NCBI GenBank assembly: GCA_048772705.1
Contig: JBLWGC010000121.1
Location: forward strand, 186,001 to 250,000
Reading direction: 5' to 3'
Length of the DNA stretch: 64,000 nucleotides
Source: Leidyana gryllorum EB-2025a
Taxonomy: Eukaryota; Protista; Apicomplexa
Shown here one piece after another: positions 1 through 64,000 of the stretch; position 1 is the stretch's first letter, and each line of letters starts with the position of its first letter. Under the pieces are notes generated by a model. That model was not told where the DNA came from, did not search any database, and saw only the letters and a program-made list of their open reading frames with translations. The position numbers and the translations under genes are program-made.

Positions 1-75
1 GGTGTGTCCGCTAACACCCACCTGGCTGCTCTGGCGCCAGTTGCAGCCATCCTCGGAATGAAGTATCTCGCTTAG
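1..75 (+). CDS. 3-prime end of a mini-mucin family gene (truncated by window edge)
   Basis: Frame 1 reads GVSANTHLAALAPVAAILGMKYLA-stop, matching the P-x7-K-Y hydrophobic tail of the downstream family members; not in the ORF track. Confidence 0.7.
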   Translation, partial: GVSANTHLAALAPVAAILGMKYLA

Positions 76-1046
76 GTCTCACTAAACCTCACCGTATTTG
101 GTTTGGTGAATGCTGCCCATCAAGATGATCGGCGTCTTCATTGTATGAGTGCATCCGTTTGCAACAGCGAGCTCACTTATACCTCGGTTCATCCCACTTG
201 TCTGCGAGAGTCCTCTCGCACTTTTGGCCCAATTTTCCTACCAACCTATCAATCCACACTTTGTGGTGGCTGCTAAATACTCTTGTGAATATCTGACTCA
301 TCGAGATTGTGCCCTTGGGATCTGCAGCGACAGCTATCTTCGGCAGCGCGCTGACTGGTGCTGCCTGCAATCGTGATGAGCTTAATTTGGGGTCGCCATC
401 AAACTTTGAATGAGTCGTTGATCAGAGAACTAGTTGGCACCGACTGACCCAAATTCGTTATCAGTGAACACTGGGACTCCAATTCGCACTCAACTCCTCG
501 GGATAATGGTGTGGGGGGACAGTTTCGTCGGCGGGCGGGGATATATTCACCAGAAAATTCCAACTGCTAACGCACACACTGCCTAAATTATTACTTTTTG
601 TCACCCGACTATGACCGGCTGCTCGCTGTGTTGACTTTGATTGTCGCAGTCGTGGATCTATTGCTGTTCTCACCATTCGACGAGTGTACTGACATTCTGA
701 TCGACATGCATGTGCTGCTAGGGTGGTCAAATGTATGAGAGATCACCATGAGATTGCCGTCTCCCTGGATTTGCCTGTAATATCGAGGTCTCCCGGGTAG
801 TCAGAGGGTAAGAGACACTGGGAGAAAGTATGTAGATCTCCGATGCTTTCCGAGTCGGAGGCCCTTTTTCGCCTATGATGAAATATCGTGTCAGGAAGAC
901 TCGCTGCGATAAACACCTTTAGGGAGCCTTTCTTGTGCCCATTGTGTGTTCGATCTGTCTCCACTGGGACTAACGAGTGTGACGGTTGAGATAATTGTAA
1001 GCTTTGAGCGATCGTTCCTTCTTTGTTGGTGCTGTATCACGTCTAC

Positions 1047-1286
1047 ATGAAATTCATCACTCTTTTCTCCGTTGCCCTCACCCTCGTCGCACTTGCCGAC
1101 GTTTCGGAAGTGGCACCCTCTGGACCTCCTTCTGCTGGATCGGAACCCACAGTCACGTCCCCGACACCGACTCCCACCACTCCTACGCCGACAACAACCT
1201 CCACCAACAAGTCTGGAGCTGAACAGTATATCACAGGAGTCACCCCATTGGCCGCATTGGTAGCGGTGAAGTATTGGGCATTTTGA
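1047..1286 (+). CDS. 79-aa Thr/Pro-rich predicted GPI-anchored mini-mucin
   Basis: ATG at 1047; signal peptide MKFITLFSVALTLVALA, PTPTPTT core, tail SGAEQYITGVTPLAALVAVKYWAF. Confidence 0.85.
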   Translation: MKFITLFSVALTLVALADVSEVAPSGPPSAGSEPTVTSPTPTPTTPTPTTTSTNKSGAEQYITGVTPLAALVAVKYWAF

Positions 1287-1294
1287 TTAGGTCG

Positions 1295-1486
1295 GCCTGA
1301 AGTGTAGACAGTGTGTCTGCCTGAAGTGTAGACAGTGTGTCTGCCTGAAGTGTAGACAGTGTGTCTGCCTGAAGTGTAGACAGTGTGTCTGCCTGAAGCG
1401 TAGACAGTGTGTCTGCCTGAAGTGTAGACAGTGTGTCTGCCTGAAGCGTAGACAGTGTGTCTGCCTGAAGTGTAGACAGTGTGTCT
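1295..1486. repeat. 24-bp minisatellite, 8 tandem copies
   Basis: Unit GCCTGAAG(T/C)GTAGACAGTGTGTCT; copies 5 and 7 carry the C variant; no spacers. Confidence 0.95.
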
Positions 1487-1691
1487 GTCTACTGCATTGT
1501 ATTTTGTTGTGTTAGCAATATCGTCTGAGCGTGGCCGGTGGGTGGGGAACTTCGTGCAACACGGGCAGCAAGGCGAGTTGGGGAAGATCATCGAATTTGG
1601 GATTCACTGTGTGCGAAAAGGGTGACCCGCCATTTATTGTTGAGTTTTCTGACTGTTGTTCTAGAATTATTAGCCATCCGCTAGGCATACA

Positions 1692-2303
1692 ATGAGATTA
1701 CTCACATTTGCTACAATTACCTACACGGCTCTGGCCTCCGAGCTGTTTGGAGACCGCTTCCCTGCCATTCGGGAAGATGTCGCAATTGCAGAGGCCGACG
1801 CCTCCACTTATCCTATCGAATTTACTTCCTCAGAGGAGCTGACCGAGGAATCGTCGTCGGAGATAGTTGAAGACACTATCACGGAATCGCTTGACGATCC
1901 CTCCACACAACCGACACCTGAACCCACAGCGGCAACATTCCCAAGAGATACCGAGACCACCGTGGAGATTAGTACGGCATCACACTCCGATGTTGGGACA
2001 ACCCTCACGGGAACGGACGAAGAGACGGAAACCGTGACCACTGCTGGAAAGAGCACCGAGACCGGAGTTGAACTCAGTACACTCTCCGTTCCGGGCCAAG
2101 GAACGATGGAGACCAGCAGTAAAGTTGGAGAAGACTCTTGGAGTGTGTCGACGTCCACCGACGCTTCTTCCGACCCGACAGTGCGAGGGACCTCTACTGC
2201 ACGCACAACAAGCAGCACCACAATGGCCTCCGGCGCGGGGCAAATTTTCACTGGTGTGACGCCGCTGGGTGTGCTGTTGGCAATGAAGTATCTTACAGCC
2301 TGA
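1692..2303 (+). CDS. 203-aa acidic Ser/Thr-rich predicted GPI-anchored mucin-like protein
   Basis: Hydrophobic N-terminus, T/S/E-rich body, tail SGAGQIFTGVTPLGVLLAMKYLTA. Confidence 0.85.
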   Translation: MRLLTFATITYTALASELFGDRFPAIREDVAIAEADASTYPIEFTSSEELTEESSSEIVEDTITESLDDPSTQPTPEPTAATFPRDTETTVEISTASHSDVGTTLTGTDEETETVTTAGKSTETGVELSTLSVPGQGTMETSSKVGEDSWSVSTSTDASSDPTVRGTSTARTTSSTTMASGAGQIFTGVTPLGVLLAMKYLTA

Positions 2304-2748
2304 GTCACGGATTCGTCACTCGGCTGGATTTTTGGTCATTGAAATAGATGTCATTCTAAAGGTGCTTGAAAATGTTGAATTTCATCCTCCAGGACGAGGA
2401 TGATTAACAATTGGACATCTTTTTCCGGGTGCTTTGCCATGAACTTGTGTGCTCAGTAGGCTTCATCGATACTCAAACCCACAATCCTTAAGCCTAGGAC
2501 AGGCTGTTCAGTACCATTCAACCTACGCAGCTTCCCCCTACAAACTCTGGTTCTCCGTTCTGAGGACCGGTCTAACTTGACAACATTCCCTCGACTCTGA
2601 CATCACTTTAACAGCTCAATAATGATCAACTCTTTTCTCTCAATTTCACAATTGAGCTGGCGTCTCCCTCAGCAGCAGATTTTCAGATCGCACACCCACC
2701 CCACAGGAACAAAAAGATCTTTTGTGTATTCGTAGATTACATATCACA

Positions 2749-3129
2749 ATGAAGCTACTCTCTCTATGTGCTCTTGTGTCCCTTACCATCGCGCAGGACC
2801 CTCTCCGCTTGGTTACGACATCATGGAGCACTGACACTGACACTGACACCACCACTGACACTACTACTACATACTCGACCTCCATTGAAACGGAGACGGA
2901 GACGGAGACAGAAACGGGAAATGACATTCCAGGAGGGACCACAGCGACAACTTCCACGTCCACTGAATCAATAACGTACACTACATCTAGTGTGCTGCCG
3001 TCAGACACGGCCGAAACGTGGAGCTTCAGCGGATCTGGCACCACTACAACGGCCTCTGGCACGAAGCAGTACTTTGCAGGTTTGACCCCCTTTGCGGGAC
3101 TTGTGGCACTGAAGTTCATGGCATATTGA
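2749..3129 (+). CDS. 126-aa Thr-rich predicted GPI-anchored mucin-like protein
   Basis: ATG at 2749; signal MKLLSLCALVSLTIA then Q; TD and ET dipeptide runs; tail SGTKQYFAGLTPFAGLVALKFMAY. Confidence 0.85.
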   Translation: MKLLSLCALVSLTIAQDPLRLVTTSWSTDTDTDTTTDTTTTYSTSIETETETETETGNDIPGGTTATTSTSTESITYTTSSVLPSDTAETWSFSGSGTTTTASGTKQYFAGLTPFAGLVALKFMAY

Positions 3130-3500
3130 GCTGTTGACTTCAGCCACTCTTTTGGGAGTTTCTTTACGGGACTCCTGGCAGTGAAGGCTATGGTATATTG
3201 AGTCTTTGACTTTGGTCAATTCAGTATAGTTTTTTGGTTGCTTCATTCTCAGCCTTCTTCGAAATCGAAATGTCAATTGCCCTCCCTCTTGGGAGGCGTG
3301 CCGTTCAAAGTTTCCGCATAGTGATGCGCAATGGAGGTGACTCCAATCGACTGAACTAAACCAAGAAGAGATGCGCCTCTGGCACTGTTAAGGGTCAACA
3401 ACACAGAGCTGTGGTTATTTTGCGTTGCACACTTTGGAACTTTGCCTTTCCAATCAACCAAATAGTTCCATTCGAGATTGGGGCAGGGATCAGTAATAAT

Positions 3501-3704
3501 ATGAAGTTCCTTACTCTCTTCACTGTTGTCTTTGCCACTTTGGCCGCCGCCCAGGAGGACGAGCCCAGTACAACGACGACCACCACCACTACGACTCCCA
3601 CAACAACGACTTCGACGACTACGAAGAAAGACGGAGCGATCAATTATCTCGCGGGAGTGACTCCTCTGGTCGGTCTGTTGACTCTGAAACAGATCGCTCT
3701 GTGA
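3501..3704 (+). CDS. 67-aa poly-Thr mini-mucin, copy 1 of 6
   Basis: ATG at 3501; near-identical to five other copies; signal peptide, poly-Thr, DGAINYLAGVTPLVGLLTLKQIAL tail. Confidence 0.9.
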   Translation: MKFLTLFTVVFATLAAAQEDEPSTTTTTTTTTPTTTTSTTTKKDGAINYLAGVTPLVGLLTLKQIAL

Positions 3705-4055
3705 GATTTCAGTCCGTTTTTGGAAAGATCAGTTTTGTGATTCTATCATAAGTGTTCCTCCTAAACCTCGTTGCCTCTTGAGAGTCGCGCCGCATTCACC
3801 TTCGGGTCGCGTCAGCTTCGGTGTTGAGTGGTTCTGGGAGTGCGAGTGCTCAAGTTGTAAGTTACTGGGTTAGTAGCGTCGAGCATCGTGGTCTAGCTTC
3901 TGTCTTTTGCAGAGCAATAAACTACCGCTACGGACGTTCTGTGTCTAGGAAGTTGTTACTTTCCTGTCACCTCTCAGCTGTTGTCTTTCTCACCTCCCAT
4001 TGGGAAACGAGATCGTCACATTTTTTGGTCTATTATATCGCTCAAGCAATCATTG

Positions 4056-5810
4056 ATGGCGAAATCCGATTTGCTAATAAGTTGTCTCTATCGTTCCCAA
4101 ATATGGCAGTTCAGTGATATTGCGTCGATCGTGAAGCTTTGGATCCTCAGTGGTGCGTCTCAGGAGGACTTGGAGAATCACCTCTCCAAATGTCGAGTGC
4201 CCATTGACCACAATGAATGGAAACAATTAGAAGAATTGATCAAAGAATATCCCAATGTACTCGAAGCTTTGAAGAAAATCAGATCGCTGAAATTAGACGT
4301 CTCTGTTCCCTTCGCCGCTGCTTTGACTCTCTGCGGGGACGATGGCTCTGCGATCCGAGAGCTCTCGGTGACACTGACACCACAGTCGCTGCGGGATTTG
4401 CCGTCTCCCATCGTGCTGGACTCTGAATCCTTGGAACGGATTCGGGTCTGCTCAAAGTATTTTTCGCGACGCACTGTTGTGACGCTCGTCTGCCCAAACT
4501 TACAGTGTTTGACTTTGGATAAGGAGAGCACTGAAGGAGGAGTCTCCCACTGGAAACTCAATGCAATGAAGGGTTCGAGCTTTTGGACCGTAGAGGGCCG
4601 CACAGACCTCGTGATCGATGTGTTCGACGATAGGTGGTTCACCATCAATCCCACGAATCCCAACGATCGAGACAGTCTCTGCGCGGTTCTGCCGCCAAAG
4701 GAGGGACCCAACAACACTTTCGCGCGATCGTTCGAGGAGCTGTGGGAGCATTGGGTCTCAAATCCAGTTTCCGTTGAGATCTCAGAATGCATCTGGGAGA
4801 AACTCCAGACTCTTCCAATTTGGAACACCACCTTTATGCCTCAGCCCGCCGATATGGAGAGAGTCATTGCACAAAGCTCTGATAGAGAAGTCCAAGTGGA
4901 CGCGTTGCCCCTCGACCGAGAAACAGTTGCGGCGTCGCGGGGAGACGGGACGCCTCCTTTTGGCCACGTTGAGTCCATAGAGGTCGACATGGGGACCTTC
5001 AACTTCGCGGTCCCTCCGCAGCCTGTTGCTGGTGTCAAGCGATACGAAATTCGACTCACCGGAAGAGTGCCGGGGTATATCACCCCGGTGGAGCCGCTCG
5101 ACATCGCCGAAGACTGTCAAGTCGTTGCGGTCTTCAGAAAGCGACCTGAATGGATCCGCAAAGAGCACGTTTTGCTTAGCTACACACACCGTGCCATTAT
5201 CGTATTTTTGGTGACACTATGTGAGGCGTGGAATGTGTCGTATGTGGTTCTGGATTATGAAGAGTCACACTTATCATCGGAGATCGCGAAGTGGTATGTG
5301 GTCGGGGATGCGATACGGAGACGCCGAGGTGGTCGACCGATCCGGATGAGTTTCCCCGCTGTGCGAGACAATGGCTCATCGACGAATAAATGTTTGTTGG
5401 AAGTCCTCTCGGGAGAGTACAGAAACAAAACACTGTATCCCTTCTTTCGAGACATTCCAAGCAGAGTGGCTGACTATCTGCACTTCATTGACAAAGTCGG
5501 TTGGGAAGAGAGATTGATCACTACTTCCCTAGAAATGATCGAGACCGATATCCAAGTCATGCACACTGCGACATCACACTCAACGCTCCAACTCTACAAA
5601 GAGGCGCTCGAGACAGTGGATCTGCAGAGCTTTCCGTCAACCGGGTTCAGCAGTATTCAAATCGGTTCAATAAATACGACATCAGTGTGGTTTAGGGAAC
5701 AGCTTAGCAACAGGCAGCGTTGTGAGGGGCTCAAAGCGTTGGGAGTGCACTATGACTTTGCCGTCCCGCCGCCATGGTGCACGGAGCTGTTTCCACAGTC
5801 GCCTGAGTGA
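4056..5810 (+). CDS. 584-aa hypothetical protein, possible degenerate F-box/LRR-like
   Basis: Long intronless ORF, first ATG 4056; LxxLxL-like units (IRSLKLDV, IRELSVTL, CPNLQCLTLD); decayed paralogue at about 7.6-9.0 kb. Confidence 0.7.
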   Translation: MAKSDLLISCLYRSQIWQFSDIASIVKLWILSGASQEDLENHLSKCRVPIDHNEWKQLEELIKEYPNVLEALKKIRSLKLDVSVPFAAALTLCGDDGSAIRELSVTLTPQSLRDLPSPIVLDSESLERIRVCSKYFSRRTVVTLVCPNLQCLTLDKESTEGGVSHWKLNAMKGSSFWTVEGRTDLVIDVFDDRWFTINPTNPNDRDSLCAVLPPKEGPNNTFARSFEELWEHWVSNPVSVEISECIWEKLQTLPIWNTTFMPQPADMERVIAQSSDREVQVDALPLDRETVAASRGDGTPPFGHVESIEVDMGTFNFAVPPQPVAGVKRYEIRLTGRVPGYITPVEPLDIAEDCQVVAVFRKRPEWIRKEHVLLSYTHRAIIVFLVTLCEAWNVSYVVLDYEESHLSSEIAKWYVVGDAIRRRRGGRPIRMSFPAVRDNGSSTNKCLLEVLSGEYRNKTLYPFFRDIPSRVADYLHFIDKVGWEERLITTSLEMIETDIQVMHTATSHSTLQLYKEALETVDLQSFPSTGFSSIQIGSINTTSVWFREQLSNRQRCEGLKALGVHYDFAVPPPWCTELFPQSPE

Positions 5811-6680
5811 AGCTGCCGCTGCTCGACTGGAATTGTGGACATCACGTCGAGGCCTGTTTCTGTTTGTCCGCCATTTTCATTGTTTGACGCGACTCCAATC
5901 CAAACCAGTTTCAGGCAGCGCAACTGTGTTCCTTCGACTGAACGTCTCAATGTATCCGGACAGCGCATACGCAGGCCAGAGACCTTTTGTGACCGGTTGC
6001 ACTGGCTACTTATCTCGCAGATGATCGTCCACCTCGATCGAGGCTGCAAGATCTGACGACCTCAAAAGATGCATCCGGTGTGATTCTTAGTCCGTCTCAC
6101 GCCATCGTTCCTCCGCTCAATCAATCAATTCAATTCGTGTTGAACGCCACGCCGCGTGTGTGTCTCTTCACAGTGTGAGGTGACCAAACCGGCCGTAACG
6201 AACTCCGACGAGGCAGCGGGAAGACGACTTGGGCATAGCAGTACAGTGCTGAGCGGGGACCACATGCACACATAGGAGCGACAACGAGAATAATCTCATA
6301 TGCCGCTTACTCTTGCGGGCCTCCTCTGCTTGGTTCGATCCATTGATTGAGAAAGGTCGTATGTAAGTGACCGCCGTCGCTCAGTACTGTTGCGCCGGAT
6401 CTCAACAGCGGTATAAGTACCGGCGACCAGCTCTCAACCCACCACGATATCCTGTCGAGGCCGAAGCTGTTCGTATATCGGTGCTTCGCCCACACCGCAC
6501 TCTCAACAGAGTCTATTGGCTTTGAACAGAGTGCTGTCGAGACTTCGATCCGTTTTTTGACAACAACACTTTGAGACGTCGGATCTTAGCCGACGTGTGG
6601 GTGTCAAGTGTCTGTCTCCTCCCGTCTCCGTTGTTGGGACTTCCCCATTTGAGAGATAACACTTCTTCACATCGCTAAAA

Positions 6681-6884
6681 ATGAAGTTTCTCACTCTCTT
6701 CACTGTTGTCTTTGCCACTTTGGCCGCCGCCCAGGAGGACGAGCCCAGTACAACGACGACCACCACCACTACGACTCCCACAACAACGACTTCGACGACT
6801 ACGAAGAAAGACGGAGCGATCAATTATCTCGCGGGAGTGACTCCTCTGGTCGGTCTGTTGACTTTGAAACAGATCGCTTTTTGA
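6681..6884 (+). CDS. 67-aa poly-Thr mini-mucin, copy 2 (ends IAF)
   Basis: ORF track; near-identical to other copies. Confidence 0.9.
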   Translation: MKFLTLFTVVFATLAAAQEDEPSTTTTTTTTTPTTTTSTTTKKDGAINYLAGVTPLVGLLTLKQIAF

Positions 6885-7056
6885 GTTTTCTTCAAATTTG
6901 AAATGATCAGTTTTGTGATTCTATTGTGAATGTCGGAACATTGTTAACGAGACGTCGGATCTTAGCCGACGTGTGGGTGTCAAGTGTCTGTCTCCTCCCG
7001 TCTCCGTTGTTGGGACTTCCCCATTTGAGAGATAACACTTCTTCAGATCGCTAAAA

Positions 7057-7260
7057 ATGAAGTTCCTTACTCTCTTCACTGTTGTCTTTGCCACTTTGGC
7101 CGCCGCCCAGGAGGACGAGCCCAGTACAACGACGACCACCACCACTACGACTCCCACAACAACGACTTCGACGACTACGAAGAAAGACGGAGCGATCAAT
7201 TATCTCGCGGGAGTGACCCCTCTGGTCGCTCTGTTGACTCTGAAACAGATCGCTCTTTGA
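7057..7260 (+). CDS. 67-aa poly-Thr mini-mucin, copy 3 (ends IAL)
   Basis: ORF track; one G-to-A change in the tail. Confidence 0.9.
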   Translation: MKFLTLFTVVFATLAAAQEDEPSTTTTTTTTTPTTTTSTTTKKDGAINYLAGVTPLVALLTLKQIAL

Positions 7261-7629
7261 GATTTCAGTCCGTTTTTGGAAAGATCAGTTGTGTGATCCT
7301 TTTAAAGTGTGCCTACTGAACATCACTGATTCTGAGCATCGAAGATTGTGTTATACCAACCCACACTCCCGATCAACACTCAACTTGTTATTGATCAGTC
7401 TCCAGACTCAGTCTCATTGGGCCTAACCTTCGGGGTGTTTTTTCAATTCAATTCAACTATAACCAGTCGGGGCGTCAGGGACATCTGGGGTCGCAACCAT
7501 CAGTTACAGTCAGTGATCCTCCGCTAGCAGAAGCCGTTTCAGATCAATTTCGGCGCAATCAATCGCTCTTTTGAGCGTCGGGGCGCTGACGCGCCTCTTA
7601 CTGGTATCGCGCTGGGAATCGATTTTACA

Positions 7630-9013
7630 ACGAAAGTGTTGCTGTCGTTCCCAAATATGGCGGCAGTTCAGCGGTATAGTGTCGACTTTCAAGCTTTGGA
7701 TTGTCAGCCGTGTATATTGATTGAAGAGGAGAACTCCCTCTCCCATTGTTGCGTGACCATTGGCCGCACTGTATGGCAACAATTGGGAGGATCGATGAAA
7801 GAATACCCCAATGTACTCAAACCTCTGACGATAATCCGATCGCTGAAATTAGACGTCTCTGTTTCGTTCCCCGCTGCTTTGACTCTCTGTGTAGCCATTG
7901 GCTCTACGATTCGAGAGCTCTCAGTGACACTGACACCACAGTCGCTGCGGGATTTGCCGTTTCCCATTGTACTGAAGTGAACCACTGGAGGGATTTCGGG
8001 TCAGCTTTGTGGACTGCTGCCCAACGATGGGACGTCATCCATCAATCTCAGCCATCGAGACAGTCTCTGCGCATTTTTGCCGCCAAAGGGGGCCCCGATA
8101 GGACTTTGGCGCGATCTTTCGACGAGCTGTGGGAGCATTGGGTTGCAGACCCGCTTTTCATTGTGATCTCAGAGCGCATCCGGGAGAAACTCCAACATCT
8201 CTCAATTTCGCACACCACCTTTAAGCCTCAGGTCGCCGATGTGCAGAACTCTCTGAAACAGAGATTCAATTAGACGTGTTGCCACTCATCGAGAAACAGT
8301 GGCGGCGTCGCTGGGAGACTTCGCGCTTCCTTTGAGCACGTCGAGTCCAGAGAGGTCGACATGGGGGCCTTCGACTTCGCAGCCTGTCGCCGGTGTCCAA
8401 CGGGTCGAAATTCTACTCACCGGAGACGTGCCATATAGGAGCACTGCTGTGGATCCACTCGTCATCGCAAAGAAGTGTCGTCAAGTCGTTGAGATGCCTG
8501 AATGGATCGTTGTTGAGGAGACGACCCACCCACACTGATAAAAAAGCCCACCATCGTATTTTTGATAACACTACGAGAGGCGTCGAATGGATCGTATGTG
8601 GGTGGCACTGTATTATGAGTCGTACCGGTTGCCATCTGAGATGGGACAATGGTGGCTGATCGCGGATGGGATACGGAGACGTGAAAAAGGTCGGCCGATC
8701 GGATGAGTTTCCCCATTGCGCGAGCGGCGGCGACGAATAAACGGTAATTAGAACTCCTCTCACCACAGTACAGAAAGTTAACACTGTACACTTTTGGTCG
8801 ACATCGAAAGGAATCTCTGCCGATGATCGAGTACTCTCCGTCAACCAGATTCAGGAGTACTCCGATCGGTTCAATCGAAACGATCTCAGTGTGGTTCAGG
8901 GAACCGCTCAGCGAAAGACAGCGCTGTGGAAGGCTCAGAGCCTTAGGTTACACTATGACTTCGCCGTCCGGCCGCCATGGTGCACGGAGCTGTTTCCACA
9001 GTCACCTGAGTGA
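7630..9013 (+). pseudogene. Decayed paralogue of the 4056-5810 gene
   Basis: Colinear DNA matches (TCGTTCCCAAATATGGC; KEYPNVL...IRSLKLDVSV; LWEHWV; GCCATGGTGCACGGAGCTGTTTCCACAGTC to TGA at 9011-9013) broken by frameshifts, stops and deletions. Confidence 0.9.
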
Positions 9014-9380
9014 AGTCGCCGTCTTCAAACTTGGCCCAAATCTTTGGAGCATTGAAATTGCGCTTTCTCTCCACTCAGTGGGAGGCACGCACCACACGAC
9101 AGAGCCGGGAGAGAGGATTGATTGCGGCGGTCATTGTCGAACAACAGATTGCACAACTGCCCTTATGCTGCCCTTTATTTGGAATCCTTCGCGAATCCCA
9201 CTCCATCCAGACGGGGCCAACACGGGTTCTCGCCATCCGCACCGGTGTGGTCTCCCCAAAACTTGGACACTCTGCCTACGTTGTATACCTGTTGTATCTA
9301 CGGACTTACTTCGCCGTCTTGGCCGCGCGCTCGCCTCAGCGACCCGTACACAAATGGTTCACCATCTTTTGGAGACGTGA

Positions 9381-9538
9381 CCCCCCAATGTGGTCTATCG
9401 CCACGGTGTCGAAGGGCGGGGTGCTGTGTGGTCGCCGGGGTCAGCTGTGTTCCCTACTGGCCAGATCTGAGACTGTCGTAGGACCTCTGCTACTTGGTGG
9501 CAGAGCACTACCTGCTTCCGTAAGGTTGCGGACACATA
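9381..9538 (-). mobile_element. Possible relic of an LTR-retrotransposon (Ty3/Gypsy-like) integrase
   Basis: Minus strand reads YVSATLRKQVVLCH...LRQSQIWPV then, after a frameshift, PPFDTVAIDHIGG, resembling the integrase N-terminal region and first catalytic Asp motif. Confidence 0.35.
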
Positions 9539-9867
9539 GGCCCCCATGGCCTCAAAGCGGCCAGGACTTCCTCCGGGATTCTGGCCTCAGGTACAGGCCG
9601 TGTAGCCTGGCTGTACCACTACGTACGAGTGTAGCATTCCAGACCGCGAGCTGAAATCTTTGTCTGTCAGTCAGTCAGTCAGTCAGTTTTGTGACTAAAA
9701 GGGTCACTGAACGTAACCCACAGAACGAAGAGCCTAACAAAGTAAGTGCAGCAGAGCCGAGATAGAGTGTGAGGGTAAATTAAAAGAGAACGTTTCAAAC
9801 CTCGTTTTGAGTCATTCAACTAAACAATGAATACTCAAGCTGATCTTTCCAAAAACGGACTGAAATC

Positions 9868-10071
9868 TCAAAGAGCGATCTGTTTCAGAGTCAACAGACC
9901 GACCAGAGGAGTCACTCCCGCGAGATAATTGATCGCTCCGTCTTTCTTCGTAGTCGTCGAAGTCGTTGTTGTGGGAGTCGTAGTGGTGGTGGTCGTCGTT
10001 GTACTGGGCTCGTCCTCCTGGGCGGCGGCCAAAGTGGCAAAGACAACAGTGAAGAGAGTAAGGAACTTCAT
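9868..10071 (-). CDS. 67-aa poly-Thr mini-mucin, copy 4 (ends IAL)
   Basis: ORF track. Confidence 0.9.
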   Translation of the reverse strand: MKFLTLFTVVFATLAAAQEDEPSTTTTTTTTTPTTTTSTTTKKDGAINYLAGVTPLVGLLTLKQIAL

Positions 10072-10243
10072 TTTTAGCGATCTGAAGAAGTGTTATCTCT
10101 CAAATGGGGAAGTCCCAACAAGGGAGACGGGAGGAGACAGACACTTGACACCCACACGTCGGCTAAGATCCGACGTCTCGTTAACAATGTTCCGACATTC
10201 ACAATAGAATCACAAAACTGATCATTTCAAATTTGAAGAAAAC

Positions 10244-10447
10244 TCAAAAAGCGATCTGTTTCAAAGTCAACAGACCGACCAGAGGAGTCACTCCCGCGAG
10301 ATAATTGATCGCTCCGTCTTTCTTCGTAGTCGTCGAAGTCGTTGTTGTGGGAGTCGTAGTGGTGGTGGTCGTCGTTGTACTGGGCTCGTCCTCCTGGCCC
10401 GCGGCCAAAGTGGCAAAGACAACAGTGAAGACAGTAAGGAACTTCAT
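10244..10447 (-). CDS. 67-aa poly-Thr mini-mucin, copy 5 (two signal-peptide substitutions, ends IAF)
   Basis: ORF track; L6V and A17G. Confidence 0.9.
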   Translation of the reverse strand: MKFLTVFTVVFATLAAGQEDEPSTTTTTTTTTPTTTTSTTTKKDGAINYLAGVTPLVGLLTLKQIAF

Positions 10448-10619
10448 TTTTAGCGATCTGAAGAAGTGTTATCTCTCAAATGGGGAAGTCCCAACAACGG
10501 AGACGGGAGGAGACAGACACTTGACACCCACACGTCGGCTAAGATCCGACATCTCGTTAACAATGTTCCGACATTCACAATAGAATCACAAAACTGATCA
10601 TTTCAAATTTGAAGAAAAC

Positions 10620-10823
10620 TCAAAAAGCGATCTGTTTCAAAGTCAACAGACCGACCAGAGGAGTCACTCCCGCGAGATAATTGATCGCTCCGTCTTTCTT
10701 CGTAGTCGTCGAAGTCGTTGTTGTGGGAGTCGTAGTGGTGGTGGTCGTCGTTGTACTGGGCTCGTCCTCCTGGGCGGCGGCCAAAGTGGCAAAGACAACA
10801 GTGAAGAGAGTAAGGAACTTCAT
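10620..10823 (-). CDS. 67-aa poly-Thr mini-mucin, copy 6 (ends IAF, unique upstream flank)
   Basis: ORF track; ATG at 10823. Confidence 0.9.
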   Translation of the reverse strand: MKFLTLFTVVFATLAAAQEDEPSTTTTTTTTTPTTTTSTTTKKDGAINYLAGVTPLVGLLTLKQIAF

Positions 10824-11225
10824 TCTCTATGCTCAAACTTTGAAGATACCTGGGTGTGATTCACGAGAAAGTCCCAAGGGAGACTGGGACACACGAAGAT
10901 CACAACAGCAAAGATTGACGTCCCCTGACCACTTTTGGAAGTTGTGGACTTTAGCACAGGCGGGGCCACTATGAGATGTTCAGATTTTATTGCTTCTACC
11001 GGAAAAAGCTTGAGTGGTGTTCAATCTGCCTGATTGCCGTGCCGAAGGGAGGGAATTAGAAAGGTACATTTGTAGTGAAAGTCGATGCGTGGGGCCCGGT
11101 GTCTCGGTGGCGTAGTGCGACCGACTCCAGAATTGTGTCTGTGACTGGGTGACCTATCGTAGGTGTGCGAGTTTGTTGTAAACTGTAAAGTAAAACTCTG
11201 TGACCTATCTTGAAATTTGACAGCA

Positions 11226-11417
11226 ATGAAGTTTGTGGCAGCTTTGGCGATAGTCTTCGGTGTTGTGGCTACGGCTCAAGATACTGAAGTTGAAACCACT
11301 GTTCCATCGAGTGCTCAGGCTTCGGCAAGTACTGCTGCGCCCTCTGGCAGCCCACCATACCTCAATGGTATAACCCCAGTGTTTGGATTGCTGGCTTTGA
11401 AGTATTGGAACTTTTAG
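11226..11417 (+). CDS. 63-aa predicted GPI-anchored mini-mucin
   Basis: ATG 11226; signal MKFVAALAIVFGVVATA then Q; tail SGSPPYLNGITPVFGLLALKYWNF. Confidence 0.85.
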   Translation: MKFVAALAIVFGVVATAQDTEVETTVPSSAQASASTAAPSGSPPYLNGITPVFGLLALKYWNF

Positions 11418-11608
11418 ATAGACTGAATGATCTTTGATTTGAATGCCTCTTGTTGACCGAGTCAAAAAGTATTTGTACCACATTCGCCTGTGGTGAAGTG
11501 TGTGAGAGTTTGTGCAATGAGCAGCCCAGAGTGTGTGTGTCTCCGAATGGATGGAAAGTGAAGAGATTTGGGTCAAGTTTGACTCCCAGTGCCCCTTATT
11601 AATTACAA

Positions 11609-12073
11609 ATGCGAGTTTGGATCTCACTGTTGGTGGTGACTTTGTACACGAAGGGTGTCGAGGCGGTTGAAGACACGGAAGCTACCGTATATATGAGCAT
11701 TAGCAGTGGTTCTGCTAAGGGATTAGAGACTCTGAAGCCAGAGGAAACGACAGCTGATGAGAGCGACGAAATAGCGTCGCGAGATACAACGGCAGCTGAG
11801 ACAACGGTGGCAGAGACGACTGCGCAAGTAGAAACTGTGGTACTTGACACTACACTCGATGATACTACAATTGTTACTGACACCGGCGAAGAAACCTTGG
11901 CCGCGAATGAAACAAGTTCTTCAGTGGCTAGTGATTTCGGCTACATGATGACTGACACTGGTGATGTGGATTTAAATGAAGAAGATACCGATGAGGCAAT
12001 GTGGGATGGAGAATTCCCCTTATTTACAATGATAGGCGGTCTCAGTAGCGCTGTGATTGTCGGACTCTTATAG
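11609..12073 (+). CDS. 154-aa acidic Thr-rich surface protein with hydrophobic C-terminus
   Basis: Signal-like N-terminus, ETT/DTT repeats, tail DGEFPLFTMIGGLSSAVIVGLL. Confidence 0.8.
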   Translation: MRVWISLLVVTLYTKGVEAVEDTEATVYMSISSGSAKGLETLKPEETTADESDEIASRDTTAAETTVAETTAQVETVVLDTTLDDTTIVTDTGEETLAANETSSSVASDFGYMMTDTGDVDLNEEDTDEAMWDGEFPLFTMIGGLSSAVIVGLL

Positions 12074-12160
12074 ACAGAGTATGGTGCCGGCTGCTGCACC
12101 TCCGACGCACGAAAGGTGCGTGTGTGTTCCGGTGCACCCTGAAGAGAGACACAACTGAAG

Positions 12161-12343
12161 ATGAAATTCACCAGCATCCTTTTCCTTGCTTTCGGCTTCT
12201 TGGCCGTTGCCAACGCCCAGTCGGATACCACCAAGGCTGAAGACTCTACCACCTCCGCGGGAAGCAGCACCAGCAAGAGCGGAGTTGCGCCTTTCATGGT
12301 TCTTGGAGTTCCGATGATCACCATGCTGGCCTACAACATGTGA
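12161..12343 (+). CDS. 60-aa predicted GPI-anchored peptide precursor
   Basis: Signal MKFTSILFLAFGFLAVANA, about 21-aa S/T-rich core, tail SGVAPFMVLGVPMITMLAYNM. Confidence 0.8.
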   Translation: MKFTSILFLAFGFLAVANAQSDTTKAEDSTTSAGSSTSKSGVAPFMVLGVPMITMLAYNM

Positions 12344-12398
12344 ACTTTTGATGTGATTGAACACTGAGTGCCACTTGATTAGCAAATAAAAACAAAGA

Positions 12399-13766
12399 AT
12401 GTCCCACGGTAATTGTCACTGCCCGGTATGTGGCACTGCCGCGCCTATTGAATGCGCTGCCGGTCACAGTGCAAAAGCACGGTGCCCTGACTGCTCCTAT
12501 CCAATCAAGTTTGACAAATTCACCTACATACCCGGCATCCACCCACGACCTCTCGCCAATTTGATATGTGACGATTGTCACGAACCTATTGAGCCTTCGG
12601 CCTGTTGCGCGGCCCCAATGGTACTTTGGTGTGTCCTATGCGCTTCGGTAAGCCTCAGTGCCAGCCCTATAAGTCTGTATCAGCGAGAGCACAAGGTGGC
12701 ACTGACTCAAGACGGCCCCCAGCCTCAGTTCGTCACGCCCTACCATTCATCCCAGCTGCCCCCAGCGGCTGGCCCAGAACACTCTCAAGCCTCAACCATC
12801 GATGCCCACACTCCCCTACGATGGAGGTTAGAACAGAGCCTCCCCGAAATGGACCCTCGATTGGATGAGCTCTGGCGTCGATGGGGCGGCACACTGCTTC
12901 TCCATCACATTCTTGACACCTGGAGACCTGAAGCTGTGGCTGCGACTCTCTCTAACCGGGTGAAATATGGGTTCAGAACGGGAATACGCAATGCCATCGA
13001 CGTCACCATGGAACAGACTCACCAGCAGGCGGCGTCTTATTTTGTTCACGACGGATGTCCACGCTGCGGGTTTATCGTCGTTGTGCGTATCACGCGATAT
13101 GAGTTGTTCCTCGTATGCCGTATCTGCGATTGGAACAGAGCAGTTCCCAGAATGGCCTTATTGGGAGGTGAGTTGACAAATGTTCTTTTCAACCTGAACA
13201 CACATTCCCGCCTCGCAGCTGTCGAGAACCACGACTGTGTCGACCCTCTCATGTCGCCAAGAATCCATTCTTTGGGCCCCGTGAAGGACAGCGGTGACCG
13301 CGAGGCGCAAGTCGCGGCGGTGGAGTACCAATTGATGGACATCCATCTGCTCAATGGGGGACATATGATACCGCCACATTCTACAGAGGCCCTCCGCAAG
13401 TCTAATCATCAACGCATTCAGGCACTCACGAGCAATCAAAAAGTCACCTTGACTCATTTGCTCAGTTCCCTGGGCGTTGGGGCCATAGAAATGCTGAATA
13501 AAGGCACACCTTCCCACGAGCGCTGCAAGACTTGCGGTTTCACCATAGCAAAGAAGACTAATCTGACCTCAGTCTGCCCCCTCGGCTGTCTACCGCCCGT
13601 CGTTGCACTCAGCTGTGTCGAGGAATCCTGGGAAGACCTCGCCGACATCGGAGACGACTTCGAACAGGAAACCTCCACAGAACAGCGAGGAAGGGTGGGT
13701 GCCGGTGGGCAACGAGGACTTGCTCCTCAACCGCAACCACAGGAGCAATCAAGTCCCAACTGGTAG
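12399..13766 (+). CDS. 455-aa multi zinc-ribbon (CxxC) protein
   Basis: CPVC, CPDC, CDDC, CVLC, CPRC...CRIC and CKTC...CPLGC motifs; A-rich leader before the ATG. Confidence 0.7.
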   Translation: MSHGNCHCPVCGTAAPIECAAGHSAKARCPDCSYPIKFDKFTYIPGIHPRPLANLICDDCHEPIEPSACCAAPMVLWCVLCASVSLSASPISLYQREHKVALTQDGPQPQFVTPYHSSQLPPAAGPEHSQASTIDAHTPLRWRLEQSLPEMDPRLDELWRRWGGTLLLHHILDTWRPEAVAATLSNRVKYGFRTGIRNAIDVTMEQTHQQAASYFVHDGCPRCGFIVVVRITRYELFLVCRICDWNRAVPRMALLGGELTNVLFNLNTHSRLAAVENHDCVDPLMSPRIHSLGPVKDSGDREAQVAAVEYQLMDIHLLNGGHMIPPHSTEALRKSNHQRIQALTSNQKVTLTHLLSSLGVGAIEMLNKGTPSHERCKTCGFTIAKKTNLTSVCPLGCLPPVVALSCVEESWEDLADIGDDFEQETSTEQRGRVGAGGQRGLAPQPQPQEQSSPNW

Positions 13767-13860
13767 GACTCACTCACTTTCCAACATACGATAATCTGAT
13801 TAATATATAGGGTTGATGATCATTGACCGATTACTAAAGAAGAAAAGTTGATGAAATACG

Positions 13861-14733
13861 TCACACGCTGACCTCAGTGAAGGACTGCCTGGTGACTGCT
13901 ATGCGGAGGACGCGAATATAAAACGCTCCCTCCTCCACGTCTTTGACCGGGACACATTGGAGCTTGTCAACCCGGAAGGTACCACAAGTCTGATGGAGCT
14001 CTTGTAAAGTGTTCTTTGCATTCGACGAGACCGTCGCCTCCCGAAGCTCCACAACAGCCCTTGCCAGCCGCTCTTGGGTCGCCGCCCAGACAAGAAACAG
14101 CTCACGCAAGTTTGCTGCCGACTCAACAATCAACTTGGCCCCGTAGGAGCTGGCGAAAATGGCAGCATCTCGCATCACAGCGATACCCTCCCGCGCGTTC
14201 GGAAGCCATACTCCATCCAGTTGCGGAAGCTCCAGGTAGACGAGAGGGTGGTAATACCACAAGGAAAGACGGCTGCATTGACTGAGGTTCGCCGCGACGT
14301 GATCGAATAGCTCCTCAGCTGACGTCTCGGAATGCCACTTCAACTCCTTCACAACCAGAGGTCTGACGCGTAGACTAAGCGACTTTGTCGCAATATCAAA
14401 TGGTGCCTTTGTTCGACTCTCCAACTCGATGACCAGTTCTTCTTCCGCCCTCGCGATTATTGTATCCAGCAGTGTCTGATAAAAGGCCCAGTCGTCCTCG
14501 TCGGCGTCTTCTTCCAACCGCACTCGGACCGATCTCACATTATGCAGCGATGACGAAATCCACTCATCCAGTATTTCAGCCGAGTAAGATCGTCTCAAAA
14601 GTCCAAGATCTCGAATCGTCAATTGATCTCCACCCAGGGCGACATGGAGGCTCCATGAATCTCGCACCAAATGCTCAAATGCCGGGTGCTCGAGTCCTAG
14701 GAAACCTGCCAGCCGCGCCTGAGCTGCCAGCAT
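13861..14733 (-). CDS. 290-aa hypothetical protein, LRR-like strands
   Basis: Intronless ORF with AAA-ATG start; NVRSVRVRL, VKELKWH, CSRLSLW. Confidence 0.65.
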   Translation of the reverse strand: MLAAQARLAGFLGLEHPAFEHLVRDSWSLHVALGGDQLTIRDLGLLRRSYSAEILDEWISSSLHNVRSVRVRLEEDADEDDWAFYQTLLDTIIARAEEELVIELESRTKAPFDIATKSLSLRVRPLVVKELKWHSETSAEELFDHVAANLSQCSRLSLWYYHPLVYLELPQLDGVWLPNAREGIAVMRDAAIFASSYGAKLIVESAANLRELFLVWAATQERLARAVVELREATVSSNAKNTLQELHQTCGTFRVDKLQCVPVKDVEEGAFYIRVLRIAVTRQSFTEVSV

Positions 14734-14754
14734 TTTATAATGAAAAAAAATACT

Positions 14755-15867
14755 TTAGCGACAATTCCAGGTGCGAGGCTCAAAGTACTTCTGATGCCAT
14801 TCCTCAGCACGTAATTTCAGAGTAGAGGAATCCCAACTACACAGCATACTCAGTGAAGTACTCAGATCAGAGATAAATCGATCGACGCTCGGTAGCAGCC
14901 CCTCCATTCCGCGGGAACGTAACCGGTTCCTCTTCCATACAATTCTTCGGTCGTCCGCGATCACCGTCCGCATCATTCTTTCGTACTCTTCAGCCTTCGC
15001 TTCCGGAACGCAGGCGTCTACTAATCTAATTTCCAGGCCTTGATTCATTGCGGGTTGCGAATGCGAACTGGCATCAAGTTTGGCGTCAGCCACTCTTCGC
15101 TCATTGACAGGAGACGCAGTTTCCGGACACTCAAAAGGATAATGTTCCATCCATATACTCCAGAGAGCGACGCAGAGCAGGAAATGACGAACATTACCCA
15201 GCCGCGCAATCCTTACATTATGGCAGTGAGCAGCCAAAACAGCTTTGAGATCCTCCAATGTTTGACACCCTGAGCCAATACAACAACGGATCATGACGTC
15301 TCGTGGGATTTGGGTGCGTGGCGCCAGTGGCAAAGCCAATTGTTGCAGTTTTGATGGAGGCCCGTTTGGCCCGTCGAAAAATCGTGTGCACACATATTCT
15401 GTAAGAGTGACGGGTGTGCCTTCTGGGTAGGAAGGTACTGCAATGCCAAGGCACCGGAGCCGGGGATACCATTGGGGGGTGACATTGAAGACGGTTGTTC
15501 CTGGTCGATGTTCGTTGGAGGGGACAATGGGGCCATCAAAGACAAAGCTTTCGAGATGAGGGCCAGTGGTAGAAAGAAAGTTAATTAGATCGCAGAATCT
15601 AAATCCAGCGGTGGGATCGCACATTTGTTGCTCCGCTGTTTCCTGGTACAGGAAGGTGACAAGTCTGGGCATTATTGATGATAAGAAGGGCACTAGCACA
15701 GTGTCACGAAAGGGTTCCGAGTGTAACATTGAGGGAGTGATGGACACATTTTGTGTATATTTGACAAGCACAGTAAGTATTTCGGGGATGTCGTGAGCAA
15801 ATTGCAGGGAAGTATCTAAAGGGAGGAACGCGAGTGTGTGAGCAAGGCAGTCATTGGATAGGTACAT
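14755..15867 (-). CDS. F-box-like / LRR-like protein (about 370 aa)
   Basis: N-terminus MYLSNDCLAHTLAFLPLD resembles an F-box; PRLVTFLY, PHLESFVF, PRLRCLGI, SKLQQLAL repeats; alternative ATG at 15912. Confidence 0.7.
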   Translation of the reverse strand: MYLSNDCLAHTLAFLPLDTSLQFAHDIPEILTVLVKYTQNVSITPSMLHSEPFRDTVLVPFLSSIMPRLVTFLYQETAEQQMCDPTAGFRFCDLINFLSTTGPHLESFVFDGPIVPSNEHRPGTTVFNVTPQWYPRLRCLGIAVPSYPEGTPVTLTEYVCTRFFDGPNGPPSKLQQLALPLAPRTQIPRDVMIRCCIGSGCQTLEDLKAVLAAHCHNVRIARLGNVRHFLLCVALWSIWMEHYPFECPETASPVNERRVADAKLDASSHSQPAMNQGLEIRLVDACVPEAKAEEYERMMRTVIADDRRIVWKRNRLRSRGMEGLLPSVDRFISDLSTSLSMLCSWDSSTLKLRAEEWHQKYFEPRTWNCR

Positions 15868-15871
15868 ATTG

Positions 15872-17140
15872 TTATGGAGTATCGACAAAGACTTTTCGAG
15901 GGGTCCAGGCATTGGGGAAAAAGTGGGTGGTGATCCAGTTGTAAACCCTATCTGTGACTACCTGGTGGGTCCATTCTGGAAAGACGATTTGGACGAGCTC
16001 TTCGACATTCTGGAGCCTCAAATGAGGGAAGTCGGGTGTGGCTTGGTCGACCAAAATTCCGACATTTTCCTTGAGAATCTGGATGCATGGGAGTGATTTG
16101 ATGACTTGGTAGATCGCTAGAAATGAAAGGAAGTTGGCTCGCGGGAGCAAGACTTCCATGTTGCCGATCTGAATGATTGGGAGTGTTTGTTGTTGTTCAG
16201 GCGTGTCATAGATGCGGCGCAGTTCGGCAGCACAGCTGAGGGTGACTAGACTCGGTAGGGAGGAACAGTAGTCGAAGCGTAAGGCTTGAGGGTAGAAGCC
16301 GCGTTGATGGAGATTGAGCATCCTGTGAACCACATCGAAGCTCTGCTTCCCGAGTACATCCTGAGTGACAACACATCGTGGAAGGTTTAAAAGTACCCTT
16401 TCACTGATTATATCCGGATTGAATTCCATCCAGGCGGTCTCATCCAGGATCATCTCCACTAACTTTGGCGATTTTTGGATCTTTGGGAGAAAGTTGTCTC
16501 TCGCAATTATGACGCTCGCCAATAGCTCGTCTTCGCTCGCCGGACAAGTCCACTGGTATGACCGCAGATTTGGGCACCCGTCATCTGGCGACGACCTTTG
16601 CTGATTTTTCTCGAACGACGCTTCCAGGACGACGAGAGGGACAAACTTGTTGGGCAAAGGGATTGTTCGTCCGTGGACGATGAAAGTGCGCAGCGTATGC
16701 CGAGCTAAGGTGACGAGCTCTAAAAGCTCAATGATAGAAGCCGCTGGCACCTCATATTGAAGCAGTGGAGACGCGTCTCCCTCAGTGAGGCCCACTTGGA
16801 TCACTTGTTGGTTGCGGTTGAATTGGTGGCCGAGTCCGCCGTTGGGGACCGGGTCGACTCGCAGAGCAGCGTACCGAGGGAAGTGGAGTTTCCGAATGCA
16901 TTTTATAGTTCGAAGAAAGGGTAACGACCTCCGGAATGTGGTTCGGGCGGTGGCCCAATTGGGGACACTGGTACAGTCTCTCGCAAATTGGGTCAATTTA
17001 GCGTTATAGTCAAGGTGTGTGAAGATCAGTTCATCACGATAAAATGCTTTCCACGCCGTGCAAACTCGTCGCAGACGCGTGCATTCCTCAAATGATAGTA
17101 TTTCCCGCGCTAATATGCGATAAACCTCAGATAATGACAT
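15872..17140 (-). CDS. F-box-like / LRR-like protein (422 aa)
   Basis: LSEVYRILAREILSFEECTRLRRVCTAW fits the F-box L..VC..W end; CPNLRSYQW, PKLVEMIL. Confidence 0.75.
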   Translation of the reverse strand: MSLSEVYRILAREILSFEECTRLRRVCTAWKAFYRDELIFTHLDYNAKLTQFARDCTSVPNWATARTTFRRSLPFLRTIKCIRKLHFPRYAALRVDPVPNGGLGHQFNRNQQVIQVGLTEGDASPLLQYEVPAASIIELLELVTLARHTLRTFIVHGRTIPLPNKFVPLVVLEASFEKNQQRSSPDDGCPNLRSYQWTCPASEDELLASVIIARDNFLPKIQKSPKLVEMILDETAWMEFNPDIISERVLLNLPRCVVTQDVLGKQSFDVVHRMLNLHQRGFYPQALRFDYCSSLPSLVTLSCAAELRRIYDTPEQQQTLPIIQIGNMEVLLPRANFLSFLAIYQVIKSLPCIQILKENVGILVDQATPDFPHLRLQNVEELVQIVFPEWTHQVVTDRVYNWITTHFFPNAWTPRKVFVDTP

Positions 17141-17177
17141 ATTTCCACAACAAAGAAGCAGAAGATTTTAGACTAAA

Positions 17178-17750
17178 TCAGGGGGCTACCTGGAGATTTA
17201 CGACGCCTGCGGGCTGCACCTGCGCCACCTGCTGCCCTGTCGCGGAATAAGTAGTGAGTCTTGGGCTTTGAAGCGGACTTTGAATCACCGGAGTCTCTCC
17301 TGTCAACGGACTCTGGACAGCGAATTGTTGAACAGACGCAGCCTGGAGGGGCTGGACACCTGCTGCTGCGACCTGCTGCGGGTACACTGGCACCATCATG
17401 GGCGGCGGAGGCGCCGTTCTCTGCGGCGGAACCGGCCCGTTGGTTGTTGGTACATAGTATACGACGTGGGGCGGCGGGGGTGGGGCAGTAACGGCCGCAG
17501 GGGGCTGCGGTTGGGTTTGATTCCAGATGATAGGACCGGTTGGACCGCCTGTAACCACAACAGGGTTATTTGTCTTGACCATGACATTCTGATGAGGCAG
17601 AGGCTCGATGACAATCGTGTCCTTATGGGTGTTGGTGCTCGTCGGCCGCGCATAAATCACACTCTTGAAACACTCCGATATCATCCAGGCACATAGGATC
17701 GCTATCAACGACCAGATGAGGATCTCCAGCACAATAGTACCCGTACTCAT
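17178..17750 (-). CDS. 190-aa single-pass membrane protein with Pro/Gln-rich tail
   Basis: N-terminal hydrophobic helix, PPPPP and VYYVP low-complexity tail. Confidence 0.7.
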   Translation of the reverse strand: MSTGTIVLEILIWSLIAILCAWMISECFKSVIYARPTSTNTHKDTIVIEPLPHQNVMVKTNNPVVVTGGPTGPIIWNQTQPQPPAAVTAPPPPPHVVYYVPTTNGPVPPQRTAPPPPMMVPVYPQQVAAAGVQPLQAASVQQFAVQSPLTGETPVIQSPLQSPRLTTYSATGQQVAQVQPAGVVNLQVAP

Positions 17751-18334
17751 TGCTTGTACACGATAAAAATCAAATTGCTACTCCCTTTCCTGTCACAGTG
17801 GAGCCACCTACAAATTCATTCCAATTCCAAACAAACAAAGGATTCATCCAATTCGGACACCTCCAAAGGCCCAAAGCCGATCTGTCTCTTTCTGACTACG
17901 CCGCCTTTCACCCTCCGGAGGGCAAACAGTGCCCAAACATTCATCCCGCCCTGGCCGAACAGGATCGGATCACGAGGCCCAATTTCGGATGAGACACCGA
18001 GCCTCAAAACGGCCGGCTGGCGAGGCTGAACCCATCCAGAAGTGACTTCGCGGTCTCTTCAGAGTACTGAAACCCACTCGCGGACCAACTACGGTGCCAA
18101 CTTGAGACCCCCCTCCCGTCTCTGTCACCCAGTGGCGGGTTCGCCTTGCCGAGGCCTTTCCCGCCAATCCCGCCTTTGACGAGGCTCTAAGGATGTGTCA
18201 AACTCTGTCTCCCGTCTGAGGCCTCTATTTGGTCAAAGATTCGCTCGAGTGGCAATCTCATGGCGTGGCCGACATTTGGAGTGGTCATTAATATTATTTC
18301 CATCAAGTCATCATTTTTTGAGACTATAGTGGAG

Positions 18335-19243
18335 ATGAATCTTCATGTCGGTGGGGTGATGCAATTTTTGGAGTTCGCAGAGGCCCTGCAGTTCGCTCAG
18401 CTCTCTTCGGGTGTGAGCGACTTTGTGGAGGAGGCTTGGTATCCCTCGAACGTACAATTGGACTCTTGGAAAATGCTCGTTGCTATGAGCGCCGAGTCGG
18501 GACGTCGTTTGCAGAGACTATGGAGCCGAGCCGTCACTGTCGAAGTCAGTGTACCGACGATTCATCCGCAGGATTTGGAGATTCTCATAAAGATGGCTCG
18601 AAGGGCAGAAAGCTTCAAGATCAGGGGCACCTCCATAGACGCTGACCACACGCGAGTCTTTGCTGGGGCAGAGGTGCCGCCCTCTCTCCCACCGAGCGAT
18701 GAACGCCGTCCCAACTTGTTAACTCAGCTCAGTCTGGAGGTATCGGGAGCCTCTTCAGTGGAGATGATCGAGTCTCTGAATCTTCCCACTTCCCTCGCAG
18801 ATATTTATCTGCCACCAAAGCTTCTCCTTGAGTTGTCTAAAAGAAATCCCGAACTCCTTCGACACCATAATGTCCACCTATTGCTGCCTCAAGACATACT
18901 GAGGTCTGCTCTACTCGAGGAGCTAATTGAGATCTTCGACTCTCCCACTCTACTCTGCTCCATTCGCAGCTGGTTTTTGACAGCTGTCACTGAAGTCAAT
19001 ATTTTTCTAGCTGAAGTACTATATCAGGCGCTCTGCCAACGATTCAAAGTACAGCAGCCACACTTCCACTTGGCCAATGTAGCCGGCACTAACATCTCAA
19101 GCGCAGCTATTCGAGAGTCGATTGAAGCGCGCGTCATATTGGGATTATTTCTCCAAAATCCCAAACTCTCTGCCTCTGTCGCAGACGAAACTTGTGTTGC
19201 CTTGTTCAAGGCTCTGCCCCAAAGGACTCTTCTCCAGGTTTAG
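18335..19243 (+). CDS. Hypothetical protein with degenerate F-box-like N-terminus
   Basis: VMQFLEFAEALQFAQLS; LLTQLSLEV, SLADIYLP; upstream in-frame ATG at 18260 also possible. Confidence 0.6.
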   Translation: MNLHVGGVMQFLEFAEALQFAQLSSGVSDFVEEAWYPSNVQLDSWKMLVAMSAESGRRLQRLWSRAVTVEVSVPTIHPQDLEILIKMARRAESFKIRGTSIDADHTRVFAGAEVPPSLPPSDERRPNLLTQLSLEVSGASSVEMIESLNLPTSLADIYLPPKLLLELSKRNPELLRHHNVHLLLPQDILRSALLEELIEIFDSPTLLCSIRSWFLTAVTEVNIFLAEVLYQALCQRFKVQQPHFHLANVAGTNISSAAIRESIEARVILGLFLQNPKLSASVADETCVALFKALPQRTLLQV

Positions 19244-19482
19244 TCTAGTCAACTTAAGTAAGCGGTCCCCAATGTATTGCTGATTCAATACTTTCTAAAT
19301 CTCACAATATACGACATACGAGCAACGATAGTTGAAATACATTCATAACAAACACCTCGTCTCAATATCGAGTCAATGGCGGTGGGCGCACACGTGTGTG
19401 CTGCGTGGCGAGCCGACCAGAGCAGAGTTTAGACGTCCGAAAAGGCTTCCGATTAGCGCGGACACACAACCCAAGTGGACAA

Positions 19483-20187
19483 CTACCCGGTAACGGTAAA
19501 GTACCCGGAGGTTACGTTTCTGACTTGGGCACTGGTGCGTGCAACGACGGTAGGAATATCTGAGGCAGCCCCGATATCGGGTATTCTGAGCCAAACATTG
19601 ATTCCGCGGTCGGGGGAGACGGTTTTATTCCAAAAGCGGAGTAAGACCGAGTGATCGAGGGTTACTTGTAGATTACCGCTTGCTCGTTGCGTTGTTACTG
19701 GTATGGGGAATCCCACGGGCTGTCGGTTGGAACCAAGGGTAGCTTGGAGGAGGGCTACTTGACAGGAGTCAGTAGTCGTTTGGGGGGGTTCGGCGGGGCC
19801 CATAAGGGCAGTTACTACGTCGTGCACAGGGGGAAGCCAGGGAATCTGCACCCGCACGTACTGTATTTTTGTGAAATCCTGCTGGGTGAGCCCAGTTGGG
19901 AAGAGATTGAGGAACACGTAATCCCGTAAAGGTAGACAGGCGTTGGCTATGACTGTAGAGCCCTGATGGAAGCCATAGGCACATCCAATAGCTCCATGGG
20001 GTCTCAAACAGGCAGCGGCTTCGAGCCAAGAGGGGAAATTATCGAGCGTGCACCACGAACTACACGTCCATTGACAGTGAGCATTTTGAGTTGCCGCTGT
20101 AGAGATAGCCGAGAGTACAGCCGTGCCAGTTGAGCAGGAAAGATAAAGACTTTGTACGACAGCCGGGAAAACGAATAGCGACAGCAT
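19483..20187 (-). CDS. Predicted secreted Cys-containing protein, divergent from Argonaute
   Basis: Non-shadow part of ORF 19483..20646; MLSLFVFPAVVQS signal-like start; may splice to a short last exon ending 19373. Confidence 0.5.
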   Translation of the reverse strand: MLSLFVFPAVVQSLYLSCSTGTAVLSAISTAATQNAHCQWTCSSWCTLDNFPSWLEAAACLRPHGAIGCAYGFHQGSTVIANACLPLRDYVFLNLFPTGLTQQDFTKIQYVRVQIPWLPPVHDVVTALMGPAEPPQTTTDSCQVALLQATLGSNRQPVGFPIPVTTQRASGNLQVTLDHSVLLRFWNKTVSPDRGINVWLRIPDIGAASDIPTVVARTSAQVRNVTSGYFTVTG

Positions 20188-20253
20188 CCGAAAAGGTGTG
20201 TGCGTGAGGATTCGAGGTAGCTGAGAAGGTGGAGACATTGAAAAGGACCAAAA

Positions 20254-23200
20254 ATGCGTGGTCGTGGGAGCGGTTACGATTCTCAGGGATCTTACGGACG
20301 TGGCCGGGGCAGTTATGAGTCTGGTCGTGGGAGTTACGAGTCTGGTCGAGGAGGTGGTTACAGGGGTCGTGGGGGCGGGAGCTACGAGTCTCAAGGTTCG
20401 CGTGGTGGATATGAAGGACAGCCTCCTTTCCGAGGGAGTCATCAGTACGGGAGGGGTTCTCGTAACGACCCAAACACGCCCATTGGTTTCACACCATTGC
20501 CTCTTGACCATTCGCAAGGCGGGAAGATAGTGGAGCCTCAGCGTCGTGGCGGATATCGCGGGAACGAGTTTCGCGGCGGTGGTCGTGGCCAAGGAGCTGC
20601 GCCGATTCACGACCGTTTGGGTCCGGTGGATGTGTGGACAAACCACTTTGCGATAACGTTATCGGAGCAATGTCCGACTGTTTACGAGCACTTGGTGGAG
20701 GTCACTAACGACCGTGACGAGAGAATGATTGTGGAGGTCCGTCGCTACGTCCTGGACATGTTTCTGAAGAATTGTACTGACCACGAGGGACCGTACGCGT
20801 ACGACGGGGATCGCATATTGGTGACACAAAAGAAGATAACGGCGACTGGCGAGATGAAGTTTGGCGTTGGCAAGATGCGTGTTATGGTGACACCGCAAGG
20901 CGCCGGGCTGAACTTCAAGGACCACGCCAAAGTCGATAGCGCCGGGACAGTTGACAAGAAGCGGGAACAATTACTGGACATTGTGATAAAGTCGGCTGCC
21001 AATGTGCACTCGGAACAAGCGGGAGCGAGTCGATTTTTATCGAAGGTTGGGAGAGACAAGTTTATTGAACTGGCCGCGATATCGCCTCCTAACAGAAGGA
21101 GAGAAGCCACGGGATTGAACTTGTGGATGGGTCATTTCCAGGCCGCACAGTACAACACCTATCATTTGTACTCTCGCGCGGACACGGAGATCCGCCCCAG
21201 TCTGATTATCAATGCCTCCGCAGCTCTCGCTGTGGACCAAATGCCCATTGAGAACTTCTTTGAGGGGAAGATGGGCAGAAGTGTCAATCAACTGACCAAT
21301 GATAGATCGCTCCGACGCGAGTTTGATTACCACCTGAAAGGGTTGAGATTCGAACTGACCCATTTCAATCCACCCCGAACCTGCAAGATCGCCGGCATCT
21401 CCGACACCAGTGCCAAGGATCACGTCTTTGAGCACAACGGACAACAAACTGACATGTCTACGTATTTTGAAAAGAAATATAAGATCAAGATCAAGAACCC
21501 CAACCTCCCTCTCCTTATTAGAGCTCCGAAGTCCAAGAACACTCTCCTCCCCTGGGACGTCGTCCGTCTCAAGCGTCAATGCCTCAAGGGGGCCGTCGCG
21601 GACTGGATCAAAAAGATCACCGCTGACACTATGACTATGGAACCCGGACGCCGTTACGAATACATTGAAGACGCTGCCAGAGAGCAGTTCGGCTCCAACG
21701 ATGTCCTCAAAGCCTTTGGGCTCACCATCGACACCCGCGCTATGCTCGTCCATGGCGAGGTCATCCAGCCGCCCGTCCTCAAGTACCTCCAGCCCGGGTC
21801 CAAATCCACACAATCAATGATGCCACACGCCGGCAAGTGGAATTTGATGAATATGGCGTTCACCAGCAGCCCCGGTGTTCAAAACTGGGGTATTCTGGAC
21901 GGAGCCCATATGGAGCAGAAGAAACTCATGAGCTTCTTCAGCAGAATGGAGCGAATGGCCAATCATAAGCTCAATATGAGATTCACAAACGCGCCCCGTT
22001 TTGTCTGGCAGTTCGCCGACGAAACCAAGTTGGATCATTGCAGAACAACTCTCCAACAGTACAAATCGGAGAATAAAAATCTCAATATTCTCTTCATCAT
22101 AATACCAGAGAGGTAAGCCCACTCACTCTTACGCACTCACTCACACACACACTTACTTGCCTTTCAGATCTGTTCATTTGTATAAGGGTGTCAAGAGTCG
22201 TTTTGATGAGATTTGTCCCACACAAGTCTTAGTCCAGTCTCGCGTGCCTATCCTGAACGGCCAGGACAGAGGTGTTGATGGCTTCATCGGCAATGTGTTG
22301 TCGAAGGTCAATATGAAGGTCGGAGGCACCAACCAGGCGATTCTCCATAGCCAAACACATATTCCCGCCGTACAACATCTGCTCGGTGAAGATGGCTGCC
22401 TCATTGGCGCCGATCTCACACATCCGTCCGCCGCCAATCAGCCCTCGGGCGATCGCAGACGCCAACTGCCCTCGCTTTGTGCAATGTGTGTCAGCGTGGA
22501 TAAGGACGGTCTGAAATATGAACACTGCTGGCGCGGTCAAGTTAGGGAACTGGACACTATCACTACCTTCAGTGAGATGTTCACGACCCTTATGGATCGG
22601 CGTTGCCGAAACTACCAGATTGACCAGTGGCCCTCGCGTATCGTGTACCTGCGTGACGGTGTCTCTGATTCGGCGCTCTCCAATATGATCGCCACCGAGG
22701 TGTTGGAGATCACCGAAATCTACGAAAAACGTGGACTGCCCGCTCCGAGAGTCTTGGCTATGGCCGTAAGAAAGCGTCATCAGACGCGTTTCTTCCCCAA
22801 GACCAACGATGTTCGAGCGAACGCGCCACCCGGCACCCTCATCTTTGATAGTCTCACTATCCCTATGACATTGCCCAACTTTTACCTTCTCAGCCACGCC
22901 GGCATCAAGGGAACCTCTCATCCCTGCCGATACATTGTTGTCAAAGACGACTTTAGGGAGACCGACAGCAAGTTAAAGGCGCTTAATAACAAGGAGTTGC
23001 TACAATACTACGCCCACATGGCTTATCAGCTGTGTCACATCTACGGCAGATGTCAGCGTACAGTCTCCATCCCCGCCCCCGTCTACTATGCCCACCTCTG
23101 CGCCGATCGCGCCAGACTGCACATCGATCAAGTTACTCGCAAGACGTTCGGCCTCGGCATCCTCTCGGACGATTCGGGATCCGTTGCTTCCCAAAATCAA

Positions 23201-23311
23201 ATCCCAGAGCCTACGCTCCTGGCCGACGAGATTATCGAGAAATTTATCGATTCTATGAATAGAAAGCTTCGGGAGGTAGAGTCCGGAGCCACTCCCATGT
23301 GCTACGCATGA
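20254..23311 (+). CDS. AGO: Argonaute (AGO clade), 1000 aa; join 20254..22112, 22168..23311
   Basis: RG-rich N-terminus, TNHF, PAZ (LKGLRFELTH, YFEKKY, NPNLPLL), MID (LYKGVK, PTQ, KVNMKVGG), PIWI (GADLTHP, YLRDGVSD, KRHQTRFF, SHAGIKGTSHPCRY, SIPAPVYYAHL); a 55-nt GT-AG intron restores the frame. Confidence 0.97.
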
Positions 23312-23323
23312 GGTTGCACCTTG

Positions 23324-24063
23324 ATGATTTTATTACGCTTCTGTGTCGTGCTCTTGACGGTATCGTCAATCTTTGCTATTTTATGCTTCTCGTGGGAGGA
23401 TACAAGACTATTGGGTGGGCTTCTGATAATAGCGCTAGGAATTGCATCAGTATCTTGCGCCGCCGCGTATGCACAATTGTCCTCAGTATATACAGTCTCC
23501 TTCTGGCCTCTCATCCTCGCTACAGCCGTATGCATATGGGCAGCACTCCAGATGACACACCTCCCTCTATACGGCATGAGACCCACACCCGTAGCCCAGA
23601 TAAATCTAGAATCTAGAATCGGAGATCCGGTTCAGGTAGGCCGCCAAAACACCCTCGACAGTGAGTAAACAAACCTCTCTCCCTCGATCCGCAGCCAATG
23701 TCACCCGAAACCGTCCATACCCTCGCTGCTGTCAGTCACACTGTCGCCCGACGATTCCAAGGCTATGGCGATCCGTTCCGATTCTTGCCTGGTGTCTTAT
23801 CTGTCATACTCCTCGTCCCGGCTTTGGTGTCCCTTCTCATAGTCCATCTTGGGGACTGCTATGCGACACTTAGGCGACAGATTGTGGACGATGAAGCACC
23901 ATCATCAGACACAGTCATCGACGAAGAGGACCCACAGCCATCTGTGGGCAATACTATGGCGCCGTCGCCGCCCCCAATGCGCTCCTTCAGCTTGCCTTTG
24001 GTACGAAAAGAGAGATTCCTGGATCTCAATTGGCTATTTTCGCCCCCCTCTCGGTCGCCTTGA
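23324..24063 (+). CDS. 226-aa four-TM membrane protein; join 23324..23635, 23695..24063
   Basis: Three hydrophobic helices in exon 1 and one in exon 2; phase-0 59-nt GTAGG..GCAG intron joins the two track ORFs. Confidence 0.6.
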
Positions 24064-24119
24064 ACTGAAGTTTGTTTGACAGACACCCTTCGGAGGAGAC
24101 CAACAGAACAGTCGCTCTA

Positions 24120-25815
24120 TCACATGGGGATATCATAATGCTCATGCAGCATTGGGACTGCTCTCCGTTGGAATTGTCCTAAAGCCTTCCACTCTTTGAG
24201 GAAAAGCGATAGGATGACAAGATAAGATCCTAATGCAACAGCCAGAGAGACAGTGCCCAATGAATAGTACATATTCGCCTCGTCAACAGCGGTCTTTAGA
24301 GCCGCTCGTGGATCTTCATCAAACCCAGGAAGCTGGGAGGAGTGACAGAGGTCTTGTGGATCATTGAGTCCCGCTTTTGAATTGGAGGTGAAGAGCGAAA
24401 GAAGCTCTTCCACGTGTGCTAACAGCGGCGAATTCGTAGTCATTAGATGGGCGTTCGCCCCCATACGGCGCAGACCCGCCATCATCGCGTACGGCTCCTC
24501 AACTTCCAACTTGAAGGTTCGCGAAATCGCTCCTCGTTTCTTGTCTGCCGCAGATCCTGCTGTCATAAATTGCGCCGCCAGAAATAACCCCGAGTCGTAA
24601 AACCCGTGACACAATGCCGGCAATGCCAACAAACTCATTAGTTTCCAAATGCCCATTGGACGATATACCATTGTTGCTCCGGACGAAGAAGATCGATGCC
24701 GATCTCCAAGGGGGGGTAATTCACCCGCCTCCTCGCCAGACAGCAAGCTGTAATTCAGACTCGCTGAGGGTAAGGCGTCCATTGCTGGAATTGGAGGTAC
24801 GCCTATCGTTTCACGACGCGCTCTCCTCCAAGCCGATCGTAACAGCTGAGAGATCCAGCTCTTTGGCCGTTCGTCCAACTCAGCCGAACACCGAGGAATG
24901 ATGAAATCCTTCTTGCCGAACAAAGCAGCCGCGTAACCCGTGCACGCGACGTGGAAAGGGATCGCCAGAATTGCTCGGAATATTGAAGTATCAATACCAT
25001 ACTCCAAATCCTCCCGACCAGTCCTCAACGTGTATTTAATGTTCTCCACACACGCGAACCTGCGCAACACAAACAGTAGCAAACTCTAGATTTTCGTCGC
25101 TCTGCGTACCCGCCAGCAGCTGCACAACCGCAGAGGCATACAGCATAAGGTGTCTCCGCAATCCGGAACCACCAACTCTCTGGCAAATACCGCCTCCCTC
25201 TCTGTGCGCATTAAAGGAGACACACACATTTTACTTGGTCTATATCGACAGGTGCCTACCCGAATACGGCTCAATGGAGCAAACTTGGCAACTTCTTCGC
25301 TAAGTCCCACGGCGATAGTAACAACTGCCATTCCGATCATCAACAGCGACGATCGCAAGCCTCACCAATAATGAAGAGAACGTCGCATTGCCATGTGAAC
25401 AATGGGCTCCGCTCACACTGCCATACGGACAGCGTCTGCGTCTGCGCCAAACCTTCTAAAATGGTCGCCAAGCCGATCGAAAGTACACACCTGCGTGCGA
25501 GATCTCCGTCGAACGCCTCTTTCACATCACGCAACTCACCCCGTGAGGAACATCTCGGTGTACAGAGCAACTGGCATGTCGTCCTGATGCCGTAGACGAA
25601 GGCTGGAGGGCCAACAGAAGCATCTTGCGGAGATTCCGTCAGCGGACTCACCCAAAGAGGAGGAGGGCTACGGGCAGTACAGCCAGGTACAGTAAGAGGA
25701 TGCCGCTCAAGCCATCAGTGAAGAACAATGCAACGGCCGAAATGACGGCAATGCTGACTGCCCAAGTGATGGCATTGGCCGACCCATGAAAGTCAGCACT
25801 GCTACACCAGCGCAT
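24120..25815 (-). CDS. PrsW-family intramembrane protease (multi-exon)
   Basis: All four motifs in order: GLSEEVAK, FACVENIKY, RAILAIPFH, CHGFYD; multiple TM helices; start approximate. Confidence 0.8.
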
Positions 25816-25904
25816 CTTATATTTCGGCCTCTGTAGTCTGGTCGGGTCCGTGCTTAGATTTTCATTTGCATGCAACTTGGGGTCGGACCACAGTGTAAAA
25901 AGAG

Positions 25905-27347
25905 TCACACATCACTCAGTCTCTGTATCAGTGCTTGTCGACCCCCAATGCAGTTATATATCCTCTTTTCTGCCAAATTAGGCCAGACTACCTTCCAGGT
26001 TGGATGCTGGCGAATCAAAGCTCGCACACAGTACAATTGGAACGTGGCAGTGCGGGAGCCGTTTCCAGATTCGCATACCACCGCCAGCGGTCGGTTGTCT
26101 CCGTCCAAAGCATCAAAAAGGCTAAAGTCTTCAGAAACAACGCTTTGGTTCAGATCCCAGCACCGTAATAAACGTCGCGTGGCAAAGCACAACTCGTCAA
26201 GTGGCACTTGGAGCATCGATTTATTCCAGGTGAACGGATACGGCTTCGCCCGCACCAGATCTGTGGGGCGGACGTCAATAATCTGCCAGTTATCCGGTGG
26301 ATTCTCATAGGCAAAAAAGCCTTGTCCTTTGGGATCAAAGATGTCTGGCCACTCGATGGAGAGATCGGCTACTAGCGGAGCGTGCGTCTGTGACCCACAA
26401 ACCATTCTGTAGTCTTCCTTCCGACTCTGCAACAGCTGTTCCAGCGTTTGCCCGAAGAAGCCTTGATTTGCGCACGTCCCGCATTCCCCCCGTCCCCTCG
26501 GTATCAGAGAAACGGACTTGTCGGGGAACCGTAAGTCGGTGTAATCGTAGGTGAAATAGTTGTAGAATCGCTGGTCATCCGCAGATATATCTCCAGTGAG
26601 GTAGTGGATTGCCATCATGGCCATCTTCATTCCAATCATTGAAGGCACCGGCCCCAGAACTCCCGCACTCGAACAGTCCTGAGCCGACGACGGCTGATAC
26701 GATCGCAAATGAGCAACGACAGCATCAATGTCTGGCAGAATTAGGGCCGAACAGGGTGGGAAAACGTATCGAGGAGTGGCTTTCTGATCCAACAGACAAC
26801 GATAACAACCCTTCCGACCAGCAATCGATTGATCCCCTTGAAGACCGTAGATCAAAACTTGCCCTTGGAATCGCAAAGCACTCCCCGTCACCACGGGTAA
26901 CTTGAGCAAAGTGCAGACGTCATTGATTGCCAATCTAGTTGGTAGATTATCGGTGCAATCCACCACCAGTTTCGGTCCCTGGGTATAGGCGGCAAGCGCT
27001 CGCAGCTCACTCAGAACCAGTGGTGAAGTGGGAAAGGGTTCAGATATGGCCTGGAAGTTCCCGTTCGGATTCAAGTCGTTGCATTTCTCAACTGCACATT
27101 CAGCTTTCAATCGTCCCACTTGACTGACCCCATACAGCACCTGCCGATGCAGATTACTGATGGCCACCCGATCGTGATCCACCACTGTGATTCTCCCGAC
27201 GCCGACGCCCGCCAGGTGAGGAATCACTGCTACGCCAAGGCCACCTGCGCCAACTATCACAACCCACGCGTCACCCAGACGCTTCTGCTTGACACCAAAC
27301 GATGGCAGAATTGTCTGACGAGCATAGAGATGGTCGGGAGTTGTCAT
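25905..27347 (-). CDS. UBA4: UBA4/MOCS3 adenylyltransferase-sulfurtransferase (ThiF + rhodanese)
   Basis: YARQ, GAGGLG, SNLHRQ, DCTDN, CYRC, GVLGPV, CGTC, IIDVRP and rhodanese loop VCESGNGS. Confidence 0.9.
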   Translation of the reverse strand: MTTPDHLYARQTILPSFGVKQKRLGDAWVVIVGAGGLGVAVIPHLAGVGVGRITVVDHDRVAISNLHRQVLYGVSQVGRLKAECAVEKCNDLNPNGNFQAISEPFPTSPLVLSELRALAAYTQGPKLVVDCTDNLPTRLAINDVCTLLKLPVVTGSALRFQGQVLIYGLQGDQSIAGRKGCYRCLLDQKATPRYVFPPCSALILPDIDAVVAHLRSYQPSSAQDCSSAGVLGPVPSMIGMKMAMMAIHYLTGDISADDQRFYNYFTYDYTDLRFPDKSVSLIPRGRGECGTCANQGFFGQTLEQLLQSRKEDYRMVCGSQTHAPLVADLSIEWPDIFDPKGQGFFAYENPPDNWQIIDVRPTDLVRAKPYPFTWNKSMLQVPLDELCFATRRLLRCWDLNQSVVSEDFSLFDALDGDNRPLAVVCESGNGSRTATFQLYCVRALIRQHPTWKVVWPNLAEKRIYNCIGGRQALIQRLSDV

Positions 27348-27583
27348 CAAGTTTTTTTGTGCAACAATAAATGACAGAGAGCATCTTGATGCATCAAAGT
27401 TAGAAAGTCTTGGCCGATATTTGTGTCTCGCGTGTGCACACACCGCGTGTGTGCTATAACGAGGGGGAGGTGACACTAAGTTTCTCAATACCCTCAAGAA
27501 GTGATTGTAGTTTTTTACCTCGTCCTCTCTGCTTGTCTGCCTCTGACCAACGATCGACGAACAGTATTATTTTGACGGACACA

Positions 27584-29007
27584 ATGAAGAAGCAGTCGTC
27601 TTTGTCCACTAATCACACTGCACCCAGAGACTCTGAAGATCCCAACCAGAACGAGAAACGTTCTGCCGACCAGGAACAAACTGTGGCAGTGTCTCCCATA
27701 AGGTGGGGATTTCTGACCGCAGGAGCGGCACACGTAAGTAGATCTGGTGTCACGGAGTGAGTTGCGTACTCGTTTCTGTTGTGCAGCTGGCAAATGTGTA
27801 TGGGTCCGGAATGACCTCCGCACATCCCTGGGTCTGCCTGCACGGGTCGGTGAATTTAGTACTCGCCGGTATACTCGGTTTCATAACTCTATGCTGGAAT
27901 AGACGATACAATACGGATTCTTACGTACGACGTGAGCTGATGCGATTTTCACGTAAGTTGTACGGAGGATTTGTGGCATACGTGATGAATGGCTGCAGTG
28001 GCGAGTGGAGTAGCGATGATGGGCCTCATGACGGGTCATTCGGCTCTCCGCATAGCCTACACGAGAGGCCGGAGCCAGGAGGACTTGTGCGAGGATGACA
28101 CGTTCACCCCCTACGGGTGTATGTCGGGGATGTTCATCGGGACACCGTTCTTCTACGCTGTGTTGGGCGTTCTTTGGTTCGTAAGTGGCCGCCGCGAGTC
28201 GACTGGTTGACAATCTGTCGTCTCCCAGGGTTTCTCTTACATTCAATACGTTGCTGTCGTAAACCTGGAGAACTCCCGTCGGACTCAAATTCCACACACG
28301 ACTACTATTGATCAAGAAGTGCAGAATTCTATGGCTACAGGGAACCACCACCGACAACTGCTCGCGCAATGCCGCACTGGCCGCGCGGGTACTACTTATT
28401 ATGCACTCTCGACGAGCTCGGCCCTGGCACTGTGGGCTATGGGAACCGCCCACCTGGATATTCAAACGATTCTCTCGACGGCCGCTATACTCTCCGCAAC
28501 TATGATTTTGGGCGGAGTGGTCTCTCTGGGGTAAGTGGCTGTGAGTCTGTGTATGTGTGTATGTCGGTCGACGAGATGATCTGGGTGTGATCTGGTTTTT
28601 TTCGGTCTCAACTAGTGGTGTTTGTTGCAGAACCCGGAGCAGTTGGATTGCTTTGGGGGTACAGGGAGCGTTGATTGCTGTTGCGGCCGCGGGACTGGCG
28701 TTATCCTTCCGTGATGGTGCTTTTATGTCTACTGGAGTCCGTGTAACGGCAGCAGTGTGTACAATCCTGTTGCAACTGCTGGGTCTGAGCGGGGCGGTAA
28801 GGCTACGTGAAAGAAGGCTAACTTTCTGTTGTTCAGTGGTTGCGATTCCGGCGCGAACGGGAGACAGACCGGAGTCGTCACGAACACGCACAAGAACATT
28901 TCTTCCGAAGCAATCCGAGGGCTCCCGTAGCTGAGCAGGACCCTATGGCTGTATTCACAGCCGCCACAAAGGAGGGGGGATCAGTCAACCCCTCATCGAT
29001 GGTGTAG
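27584..29007 (+). CDS. Multi-exon multipass membrane protein, unknown function
   Basis: Successive hydrophobic exons ending at GTAAGT donors; boundaries approximate. Confidence 0.4.
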
Positions 29008-29151
29008 AACTTTTGTTGATAGATGTGTGTGCGGGGTGATTTAGGTTTGACAATTGTGAACACTGTGGTCAGCGAACGAAGAATGGCACATCGCAACGAC
29101 GATAAAATTCCCAATTCAACAATTCAGCAATCAATAATTTGCGCGCATGGC

Positions 29152-31432
29152 ATGAGCGCAAATCTACCTCCCATGGCCGCCGACCCGCCGAGTAAAGACC
29201 AGTTCCTCCAAGACCTGGCGCGTGTGGTGCCCGCACTTTCACTTCCCTCCATGCGAGGGAATGAAGTGTTGCAACGCATCAACCCTAAACGCCGCCAGTG
29301 GAGACGAGGTGCACGGCCCAATGCGGAAGGCCTTGTCGCCAAATCTCTTCTCCACGCCAACCCCTCTCCGTTCAAACCTCCCAGTGCTTTTCCTGACCTC
29401 ACTGAACTAAATTGGGATGAGGAAGGCACCACTGCCCATTGGCCAGTTGACGACAACGCCGTTTTCTACCGCACGGATCGCCTCCAGCCAAGCGCTGAGA
29501 GCACCAACCGCCGTGGATACTTCGACATCAACATTGTCATGCCTCTGGTCATTCCTGGAGCCGAAATACGCGTCCTCAATGAAGACGGCGAAAACTACTA
29601 TAATTTGGCCACTACTAACCCCGGTACCCATCTACTCTTCGGACGAGAGTCTCGGGCGGCAGTAACTGAACCCTCCACACCTCCCACCGAGGAAACCACT
29701 ACTGCCACCGAAAACGACCGCTTTGTCGTCAAAACGCCTCCAAATGAACCAAGCCCCTACCCCGCGGTCTGTGACGTATGGGCTACCTTCTTGAACACTC
29801 AGCTAGGCGTCATACGCAATGTACGCAGCGGCGAGCAAGCCGTCAAAGTCTGTGAGCTATTCAATGAAGTCTTCACTGCGGATGACCAGCTGACCAACTT
29901 CCTCGTACCCATCACCGTCGACTGCAAGGGAATATATCCGGTGCCCCAAAACAACTCCAACAACAAGCAACAACCGAGCTCAAACAAGTCGGGCTCCTTT
30001 GAAAGATACGAAACACGCGGCACCTTCTTGTCGGATAATGATCGAAAACGCTTCCGTATCATTAGACGCAAGCTCAAGCGCTTTGTCCTGATGCTGTGGG
30101 AAGAATTTGGCATTGAATGCGACGGACACAAGTTCGAAGTTGCCCTCACCGACAACTGCAGGTGAGTCCAAACGCTTCGATCAATCTTATGCCGCACACA
30201 CATGTGTGTGTCTCCTTCCAGAACTGGAGCTCAGAACGCGGTGCGAATCGAAATACGTAGATACGCTCCGCTAACGGATCCGGAGCTCCTCAGACACATA
30301 TGGCGCGACAAGTCGTGGCACGGCGATGGTGCCCGCACTTCAATCGACCACGTAGTTAATTTGCCAGGTCTGCCCGCCATCTCTGCCAGCGCTCGCGTTG
30401 TTCTGAGCGAAGTACGCTTAGAAATGACCCATGCTCGGATGGTGAGTAGCTCTGCTGTTTGCCCTTGTCGAAAGGTCACTCTTCTTCTTTATCTTAGCTC
30501 GACCCTCGCTGGCCCGAACAATGGGTGCTTAGTCGGCGGATGCCAGCGATTGGTGGCGGCAGTGCCAATCCAATGCTGGCTCGACATGTATTCTGTTCAC
30601 GAGTCGAAATGCCCAAGATCGTATACGAGTTTGCCAATCCGCAGAAGACGCTTCTGAAGAGTCGATTTGCCCCTCTGTATCTCCTGACGGACAAAGCTCG
30701 CAAGGAAGAGGAGGCTGAGCGGCAACGGAGCGGCAAGCTGAATGCTTCTGCAATCCCATTCTATCCGCTATCAACGTTGCTCGATAAGTTGGCGGGTGGA
30801 AGTCAGCCAAATGGCTCTCCAGCTCCGCACTCTCCCGCCACCCAGAGTCCGAGACATCAAACACCCGTCCGATTGTCTATTTCTTCACCGCAGACTGCTC
30901 CACGTCCCACGGCATGGGATCGACTGGTCACTTCTGCCACTTTGGCCAATGTTCGCGGCTCAAGCCAAGAGTCTCTGCCGACTAGCAGTTTCTTCTCGTC
31001 TAATCGTTCCAACATGGTGGATCCAATGCTGGGAGGACATGATCCCCTGTTCTATTCTCCTCAAGTGAGCGAGTTTCCCAACACAGCAAACCTTCGCTCG
31101 CCTCGGATTCCTGCCGACCTGTAATTGGCAATCCGAGGAGAGGAAGCGTTTGAACACAAGCGCAGTGCTCGCCACAACGCGTCCCTCCAAACACCCAAGA
31201 ACACCCTCGCTTCAGGCACAAACCTCTGCTGGGAGGCAGATCCCTCTTAATCCCGGTGAGCGGTACATGTAATGGGTGACAACAATTTGGTCGTCCAGAG
31301 CCATGCAAGTTTTACCAAGCCGGGTCGTGTGCCCGAGGCGACACTTGTTACTTCCTCCACCCAGCAGACCCCAAGCTCGAGAGTGCCACGGACGTCCGGA
31401 TGTTGAGTCCCACCAACCCCCTCTATTTCTGA
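29152..31432 (+). CDS. Multi-exon protein with PAM2-like motif and C-terminal CCCH zinc finger
   Basis: KLNASAIPFYP in exon 3; last exon 31299-31432 encodes CKFYQAGSCARGDTCYFLH (C-x7-C-x5-C-x3-H); frame-compatible GT-AG introns. Confidence 0.65.
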
Positions 31433-31469
31433 GTGGGGTGCAGCACCTCGCGTAGACCTGGCCGGTGCC

Positions 31470-34400
31470 ATGTCGGATGGACCCGTAGCTACAGTATGCC
31501 CAACCCCTGGAACCATTGGATTCGACTGCCTAGAATGTGCCCCAGGTTATATGCGCCGTTATTCTCGCTCTTGGGACGAAGGTGGTATCTGTGTCGAGTG
31601 TCCCAAAGCTGCGGTGACCTGGATCATAACCTCCTTTGTACTGCTCTTTGTCACTGTGGCGTGCATTGCTTTGGCAATGCTCACAATCAAAGCCGGGTAT
31701 TCGCGACGTTCCATTCATTCAATCGTCATCAAAATCGCACTTGCATATGCCGCTACTCTCCACACATACCATGCCAGTATGATGGGATTTGTTTCATCAT
31801 CTGGCATAGGGGCTGGATGGACACTCTTCCAGAACATGCAACGTTTCTTGGAACGCGTGGAGTTGTTACCATTTGAGTGCCTCCTCGGCACCTCCATAGT
31901 TGAAGCGTACCCCATCCGTTTCCTATACAGTTCTCTTCTATACTCTCTATTGCCTGTTTTTGTGATGGTCACGGCCACGGCCTTTTCTGCCATCCTCTAC
32001 TCTATTGCCAGGCCACGATACCTCCAGCGCGCACAACGCAGAGCCAAACTGGTTGATATGCTCAACGCAGCAACACTCACCAACAAAGCACTTGAAGTGG
32101 CGTTCGAAATTGATGCTCAACGCATATTAGGAATCTGGCGATATGCGGAAACCGTCCGACCATTGACACGCACGAAACGCGTGGGCCGCTTCTTGAAAGA
32201 CATGGTGAGTACTCACCCCTTCCCCAACACAGACACACAAACCCCAAGCAAACGCTGTGACGGGGCGGATCGGGTGACGGGAGGCGGCTGTGTTGATCTG
32301 TGGGCGTTTAACTGATGGCTTAGCACTGACTGCACCAGCGGCTTGTCGGGCAGCCGGTGTTTTCAATCGCACATCCGCGCACACACGTCTCCAACGATCC
32401 CGTATCCACTTTTGTCACAGCCACTGCTGCTGGGTGTTGCAGATCCCTGTTTATATTGTCACAGCTGTAACGCTATACACTACCGTGGTGACACGAGCCG
32501 GGTTACCACTCCAGTGCGAGCACTATTCTGCCGACGGCCGACTCAGGTGGGCAAACTTTGGACCGGTTCAGTTCCATAAAGCTATTCTTCGACTTTGCAG
32601 ATCAATTGCAGCGGCATCGGTGCAATGTACCACCAAAGATCCACATTTCCCCAAGTACCTGGCATTGGGGTTGTTGATGTGGATTGTATGGGGGATTGGC
32701 GTTCCTGTACTTTGTTTAATCATTATGTGGCGGCGTCGCAAAAACCTGTCGGACCTGAAAGTGCGTCAAGTGTATGGGTTCCTTCACAACGGCTATGAAG
32801 CCAAGAACTGGTACTGGGAATTCATTATCTTTTGTCGCAAGGCGTTTTCATTGGGAATAGTACTGGTCGAAGGAACCTTAGGACAGCCTTTCGTACTCAG
32901 CTGCAGTCTGGTAGCCGCCCTTTTATTCTTTCTCCTGCAGATCCGCATTGAACCCTACGACAAAAGGAACAGTGGCGTGTTGGGCCAGTCTGACACACTG
33001 GCCTTAACGGTCTGGGTGGCCTCCCTTTTGATAGCATTTGTGGTGAGTCTGCGACGCGGTGAATGGTTAAAAATGTGCTCTGCTGGGGATCTTTGTGTCT
33101 TTGCGACATTGTGACTGGGTGACTTTTCGACATTGTGACATTGTGGTGTGACCACCGCCTCTCTCTGTCACTTCATCATATTTCTGGTTGACAGCGGACG
33201 AAGGGACATGAAAATGTGATCAAGTCGTCCATCCCGGCAGCGCTAGCAATTCTCGCACTGAACCTTAGTTTCATCATCTATATAGCGTGGACTCTGTGGT
33301 GTGAGCTGTGCAATTGGGTGCGAAGTTCGCGACGTCGTCACAAGGTGAAGATTCTGAGATGGATTACTCAAAAGATGGCCGCGGCTGCGAAGAAGCGGAG
33401 GCGGAAAGAGCCTTCGCTGACACTAACGCCAGAGAGTGACACTGTACAGTTAGTGGCGGCAGCTCAGGAGCCGACGGCTCACGTGCCAGCCGGCGTGATT
33501 GGTAATGGGAGCCGGATTGGCGGAGGGGGTTTCATGAGTCCCCATGGTGACATGGGAGATTATGAGGACGAGGATGACGAGCGAGTGGGGGTTTCGGTAC
33601 CGACGATGGCGGATCAGCGGTATTTGATGAACATTGTCGCTGGGATTCACGGTTACTTTGTGCGGAATCTGCGAATGACAGAGTTCGGAGCAGACGCAAC
33701 GTTCTACGTGCTTCGTTATGCGTTGATCACCGCCAACACGGAGGCTGATCACAGAGCTTCGCAGCGCTTATTGGACTTACCTGAGGATAGGTATCAGGCG
33801 GTGGTGCATTCTTTGATTGAGCAGAGGCGTCAAGAGTACGAGGCCGAGAGGGAGAGAGCCGGAAGGCTGAGGCGGGAATTGGAAATGTACTTGAGTGGTC
33901 GACTGAACATCAAAGCAACACAGCCGAATGCAGAGTCGTATTTGAAGGCAGCAGTTCTCCACTCGGGAAGCGGCGGGGGCATCGATCAAGTGGCAGTTCA
34001 CCGATTGATTGAAGGGTCGCCCGAACTCAGAAGACCCCTAAAGGTGAGGAGCGGTTTACGGACCACACATTCTGGGAGCAGTTGGGAGATCTGTATGGCG
34101 CTCTATATCAGTTTGAGCAAGAAGGATTATCTGAGATGCATCGAGAAAAGTACCAACAGTTTGTTCTCCTCCAAGCGCTATGTCACGCGGAGGAGCTCCA
34201 GAGATTGGATGAGGAGCTCGAGCGATATCGCGGACTCAACAAGGTGATGTCAATGAGCGCAGTGAGTTCCTCATCGACCAATCTTGCAGACACTGGATGA
34301 GGCCATTGGTGACACGGACAGGTTGGATCTGTCTCCCGCAAAATTGACTCAGATGCAGCAGGTTCTATCGCGTCTCAAGGACAATATCGAGCGGGTGAGT

Positions 34401-34614
34401 GATCGAGTCAGTGATGTTCTGTTGAGAGGCGCTGCCGCAGATCGCCTTTTGCGCTCAATTTTGCAATCAGCGAGCTGGAGAGTTTGCAGACCTGTTGCTG
34501 GAGAGGGAGGAGCACGGCGTTAATATCTGGAGGTCTCAACTCTCCACCGCTTTCACAGGCGGCACGGAGGAGACTCAGCGAACCAAAGTCCGCGGCGGGA
34601 AGCTGGCAGGGTGA
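31470..34614 (+). CDS. Multipass membrane protein with short Cys-rich N-terminus and coiled-coil C-tail
   Basis: CLECAPGY..CVECP then TMs; YGFLHNGY...WYWEFIIFCRK motif of the TRP-like/CRMP-type TM domain; at least 6 introns; end approximate. Confidence 0.65.
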
Positions 34615-34655
34615 CGTGGTCTATCGGCGCACAGACCGGTATGCAGCCGCGATTC

Positions 34656-35258
34656 TCACAGTGAGTGGACTCCGCGACGGCCCCCAAAGTCTCCACCGGC
34701 GAGGATACCGCCGGATTGAGCGAGCGAGTCCTCGATAATGACGTCTTGGGCAGCGACGTTCCTGAGAGCGCTCTTTTTGCTGCTTTCGATGCATCTGCCG
34801 TCTGAGTGAGATTTTGATGATAGATAGATGTTGAGTTTGAGGAGATTTCGCGTACCGATCATTAGTTCGTCGAGCATCATGTGGACTTTGTGGAAGTTGA
34901 AAATGAGATCGAGTTCACATGCGTTGCCGAAATATCGGTCGAGAACTTCGACAAAGTGGTGAATGAAGCCGAGTCCCAAAAGTTCGTTATCATCATCATC
35001 ACAGCCAATTATAAAGTACATTGAGGCATAGCTGATGTGAAGGTTTGATGTTGGAAGTGCGTTGAGCCGTCAGTACCGTTTATATACGACTTTATATTCA
35101 TTCGTTTCGATGACATGAGCTGCGCCGATTGGGCGGTTGATCACATTTTGAGTTATTTCTTTTACGAGACGCGGTCGATTGCTGACCGGAATCGGGGCGT
35201 AAAACTTCTCAAGTCGAGACTTTCCCAATCTCGATGACAGAATAACAAACTTGATCAT
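34656..35258 (-). CDS. AP1S: Clathrin adaptor complex sigma subunit (most like AP-1 sigma)
   Basis: GKSRLEKFY, KVVYKRY-ASMYF, NELL, IHHFVEVLDRYFGNACELDLIFNFHK; two introns. Confidence 0.9.
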
Positions 35259-35358
35259 CGTCAGGTCGCTGAACACCAATAAAGAAGCGGCTGGGATCCT
35301 TGTCTTGTCGCCCAAAATGCCCGATTCCCGCTAGTAAAAATTTGCACGCGTCTGATCT

Positions 35359-35566
35359 ATGGGCATCCAGCAACCCGCCGCTCCCCACTCCTGCAAGGGT
35401 AACCGCCGCTGGTGAGTACTACGTTTCCCTTTCGCCCTTATTACTACTTGAATCGTGCAGCCGGGTCTGCAGCAACAGACAAGGGCTCATCCGGAAGTAC
35501 GACATCATGATGTGCCGTCAATGTTTCCGCACCAAGGCCACCGAGATCGGGTTCCACAAATACTGA
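35359..35566 (+). CDS. RPS29: 40S ribosomal protein S29 (uS14), copy A; join 35359..35411, 35461..35566
   Basis: [24 protein letters not shown]...IGFHKY, 52 aa. Confidence 0.95.
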
Positions 35567-36019
35567 TAGCCCCCGCCGTGCCCACGTGTGTTTGATAGTC
35601 ACAATCATTTCACTGCCAAACCGATCAAAGCACTACCAACACACACTCCAAGTCACCACTGATCATATTCGGCCATCGGCGCCGTTTACATCTCCCATTA
35701 CCCCATTGTCCTGGTCCTCAATCACATATGACACTCACCACACCCTCATTGACCAGATGCTATGGTTCCTTCCCACTCCCCTTCTCAATTATGCTGCGCG
35801 TCATCTCACCGAATGTTCCCTTACCCACGTGTGCCGACCCCAGCAGGCGTCCCTGGCCTTCCAGAACGCTCTGTTCGGTGTCCGAGTGGTCCGGGCAACC
35901 CGCCGGCCGACTCGGTGACCTTTCAGACCAGTTCACTTAGCCGACTGACTCTACCAATATAGACACAACGTTTGACTTGGAGCCCAAAACCACAAAACGG
36001 TCGCCAAATTTTTCAAGTC

Positions 36020-36225
36020 ATGGGCATCCAGCAACCCGCTGCTCCCCACTCCTGCAAGGGTAACCGCCGCTGGTAAGACAACTTATTGCGAAGCTCTATT
36101 ATGTTTCTTCCGCTTCTAGCCGGGTGTGCTCCAACAGGCAAGGACTTATCAGGAAGTACGACATCATGATGTGCCGTCAATGCTTCCGCACCAAGGCCAC
36201 CGAGATCGGCTTCCACAAGTACTAG
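36020..36225 (+). CDS. RPS29: 40S ribosomal protein S29 (uS14), copy B; join 36020..36072, 36120..36225
   Basis: Same 52-aa protein and intron position; absent from ORF track. Confidence 0.95.
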
Positions 36226-36657
36226 GAACCTCCGTGTTGTTTTCTTGTTTCGGTTGAGAATCACACAACCATCAACATTATAAACATCACTAACTCCCGG
36301 TTTCAAATCACACCGAAACTCAACAACACCAAAGTGGGCGTCGTTGAGAGCCCATCCCGTGAATAGAATCAGAGAGCTAAAGAGCTCTTGGGCTGTAAAT
36401 GGGTATCAAGCAAAGTGGTAATAGCAATGTCGAGTCCATCTGCTGCAAGCACTTAAGCCTCCACAAGCCATAGTGGCAGCGCAGACAGCCGCGAGGCGGC
36501 GCGGGGTTGCTACCGTCAGCATTGGCCAGCTGAACACGTGTGTGTGTGGTCTGTGGGTAAAGTAGTTAGACATCCAGATTCGGGATGGCCACTGTTCAAT
36601 AACGGAACCGTACGAGAAACGTATATCCGCCAGATGCAAAATCTGCGGGTTGAAAAA

Positions 36658-37380
36658 ATGTCCCATCCCTACGATGACGAAGACTTCTTCAACGCGTATG
36701 CCATGTTGCCCCGCCAAGCCGAGGGGCTAGCGGGGGCTGGAGAATGGCACGCTCTGAAGCTGTTGCTGCCGGCGTTCTTGGGGCAGAAAGTTCTGGATTT
36801 GGGTTGTGGTTATGGTTGGCACTGTAAGTATGCGGTGGACGAAGGTGCTGAAGAAGTAATTGGCATAGACGCATCATACCGTATGATAGCCGAGGCCATG
36901 AAACGACATTCGCACCCCAAAATCACATATGACTGCGTGCGATTCGAGGATTACGATTACCCAACTGCGACATTCGACACTGTTATGAGCGTACTGGCTC
37001 TGCATTACACGGAGCACTACGCCAAAGTGGTTCAATTGGTGTACCGAGCATTGAAGCCGGGGGGAACATTCGTTTTCATGATCGAGCATCCCGTGAACAC
37101 GGCTGAGGGCTCTCAAAGATGGATACTGGATGATAAGGGGGAGCGCAAGCATTGGCCTGTTGATCGATACTTCGAAGAAGGTCCACGGGAGCCATTATTT
37201 TGTGGCTATCCAGTGACGAAGTATCATCGAACACTCCAGACTTACATCAACACGCTGTTGGGTACGGGCTTCAAGCTGAATCGTATTTTGGAGCCAACAC
37301 CAGATTTGGCCGTGCATCCAGACTGGACGGACGAGTTCCGCAAGCCTATCTTTTTGGCGATTTCGGTCACCAAAGTTTGA
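36658..37380 (+). CDS. Class I SAM-dependent methyltransferase, bacterial-like, 240 aa
   Basis: VLDLGCGYG, GIDAS, FDTVMSVLALHY, LKPGGTFVF; intronless; AAAAAATG start. Confidence 0.9.
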   Translation: MSHPYDDEDFFNAYAMLPRQAEGLAGAGEWHALKLLLPAFLGQKVLDLGCGYGWHCKYAVDEGAEEVIGIDASYRMIAEAMKRHSHPKITYDCVRFEDYDYPTATFDTVMSVLALHYTEHYAKVVQLVYRALKPGGTFVFMIEHPVNTAEGSQRWILDDKGERKHWPVDRYFEEGPREPLFCGYPVTKYHRTLQTYINTLLGTGFKLNRILEPTPDLAVHPDWTDEFRKPIFLAISVTKV

Positions 37381-37511
37381 CGACTTTGCCGCTCTGAGCA
37401 GGAGCGATTTTTTACCACGGACTTGCGGGCCGATTGGTGTTTAATCGTTTTTCTTGATAGGATGTCTTGGGTTTCTAAATGTGAGCGATTTGCTAAGTGT
37501 AGTAATTTAAT

Positions 37512-39454
37512 TTAACTGGGGACTGCTGGGGAGGGAGGTCCCTGCTTCTCAGCCCCACCAGGAAGGAAGTCCCACTTGATCCAGGTGGTCTCCTTTGTTC
37601 CTGTGACTTCAGCCACGGTCTCCGGTAACTGCTCGCGGAAAAACCAGACGTCCAATACTTCAGCATCAGCTTCAGTGAGACGGTGTTCGCCGTCCATTAT
37701 CATCGGGGATGGGATCGGAGTCATCACGGGGGTGTTTGGCACTGATTTCTGCACAATGCTCAACGGGTTGGGCGAAGGGATGTTCACATCTATGGTCACG
37801 GGATCTTCTAGTCGAGGGAAGGGCTCATGGTGATAAACCTCCTCAGTATAAGGGAACATTGTCGGGGACGGAGGGAATGTTGCGTCAGGGGGGATAGGTG
37901 AGAATCTGGGAGGCCCAGTGAAGTGGGCCCCACTGCTCATTAACGCCGCATCTGGCGCTGGGTTCAGGCCCGTAGGGGTGATCCCGGAAGGGGCTGTTGC
38001 TATAATTTGAGGAATTTCAGACGGGCTCAACGGCGCCGGAGAAGGGTTCTGCTGCTGCTGGTGTCCAAGATGACGCATTGGAGCTTGTTTCCGTCGCTGA
38101 TCTTCCAGGATCTCCTTCAAAATCTTATCTTCTTCGCCTTTCATCTTCACATGCACTGCTTTCCAACTGTGCTCGATATTGTGTCACATGTGCCACAGCT
38201 AAAACAGGACACCGCGGGGACTGATCCCCACCGCCCCCAGCACGGCTCCAACACCCATTGTTGCAGCCACGACAAAACCGGCACCCAGCGTCCATATTGT
38301 CCTCCGCATTGACCCCCCGTTTTCAGTCACCTTTGTCTTTTCCGAACTCTGTATTTGATGTCCGAACTTGGGAGGCTGAGTGGGACGGAAGGTTAGGAAG
38401 TGTTGATCCAAAGCGGAAGATCGTTCCACTCCGTCACTCGTGATGCGAATCTCGTGACTCCCGGGCTCACATGCGCCGTAAATAACTCGGCGACAGTTGC
38501 CGCGGTCCGGGTGCTGATTGATAAACCCGGCCAGAGTGTAAACTGCTGCCCTCAAACTCAATAGATCGCGACTAATCACACTGATAACTCGCTCTCCACA
38601 CGCAGATTCGTCAGCCACAAACAAAGGACTGATGTGGATATGAGCCGACGTACCGTGACGTAGTTTCTGTATGTGTCCACCGTTCCGTCCTATGATGGTG
38701 CCCACCACTTTTCGAGGAACTGCCAACTTCACCATCGGTTTGTCCTCACGAATCGATACCACAGACTGACTCAACGTGTGCTGGAAGTGCTCAAAAACCA
38801 CACCCGCCACATATCGGGCCATTCGCCAAACATCGTTGATCTGCGGTGATCGAACTGCTACCACTCGGTTCTTTGTCCCCGGGAAATATTTCCGAGGGGG
38901 CGATATGTACTGTCCTCCGTACCGTCAACATTATGCTCAAATCTTTCTTCACTCACCACAGAAGCGCTGCCGATCAGCTGACCCCGTATCTCAGCATCCT
39001 TGAGATCACGAACTATTCTATCTGCCACCGTTCCGGGAACCAGAAGCTTCAGAAACATGAAACCCGACGCCCGCGTTCGATAGAATGTGTTGAAATCCTG
39101 AAATGCATCGCATTTCGGCATCATATTGTCGTTTCCCCTCGGACTCGAACCAAACGTCCGATCAAACGCCAACTCGTCGCCATTCAGCGATGCCAAAGAC
39201 GTCATCGGCCGTTGGTCACCCGCCAAAGGAAACGCTGACTCCTCCTCGAAGTGATATCCTTCGAGATCGCGCTTCAGAGCTTCGCCGACAAAGTCCTCCG
39301 TCGTTTGTTGAGGTAACGAAGATACCGCTGAATGACATCGACTCCAAAAGTTGTCATCCCGCAGTGTACGCCAGCTGCGTTTGGATAAGCGTTCCGGTCC
39401 CCACTGACTCTCAGAGACATGCGTCGCTTTGTAAACTCCTTCCTGGTAGCTCAT
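37512..39454 (-). CDS. KH-domain RNA-binding protein (Nova/PCBP-like), multi-exon
   Basis: VKLAVPRKVVGTIIGRNGGHIQKLR...ERVISV; upstream degenerate KH (LKLLVP...YFPGTKNRVV); Pro-rich tail; joins approximate. Confidence 0.7.
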
Positions 39455-39480
39455 CTTCGTAACATGCCACCCGTGTGGGG

Positions 39481-40152
39481 TCACTCGTCTTGCACGATCT
39501 CCCGTAGAATCTCTTCCAAGTCGTTTCTTTGTATACTCGAGGGCATCCGAGGCAGTGGGAATAACACCTTCGCAAGTGCAAAAGCGTCAAACAGGTCCGG
39601 ACGCCGTATAGCTATCTCCCGTAGCAAAGCCTCCTTCTCTTTCTTTTTAAACGCCTTCATCGGGTCCTTAAACCACATTCTGAACTTCTGCCACTTGTTC
39701 ATTATCGGCAATTTCCCACATCTCCAAGTCTCAGGGTTCAGATACTCAAAACCAAATAAACCACACAGATCCCACCCAACGGTGTCAATCGCTGTCAAGT
39801 CAATCAACCAACTTCTCATCATCTGCTGCTGACTCACCTTCTTCCACCGCCCCAGTTTCCGCAAATAATGGGCTCAATATAGGCCAGTACAACTCCTCTT
39901 CCAGGGCTAAGGACCGAATGCAGAATCAAGAATTATCGACTCTCACATACCACTGACCAGAGCCTGAATATCCCGCTCCAACAAGGGTTTCTGGAGCGAG
40001 TGATCAGCACTCTCGATCCGGAACATCAAATCCGTTTCTTCGTCGTTGTCCACCCACTCATGCAATCTATCCGCCAGTCGATCCCAAGATGTCACAATCT
40101 GATCCTCACAAATCACGTAATTGACCAAGACAACACACAAAATCGCCTTCAT
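39481..40152 (-). CDS. Predicted secreted hypothetical protein (spliced)
   Basis: MKAILCVVLVNYVIC signal-like start; GTATGT donor near 39950; last exon ends 39481. Confidence 0.45.
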
Positions 40153-40616
40153 ATCGAGACACACACGTGTGTGTCCCTCAAATCGAGCATCGGCCAAAGC
40201 GACAAAATGTTAAATGGCCACGTCGCCAATCCAAACCAGCAATGAATATGAACCCTTCCCGGCGCGCCTGCGATGTTACAGAGCCACCACCGTGGGAGAT
40301 GGAATTGGTATATACTGTGGCCTGTAATTTTCACTCAAATGATAGCTGTGCAAATACACTTCAGCCCTCACACTGTGTCAATATATCGCATATGCCATTT
40401 TTATGGTATGTTAATAGTCCACAGAAAGATAATCATATAAACAAATACACAAGAAACGTGGAGCACAATTGAAAAAATGAGTCAAATTAGTAAGATCGTA
40501 TGCTGATCGATAACCTCGACGATAGCGCCACATGCAATATCTACCGTCAAGATCAAAACCATATCCATCCGTGGAGGACACGGATATGCCAAAACAGTGG
40601 ACGCCACAGCGAGCTT

Positions 40617-41828
40617 CTATGGCTGTTGTTCCGTCATGCTGTTGGCCAAAACGTGCAGCACCTGGCCCATGGCCCTGGGATCCAATTCTCTGGCCAGGCG
40701 CCCAATCAGATCCGGATTGCTCAAAATATGTTGAGCTCCATTGCTAGGACTTGGCGCTCGCTGGGGCTGGACTCTGGGGGTTGGGGAAGCTTCAGATGCG
40801 GTCGGAGTCGCTTTGCGGTCCAGAACCAAAGATTCATGCTGCACAACAGTTCTAGGCGGGGAATTCGTTAGCATCAACAGATCACGGTGTTGACTCGGAC
40901 GTGATTCTGGGACGGGGGTTGCGGGTTGTGGTGCGAATAATTCAGATAGGCGATGGGGATCTGCCGCTGGTTCGGTGGGAAGACGTGTAGATACCACCTC
41001 TTGCAGCTCGACCGGGCCGCTTTGAACAGGTCCAGATGTGGCATCCTCGTAGGGAAAATCCACGTACGCGTTAACAAGTGGTCTCCTCCTGTTATTGTTG
41101 CTCGAAGCGCGGGTTCCAGAGGCCGTTGGGTCCTCAGTAGTTGGTACACGATCGCCAGTGGAAGGGGCACGTTGAGCCGCAGCCAGCGCGGCATTCTTGG
41201 CCACCATCATCGCATAATCATTTGCATTCTGGAACGGCACAATACCTTCTTCCACCATGCGGAATGCGATCTCAGCCTCTTGGTTCCGACGTAGGGATGC
41301 CAGACGCCTCTCCTGACGCTGGCGGCGGTGTTTGCGGATACGTTTCCAAGTCCTAGGGAAATACCAAGCGAACATGAATTTGGCAAATTTCACAGGGTTA
41401 GTTTCCTCCAGTCCGTAGGTAGCCGCGACGGTTGCGCGCCCTAGACCCCAGCCGGGAAAGAGGACGCGAAGCATGAAGAGCATCAAACGGATTATGCGAA
41501 TTCCACCACGACATACCACACAGAAACTGGACATACGAAGACCACATACGAAAGTGGTGCCCAAGATCAAACCTAGCGCCACAATGAAGAACACTGGAGG
41601 TGGTACGCCGTGTTCCGACACGATGTAGAGGAAGTGAGCAAAGTTCTGTGGTCCTTCGGGTCCATATTTCTCAGCACGTAAGATTCCTGGCCAACTTTCC
41701 GGAGGACCCGGAAAAAGCACATTCATCCAATAAAATGGGTTGAAGGCATTCGATTCCACTGGGAAGTGCTGCATGACATCTGTGGAGCTACGCAAAGATC
41801 CGGTGGGCAAAATATTAACTCGCTCCAT
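40617..41828 (-). CDS. Membrane protein with basic coil and low-complexity tail
   Basis: About 400-aa ORF; hydrophobic segments PVFFIVALGLILGTTFVCGL and IIRLMLFMLRVLF. Confidence 0.6.
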   Translation of the reverse strand: MERVNILPTGSLRSSTDVMQHFPVESNAFNPFYWMNVLFPGPPESWPGILRAEKYGPEGPQNFAHFLYIVSEHGVPPPVFFIVALGLILGTTFVCGLRMSSFCVVCRGGIRIIRLMLFMLRVLFPGWGLGRATVAATYGLEETNPVKFAKFMFAWYFPRTWKRIRKHRRQRQERRLASLRRNQEAEIAFRMVEEGIVPFQNANDYAMMVAKNAALAAAQRAPSTGDRVPTTEDPTASGTRASSNNNRRRPLVNAYVDFPYEDATSGPVQSGPVELQEVVSTRLPTEPAADPHRLSELFAPQPATPVPESRPSQHRDLLMLTNSPPRTVVQHESLVLDRKATPTASEASPTPRVQPQRAPSPSNGAQHILSNPDLIGRLARELDPRAMGQVLHVLANSMTEQQP

Positions 41829-41918
41829 GATGCGTGCGCGTCTCAAACGTGTGTTCTACGAACAATCGCACAAACGGAAACATGTTGCAGAAGGCGATAG
41901 GATGTAAAAATAGCATGA

Positions 41919-44900
41919 TCAGACCCCAAATATACTGTTAAGCTCGGCAGGAGGTACTCGGAAAGTGTATACATTTCCGTCTCTCCGTTCCAGAGTTTGT
42001 TGGCGTTGAGAAGCGCGAACCCTTTGTGTTAGCAATTCACTAGTCACAGTTGGGGACATAGGCAGGATGGAATAGGTGTTAAGCCTCACCGCAGATCGCC
42101 AACAACACTGGCGTTGATATTGAAAAAACAGTGTCGCAAGCCATGGACATTAGCGTCCAGGTAGGTACAATCAATAACATCAAGATCTGTGTGGTGATCG
42201 CGGGGCGGACAGACGGTATTGACTCACCGAGCCATTCATAGGCCACCTTGTGTCGTTGAGCTTGATCCTCGTCATCGGAAGTATCGCCGCTGTCGGATCT
42301 TGACGAGCTCGAGGCGCTGCTACGCGGGGTTTCAGGAGTGAAAACGGGCAGAACTTCCAGGCTTTGAGCGGTACGAGAAGTATTTGAGTACCCTTGGAAT
42401 GATACCTGAGGACTATTGAGTCCACTGCTTGGATTATTGTTTCGTGCTCGCATTCGAAAGTGGTCAGGTGACCTTCCTTGAGGGTCCGGTTCTATTTTGG
42501 AGAAGGATGTGGCGTGGGGCGATGAGGCGGACACAGTGGTGGACCGGGCGGGCTCGAGTCCTGCGCTCGGTCGTCCAGGAATGGAGCGTTTGTGTAGCCG
42601 CTTGCCCATCCGTGGGGGTTCAGGTTTGGTTCGAATGTATCCAAAAGGATGCTTTCCCATGCATTTGCGCCCACGACTGAGTATTTCTGCCGATGCCAAG
42701 GCTTCGTCGTTGGCGTGGCAATAGACAGTGGTTTGCGTGGCGTACTTGTGGGATTGATCGTAGCCCTGCAGATGTTGATGGAATCGCAAGCTGACATTCA
42801 AGTCTGGGCACATACCCCGCCCGTGACATAGTCGTCCAGATAGTGTTCAGGGTGGAGAAAGACCAGATTGGCCAGATCCAGAAGCCCTCTGGGAGTACTG
42901 CCCTGTGCTCGTCGTCTGTCCGATGTGATCAGATGTTTGAGCGAGTTGGGGACGAAGAGGTTCTCTCTGCCGGTTGGTTGGGATACGAAGTGCAGGTTTG
43001 GGAGGCTAACTCACTGCTCAGCATATCGCAATGAATTCAAGAAGAGTCGCGAACCCATACTGTGGGCTAAGATATGCACTGTCCGAACACCTGCGAAATC
43101 AGTTTGAGTGGGTACGACGGAGGGAGGGCTGGAACGGGGCATCGGACTGTGTGAGCCATTGATTGAGTTTATCGCCCACCTCTGTCGGCGAGGCTTTTCA
43201 GGAAGAAGACTAAGCCTTTCTGACACAGATAATGGTGGGAGGCTCGGCGCGCCTGATAGTAGTGCCAGACTTTGACTCCGGCCGGCCACAGAAACATGAA
43301 GGGTTTGATGCGATTGGGGAATCCTCCCAGGGCGATGAGTTGACCGAGTAGGAGTGGGGCCTCGTTCAGAGGGGTTTTGTAGCCGTGGATGAAGACCATT
43401 GCTTCCATATCGGTGTTGTCGCCGCCGACTTCCCGCCATCCCGGGACAGCCATACTGAGTTGGAAGGGGTTCCGATTGGTGTTGTTGAGTCCATCAAAGT
43501 TTTGTGTCCATAAATAGTCATCGGTGTTGGCGGCTGCGGGGGGATTGGGGATACAAATAGAGCCGCGACGCCGCTCCATCAACTCAATGACCAAACTCGA
43601 TACCATCCAGGATTTTTCCCTGGCTGACTGTTCGTTGATAGAGCATTGGCGCCACGAACTCCTTCGTTCGGGCGCCTTGACCCATCCATGAGGGACCAAC
43701 CCCCGCTGGGGGTCGAGACTGACTCGAAGTTCCTCGCTCCCATGAACTTCGGCATATGTGACTGGGATCTGACAAACAGTGTTTCCACACGACTCCACAA
43801 CGGCAGACAGATACACACTCACGTGATACGGCAGCATCCGATCGACAACCCAGTGAACCTTCTCATTACACAGTTGGACCGTTTGTTCAGTCGCCCGTCG
43901 GCCCTCTAGAGTGATCTTCCGACTCCCAGATCGCACAAACTCTTTTGCGCTTCCACTCAAACCTCTTTTACGACTCGCACCACCTGTGAGCATCCGAGTG
44001 GCGATCGATAGTGACTCGTACGCTTCTGTGACAAACTCTCTGCAAGCAGATTTACTGAGAAACTCTTTGATGCCACTTAGTGCGCACCTTTTGGAGTGTC
44101 GTTTGGTGTTTGGCTCTGCTTCGAGGTAAGAGAACGACGACATTCTATTGTTTAGTCCTAAGGCTGGGCGGACGCGGCTGTATGTGTGGCCCGGGGCCTT
44201 TGGGGAGGCCGTAGGAGATGTTTGAGTGGGGAACTTCCAGTACACAAACTTGGGAAACTTGCGGAAGAACTTGCCGAAGATCGAACATTCGACGTCCAAC
44301 AAACCTTTCAGGACAGCAGATGAGGGTAAAGGGCATCGGAGGAGATTACCAAACTCGAAATTGCTCTCTTCGAGTCTCTCATCGTCGATTTCCATTGTCG
44401 TCTTGTTGTAGACCTGAGCCCGGGACGTCTTGGTGACAAACTCGAAACGAACCCAGCCGAAGCGCAGAGCCGTGAATCCACTCCCACACGCGTTCTGGCG
44501 CGACATGAAGGGAGCCACCGGACGGCCTGCGTGCATTGGGACGTGCGGCTGTGGTGGAAGTTAGTCAGCAGCTCACCGAATTCCCAGTTGCCGTTGAGGT
44601 ATTCACCAAAGCGAGCGCCCCAACCCTCCTGCCATATTCCACAGCCGTGAGGGCGCAGGAGGTCGTCGACTTGTCCGACATAGACACAGCTGAAGGGACA
44701 GCAGGGCGCTATGGGCGCTGTGGATACTCCGGGCGGTAGATAGGCCTCGGTGGGGGCAAAGACAACATTGCGGCGGTGGACGAGGAATTGATAGAGGCGG
44801 TGTGCTCGTTTGCGGAACGTCCATTCACCTTTGCAGTTCCCAAATGGACACGCCCGAATGGTGACTAATCCGCGGCGGGCCTCCAGCAACTGCAAGTCCC

Positions 44901-45721
44901 ATCTTATGGATGGATCATTGCGGCCAAGTCCTTTTCAGGCTCACTCACCCCTTTACAAATATGGGCGACCGTAACAGGTACCATCGCGCGAGCGGGGTGG
45001 CCAGAATTTCTATCGAGAGCGCGATGAGGGCGAGGATCAGCTGACCTCCCACCAACATGACGAGAGTTATTGGCAAAGCTTTGGAGGGCCACGTGGTTGG
45101 ACACTCCTGAAATACCGCAGATCCCCCGTTCTGCCGCCGAGCGTACGTTATGAACTGTACACAACTGCTGGCCAGAACCACAAACATCGTACACCTCGAA
45201 TACAACACAGATACTATGGCCACTCGAGCGGTCTGGGAACATAAGGTACAAACTAGAGAGGTAAACAGAAAGACCGCCAGCAACGTTATCGCCAACCACG
45301 GCGGCAATCGGAACAATGTCTCTTCTGGTGCCGACAGGAATAATATCCGACGCAACAACCGCATTGTCGGTGCTGCCGCCACCGCTGCCATCCCCTTTAC
45401 ACCCGACAGCTCACCCTCGTAAGCTGGCACTTCCACACACATGAACGTGTATAAGGCTAGCAGCAATAAGACAGCCAGTGTATAGTTCACCATCAACCGA
45501 CCAGCACTCGCGCCCGCGTGAAACGAGCCGTGATACCATCTCACATACGCCCGATATGCCATACATCGCACTGACGTGTTCAGAAACGGACTCAAATCTT
45601 CAGAACCCGTCAGCTCAATACGCCCCGTTGTGAACAAAGGACTCGTTGACGGAAGCAATCGCGGTAAACATTCCCGTGGAGAGGCCTCCGCCAAGAAGTC
45701 CAGATCCACTTGAGGCTGCAT
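41919..45721 (-). CDS. DUF900-type alpha/beta hydrolase with N-terminal TM region (multi-exon)
   Basis: VFIHGY, FLWPAG, HILAHSMG nucleophile elbow, NDEAL, DVID...LRHCFF; last exon ...GNVYTFRVPP...GV-stop at 41919. Confidence 0.75.
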
Positions 45722-45739
45722 GACAAAAACGCTACACGT

Positions 45740-47455
45740 TTAACGTAACCAACGGAATAACCATGGCAACAACGACCCCCCTGAACGACCTCCAGAGGAA
45801 CTGGCGCTGCAACGGAACAACTGCCACTCATTGTGCAATGTTGCCAACCGAGCCTCCCAGTGTTTCACATGCCTAATTGGGATCAACAGACCACCCGTTC
45901 GGCACGACACAGCCAACGTCTGTGCACCAAACGCTGGACACCACAGAGAAGGCAAAACCGAGTGCTTCTCAACCGCGGATTTCCCAACCTCAATTGGATC
46001 CTCCCAACGGCCCCACGCTTCCACTACAGCTGACAAGTCCCGTTCAGACGCCATCAGCAACGCCAACGGAGGTTTTAGGTGTACCCACTCGATTGCCCTC
46101 ATCGTCACTCCCATCAAATCCAACTCCTGTACCGCCCCGGCCACCACACAAGAAGCCAGCCAGTACACCAAGAAACCCGGCGGAAAGGCGAACAGAATCT
46201 GAATGCGCAAAGTCGACAACCAGCCAGCCGCTCAAACACACGCACACACACACCTGCACACACAGAGAGACACCAGAGCAGCACAGATTGTTATGCACCG
46301 GGAAGGCCAGCAAATGCGAACGCGATTTCGACAGCATTCAATGTATTTAGACAGACCGATCAAATTGATCCAACAGGATATGCATATCGATTACATGCGA
46401 TGTTTCCAACTTACATTCCAGATCTCCAGCACACGGCTGAAATCCGAGATAGTGTGAGCGAATAGAGTGACCATCCAGGGGAGCACGAAGTGCATTTCCG
46501 AGCCATCGCCACGCCACGTGTCGCTAGAGTATCCATGTCGTTCCCGCATGAGTTGATGCAGAGTGTGTGGGCTGAAGGTAGCCAACAAATCTGAAACCTG
46601 CTGCATCAGTTGGTGTACTGCTATTGAGAGGCGCAGATTGGAATGCAAGCCGTAGAGACGGTATGACAATATATCACAAATGAGTTTCACAATTGCATCA
46701 TCATCTTGGGAATCGCCTGCCACTTCCATAACCACCAGTGCCACATCGTGTACTCCTTGGAGGTATCTGAGTTCCAGTCTGGTCATGTCGTGGGACGGCG
46801 TGAGGCTCTGATTGGCGACATCGTGAAGGTTGTTGTTGTCGTCATCTTCATCGACCTCATCATCGACTTGGCTGGCGTCAATGTCGTCACAGCGGGTTTC
46901 GGATCCTGCTTTTTCCCTGGCAACGTTATCCTCGTCTACGACGGTGTGATGGTCTTCTGTGCCATCATTTCTCCGCTTCTTGGGAGGGCGCGTTCCGAAG
47001 GGAACTTTGGCCAATATCTGACGCAGTCTTCTTCTCAAACGCGCTCTCTCGGCGTCAGATATATCAGAGTGGATATTGAAGAAGGTAGCGGATCGATCAA
47101 TGTCCACCTGAGTTTGCCGTTCCAGTTCGGTTTGCGAGGGCGAGTCTGTATCTTCGTAAGCGTCTTCGGTGTCTACATTTTCAGCTTTCAGGGAGCTCAA
47201 GTAGGTACCTCCGGCGGCATCACTGATGGTGGTTGCCCAAGCCGTGTGCACTTGCTGCCACCGTCCGAACAATAGGGTAGGACACTCTGGCTGTAAGTAG
47301 CCTAATCCCTGGGCAAGTAGGGCGGCTCTCTGGAGTCGGCAATGAGCACTGAAAAAGGAGCTAGGTGAAGACAGTGTAGTCCCCACGAAGTAACTATCCA
47401 CAGCTCTCAGCATACATTCACAGACCTCGGTCGCATCGCACTCGGCGAACTTCAT
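45740..47455 (-). CDS. TBC-domain Rab GAP (TBC1D20/Gyp8-like); join 47455..46415, 46198..45740
   Basis: QVDIDRS, YLQGVHDV, FVLPWMVTLFAH...EIWN spliced in frame to ILFAFPPGFLVYWLA. Confidence 0.8.
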
Positions 47456-47470
47456 CGATGAAAAAGTTTT

Positions 47471-50400
47471 CTAATGGTGGTGTAGTAGTGGGGCCAGATC
47501 CTGCATCAGCTGGACGGCGGCGGTCAAGAAACACGAAATCGTCAGCAGACCCAACAGCAGTACCGTACTCTCTACATGATGTCGTCGTAGGAACCCCTTG
47601 GGGAAGACTCGAATACGGATGTTCTCCACATTTCCTGTTTACCAAAGTGTGATCGTCTTGGACATGCAGCGTGAATGTTCATTACCAAATATGTCTTCGT
47701 CCTGTGCGTAAGCGTCTTCGGCTCCCCTGATGGGTTCGGGGGGTACCGCGTTGTCACTGAGAACGTCCTCGTCTTCCATCAGCTGTTGCTCTGATTTTCG
47801 GCTCGCCCAGGGGTCGAATACCATGCTGGCTGTCAGCACGCTCTCGTTGGGAGTGTGACAGACACTCAGATCTGCAATCGGGCTGGAGCCCGAGGGGGGT
47901 CCCCGGAACGTGAGAGGCGGAGGAGCTAAGAGGTCTTCACAGCTTCTCCCCGTAAAGTGAGCGTTGCCTCCGGCTGAAGTGAATGGAGGTAGTTGACGGA
48001 ACAGGGGAGGTGGTTGAGAGATGTTAGCAGTGAGATTAGGGGGGGCGGTCCCACCGGGCCGCGGTTGCCAAGAGAGCATTCCTTTCTGTGACATAGATCG
48101 ACTTGATCGACCGAAATCACGAGCTGTAAAGACGAATTCGGACGAATCCTCGTCGTCCCGCGACGAATTCACCGACGATCCTGGAGCTTGGGACAGCTTT
48201 ATGGCTGGTCGCCACACAGTGTCTTCGGCGGAGTCGGTCTCTGAAGAGGACGCGGACCCATGACACACATTGGCTACCTACACGCAAACACACAAAGTGA
48301 AGCCCTTCGGAAGCAACTCGAGACATACCGTAACTGAAGTGTAGACATGTGCGGGTACCTGAAGGCTTCGGACGCGAGCTTCTGATCGTGCGAACAAATG
48401 TCTCTTTGTGCGGGGCGAGTCGAGATCGCCGAAACCTTGGCCTCCGTCGAACATCGACTTGGTTTTGAGCGCCACTCTGGATACATTGGATCTAGTGTGT
48501 GTGAAGGCTGGCCGCGCGAGTTCGGGGTGCAGGTGGTAACGCCACGCCTGGGGAGCGAAAGGGAGAGTCTGGACTCGGGCGGGTGTGTTAGTTGGACGTT
48601 TCGACAGCAACAGTTGTCGTCGACGTGTGTGGATGGTGTCCCAGTAGTGCAGGCGCCTGAGCTTGACGACCAGAGCGTTCGCCTGGTGGGGTGGAGTTCT
48701 CCGTTTCACACCAGCGTAGATACGCTGATGTTCCGGATTAGTGCGGTATGGCTGACCCGCGGCGTCGATTCGGGACGCGGGAGTGATTCCAATGCTTGAA
48801 CGATTCATAGGTGTCTGCATCTGAACGGGCGACACAGAGTGTGTGCTTTCGTTTCCCGGGAGAGACCAGCGCATCAGGGTGTTTAAAGGCAGCGGCGAAA
48901 GGCCCCCAGGCATCAGTCCCAGACTCTGGGACAGAGGATGGACGTCTCCGACTGGTTTCCCCCCCAAATTATGGGTGAATGGTGGAAGTATTGGTCTCGC
49001 TCCACTGGTCATTCTCCGTCTGGCACTCTTGGGACGTAAAGGGTTGCCCGGCATCATGACAGCAGGTTTCTGCATATCCTGCTGATAGCTCTCCGTACTG
49101 ACAGACGAAGCCTTTCCCGGTCGGAACGTCATCGGAGCGACTTCAAAATCGCGAGAATACGGATCAGTTGTGGGGTACTCGTCAGCGCCTATTGACTGCT
49201 GACACAATTCGCTCAGGAGGTCCGGGCTGCCCGCCCACTGTGAGATATACCACCCGAAGTCATGCAGGAAGATTCGAATTGCTGAGAGAGACGCGCCGCG
49301 CGTGTCAAAGAGAGCACACTGTGCGTCACTTACGAGACATAATTCTCTCCACAGCGTTCGGATTGCGCTGTGAAGGCCTCGACAAACTGCACGCTACCAG
49401 AAAGATCAAACACGGAGCCAGAAAGTTGACAGTAAGAGAGAAAACTAAGGCCGACCTGCGGTTAAGCGCAAACGAATGAGTGGAACAAGTTGGGAATGGT
49501 CGCAAGCGGCGAGGAAGAGGCTGAGGGAGAGGGAGAGAGCTGTTCCAGTCCAATGGCTCACCAAGTTAGAACGATAGAGAAGCGTCCGTTATCGCTCATC
49601 AGCCAAGCCACTATGAAAGGGCAAACAGAGCCCCAGAATATTGCTCGTCTCCGAGGTGCCAAGCCGCAGTTGATGAGGTTGTAGCGAGTGGTAATGCAGT
49701 AGACAAGGATCCCTGTTCGAGAAAGAGTAGAGGAGAGGAGAGTCATCCACAAAGAGCCGCAGTCGCTCGCTCGCTCACCTGGGGCCACAGTGATCAGATC
49801 GAATGCATAGACGAGACAGCTAGCCAGCAAAGAGTTGTTTTCTTGGAGGACGGCTTGCAGTATGTTGTCGCTGTGGGCGAGTGGATACGCAAATGCCATC
49901 ACAAAGCCGAATCCGTGGTACACACAGAAGGCGAACAAAGACGCTATCTTGATTGCCAGGCCTGTCTGACGAGTACGTTCATTGCCTCAGAGTGCCCTGC
50001 CGGGTTGTTACTTACCAACATCCACATCGTATGTCATCTCATTCGCCCAACTGGGTACCGTATTCACATAAGAGTAAGACGCCAAGAAAGTACTCATCAA
50101 TTCCCCATATCTTCCGTTACCAAACACAGCCGGCGCAACCGGAGATCCCAGACCTCCCAACATCCGCCGGCTGCTCGACGCCGACCGCCGAAGAATACTC
50201 CCTCGCGCTGGCCGATGCAGCAAACTCAAACACAACCAACCCATCAGAATCCCACTCTCGATGGTAACAGAAGCAGACGGAAAAAAGAGGGATTCCTGAA
50301 TCTTCCAGCAAGCGACCAAAGCCAACCCCCCCAATGTCATGAGTAGGAATGCAAACGACACATATTGTACTTTCATGTTCTCCTCCATCGTTTGCAGTGA

Positions 50401-51478
50401 AAGGGGTATACAGACTGCGGCCGTCAGAATATAGCCTAGTGAGATGAAGAATGTCAGTCGCCCATCAGCAGAAGAGTAAGTATTGTCGATGTCGTCATTG
50501 TTTGTGAAAATTAGTGGGATCGGAACTGGATATAACTGAAATACAGCCGTTCCCCCAAGCGTTTTGATCAGCAAATGATCGGCCGCCTGAGCCACCACGA
50601 TGATTGACATTATATTTTGCGCCTGACATACATACAGATCTATTTACTCCATTACAAACCCTACCAGCGTGGTAGCATAGAAGCAGACTTGTACAATATT
50701 GTGTAGTCTGTCTTGCAGGAAACACCGCATCACAGCCATGTACTCCAAACGCTTTTCGAAATTGCGGTTCCCGCGAACCATGGTCATGCATCGGAGCATC
50801 ATCAAAGTCCCGAGTGTTGCTGCCAAGCACACGAATGCATTCGCGCACAACGATGGAAGCCATCCGCACGCAGCAAAAACATTCGGAATCGCTATAACGC
50901 CTGCAGCACGGCTTGACCAACTGTGCAACAAGAACAGCAAGCGAGTCAGCCAGGCAGCGCACACGCGTGTGTGTGTGTACCGTCCACCGCGTCATCGCCA
51001 CAACTTGAATCTAAAGTGCGTGCTCACCCGTTCCGAAGATCTGATTGACCAAGTAGACGAAGGAAGCCTTTTGGCCAATTGTTTTCACGCCAAAGTCATT
51101 CATGATTGCGTTGCCTTTGGTCCAAGTCCTGGAGGTTCTTCCTCCGGCAGCAGCAGTATTAGCCGGATGCGGTTGATACCAATTGGTGCCGGAGCTACTA
51201 CGACCCGCCCTGAACCATTGGGAGAGTGTAGGTACGGGATTGAGCTTGATGTTGATGCCATCTTCATCGTCAGTAGGGTAGGAAGCCGGAATAAGAGGCT
51301 CTATGAGGGATTCGTTTTGGCGGAAGACGATTCTGTGTGGCTTGGAGGGCGGCGTATCGTCCGACAGAGTTCTTGAGGACAATGCGGGACTATTACGTCC
51401 CCCATGTAGGGGGTCTAAGGTGGTTGCACGGGTAAATGGCGTTGGTTCACTTTTCTCTACTAATGGCCCCCCAAACAT
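47471..51478 (-). CDS. AAAP/Aa_trans amino-acid transporter with very long loop before last TM (multi-exon)
   Basis: KTIGQKASFVYLVNQIFGTG-VIAIP, GWLPS, SYSYVNTVPSWANE; frame-compatible splices run to a last exon ...RVFPK...STVLLLGLLTISCFLTAAV...HHH-stop. Confidence 0.8.
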
Positions 51479-51504
51479 ATCGGAGCCAACGTCATAAAAA
51501 AGTT

Positions 51505-52857
51505 CTACTCAGCAGGATCGGATCTTGCGGTGGGGTAGTAGGGGTGTATGCTGTCGGAGTTGGTATATTTGTCCCAGACTTGACAATCGTCTGCTTCGAG
51601 GGCGGCTCGATAGCTGATGAGTTCAATCCCAGCAGGTATGGTTGGTTTCGACCATTTGGCGAACATGCGCTCCTTTAGACTGTCATTCCAGAGCTTCAGG
51701 GTGTCCAGGATGCTCTCCTCGTAACTATGGAGGGTTCCCCTCACTGAGCTTTGGGCCGGAGACGCTATGGGGCCATACATCTTGACGGGCTCATTGCAGT
51801 CGTCGAATTCTTTGGCGAGGAGTTCTCCAACATCGGGAACTTGACGGGTCGCGGCATTGGCGCGGTACATCAGGAGATCGCACCAATGTCGTCTCACTAA
51901 GAGTCTCATCTTTGACACTTTGGTTAACTGTCTGACGAGCGCTGCGCGGTCCAGCTGCTTGGCTGCCCGTTTGGCATCACCAGTCAAGATGGCTCCGACT
52001 TTTTCGACAATGGCCTGTTGCACCTCGCGACTGCGACAGACTTTCCTGTATTGTCTGGCCTGATCGATCAAGGCTGCGGTTTGGTTTCTGACCGCATCGT
52101 GCAAAGTCTCATTCTCGACCTGATTGATTTTGTCCAGATCGAACAGCGGATAAATGAACGATCTCGATGCCGGAATTCCGCTGATGCTATAGTGCCGAGC
52201 TCCTACGGGCAGAACGTCGAGTGTTTCTGGAAGACTCCCCAGTCCGCGTCCGAGAAAGGGAGTGACCGCCACTGCCGCTCCTTGCGGAGGAGATCTTGCT
52301 GCTGCTGCTGCGGCCGCTGCTGCTGCTTGGGCCGCAACCGGGGAACGTCTCTGCGTTCGAACTGCTGTTTCCGATGGATACTGATCCGATGTCTGCTCGT
52401 CTTCGTCCACCTCCTGAGTATTGGCAGATTCCTGTGCTGTTTGCATCCTGCTGGTAGCTTGTTGCATGTACTGCCTCCGGGCATTGGCAAGTGCTTGTTC
52501 TCTCTGCCTCATATACTCGAATCTGAGTCTGGCTCTGACAGCTTCGTCGTCTCGTTCATCGGGGCTATTGTTAATTATTTCACGTTTATTGGCCGTCTCG
52601 GCTGGCTTCTCCGGTGCCTTCTCTGGGGCCCGTTCTTCCTGGAAGAGGCTTTCTGTATACTTATAGACTTGCGTAAAAAAGGTGTCCACATCCTCGGGTT
52701 TTGACTGAAGGCTGAAGGTCCCCGCCACGGGAGCATTCACGTAATTCTTCGCTATCTGATGCAACCCCGAGATCCTGCACTTGCGCTTCGTGATTTTCGG
52801 GAGCGTGTGACTTGAAAATGAAGCAGATCGGCCAGGCGCGCCCCAAGGCGCCGCCAT
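51505..52857 (-). CDS. 450-aa hypothetical coiled-coil protein
   Basis: Long intronless ORF, first ATG 52857, Q/E/R-rich helices, poly-Ala. Confidence 0.65.
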   Translation of the reverse strand: MAAPWGAPGRSASFSSHTLPKITKRKCRISGLHQIAKNYVNAPVAGTFSLQSKPEDVDTFFTQVYKYTESLFQEERAPEKAPEKPAETANKREIINNSPDERDDEAVRARLRFEYMRQREQALANARRQYMQQATSRMQTAQESANTQEVDEDEQTSDQYPSETAVRTQRRSPVAAQAAAAAAAAAARSPPQGAAVAVTPFLGRGLGSLPETLDVLPVGARHYSISGIPASRSFIYPLFDLDKINQVENETLHDAVRNQTAALIDQARQYRKVCRSREVQQAIVEKVGAILTGDAKRAAKQLDRAALVRQLTKVSKMRLLVRRHWCDLLMYRANAATRQVPDVGELLAKEFDDCNEPVKMYGPIASPAQSSVRGTLHSYEESILDTLKLWNDSLKERMFAKWSKPTIPAGIELISYRAALEADDCQVWDKYTNSDSIHPYYPTARSDPAE

Positions 52858-52984
52858 CGGCGTCCGCGCAGTTGCTAACGCCGCAAGCGGTATGGTAGCA
52901 TTACTGAAGCACTCTTTCGACTTGGAATGGACGTGCCGACCCACCCTCATCGCCTTGAGCTCACAAAAAACTTATTGCAACTTG

Positions 52985-55900
52985 ATGATTTTTGGTTTGC
53001 TGCTGATCACCGGCAGCCTGGGGGTTGTGTGGGGACTCCCACTATCCTTCTCCTTGGAGCACAATTTCCCTACAGCTCGTCTTTCGGAGGTATATCAGGC
53101 CGTCAAAGCCTATGACGAACACCAAACACTCCAAAATTGGCTAAATGATCCCGTTGATCACATCCCAAATGTCACCACCCTACGTGGTGCCGCTTATTCT
53201 TCACTATTGGAGAATAAATGGTTCGCCGGCTCAGTAGCTTTCCAAAGCCAAGTTGCACTACACGAAGCAAATCTCATCAATATTTCCAATACCACCACCA
53301 CTCTCCTCTATGACTGGACTGCCAATACGCTATCAGTCGATGGTCGTCCACCATCGCCCATCAACTCAGAAGCGAATCTCACACACAAAATACAACAACT
53401 ACACAACTCCACCGCCTATCACACACTACGCCGTAGCGGCAGACAACATACCCTCGTAATCCGTCTGTGTCTACATACTCGAGATGACGTCCGTCAACTC
53501 ATGTCGCATTTCAACAACGCTCACTCGACAACAACAGTCAGATTCATCCTCAATTGCGATCAACCAGCGCCAACAACGATCGATCCGGATCACAAACTCC
53601 TCGGATCATATGTCGCCAGCCTCACTCTCAAAGATCCCGAGTATCGCACCAGTAAGCCAAAACCCAATACAGCGAATCTGTCAGATCCCACTCAATAGTC
53701 AACGAGGCCGTCGCTTCAGAAAGCGAGTCGGGCTCCATGCCCGACGCACGCGCTGCCGCCGAGGGAGAGCTTGACGAATCTTCAATCGTTAACAATGCTA
53801 AGACTCTCCACGAAGACTTGACTCTTTTGCAACTCATCAAAGATCCCAACCATCTGGGCCAATTGGGAATCTCCACCCTGTGGTATATATATACCCAGCT
53901 CAAATATATCCAAACCGCTTCTGAGCCTCTGAGCTCCCAACCCGTCAACGACACCACAGGAATCACAGCTGAAGGCGTTATAGCAATACCGTCGTGTTTG
54001 CGCCACCTGCGAGATGATCATTCCATAAACGTCGAGACTTCAAGCCTCTCCGAACTCAAGCTAGAATGCCTCTCTGACATTCTGACCAATCTCCCGACCC
54101 ATCTGCCGAAGATCGCCGCACGTAGAGGAGCGGCCAAGGACACACTCCGGAGAATAACACGGGCCAGCAGAATCATTCGCAACACTGTGGGCGGTCGTTG
54201 GAATGCCATCATGGTCAACGATCAAGTCAAGACATTTGCGTCATCAAGTGCTCACAACTCCAAAGCTATGCATCTCGGCTACATAACGGATGCGATAGAA
54301 CGACTGCTCCTCCCTGCCGCAGATGTCCTTGACTTGTTCACAAAGTAAGCAGCCCACCGAGCCATTTTTCCCACATCTTCAAATAGATCAGGCCTCACTT
54401 CTGAACATATGGATGTGATAGTATCCGGTCGTTCTTTCAATGTCAGCCACGAGCTATTGCCCGACCTCAGCAGAACGCCAATTGGCCGGCTGGTCAAGAA
54501 CAGTCAACGGCCCCTACGCGTAGGCAGTAAACGTGTTCGGTGAGAGACACACACATTGTGATTGTATACTTTCCTCGCCCACCAGGTGGGACTATCGACG
54601 GCAACCGATCCATTGCACGTTGCAGAGTCCCCGAGACCTCCCAGCCGTGGACGCTTGGGACGACTCGGAATTCATTCAAAGCTTACAGGACATACTGATG
54701 GGTTATCAAAAGGTTGTGCCTCTGGGCTTCAGACTGAACACGATCTACATAAATCTGCCACCATCACCAGAGGTTAGTGATTTCAGGCTTATAACCGCCC
54801 TTTTCCAATTCAATGACATGGGCACTGAGCTTCGACTACTTCCCTGGGCGGAATGCGAACGAGATACCGTGCTGTGCCGTATCCTGTTCGGTCAGAGGGC
54901 AAAGGAAAGCAAGCAGAAAGCGACTCAACGCCGTTCCCACCTCAAAAATCTGATAGAGAAGCTGGCTTCTCTAGAGCCAAGCCACCTCCAATCGCTGAAA
55001 GACAAAGATGTTTCAGCCATGTGGACTGAAATCGGTGGCGACAAGGCGATGATCAACGCCCATATGCCATCTATCAATCTTGAAATGCACTCTGCCTTGC
55101 CGCCTCGGAGTGTAGTTATCAACGGACACATACTCGAGACCGCAGGAAGCAGTGTCGAACGACTTCGAGCCACAATTCAGGTTTTGCTTCAAGAAGCGCT
55201 ACAGGAGTTGGGATTACTGCTCCTGAGTCAACTACACCGTCATGCTTTGCCCAACATACCTTCACATTACACGCGAGACCACGGCAATGTCGAAGCCGCT
55301 TTCACCCGTCAAAGTGATATCAGAAGATTCCTCATCAAAGCAACGGAGGAAAAGCAATTGTTGTGGGTAACACCGCGAGAGCGCTCCATCTACCAGTGGG
55401 TGGGCGGTCAGAACGACATGATCGAATGGCCGGGCGATACAGAGCTCTTCCCGACCATAGACGATTTCCACCTGCACTACAGCTCCAGTAGTGTCGCTCC
55501 TGAGCCTTTGTTCGCGTGGGACCATATCGAGCGCATGGAGGATGCAGACTCTGACATGCCGTCTGAACCAGTCGACTTTCAGTTGGTGGAAGCTGCCACC
55601 TTAGGTGCTGCACCGGTGGTCACAACCTTCCCCGCCGCCGGAGCCGGCGCTGCGGAGTCCGGATCGGCATTGTCACATCATGTAGTGATTGCTGTGCCCC
55701 GAGAGACTGCCGACGAAGGCGACATCGAACAGCTTGTCGCAATGTTGAAAAGAGGAGCGCAAGAGCACAGTCTGGGTGTGATTATCAAAGTCGTGCGTCT
55801 GGATGCTGATGGATGGATTGTTGACGGAGTAAGTGGCAAACGGAGTTATCGAACCCCGTGGAATGTCAAGGGGACTGTTTGGGTGGACGGTTTGGTTGCG

Positions 55901-58429
55901 AGTAATTTGACATGGCCGGAGATTGTGCAATCGATGAGAGATAGAATTCTGTGGAATCGTATAAGAGCTCTACTGGCAATCTCTGAAGGTCTGTACACTA
56001 ATCATATGTTGGCGTGCGTTGAGGGGCTCCAGAAACACCACAAATGGATCGGATATTGTCCAGAGCTGATTAACGAGGTGACGCCAGCGGCGCCTCATCA
56101 TCCTGAGCTTTTGGGTAATCTTCTGCTCCAAACCATCAATCGGATGGGACTCTTGCGTAAGTGACAACTACTGCCTCCATCTTGTATGCTGATCGACAGA
56201 ATCTGGGGAGTCCAAGGAAGAGGAAATGTCCACGACCCTCCGAGATCTGTTCGAAAAACCGGGCGCTGGTTCCCTCCGTATCAGAGCGCACAAGCCGCAG
56301 ACGCTGGGGTCACAAGTGGTGATCAAAGCTCTGGTGGACCCCTTGTCCAGGTTCGGTCAGCAAATCATCCCGACGCTCGCCTACATGCACAAGCATTTCA
56401 ATACTACTGTGGTTCTGATCCTGAACCCCGGAGCTTCGTACAAAGAGCTTCCAGTAAACCGCTATGTGCGGGTCGTAGCAGCTCCTCCCAAGGTCATCCC
56501 CACAGACACGTCCAATTCTCTGACAGCCAATTGGAACAGTGTTCAGACAAATGAGACGTTGACCGCTGCCATTGAAACATATCCTCACTGGAGGATCAGG
56601 TGAGCTGATTGCTGAATTCCGTATACCATTTCGTGCCCGTAGGAGTCTTGAAAAAGAGCTTGACATGGATAACCTGCGCCAAGTTGCCTTGATGGATACC
56701 AAACCCACGACCGCTAAATACTTGTTGAATGGACTCTATATTGAGGGTATGTCGCAGAATAGGATCTTGGAGGGTCCGGATGTTGTCGTACGAGAAGACG
56801 GACAACGCGAAGGTTCAGTATGGGAAACGCGTGTGCTGCCCGAAACAGCTGGTGGCAACCTGCTAGTCTTACGGCGCCAGGACACAGGCGAGGCCGTTGC
56901 TGACACCGTAACTCTGCGAAACTTCGGATACTTCCAGTTTCCGGTTGATCGTCCTGGACTCTTCTATGCCTCGATGGTCAACAGTGAAGACCGGCACACT
57001 ACGTTGGATTTGACTCGATATGGGATGCCAACACCGACGGATCTTGGAGTGTTTCAACTGCAAGTCAACGGATCCCACTGGGCCACAACAATGTACAGTA
57101 TGTCTACCTCAATCGATAAGATGTTGGATCGCACTCGTGTGTTACCCCTTAGGTGAACTGGAAGTGCAAGGGCTCGGGCCGGTATCATTAACATTAGATT
57201 TCTTGAGTGCCTCACAATCAATTTTAAACAACTATGGCACTCTGGCCAAGATGAAAAGCTGGGTTCGAAGTTTCTGGTCTAAAGATGGTGGAAACGTAGC
57301 GGATGGTGCCCTGCCCAAAGCGCCTGCTATCGCTGCCTATGAGACTGACCCTGATACTATTCATGTCTTCAGTCTGGCGTCTGGACACTTGTACGAGCGT
57401 CTGTTGCGCATAATGATGACTTCTGTGAGGACGCACACGAAGAACAAGTTGGTGTTCTGGATCTTGGACAACTTTTTGTCTGCTCAGTTCAAGGATACCG
57501 TTAAACGCTTGGAGGAAGAGTGAGTTGTGTTTTGGGATTACAGTAAGAATATTGTGTACCCTTCAGATACGACAACTTTGAGGTTCGCTATGTGAGCTAC
57601 AAGTGGCCGCCCTTTCTGCGCGTGCAGACCGAGAAGCAGCGCCAAATATGGGCATACAAGATACTGTTCTTGGATGTGCTCTTCCCCATTTCGGTTGATA
57701 GAGTCATTTACATCGACGCGGATCAGGTGCGTGGTTTGATGTGTGTCTGTTTCCAGTCCATGTGCGTCGTCCAGATCGTTCGGGCCGATGTTAAAGAGTT
57801 ATGGGAGATGGATTTGGGCGGAGCTGTATACGGATTCACGCCGTTTTGCAACGATCGGGAAGAAACAGCGCCTTTCCGATTCTGGGAATCAGGATATTGG
57901 AGCAAACATTTGGAATTGGGGAAGTACAATTATCACATTTCAGCTCTGTTCGTGGTGGATTTGGCAAAGTTCCGAGAGAGACAGATTGGCAGCGACCTGC
58001 GGGCGGCCTATCAGTCTCTTTCAGCAGATCCTAATTCGTTGGCCAATTTGGATCAAGACTTGCCAAACTTTACCCAAAAGCAGATTCCTATTCATTCTCT
58101 GCCTCAGGTGAGTGATGAGGACGTCTTGTCGCAGAGCCTCTCCGATACCAATGGCAATAGGAATGGCTGTGGTGTGAGACGTGGTGCTCTGATCGGTCAA
58201 AGACAAAGGCAAAGACGATTGATTTGTGTAACAATCCTTTAACGCATGAGCCCAAGTTGGTCCAGGCTCAACGAATAGTAGATGAGTGGATTACTTATGA
58301 CAAGGTGAGACTCGAAGAGTGAGGGAGCACAACTTGAATATTGATTGCAATACGCAGAGAGTAGCAGAAATCCTCCAGAGGGACGGAAAAGACGATGCTG
58401 TGGAGCGGCCTGTGAGGGAGGAACTATAG
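52985..58429 (+). CDS. UGGT: UDP-glucose:glycoprotein glucosyltransferase (multi-exon)
   Basis: Signal peptide; [24 protein letters not shown]...[34 protein letters not shown]; last exon ends in REEL, an ER-retention-like motif. Confidence 0.93.
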
Positions 58430-58464
58430 AACAAACTTCTTTTGGGTCCCTAATTAGTACAGCG

Positions 58465-61400
58465 ATGACAACAGACAATACAGTTTGGGGCCAAGAGTCG
58501 GACTTTTGGACCTCTGACGATGAGGTAGGCGAGGAACAGCAGGCATCTCCTCGCCAACAGACACCTCCTGCGGCTGAAGAGGAAATACCAGAGTGGCTGA
58601 AAGCCTTTGATGCGGAAAGAGCCACTTTTGACGACGTAGTTGGTGTGGCCGACGGATTTGGTAATGAGCCACCGAGCCAACGGATAATAGAGCCAAATAT
58701 CACCGCTCCGCAAGCTGAGGGACGTTATATACGGAAAAAATGGGTTATTGAGGACAAACACGATGTATCGAACTTCAATGAGGTCCTACCCAAAGAAGAC
58801 AGGGCTTTTCTTCACCCTTTTGAGCTCGATGACTTTCAGAAACGAGCGGTTCTGCACATTGAACGAGGAGAACACACTTTCGTCTGCGCTCACACAAGCG
58901 CTGGAAAGACGGTTGTTGCAGAATACGCCATCGCACTCGCTGCCAAGAACAATATGCGCGCGGTTTACACATCACCCATCAAGGCTCTGAGCAATCAAAA
59001 GTTTCGAGAATTCAGTCAGATATTTCCAAGTGTCGGAATCATCACTGGGGATGTGTCGGTGAACACCAGAGCGCAGTGCTTGATCATGACCACAGAGATC
59101 TTGAGAAGTCTGCTCTATAGGGGCGACGCTCTGCTCGCCCAACTCTTTGTTGTCATATTTGATGAGGTCCATTATGTATCCGATCCGGATCGCGGAGTTG
59201 TGTGGGAGGAGACAATCATAATGCTGCCGTCGACTGTCACGATGGTCATGTTGTCTGCCACCGTTCCCAACTACCTACAGTTTGCCGAGTGGATTGGCAC
59301 CACCAAACAACGGGAAGTCTTCTGTATGAGTACTACATACCGGCCGACGCCCTTGAGGCACTATTTGTGGGCCAATAATCGAGCATATCTGCTCATGGAC
59401 AATCGCAATCAATTCAATACTGGGGTGAGTGATGCAAATGCAATCGTAGGGAGACACACGCACACGTGTGCCCGTAGGCTTATAACATGGTGTATTCGGA
59501 TGCCCGCGCTGCACAAAAGGCAAAGGAACAGAGAGCGGCCGCTAAGGCCAAATCTAAAGCAAAAGCCAAAGCGCAAACCCGCATGGCTCCAAATCCAAAG
59601 TTCCAGAGTGCGGAGGCCAAATCGAAGACCGAGCGTCAAAAGCTTCAGGCCTTCTTGGAGTTCTTGCAATCTAACAACGGACTACCTGTCGTATGCTTCT
59701 GCTTCAGCCGTCGTCGTTGTCAGCAATTGGCGGAGCAACTGCCCAACATTATAAACGTTTCTGCTGACACAAAGTCAAAGATTCATGTGTTTGTGAAGGT
59801 GAGCGATTGATATTTGGGTTGATCACACTTTGACTCGTTTGTTTTGCAGCAAGCCTTGTCGGGACTGAACGCAGATGATCGTCAGTTGCCGCAAATTAAG
59901 ATTGTAGAGTGTTTGGTTCAGAAGGGAATTGGTATTCACCACGGTGGACTTTTGCCGATAGTGAAAGAAATGGTGGAGATCCTGTTTAGTCGGGGACTAA
60001 TTCAAGTTCTGTTTGCGACCGAAACCTTCGCCATGGGTGTGAATATGCCGGCCCGATCGGTGTTGTTCACGGGTGTGAGGAAGCACGATGGACGTCAGCA
60101 TCGGCCTCTGCTAGCGTCGGAGTATATCCAGATTGCGGGACGTGCGGGTCGTCGTGGGCTGGACGAGTGTGGGAATGTGTACATTCTATCTGCGGGCGAC
60201 GAGCCTCCGTTGCAGAACGAGTTGCATTCAATGATGTTGTTCCGATCAACACCATTGTCATCTCGTTTCCGTCTGACGTTCAGTATGATACTGCAGCTGA
60301 TATACCGGCGGGGTATGCGTCCGATAGATATGATTTCATCGTCGTTCAAAGAGAGCTCACGGGCTCAGCAACTGCCGATTCTTCGGCGGGATCTTCAACG
60401 GCGGCGGAAGGAGTTGGAGGATCTGCCTCCGGTCGACTGTATATTTGGAGAGAAGGCTCTGAAGGAATATGTGGATTTGGAGATGAAGTCGAGGTATCTC
60501 GGGAACAAATTACATTTGTCATTGATTAATTCGAGATACGCCTCTGAAGTGTTCTGTTCGGGAAGATTGGTTTTGGTTCACACATTGCCGTTCGTCCCTA
60601 TTAGTTGTTACGGAATCATCCTTCGGAGGGAGCGACAAGGCGAAGAAGCCACGACGAGTGCTCCTGGAGGCGGCACTGATAGTCCGCTGAAAGGAAACGT
60701 TACTCGACAGTTCTATCAGGGGAATGGGGGTGCGGCCGGTGGTCAGCAGGCTGAGGTCGTTGATGCATACTTCACACTGCTGATATTGGTCCCTCGCGGG
60801 TCGCAAGTGAGCTCCAAAGACACTTTGGGCGAAGTGACAGCTTTGGAGGCGGAGACAAATCTGATTTTGTCCACCGCCACTCGCAGTGCTGCGAAAGTAG
60901 AGATCCAACATGTGGGCAGTCTGACTCACGATGCCGGCGCCACAGAGGAGGAGCTGCGGGCCGCCGACACAGAAGCGGCTCTGTCGGTTCGCGATGGCAA
61001 TTATATCCCGTCGCGTCAGTTTGCTGTGGTGACGGGGGTACCACTGTCGTCCATCGGGTCTCTAATGACGGAGACTGTGCAGCTCCCGTCGGAGCACTGG
61101 GTGACCGAGGGAGGCGAGGAGGATAGTGTGGTCCCCTCAAAGAATACAAATGAGACAGATGCTAAGGAGGCGGAGAAGATTATGTGGTGGTCACGAGTGG
61201 CACAGTCGGTGGACGATCTGCTGGTCAGCACAAAGGGCAGTCTGAACGCTTTCACTATACCCAAGAAGATGAGACAGATTGAGATCGAACACGTCGTCGA
61301 TGCGACTCAGTTGCGCGGGATCACCACGCAGCTGATGAACCATCAGTGCCACTTGGACCCCCGCAGGGCCGACAACGTCCGCATAATGCTGCGCCGGCGA

Positions 61401-62240
61401 CAACTGGAGAAGGACATAGAAGACATCGACTTCCAGATTTCTGATTCCAGTCTCGATTTAGTCCCCGAACTGTTGGCCAAAATCGATGTGCTCAAATCGA
61501 GACAATTCTTGGAACAGAACGGGTCAATCGCGCTGAAGGTGAGGAACTGTGTGTCTGTGTGTGGTGGGGGGGGGGGTATATATGTGTGTGTGTGTCTGTG
61601 TGTCTGTGTAAAGAATCTTTGTTAGGGTCGTGCGGCGTGTGAGGTAATGGCGACGGACGAGATATCGCTGTTGGAGGCGGTGTTTGAGCACGTGTTACAG
61701 GATCGGTCCCCGGAGGTGATAGCGGCGGCGGTGTCGGCTTACGTTTTCCCGGAGAACAACGAGGACGAAGACGTGATTTTCAGTGAGGAGGTTGAAGAGG
61801 TGAAGGAACGACTGACAGCAATTCACAATGCGATTGGCGAGGAGCTGTGTGGTAGAGGTGTCCGTCTGAACTGGGATGACTGGAATAAATTGTGCAACTT
61901 CAAGTTCGCACAGGTCGCTTGGCGGTGGGCCCGGGGAGAGCCATTCACTAAACTCGTTGAAAAGACCTCTTTACAAGAGGGAACGATTGTGAGAACCATC
62001 GTACGCCTGGACGAGCTCATTCGGAAGGTGAGGAGCATCGACCTTTTCATTCTATGGGTATGGGTGTGTATGTGTCTCTCTTGCTTGCTATGGCGCTTAT
62101 CCACTCATTTTCTCTTGTCTGTGCAGTTGAAGGGAGTGGCTCATCTCATCGGGAACCGCGAGTTGAAGGACGCCCTCACAAAGACTTCGGAGCTCATTCA
62201 TAGAGACATTGTCTTTGCCTCCAGTCTCTACATTCAGTAG
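58465..62240 (+). CDS. SKI2: Ski2 RNA helicase (cytoplasmic exosome cofactor), multi-exon
   Basis: PFELDDFQ, AHTSAGKT, DEVHY, SAT, ATETFAMGVNMPAR, AGRAGRRG, EGTIVRTIVRLDEL, RDIVFASSLY. Confidence 0.92.
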
Positions 62241-62253
62241 CCAGCCAGCTGTC

Positions 62254-63164
62254 TCAGATGACGGCTTCCAGGTCAGTCGCGTAGCCGAGCCATTGCTTCA
62301 TCAACGACATTGTGGGAACCTCGTCTTTGGTCTGAAAAGGGAGGGATGGTCGATGGGGGGAGGGAGGAGAACCTACGTGGGTGGCGACGGTGGTGGCGTG
62401 GGCTTTTTGTAACGCCACCTGCATTCGGTGGCGTGTGGACTCCGCCAGAGGAGCAGCAAAGACACTGAAGCGCGGGTCGGGGAGCTGTTGCTGTAGGGCA
62501 ATAAGAACCTGAAGGCCCCAGATCCAAAAGTTGTGGCCGACGTGGACTGACTTACGGGCAACGAATTCCCATCAACTATATGTGTTTCGAGTTTAAGCGG
62601 AAAGTTCAGTAACGCAGCGTCTTGAGGTGTGAGTTTGACTCCACAGAATGTGGTGGTCTCGCCGTGCTCCGTCTCCCCCTTGCCACAAATCCGCCGCAGC
62701 AGAATATGAAAGGCCTCCAAATCGTCGTTGGCCAGATATCGAGTGAGCATCAGAGCCACAATGAGCGCTTGACGCTCTGACAGCGCTTGTTGCTGAAGAG
62801 CGATGAGGAAATTGACAGCCTGCCAGGCAACTGGCCTCTGACTCACACGAAGAATCAAGGGATGCAGATATATGCTCTCGAGCTCAACAAACTCGCGAGC
62901 GAAAAGTTCCTCGTCGCGCTGGAGGAGAGCCACCATCACGCTGACCTCCAAAACACCCCGTACATATAGCAACTCATCCAAGACTTGAGTCATCTTTTGG
63001 TGGTTGGATAGGGATTGGGGCACAAAACAGCTAAGGGTGACAAACGACCGCTTGGCATCCTTAATGCGCTGTGTTATGGTGTTAAAGTCCTGACGCTTCT
63101 CAGCCGCCTGAAGTAACTCGTTCAACTCGTGCAGCCTTTGTGTAAGCGACCCGGCAGAAGACAT
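62254..63164 (-). CDS. RPN12: 26S proteasome lid subunit Rpn12/PSMD8, 272 aa; join 63164..62556, 62508..62377, 62331..62254
   Basis: RGVLEVSV...DEELFAR, YLANDDLEAFH, FPLKLETHIVDGN, C-terminal WLGYATDLEAVI. Confidence 0.8.
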
Positions 63165-63360
63165 GATTGATAAATTTTGTTGGTTCAGTCAGCCCTTTGG
63201 CGTGAAGATACTATACGAAAATTCTCTCCCGGCCTCCACTGACTCGGACTGTCACTACTACGCATCTGATAACTAATCTGTTGGTTGCTCACAGACCGCT
63301 TGTGCCGCATATAGCATGCATTACAGTACCGTCTGCCATCAATAAAACGCCATTGTGGCG

Positions 63361-64000
63361 TCACATTGCACTACAACGACATTGATTTACAGTAAAGAAA
63401 GACTTAAACGAACAGGTTACGCACACAACCCGCTTCCACCCCGGTAATATGTGGTGGGGGAACGTTGGACACACGCGCACGAAAAGGATTACTCTGCTTA
63501 CCCGGCAATGTGTGCAGCTATGCTCACGACTGGCAACCGTCGCCTTTTGTGAGGCAATACGTCGACTTCTCTGCTCCTCACGCCATCTACTTGACCCTGT
63601 ACCATTTGCTTGCCACTCGGTAGAAGTCCCGTTGGCGGCAAAAGCTGTTGGAGGTGAATCTGCGAATTGAGGACATGTGGAGCCAAGTATGTGGGGAATA
63701 GGCCGTGTATGCAATCTGGGTACTCGACAGACCAATGAACACGCAGATACGTATATATATATAATCAATTGAGGGTGTTGAAACGTGTGTGTACATGACG
63801 GGTGTCTCCGTGTGGCGCTGATCGACTGGTGTAAATCCGAGGAGGACGGACCGGAGATGGCATAGATTGCCGACTATGATGATCAGATGTGATGGGTTCT
63901 GCGCTTACCGGAAAGTCGATACAGATCCGACTGTGCAGCGATCAAAGATGCTACTTCCTCGCCCCGTACCCCCATAACATTCAACCTCTCATGATCAGTC
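63361..64000 (-). CDS. Partial multi-exon hypothetical gene running off the window
   Basis: Open minus-strand segments bounded by GTAAGC donors and YAG acceptors; product and end unresolved. Confidence 0.3.

Follow-up and report, generated by a model that had tools for sequence, protein, structure and literature searches.

A single-locus cluster of small, mucin-like genes with GPI-type precursor anatomy in the gregarine Leidyana gryllorum

The window analysed here is a stretch of 64,000 nucleotides from a Leidyana gryllorum EB-2025a contig (JBLWGC010000121.1, positions 186,001 to 250,000), and its left end carries 13 open reading frames (ORFs), g1 to g13, all of which encode, without interruption, a hydrophobic N-terminal signal, a Ser/Thr-rich core, and a hydrophobic C-terminus (13/13). 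A fixed architecture filter found 12 matches in 12.6 kb, against a mean of 0.09 and a maximum of 2 in 300 dinucleotide shuffles, and 0 to 1 matches per block across 15 other 12.6-kb blocks of the same contig; g3 (1692-2303) is overlooked by the filter, the hydrophobicity of its signal being too low. All but one of the 13 genes have A or G at -3 relative to the start codon. The genes and the elements interspersed among them are listed below (positions in the window).

g1: -194 to 75, of which the window holds 1 to 75 (3' end), plus strand; 89-aa precursor from C121:185806, mature part ~49 aa, z 8.2; tail subtype KSG..HLAALAP..KYLA (within 1 to 75)
g2: 1047 to 1286, plus strand; 79 aa, P/T-rich core, omega S56, mature part ~39 aa, z 17.5
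Minisatellite: 1291 to 1487; 24-bp unit, 8.2 copies, immediately after the g2 stop
g3: 1692 to 2303, plus strand; 203 aa, acidic T/S/E core, omega S180, mature part ~165 aa, z 11.1
g4: 2749 to 3129, plus strand; 126 aa, TD/ET dipeptide repeats, omega S103, mature part ~88 aa, z 15.2
g5: 3501 to 3704, plus strand; first of six near-identical 67-aa copies, poly-Thr core, omega D44, mature part ~27 aa with 66% S/T, z 12.6
584-aa ORF: 4056 to 5810, plus strand; interspersed and not of the family, weak F-box match (E 0.022)
g6: 6681 to 6884, plus strand; copy of the 67-aa gene, 376-bp unit
g7: 7057 to 7260, plus strand; a further 67-aa copy (376-bp unit)
Duplicate of the 584-aa ORF: 7637 to 9021, plus strand; decayed and frameshifted, 71% to 83% nucleotide identity, between the inverted arms
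g8: 9868 to 10071, minus strand; copy of the 67-aa gene in the inverted arm
g9: 10244 to 10447, minus strand; 67-aa gene copy whose signal peptide carries two substitutions
g10: 10620 to 10823, minus strand; copy of the 67-aa gene
g11: 11226 to 11417, plus strand; 63 aa, S/A-rich core, omega S40, mature part ~23 aa, z 15.9
g12: 11609 to 12073, plus strand; acidic ORF of 154 aa resembling a mucin, with a signal and a hydrophobic C-terminus; z -0.1 for the tail and -0.5 for the signal
g13: 12161 to 12343, plus strand; 60 aa, omega S40, 20-aa tail, mature part ~21 aa

The first-pass annotation had described at least 13 small intronless ORFs, cores of about 21 to 165 aa, and members mostly shorter than 80 aa. 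All 13 were located ("intronless" denoting continuous reading frames only), mature lengths of 21 to 165 aa agree with cleavage sites placed by hand, and 9 of the 13 precursors are below 80 aa. Its further statement that the cores differ freely holds across the 8 gene types into which the ORFs fall, but not among the six ORFs that are 94% to 100% identical copies of the 67-aa gene. Likewise, the common architecture it proposed extends to every ORF, whereas common descent does not: a homologous tail of 23 to 24 aa links 11 ORFs of the window to a twelfth member, g0, located 13 kb upstream, where the cluster continues past the left edge of the window. Judged by its scores, g12 is unrelated by descent to this family and shares only its architecture; its C-terminus (19-aa Kyte–Doolittle [KD] hydropathy 1.94) could be either a GPI signal or a tail-less transmembrane helix. 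The shorter g13, missed by the tail-only model (tail z 2.4, signal z 4.0), is probably a distant member.

The precursors have the anatomy expected of GPI-anchored proteins, as had been claimed. A GPI site was defined by an omega residue from the set S/N/D/G/A/C, small residues at omega+1 and omega+2, and a distance of about 17 to 31 residues from the end. Throughout the family, omega is S or D only, omega+1 is an invariant G, and omega+2 is A, S, T, or V, with g12 fitting poorly. The terminal hydrophobic stretch, from omega+9 to the end, has a KD value of 1.0 to 1.9 over 12 to 16 aa, one Lys included, and is weakest in g11 and g13; no member has a cytosolic tail. The best 19-residue hydropathy of only 0.8 to 1.6 is weak for a transmembrane helix and thus argues against a spanning segment. 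At the other end, rule-based analysis found a hydrophobic stretch with small residues at -3 and -1 in all precursors, least pronounced in g3.

Between these ends, the mature parts are low-complexity sequences with 29% to 66% S/T and little in common beyond composition. The cores are acidic, lack Cys, and contain no Pfam domain above the cut-off; subthreshold matches to New_glue, Mucin, and SSP160 were compositional and were rejected.

Comparison of the tails between types yielded a pS of 0.72 and a pN of 0.34, and for the tails of g0 and g1 the values were 0.74 and 0.15. Synonymous sites are therefore saturated while the tail is conserved, which points to genes of considerable age that are subject to coding selection, with the tail under purifying selection. 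Upstream of the genes, no convincing shared motif was found (best k-mer p ~5e-5, uncorrected for thousands of k-mers), and positions 1 to 14000 contain no Rfam families.

A search of the genome with the tail model, as the first-pass annotation had advised, returned members at this locus only, a count that covers genes sharing the tail. The sole off-locus match (C92, E 0.12) proved to be a proteasome alpha subunit read out of frame and was rejected. Word searches with g1 and with a profile were blank, as were a HMMER search run in full against 1.84 billion representatives and a search of JGI metagenomes. An exact look-up showed that the protein collection lacks even the conserved genes found in this window, so that these blanks say little. 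Restriction to this lineage would be compatible with these results, a weak test given that this genome is absent from the protein collection. As to named families, the TcMUC/TcSMUG profile (PF01456) reached 16.8 bits against a cut-off of 34.7, for the core of one member only and on composition; the CD24 profile (PF14984) had no hmmscan match at E ≤ 1; and database searches gave no match to CpMuc1-7, with little power for short, low-complexity queries. We found no description of small clustered GPI-type mucins for gregarines.

The design itself has several precedents, so that the first-pass claim of a distinctive system was overstated: the locus is real, yet of an ordinary kind. The TcSMUG S and L genes of Trypanosoma cruzi likewise are very small ORFs encoding a signal, a Thr-rich core, and a GPI signal; they specify apo-mucins of ~7 kDa with up to 50% Thr (PMC3828161), which in the insect-gut stage serve in protease resistance and adhesion (PMC3828161, PMC9097677). 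They belong to an unrelated lineage, and TcSMUG L, unlike the cluster, keeps a conserved mature N-terminal peptide. The closest apicomplexan precedent is CpMuc1-7 (cgd2_390-450), seven small tandem mucin genes at one locus with low similarity and a patchy distribution across species (PMC5146892, PMC12688253). That cluster is subtelomeric, whereas the gregarine cluster is followed by another ~95 kb of its 293-kb contig and differs further in its common homologous tail and in the amplification of one member to six copies. Native CpMuc4 showed neither lectin binding nor a deglycosylation shift, and predicted O-glycosylation can thus fail (PMC12688253). In T. cruzi, MASP and TcMUC similarly have conserved N- and C-terminal signals around a variable, repetitive middle (PMC2691823); MASP is dispersed and makes up ~6% of its genome, whereas the 12 to 13 genes of the gregarine family all sit at one locus, and synonymous sites are saturated when its types are compared. 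Procyclins of T. brucei are small, GPI-anchored, acidic dipeptide-repeat proteins of the insect-gut surface (PMC9097677), recalling the ET/TD repeats of g4. The EP/GPEET repeats of procyclins are absent from the cluster. Procyclins are not known to be O-GalNAc mucins, and the analogy is loose. Vertebrate CD24 and CD52 are made as precursors of 60 to 80 aa that yield GPI glycopeptides of ~12 to 30 aa, and CD24, a tiny GPI mucin, was the best named Atlas look-alike (0.85 and 0.81, both <0.9, with 137 to 151 shared features, values to be taken as leads only). The likeness to CD24 and CD52 is one of convergent design.

Elsewhere in the genome, a profile search identified PIG-A at C230 (E 8e-21) and pairs of GT2 and ricin-B domains, of the ppGalNAc-transferase type, at no fewer than 6 loci (C202, C82, twice in C186, and twice in C133). 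For the transamidase, a single PIG-K-like motif occurs at C140:146786, with Y-F-H and V-S at the unspecified positions; it is not significant alone, because the pattern also gave two control matches. Next to the family lies a T/E/S repeat mucin of ~10,900 aa with at least 1 intron near its start, and other mucin-like neighbours include two ORFs of 127 to 129 aa with G-containing omega-like sites. An Argonaute gene is located 8 kb downstream.

We consider it probable, at about 70%, that the genes form an old family, confined to this one locus, whose products are small GPI-anchored glycopeptides of the mucin type, for which we infer cleavage, anchoring, glycosylation, location, and role; as O-glycopeptides of 21 to 165 aa in the glycocalyx, they would work like TcSMUG, CD24, and CpMuc1-7 while standing outside those families. 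The 15- to 19-aa signal would direct each precursor into the ER, where GPI transamidase would cleave after the S/D of the S/D-G-small motif and a glycolipid anchor would replace the tail. Golgi ppGalNAc-transferases would then glycosylate the core (35% to 66% S/T), giving stiff, acidic, protease-resistant rods on the plasma membrane that may add to the glycocalyx or, if shed, to the mucus trail, with possible roles in protection against gut proteases, lubrication, or adhesion. The 67-aa type has multiplied sixfold, with gene conversion apparently maintaining the likeness of the copies, as would be expected for a product needed in quantity.

Foremost among the alternatives, though improbable, is that the products are GPI-anchored or secreted but serve as stage-specific or minor components rather than as a general trophozoite coat, for example, as tethers of the gametocyst or oocyst wall or of sporozoites, or as proteins of the gamete surface or attachment site. 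The presence of only ~8 types at one locus favours such a role, as does the precedent of Cryptosporidium, in which mucins hold the sporozoites to the oocyst wall and CpMuc4/5 take part in attachment (PMC5146892). Conversely, the six homogenised copies suggest dosage and the neighbouring giant mucin a bulk glycan layer, neither of which fixes the stage.

It is also unlikely, and slightly more so, that the tail is retained as a 23-aa sequence-specific module, either a short membrane anchor whose Lys and aromatic residues would lie at the far interface, or a self-assembly segment through which the glycopeptides would bundle to form a coat, cyst wall, or mucus. Hydrophobicity of the tail is only moderate, and an invariant Lys stands 4 to 5 residues before its end; despite saturated synonymous sites, G, P, and K are invariant and a Y/F..G-x-T-P pattern recurs, and tail identity (48%) exceeds that of the signal peptide (30%), although the comparison was ungapped and may understate signal-peptide conservation. 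Furthermore, Pfam detected none of the transamidase subunits PIG-K, GAA1, PIG-T, and PIG-S in the genome in a loose, exon-by-exon first look run without a eukaryotic control. Against retention stand the S/D-G-small motif at the distance required for GPI attachment, with S/D falling exactly within the allowed omega set, the marginal hydropathy for a spanning helix, and a hydrophobic moment of 0.15 to 0.38, too low for an amphipathic helix; conserved processing signals flanking variable cores are, moreover, known from MASP (PMC2691823). A wider version, that the graded mini-mucins and the ~10,900-aa mucin together encode the gliding mucus or glycocalyx of the gregarine, with the tail a sequence-specific module rather than a disposable GPI signal, is similarly doubtful. 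In that setting, the tail could anchor the protein without being cleaved, mediate assembly, or direct sorting to the epicytic grooves as a code.

The number of copies could in part be an artefact of assembly, a very improbable explanation that draws on the near identity of the six copies and on a 716-bp inverted arm around g8 that is 99% complementary to 6573-7288. The copies, however, are all distinct in DNA (1 to 7 codon differences per pair), their flanks are unlike, 250 kb of contig contain zero N, and the eight distinct types would be unaffected even so; the six look as if homogenised by gene conversion. Least likely of all is a prepropeptide, akin to antimicrobial or venom peptide precursors, with the S/T core as pro-region and the C-terminal 23 aa as a bioactive peptide released at a basic site. 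In its favour, KK or K directly precedes the tail in g0, g1, g2, g5 to g10, and g13, behind acidic cores, but g3, g4, and g11 carry the same tail without a basic residue there (which led us to reject a dibasic propeptide model as a general rule), the cores are mucin-like (35% to 66% S/T, 21 to 165 aa), and each tail bears a single positive charge and is low in hydrophobic moment.

For parasitologists, a small GPI-anchored mucin family is a design familiar from other parasites and no surprise. Gregarines possess a mucus trail and a glycocalyx of undetermined composition (PMC3849649), and a homology search of the Porospora genomes failed to recover counterparts of GP15/40, GP900, or the mucins of Cryptosporidium (PMC9250747). 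The locus provides named candidates for the gregarine glycocalyx and mucus that can be addressed with peptide antibodies and proteomics, and offers a search recipe based on architecture and tail instead of whole-protein homology. It also suggests that clustered small mucins may be common in kind to Cryptosporidium and at least one gregarine.

All 13 small open reading frames (ORFs) claimed by the first-pass annotation were found with uninterrupted frames (g1 to g13, in contig order). The first, g1, starts 194 nt upstream of the window, and the rest of it was taken from the upstream contig sequence. A filter with fixed criteria (hydrophobic start, S/T-rich polar core, and hydrophobic end) gave 12 matches in 12.6 kb, compared with 0.09 in dinucleotide shuffles, and 0 to 1 in each of 15 other blocks of the same contig (C121). 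The predicted mature parts, with cleavage sites placed by hand, span 21 to 165 aa, are 29% to 66% S/T, net acidic, and Cys-free. In about 6 types (g1, g4, g5–g10, g11, and g13), cleavage is predicted to leave an N-terminal Gln, which could cyclise and resist aminopeptidases. The assembly (15.5 Mb, 237 contigs; window C121:186001-250000, GC approximately 52%) contains full-length eukaryotic SSU rRNA and resembles that of Gregarina niphandrodes in size and GC (13.9 Mb, 53.8%; PMC9250747); the organism is probably a eugregarine of the Gregarina type. On contig C73, 2 complete SSU rRNA genes (457-2234, +; 3431-5209, −) face each other convergently as an inverted pair, with 1.2 kb between them.

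The ORF set stands, but it comprises 8 types and includes 1 unrelated neighbour of like build. Six genes (3501, 6681, 7057, 9868, 10244, and 10620) are copies of a single 67-aa gene, with 0 to 4 residue differences. Membership was assessed by leave-one-out comparison with shuffles preserving the polar/hydrophobic layout: g0–g5, including the upstream gene g0, and g11 share a specific tail (z 8 to 17), g13 (12161) is marginal (tail z 2.4, signal z 4.0), and g12 (11609) has no family likeness (tail z −0.1). Searching the whole assembly with tail and full-length profiles returned only genes of the locus and g0 (C121:172983, 13 kb upstream), counts that are lower bounds; unrelated mini-mucins elsewhere would escape such profiles. 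The sole off-locus match, a proteasome subunit read off-frame, was rejected. Together, the tail scores and profile search point to 12 clear members, 1 probable member (g13), and 1 look-alike neighbour (g12).

Between types, tails are 48% identical, with synonymous differences at saturation (pS approximately 0.7) and pN of 0.34, compared with 9% identity and pN of 0.74 for unrelated tails; signal peptides are 30% identical (pN 0.42). For g0 versus g1, tail pS is 0.74 and pN 0.15. Saturated pS combined with low tail pN shows that the types are old and their frames kept by purifying selection, which is the only evidence here for translation. The pair formed by g5 and a 584-aa gene has been duplicated, yielding g7 and a decayed copy. 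The 584-aa copies are 71% to 83% identical, and g5 and g7 differ at 2 synonymous sites and 1 replacement site; since protein-level selection would not keep synonymous sites so alike, gene conversion or later re-copying probably occurred.

The mucin-type stretch extends over approximately 60 kb, because a giant ORF and 2 smaller ones lie upstream.

Features on and around the locus
C121:138372-138761 and 139032-139415: two 127- to 129-aa ORFs (signal, S/T/A-rich part, hydrophobic tail), just before the giant ORF
C121:~139919-172778: giant mucin ORF, 10,816 codons, 32% T, 16% E, 15% S
C121:173.5k-185.6k (window −12337 to −354): F-box-like block of 2.7 kb, triplicated, ~96% identical
C121:182870-184091: retroelement-like fragment, inside the interruption between g0 and g1
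Window 20254-23311 (+): Argonaute with ArgoN, PAZ, L2, Mid, and Piwi; N-terminus RGG-rich

The giant ORF, 13 kb before the window, receives its signal peptide from a short upstream exon, ends in a hydrophobic C-terminus, and consists almost wholly of T/E/S/V/D repeats, with a 30-nt period near the end; to our knowledge, it is among the longest mucin-type ORFs in any protist. The tails of the 2 smaller ORFs have no clear homology to the family (z −0.6 and 2.7). The closest paralogs, g0 and g1, are parted by the F-box-like, repeat, and retroelement stretch, which includes 80- to 105-bp repeats at window −12337, −3504, and −459; within the window, the interruptions are the weakly F-box-like 584-aa ORF and its decayed duplicate. 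A 63-bp inverted repeat (95%, 18-nt loop; L012:7415-7558) lies approximately 250 nt past g0, and a 24-bp minisatellite of 8.2 copies (window 1291-1487), in which every unit contains a palindrome with 5-bp arms around a 3-bp gap, directly follows the g2 stop.

Beyond the family, the window holds a 455-aa orphan ORF (12399-13766, +), whose two ends each carry numerous CxxC pairs in the manner of a zinc ribbon, and tightly packed orphan ORFs of 290 to 420 aa (13861-19243), some with F-box-like N-termini, all without Pfam matches. Argonaute, which is absent from many apicomplexans, occupies 2 ORFs, presumably split by an intron. Its PIWI half has its best named relative in the gregarine Selenidium serpulae (36%) and matches unnamed Logan/JGI proteins at 45% to 77%; a related Logan contig (L034) carries 2 PIWI genes in tandem. 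A bacterial-looking, intronless class I SAM methyltransferase of 248 aa (36634-37380, +) may reflect gene transfer.

Every member has S or D, an invariant Gly, and then Ala, Ser, Thr, or Val, 23 to 24 residues before the end, followed by a 6-residue spacer and 15 to 16 residues of mean hydropathy 1.0 to 1.9 up to the stop. Established rules predict an omega site and GPI signal from this pattern. At 0.8 to 1.6, the highest hydropathy over 19 residues is weak for a transmembrane helix, and the hydrophobic moment of the tail is low. The genome encodes PIG-A (E 8e-21) and pairs GT2 with ricin-B matches, the ppGalNAc-T layout, at no fewer than 6 loci (C202, C82, 2 each on C186 and C133); at least 6 such genes are many for a 15-Mb genome. 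An exon-by-exon first look, run without a eukaryotic control, gave no Pfam match for PIG-K, GAA1, PIG-T, or PIG-S. A degenerate pattern that we take to represent the PIG-K N-terminal motif matched once (C140:146786, RYFHNYRHVSN); a control pattern matched twice, so the match is suggestive only through the fit of its unspecified positions. A GPI transamidase is likely in this organism.

No family relatives were found among 5.8 billion proteins (word search), 1.84 billion (HMMER), or JGI metagenomes, using short queries; the protein collection lacks even conserved proteins of this genome, so close relatives are barely sampled. Pfam gave solely sub-threshold, compositional matches, and the best named Atlas look-alike, CD24, scored under the Atlas reliability line. 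No description of gregarine GPI mucins was found in searches of openly accessible full-text papers. Gregarine mucus has no established composition (PMC3849649), and Porospora is without recognisable Cryptosporidium-type mucins (PMC9250747). Clear precedents in kind are TcSMUG (PMC3828161, PMC9097677), CpMuc, with 7 tandem genes (PMC5146892, PMC12688253), and MASP, in which conserved processing signals flank variable cores (PMC2691823). The earlier interpretation as a putative surface coat is partly supported, in its GPI-signal anatomy and in the presence of PIG-A and GT2/ricin genes, but the design is not distinctive, its kinds being known.

We favour, at a probability of about 0.7, GPI-anchored O-glycopeptides that would contribute to the glycocalyx and perhaps also enter the shed trail, with the 67-aa type amplified for higher dosage. 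That these peptides instead have a stage-specific or minor role is unlikely. Slightly less probable is an uncleaved tail acting sequence-specifically, to which tail conservation, the one odd feature, would lend weight, but MASP already provides conserved processing signals around variable cores. Inflation of copy number by the assembly, which would concern the 376-bp tandem unit and 716-bp inverted repeat (99%) in which the 67-aa copies are laid out, is highly improbable, and release as propeptides even more so. As predicted GPI-anchored O-glycopeptides, the family is new and apparently undescribed, though of a known kind; its design is unsurprising, and its members make a useful set of candidates for gregarine surface components.
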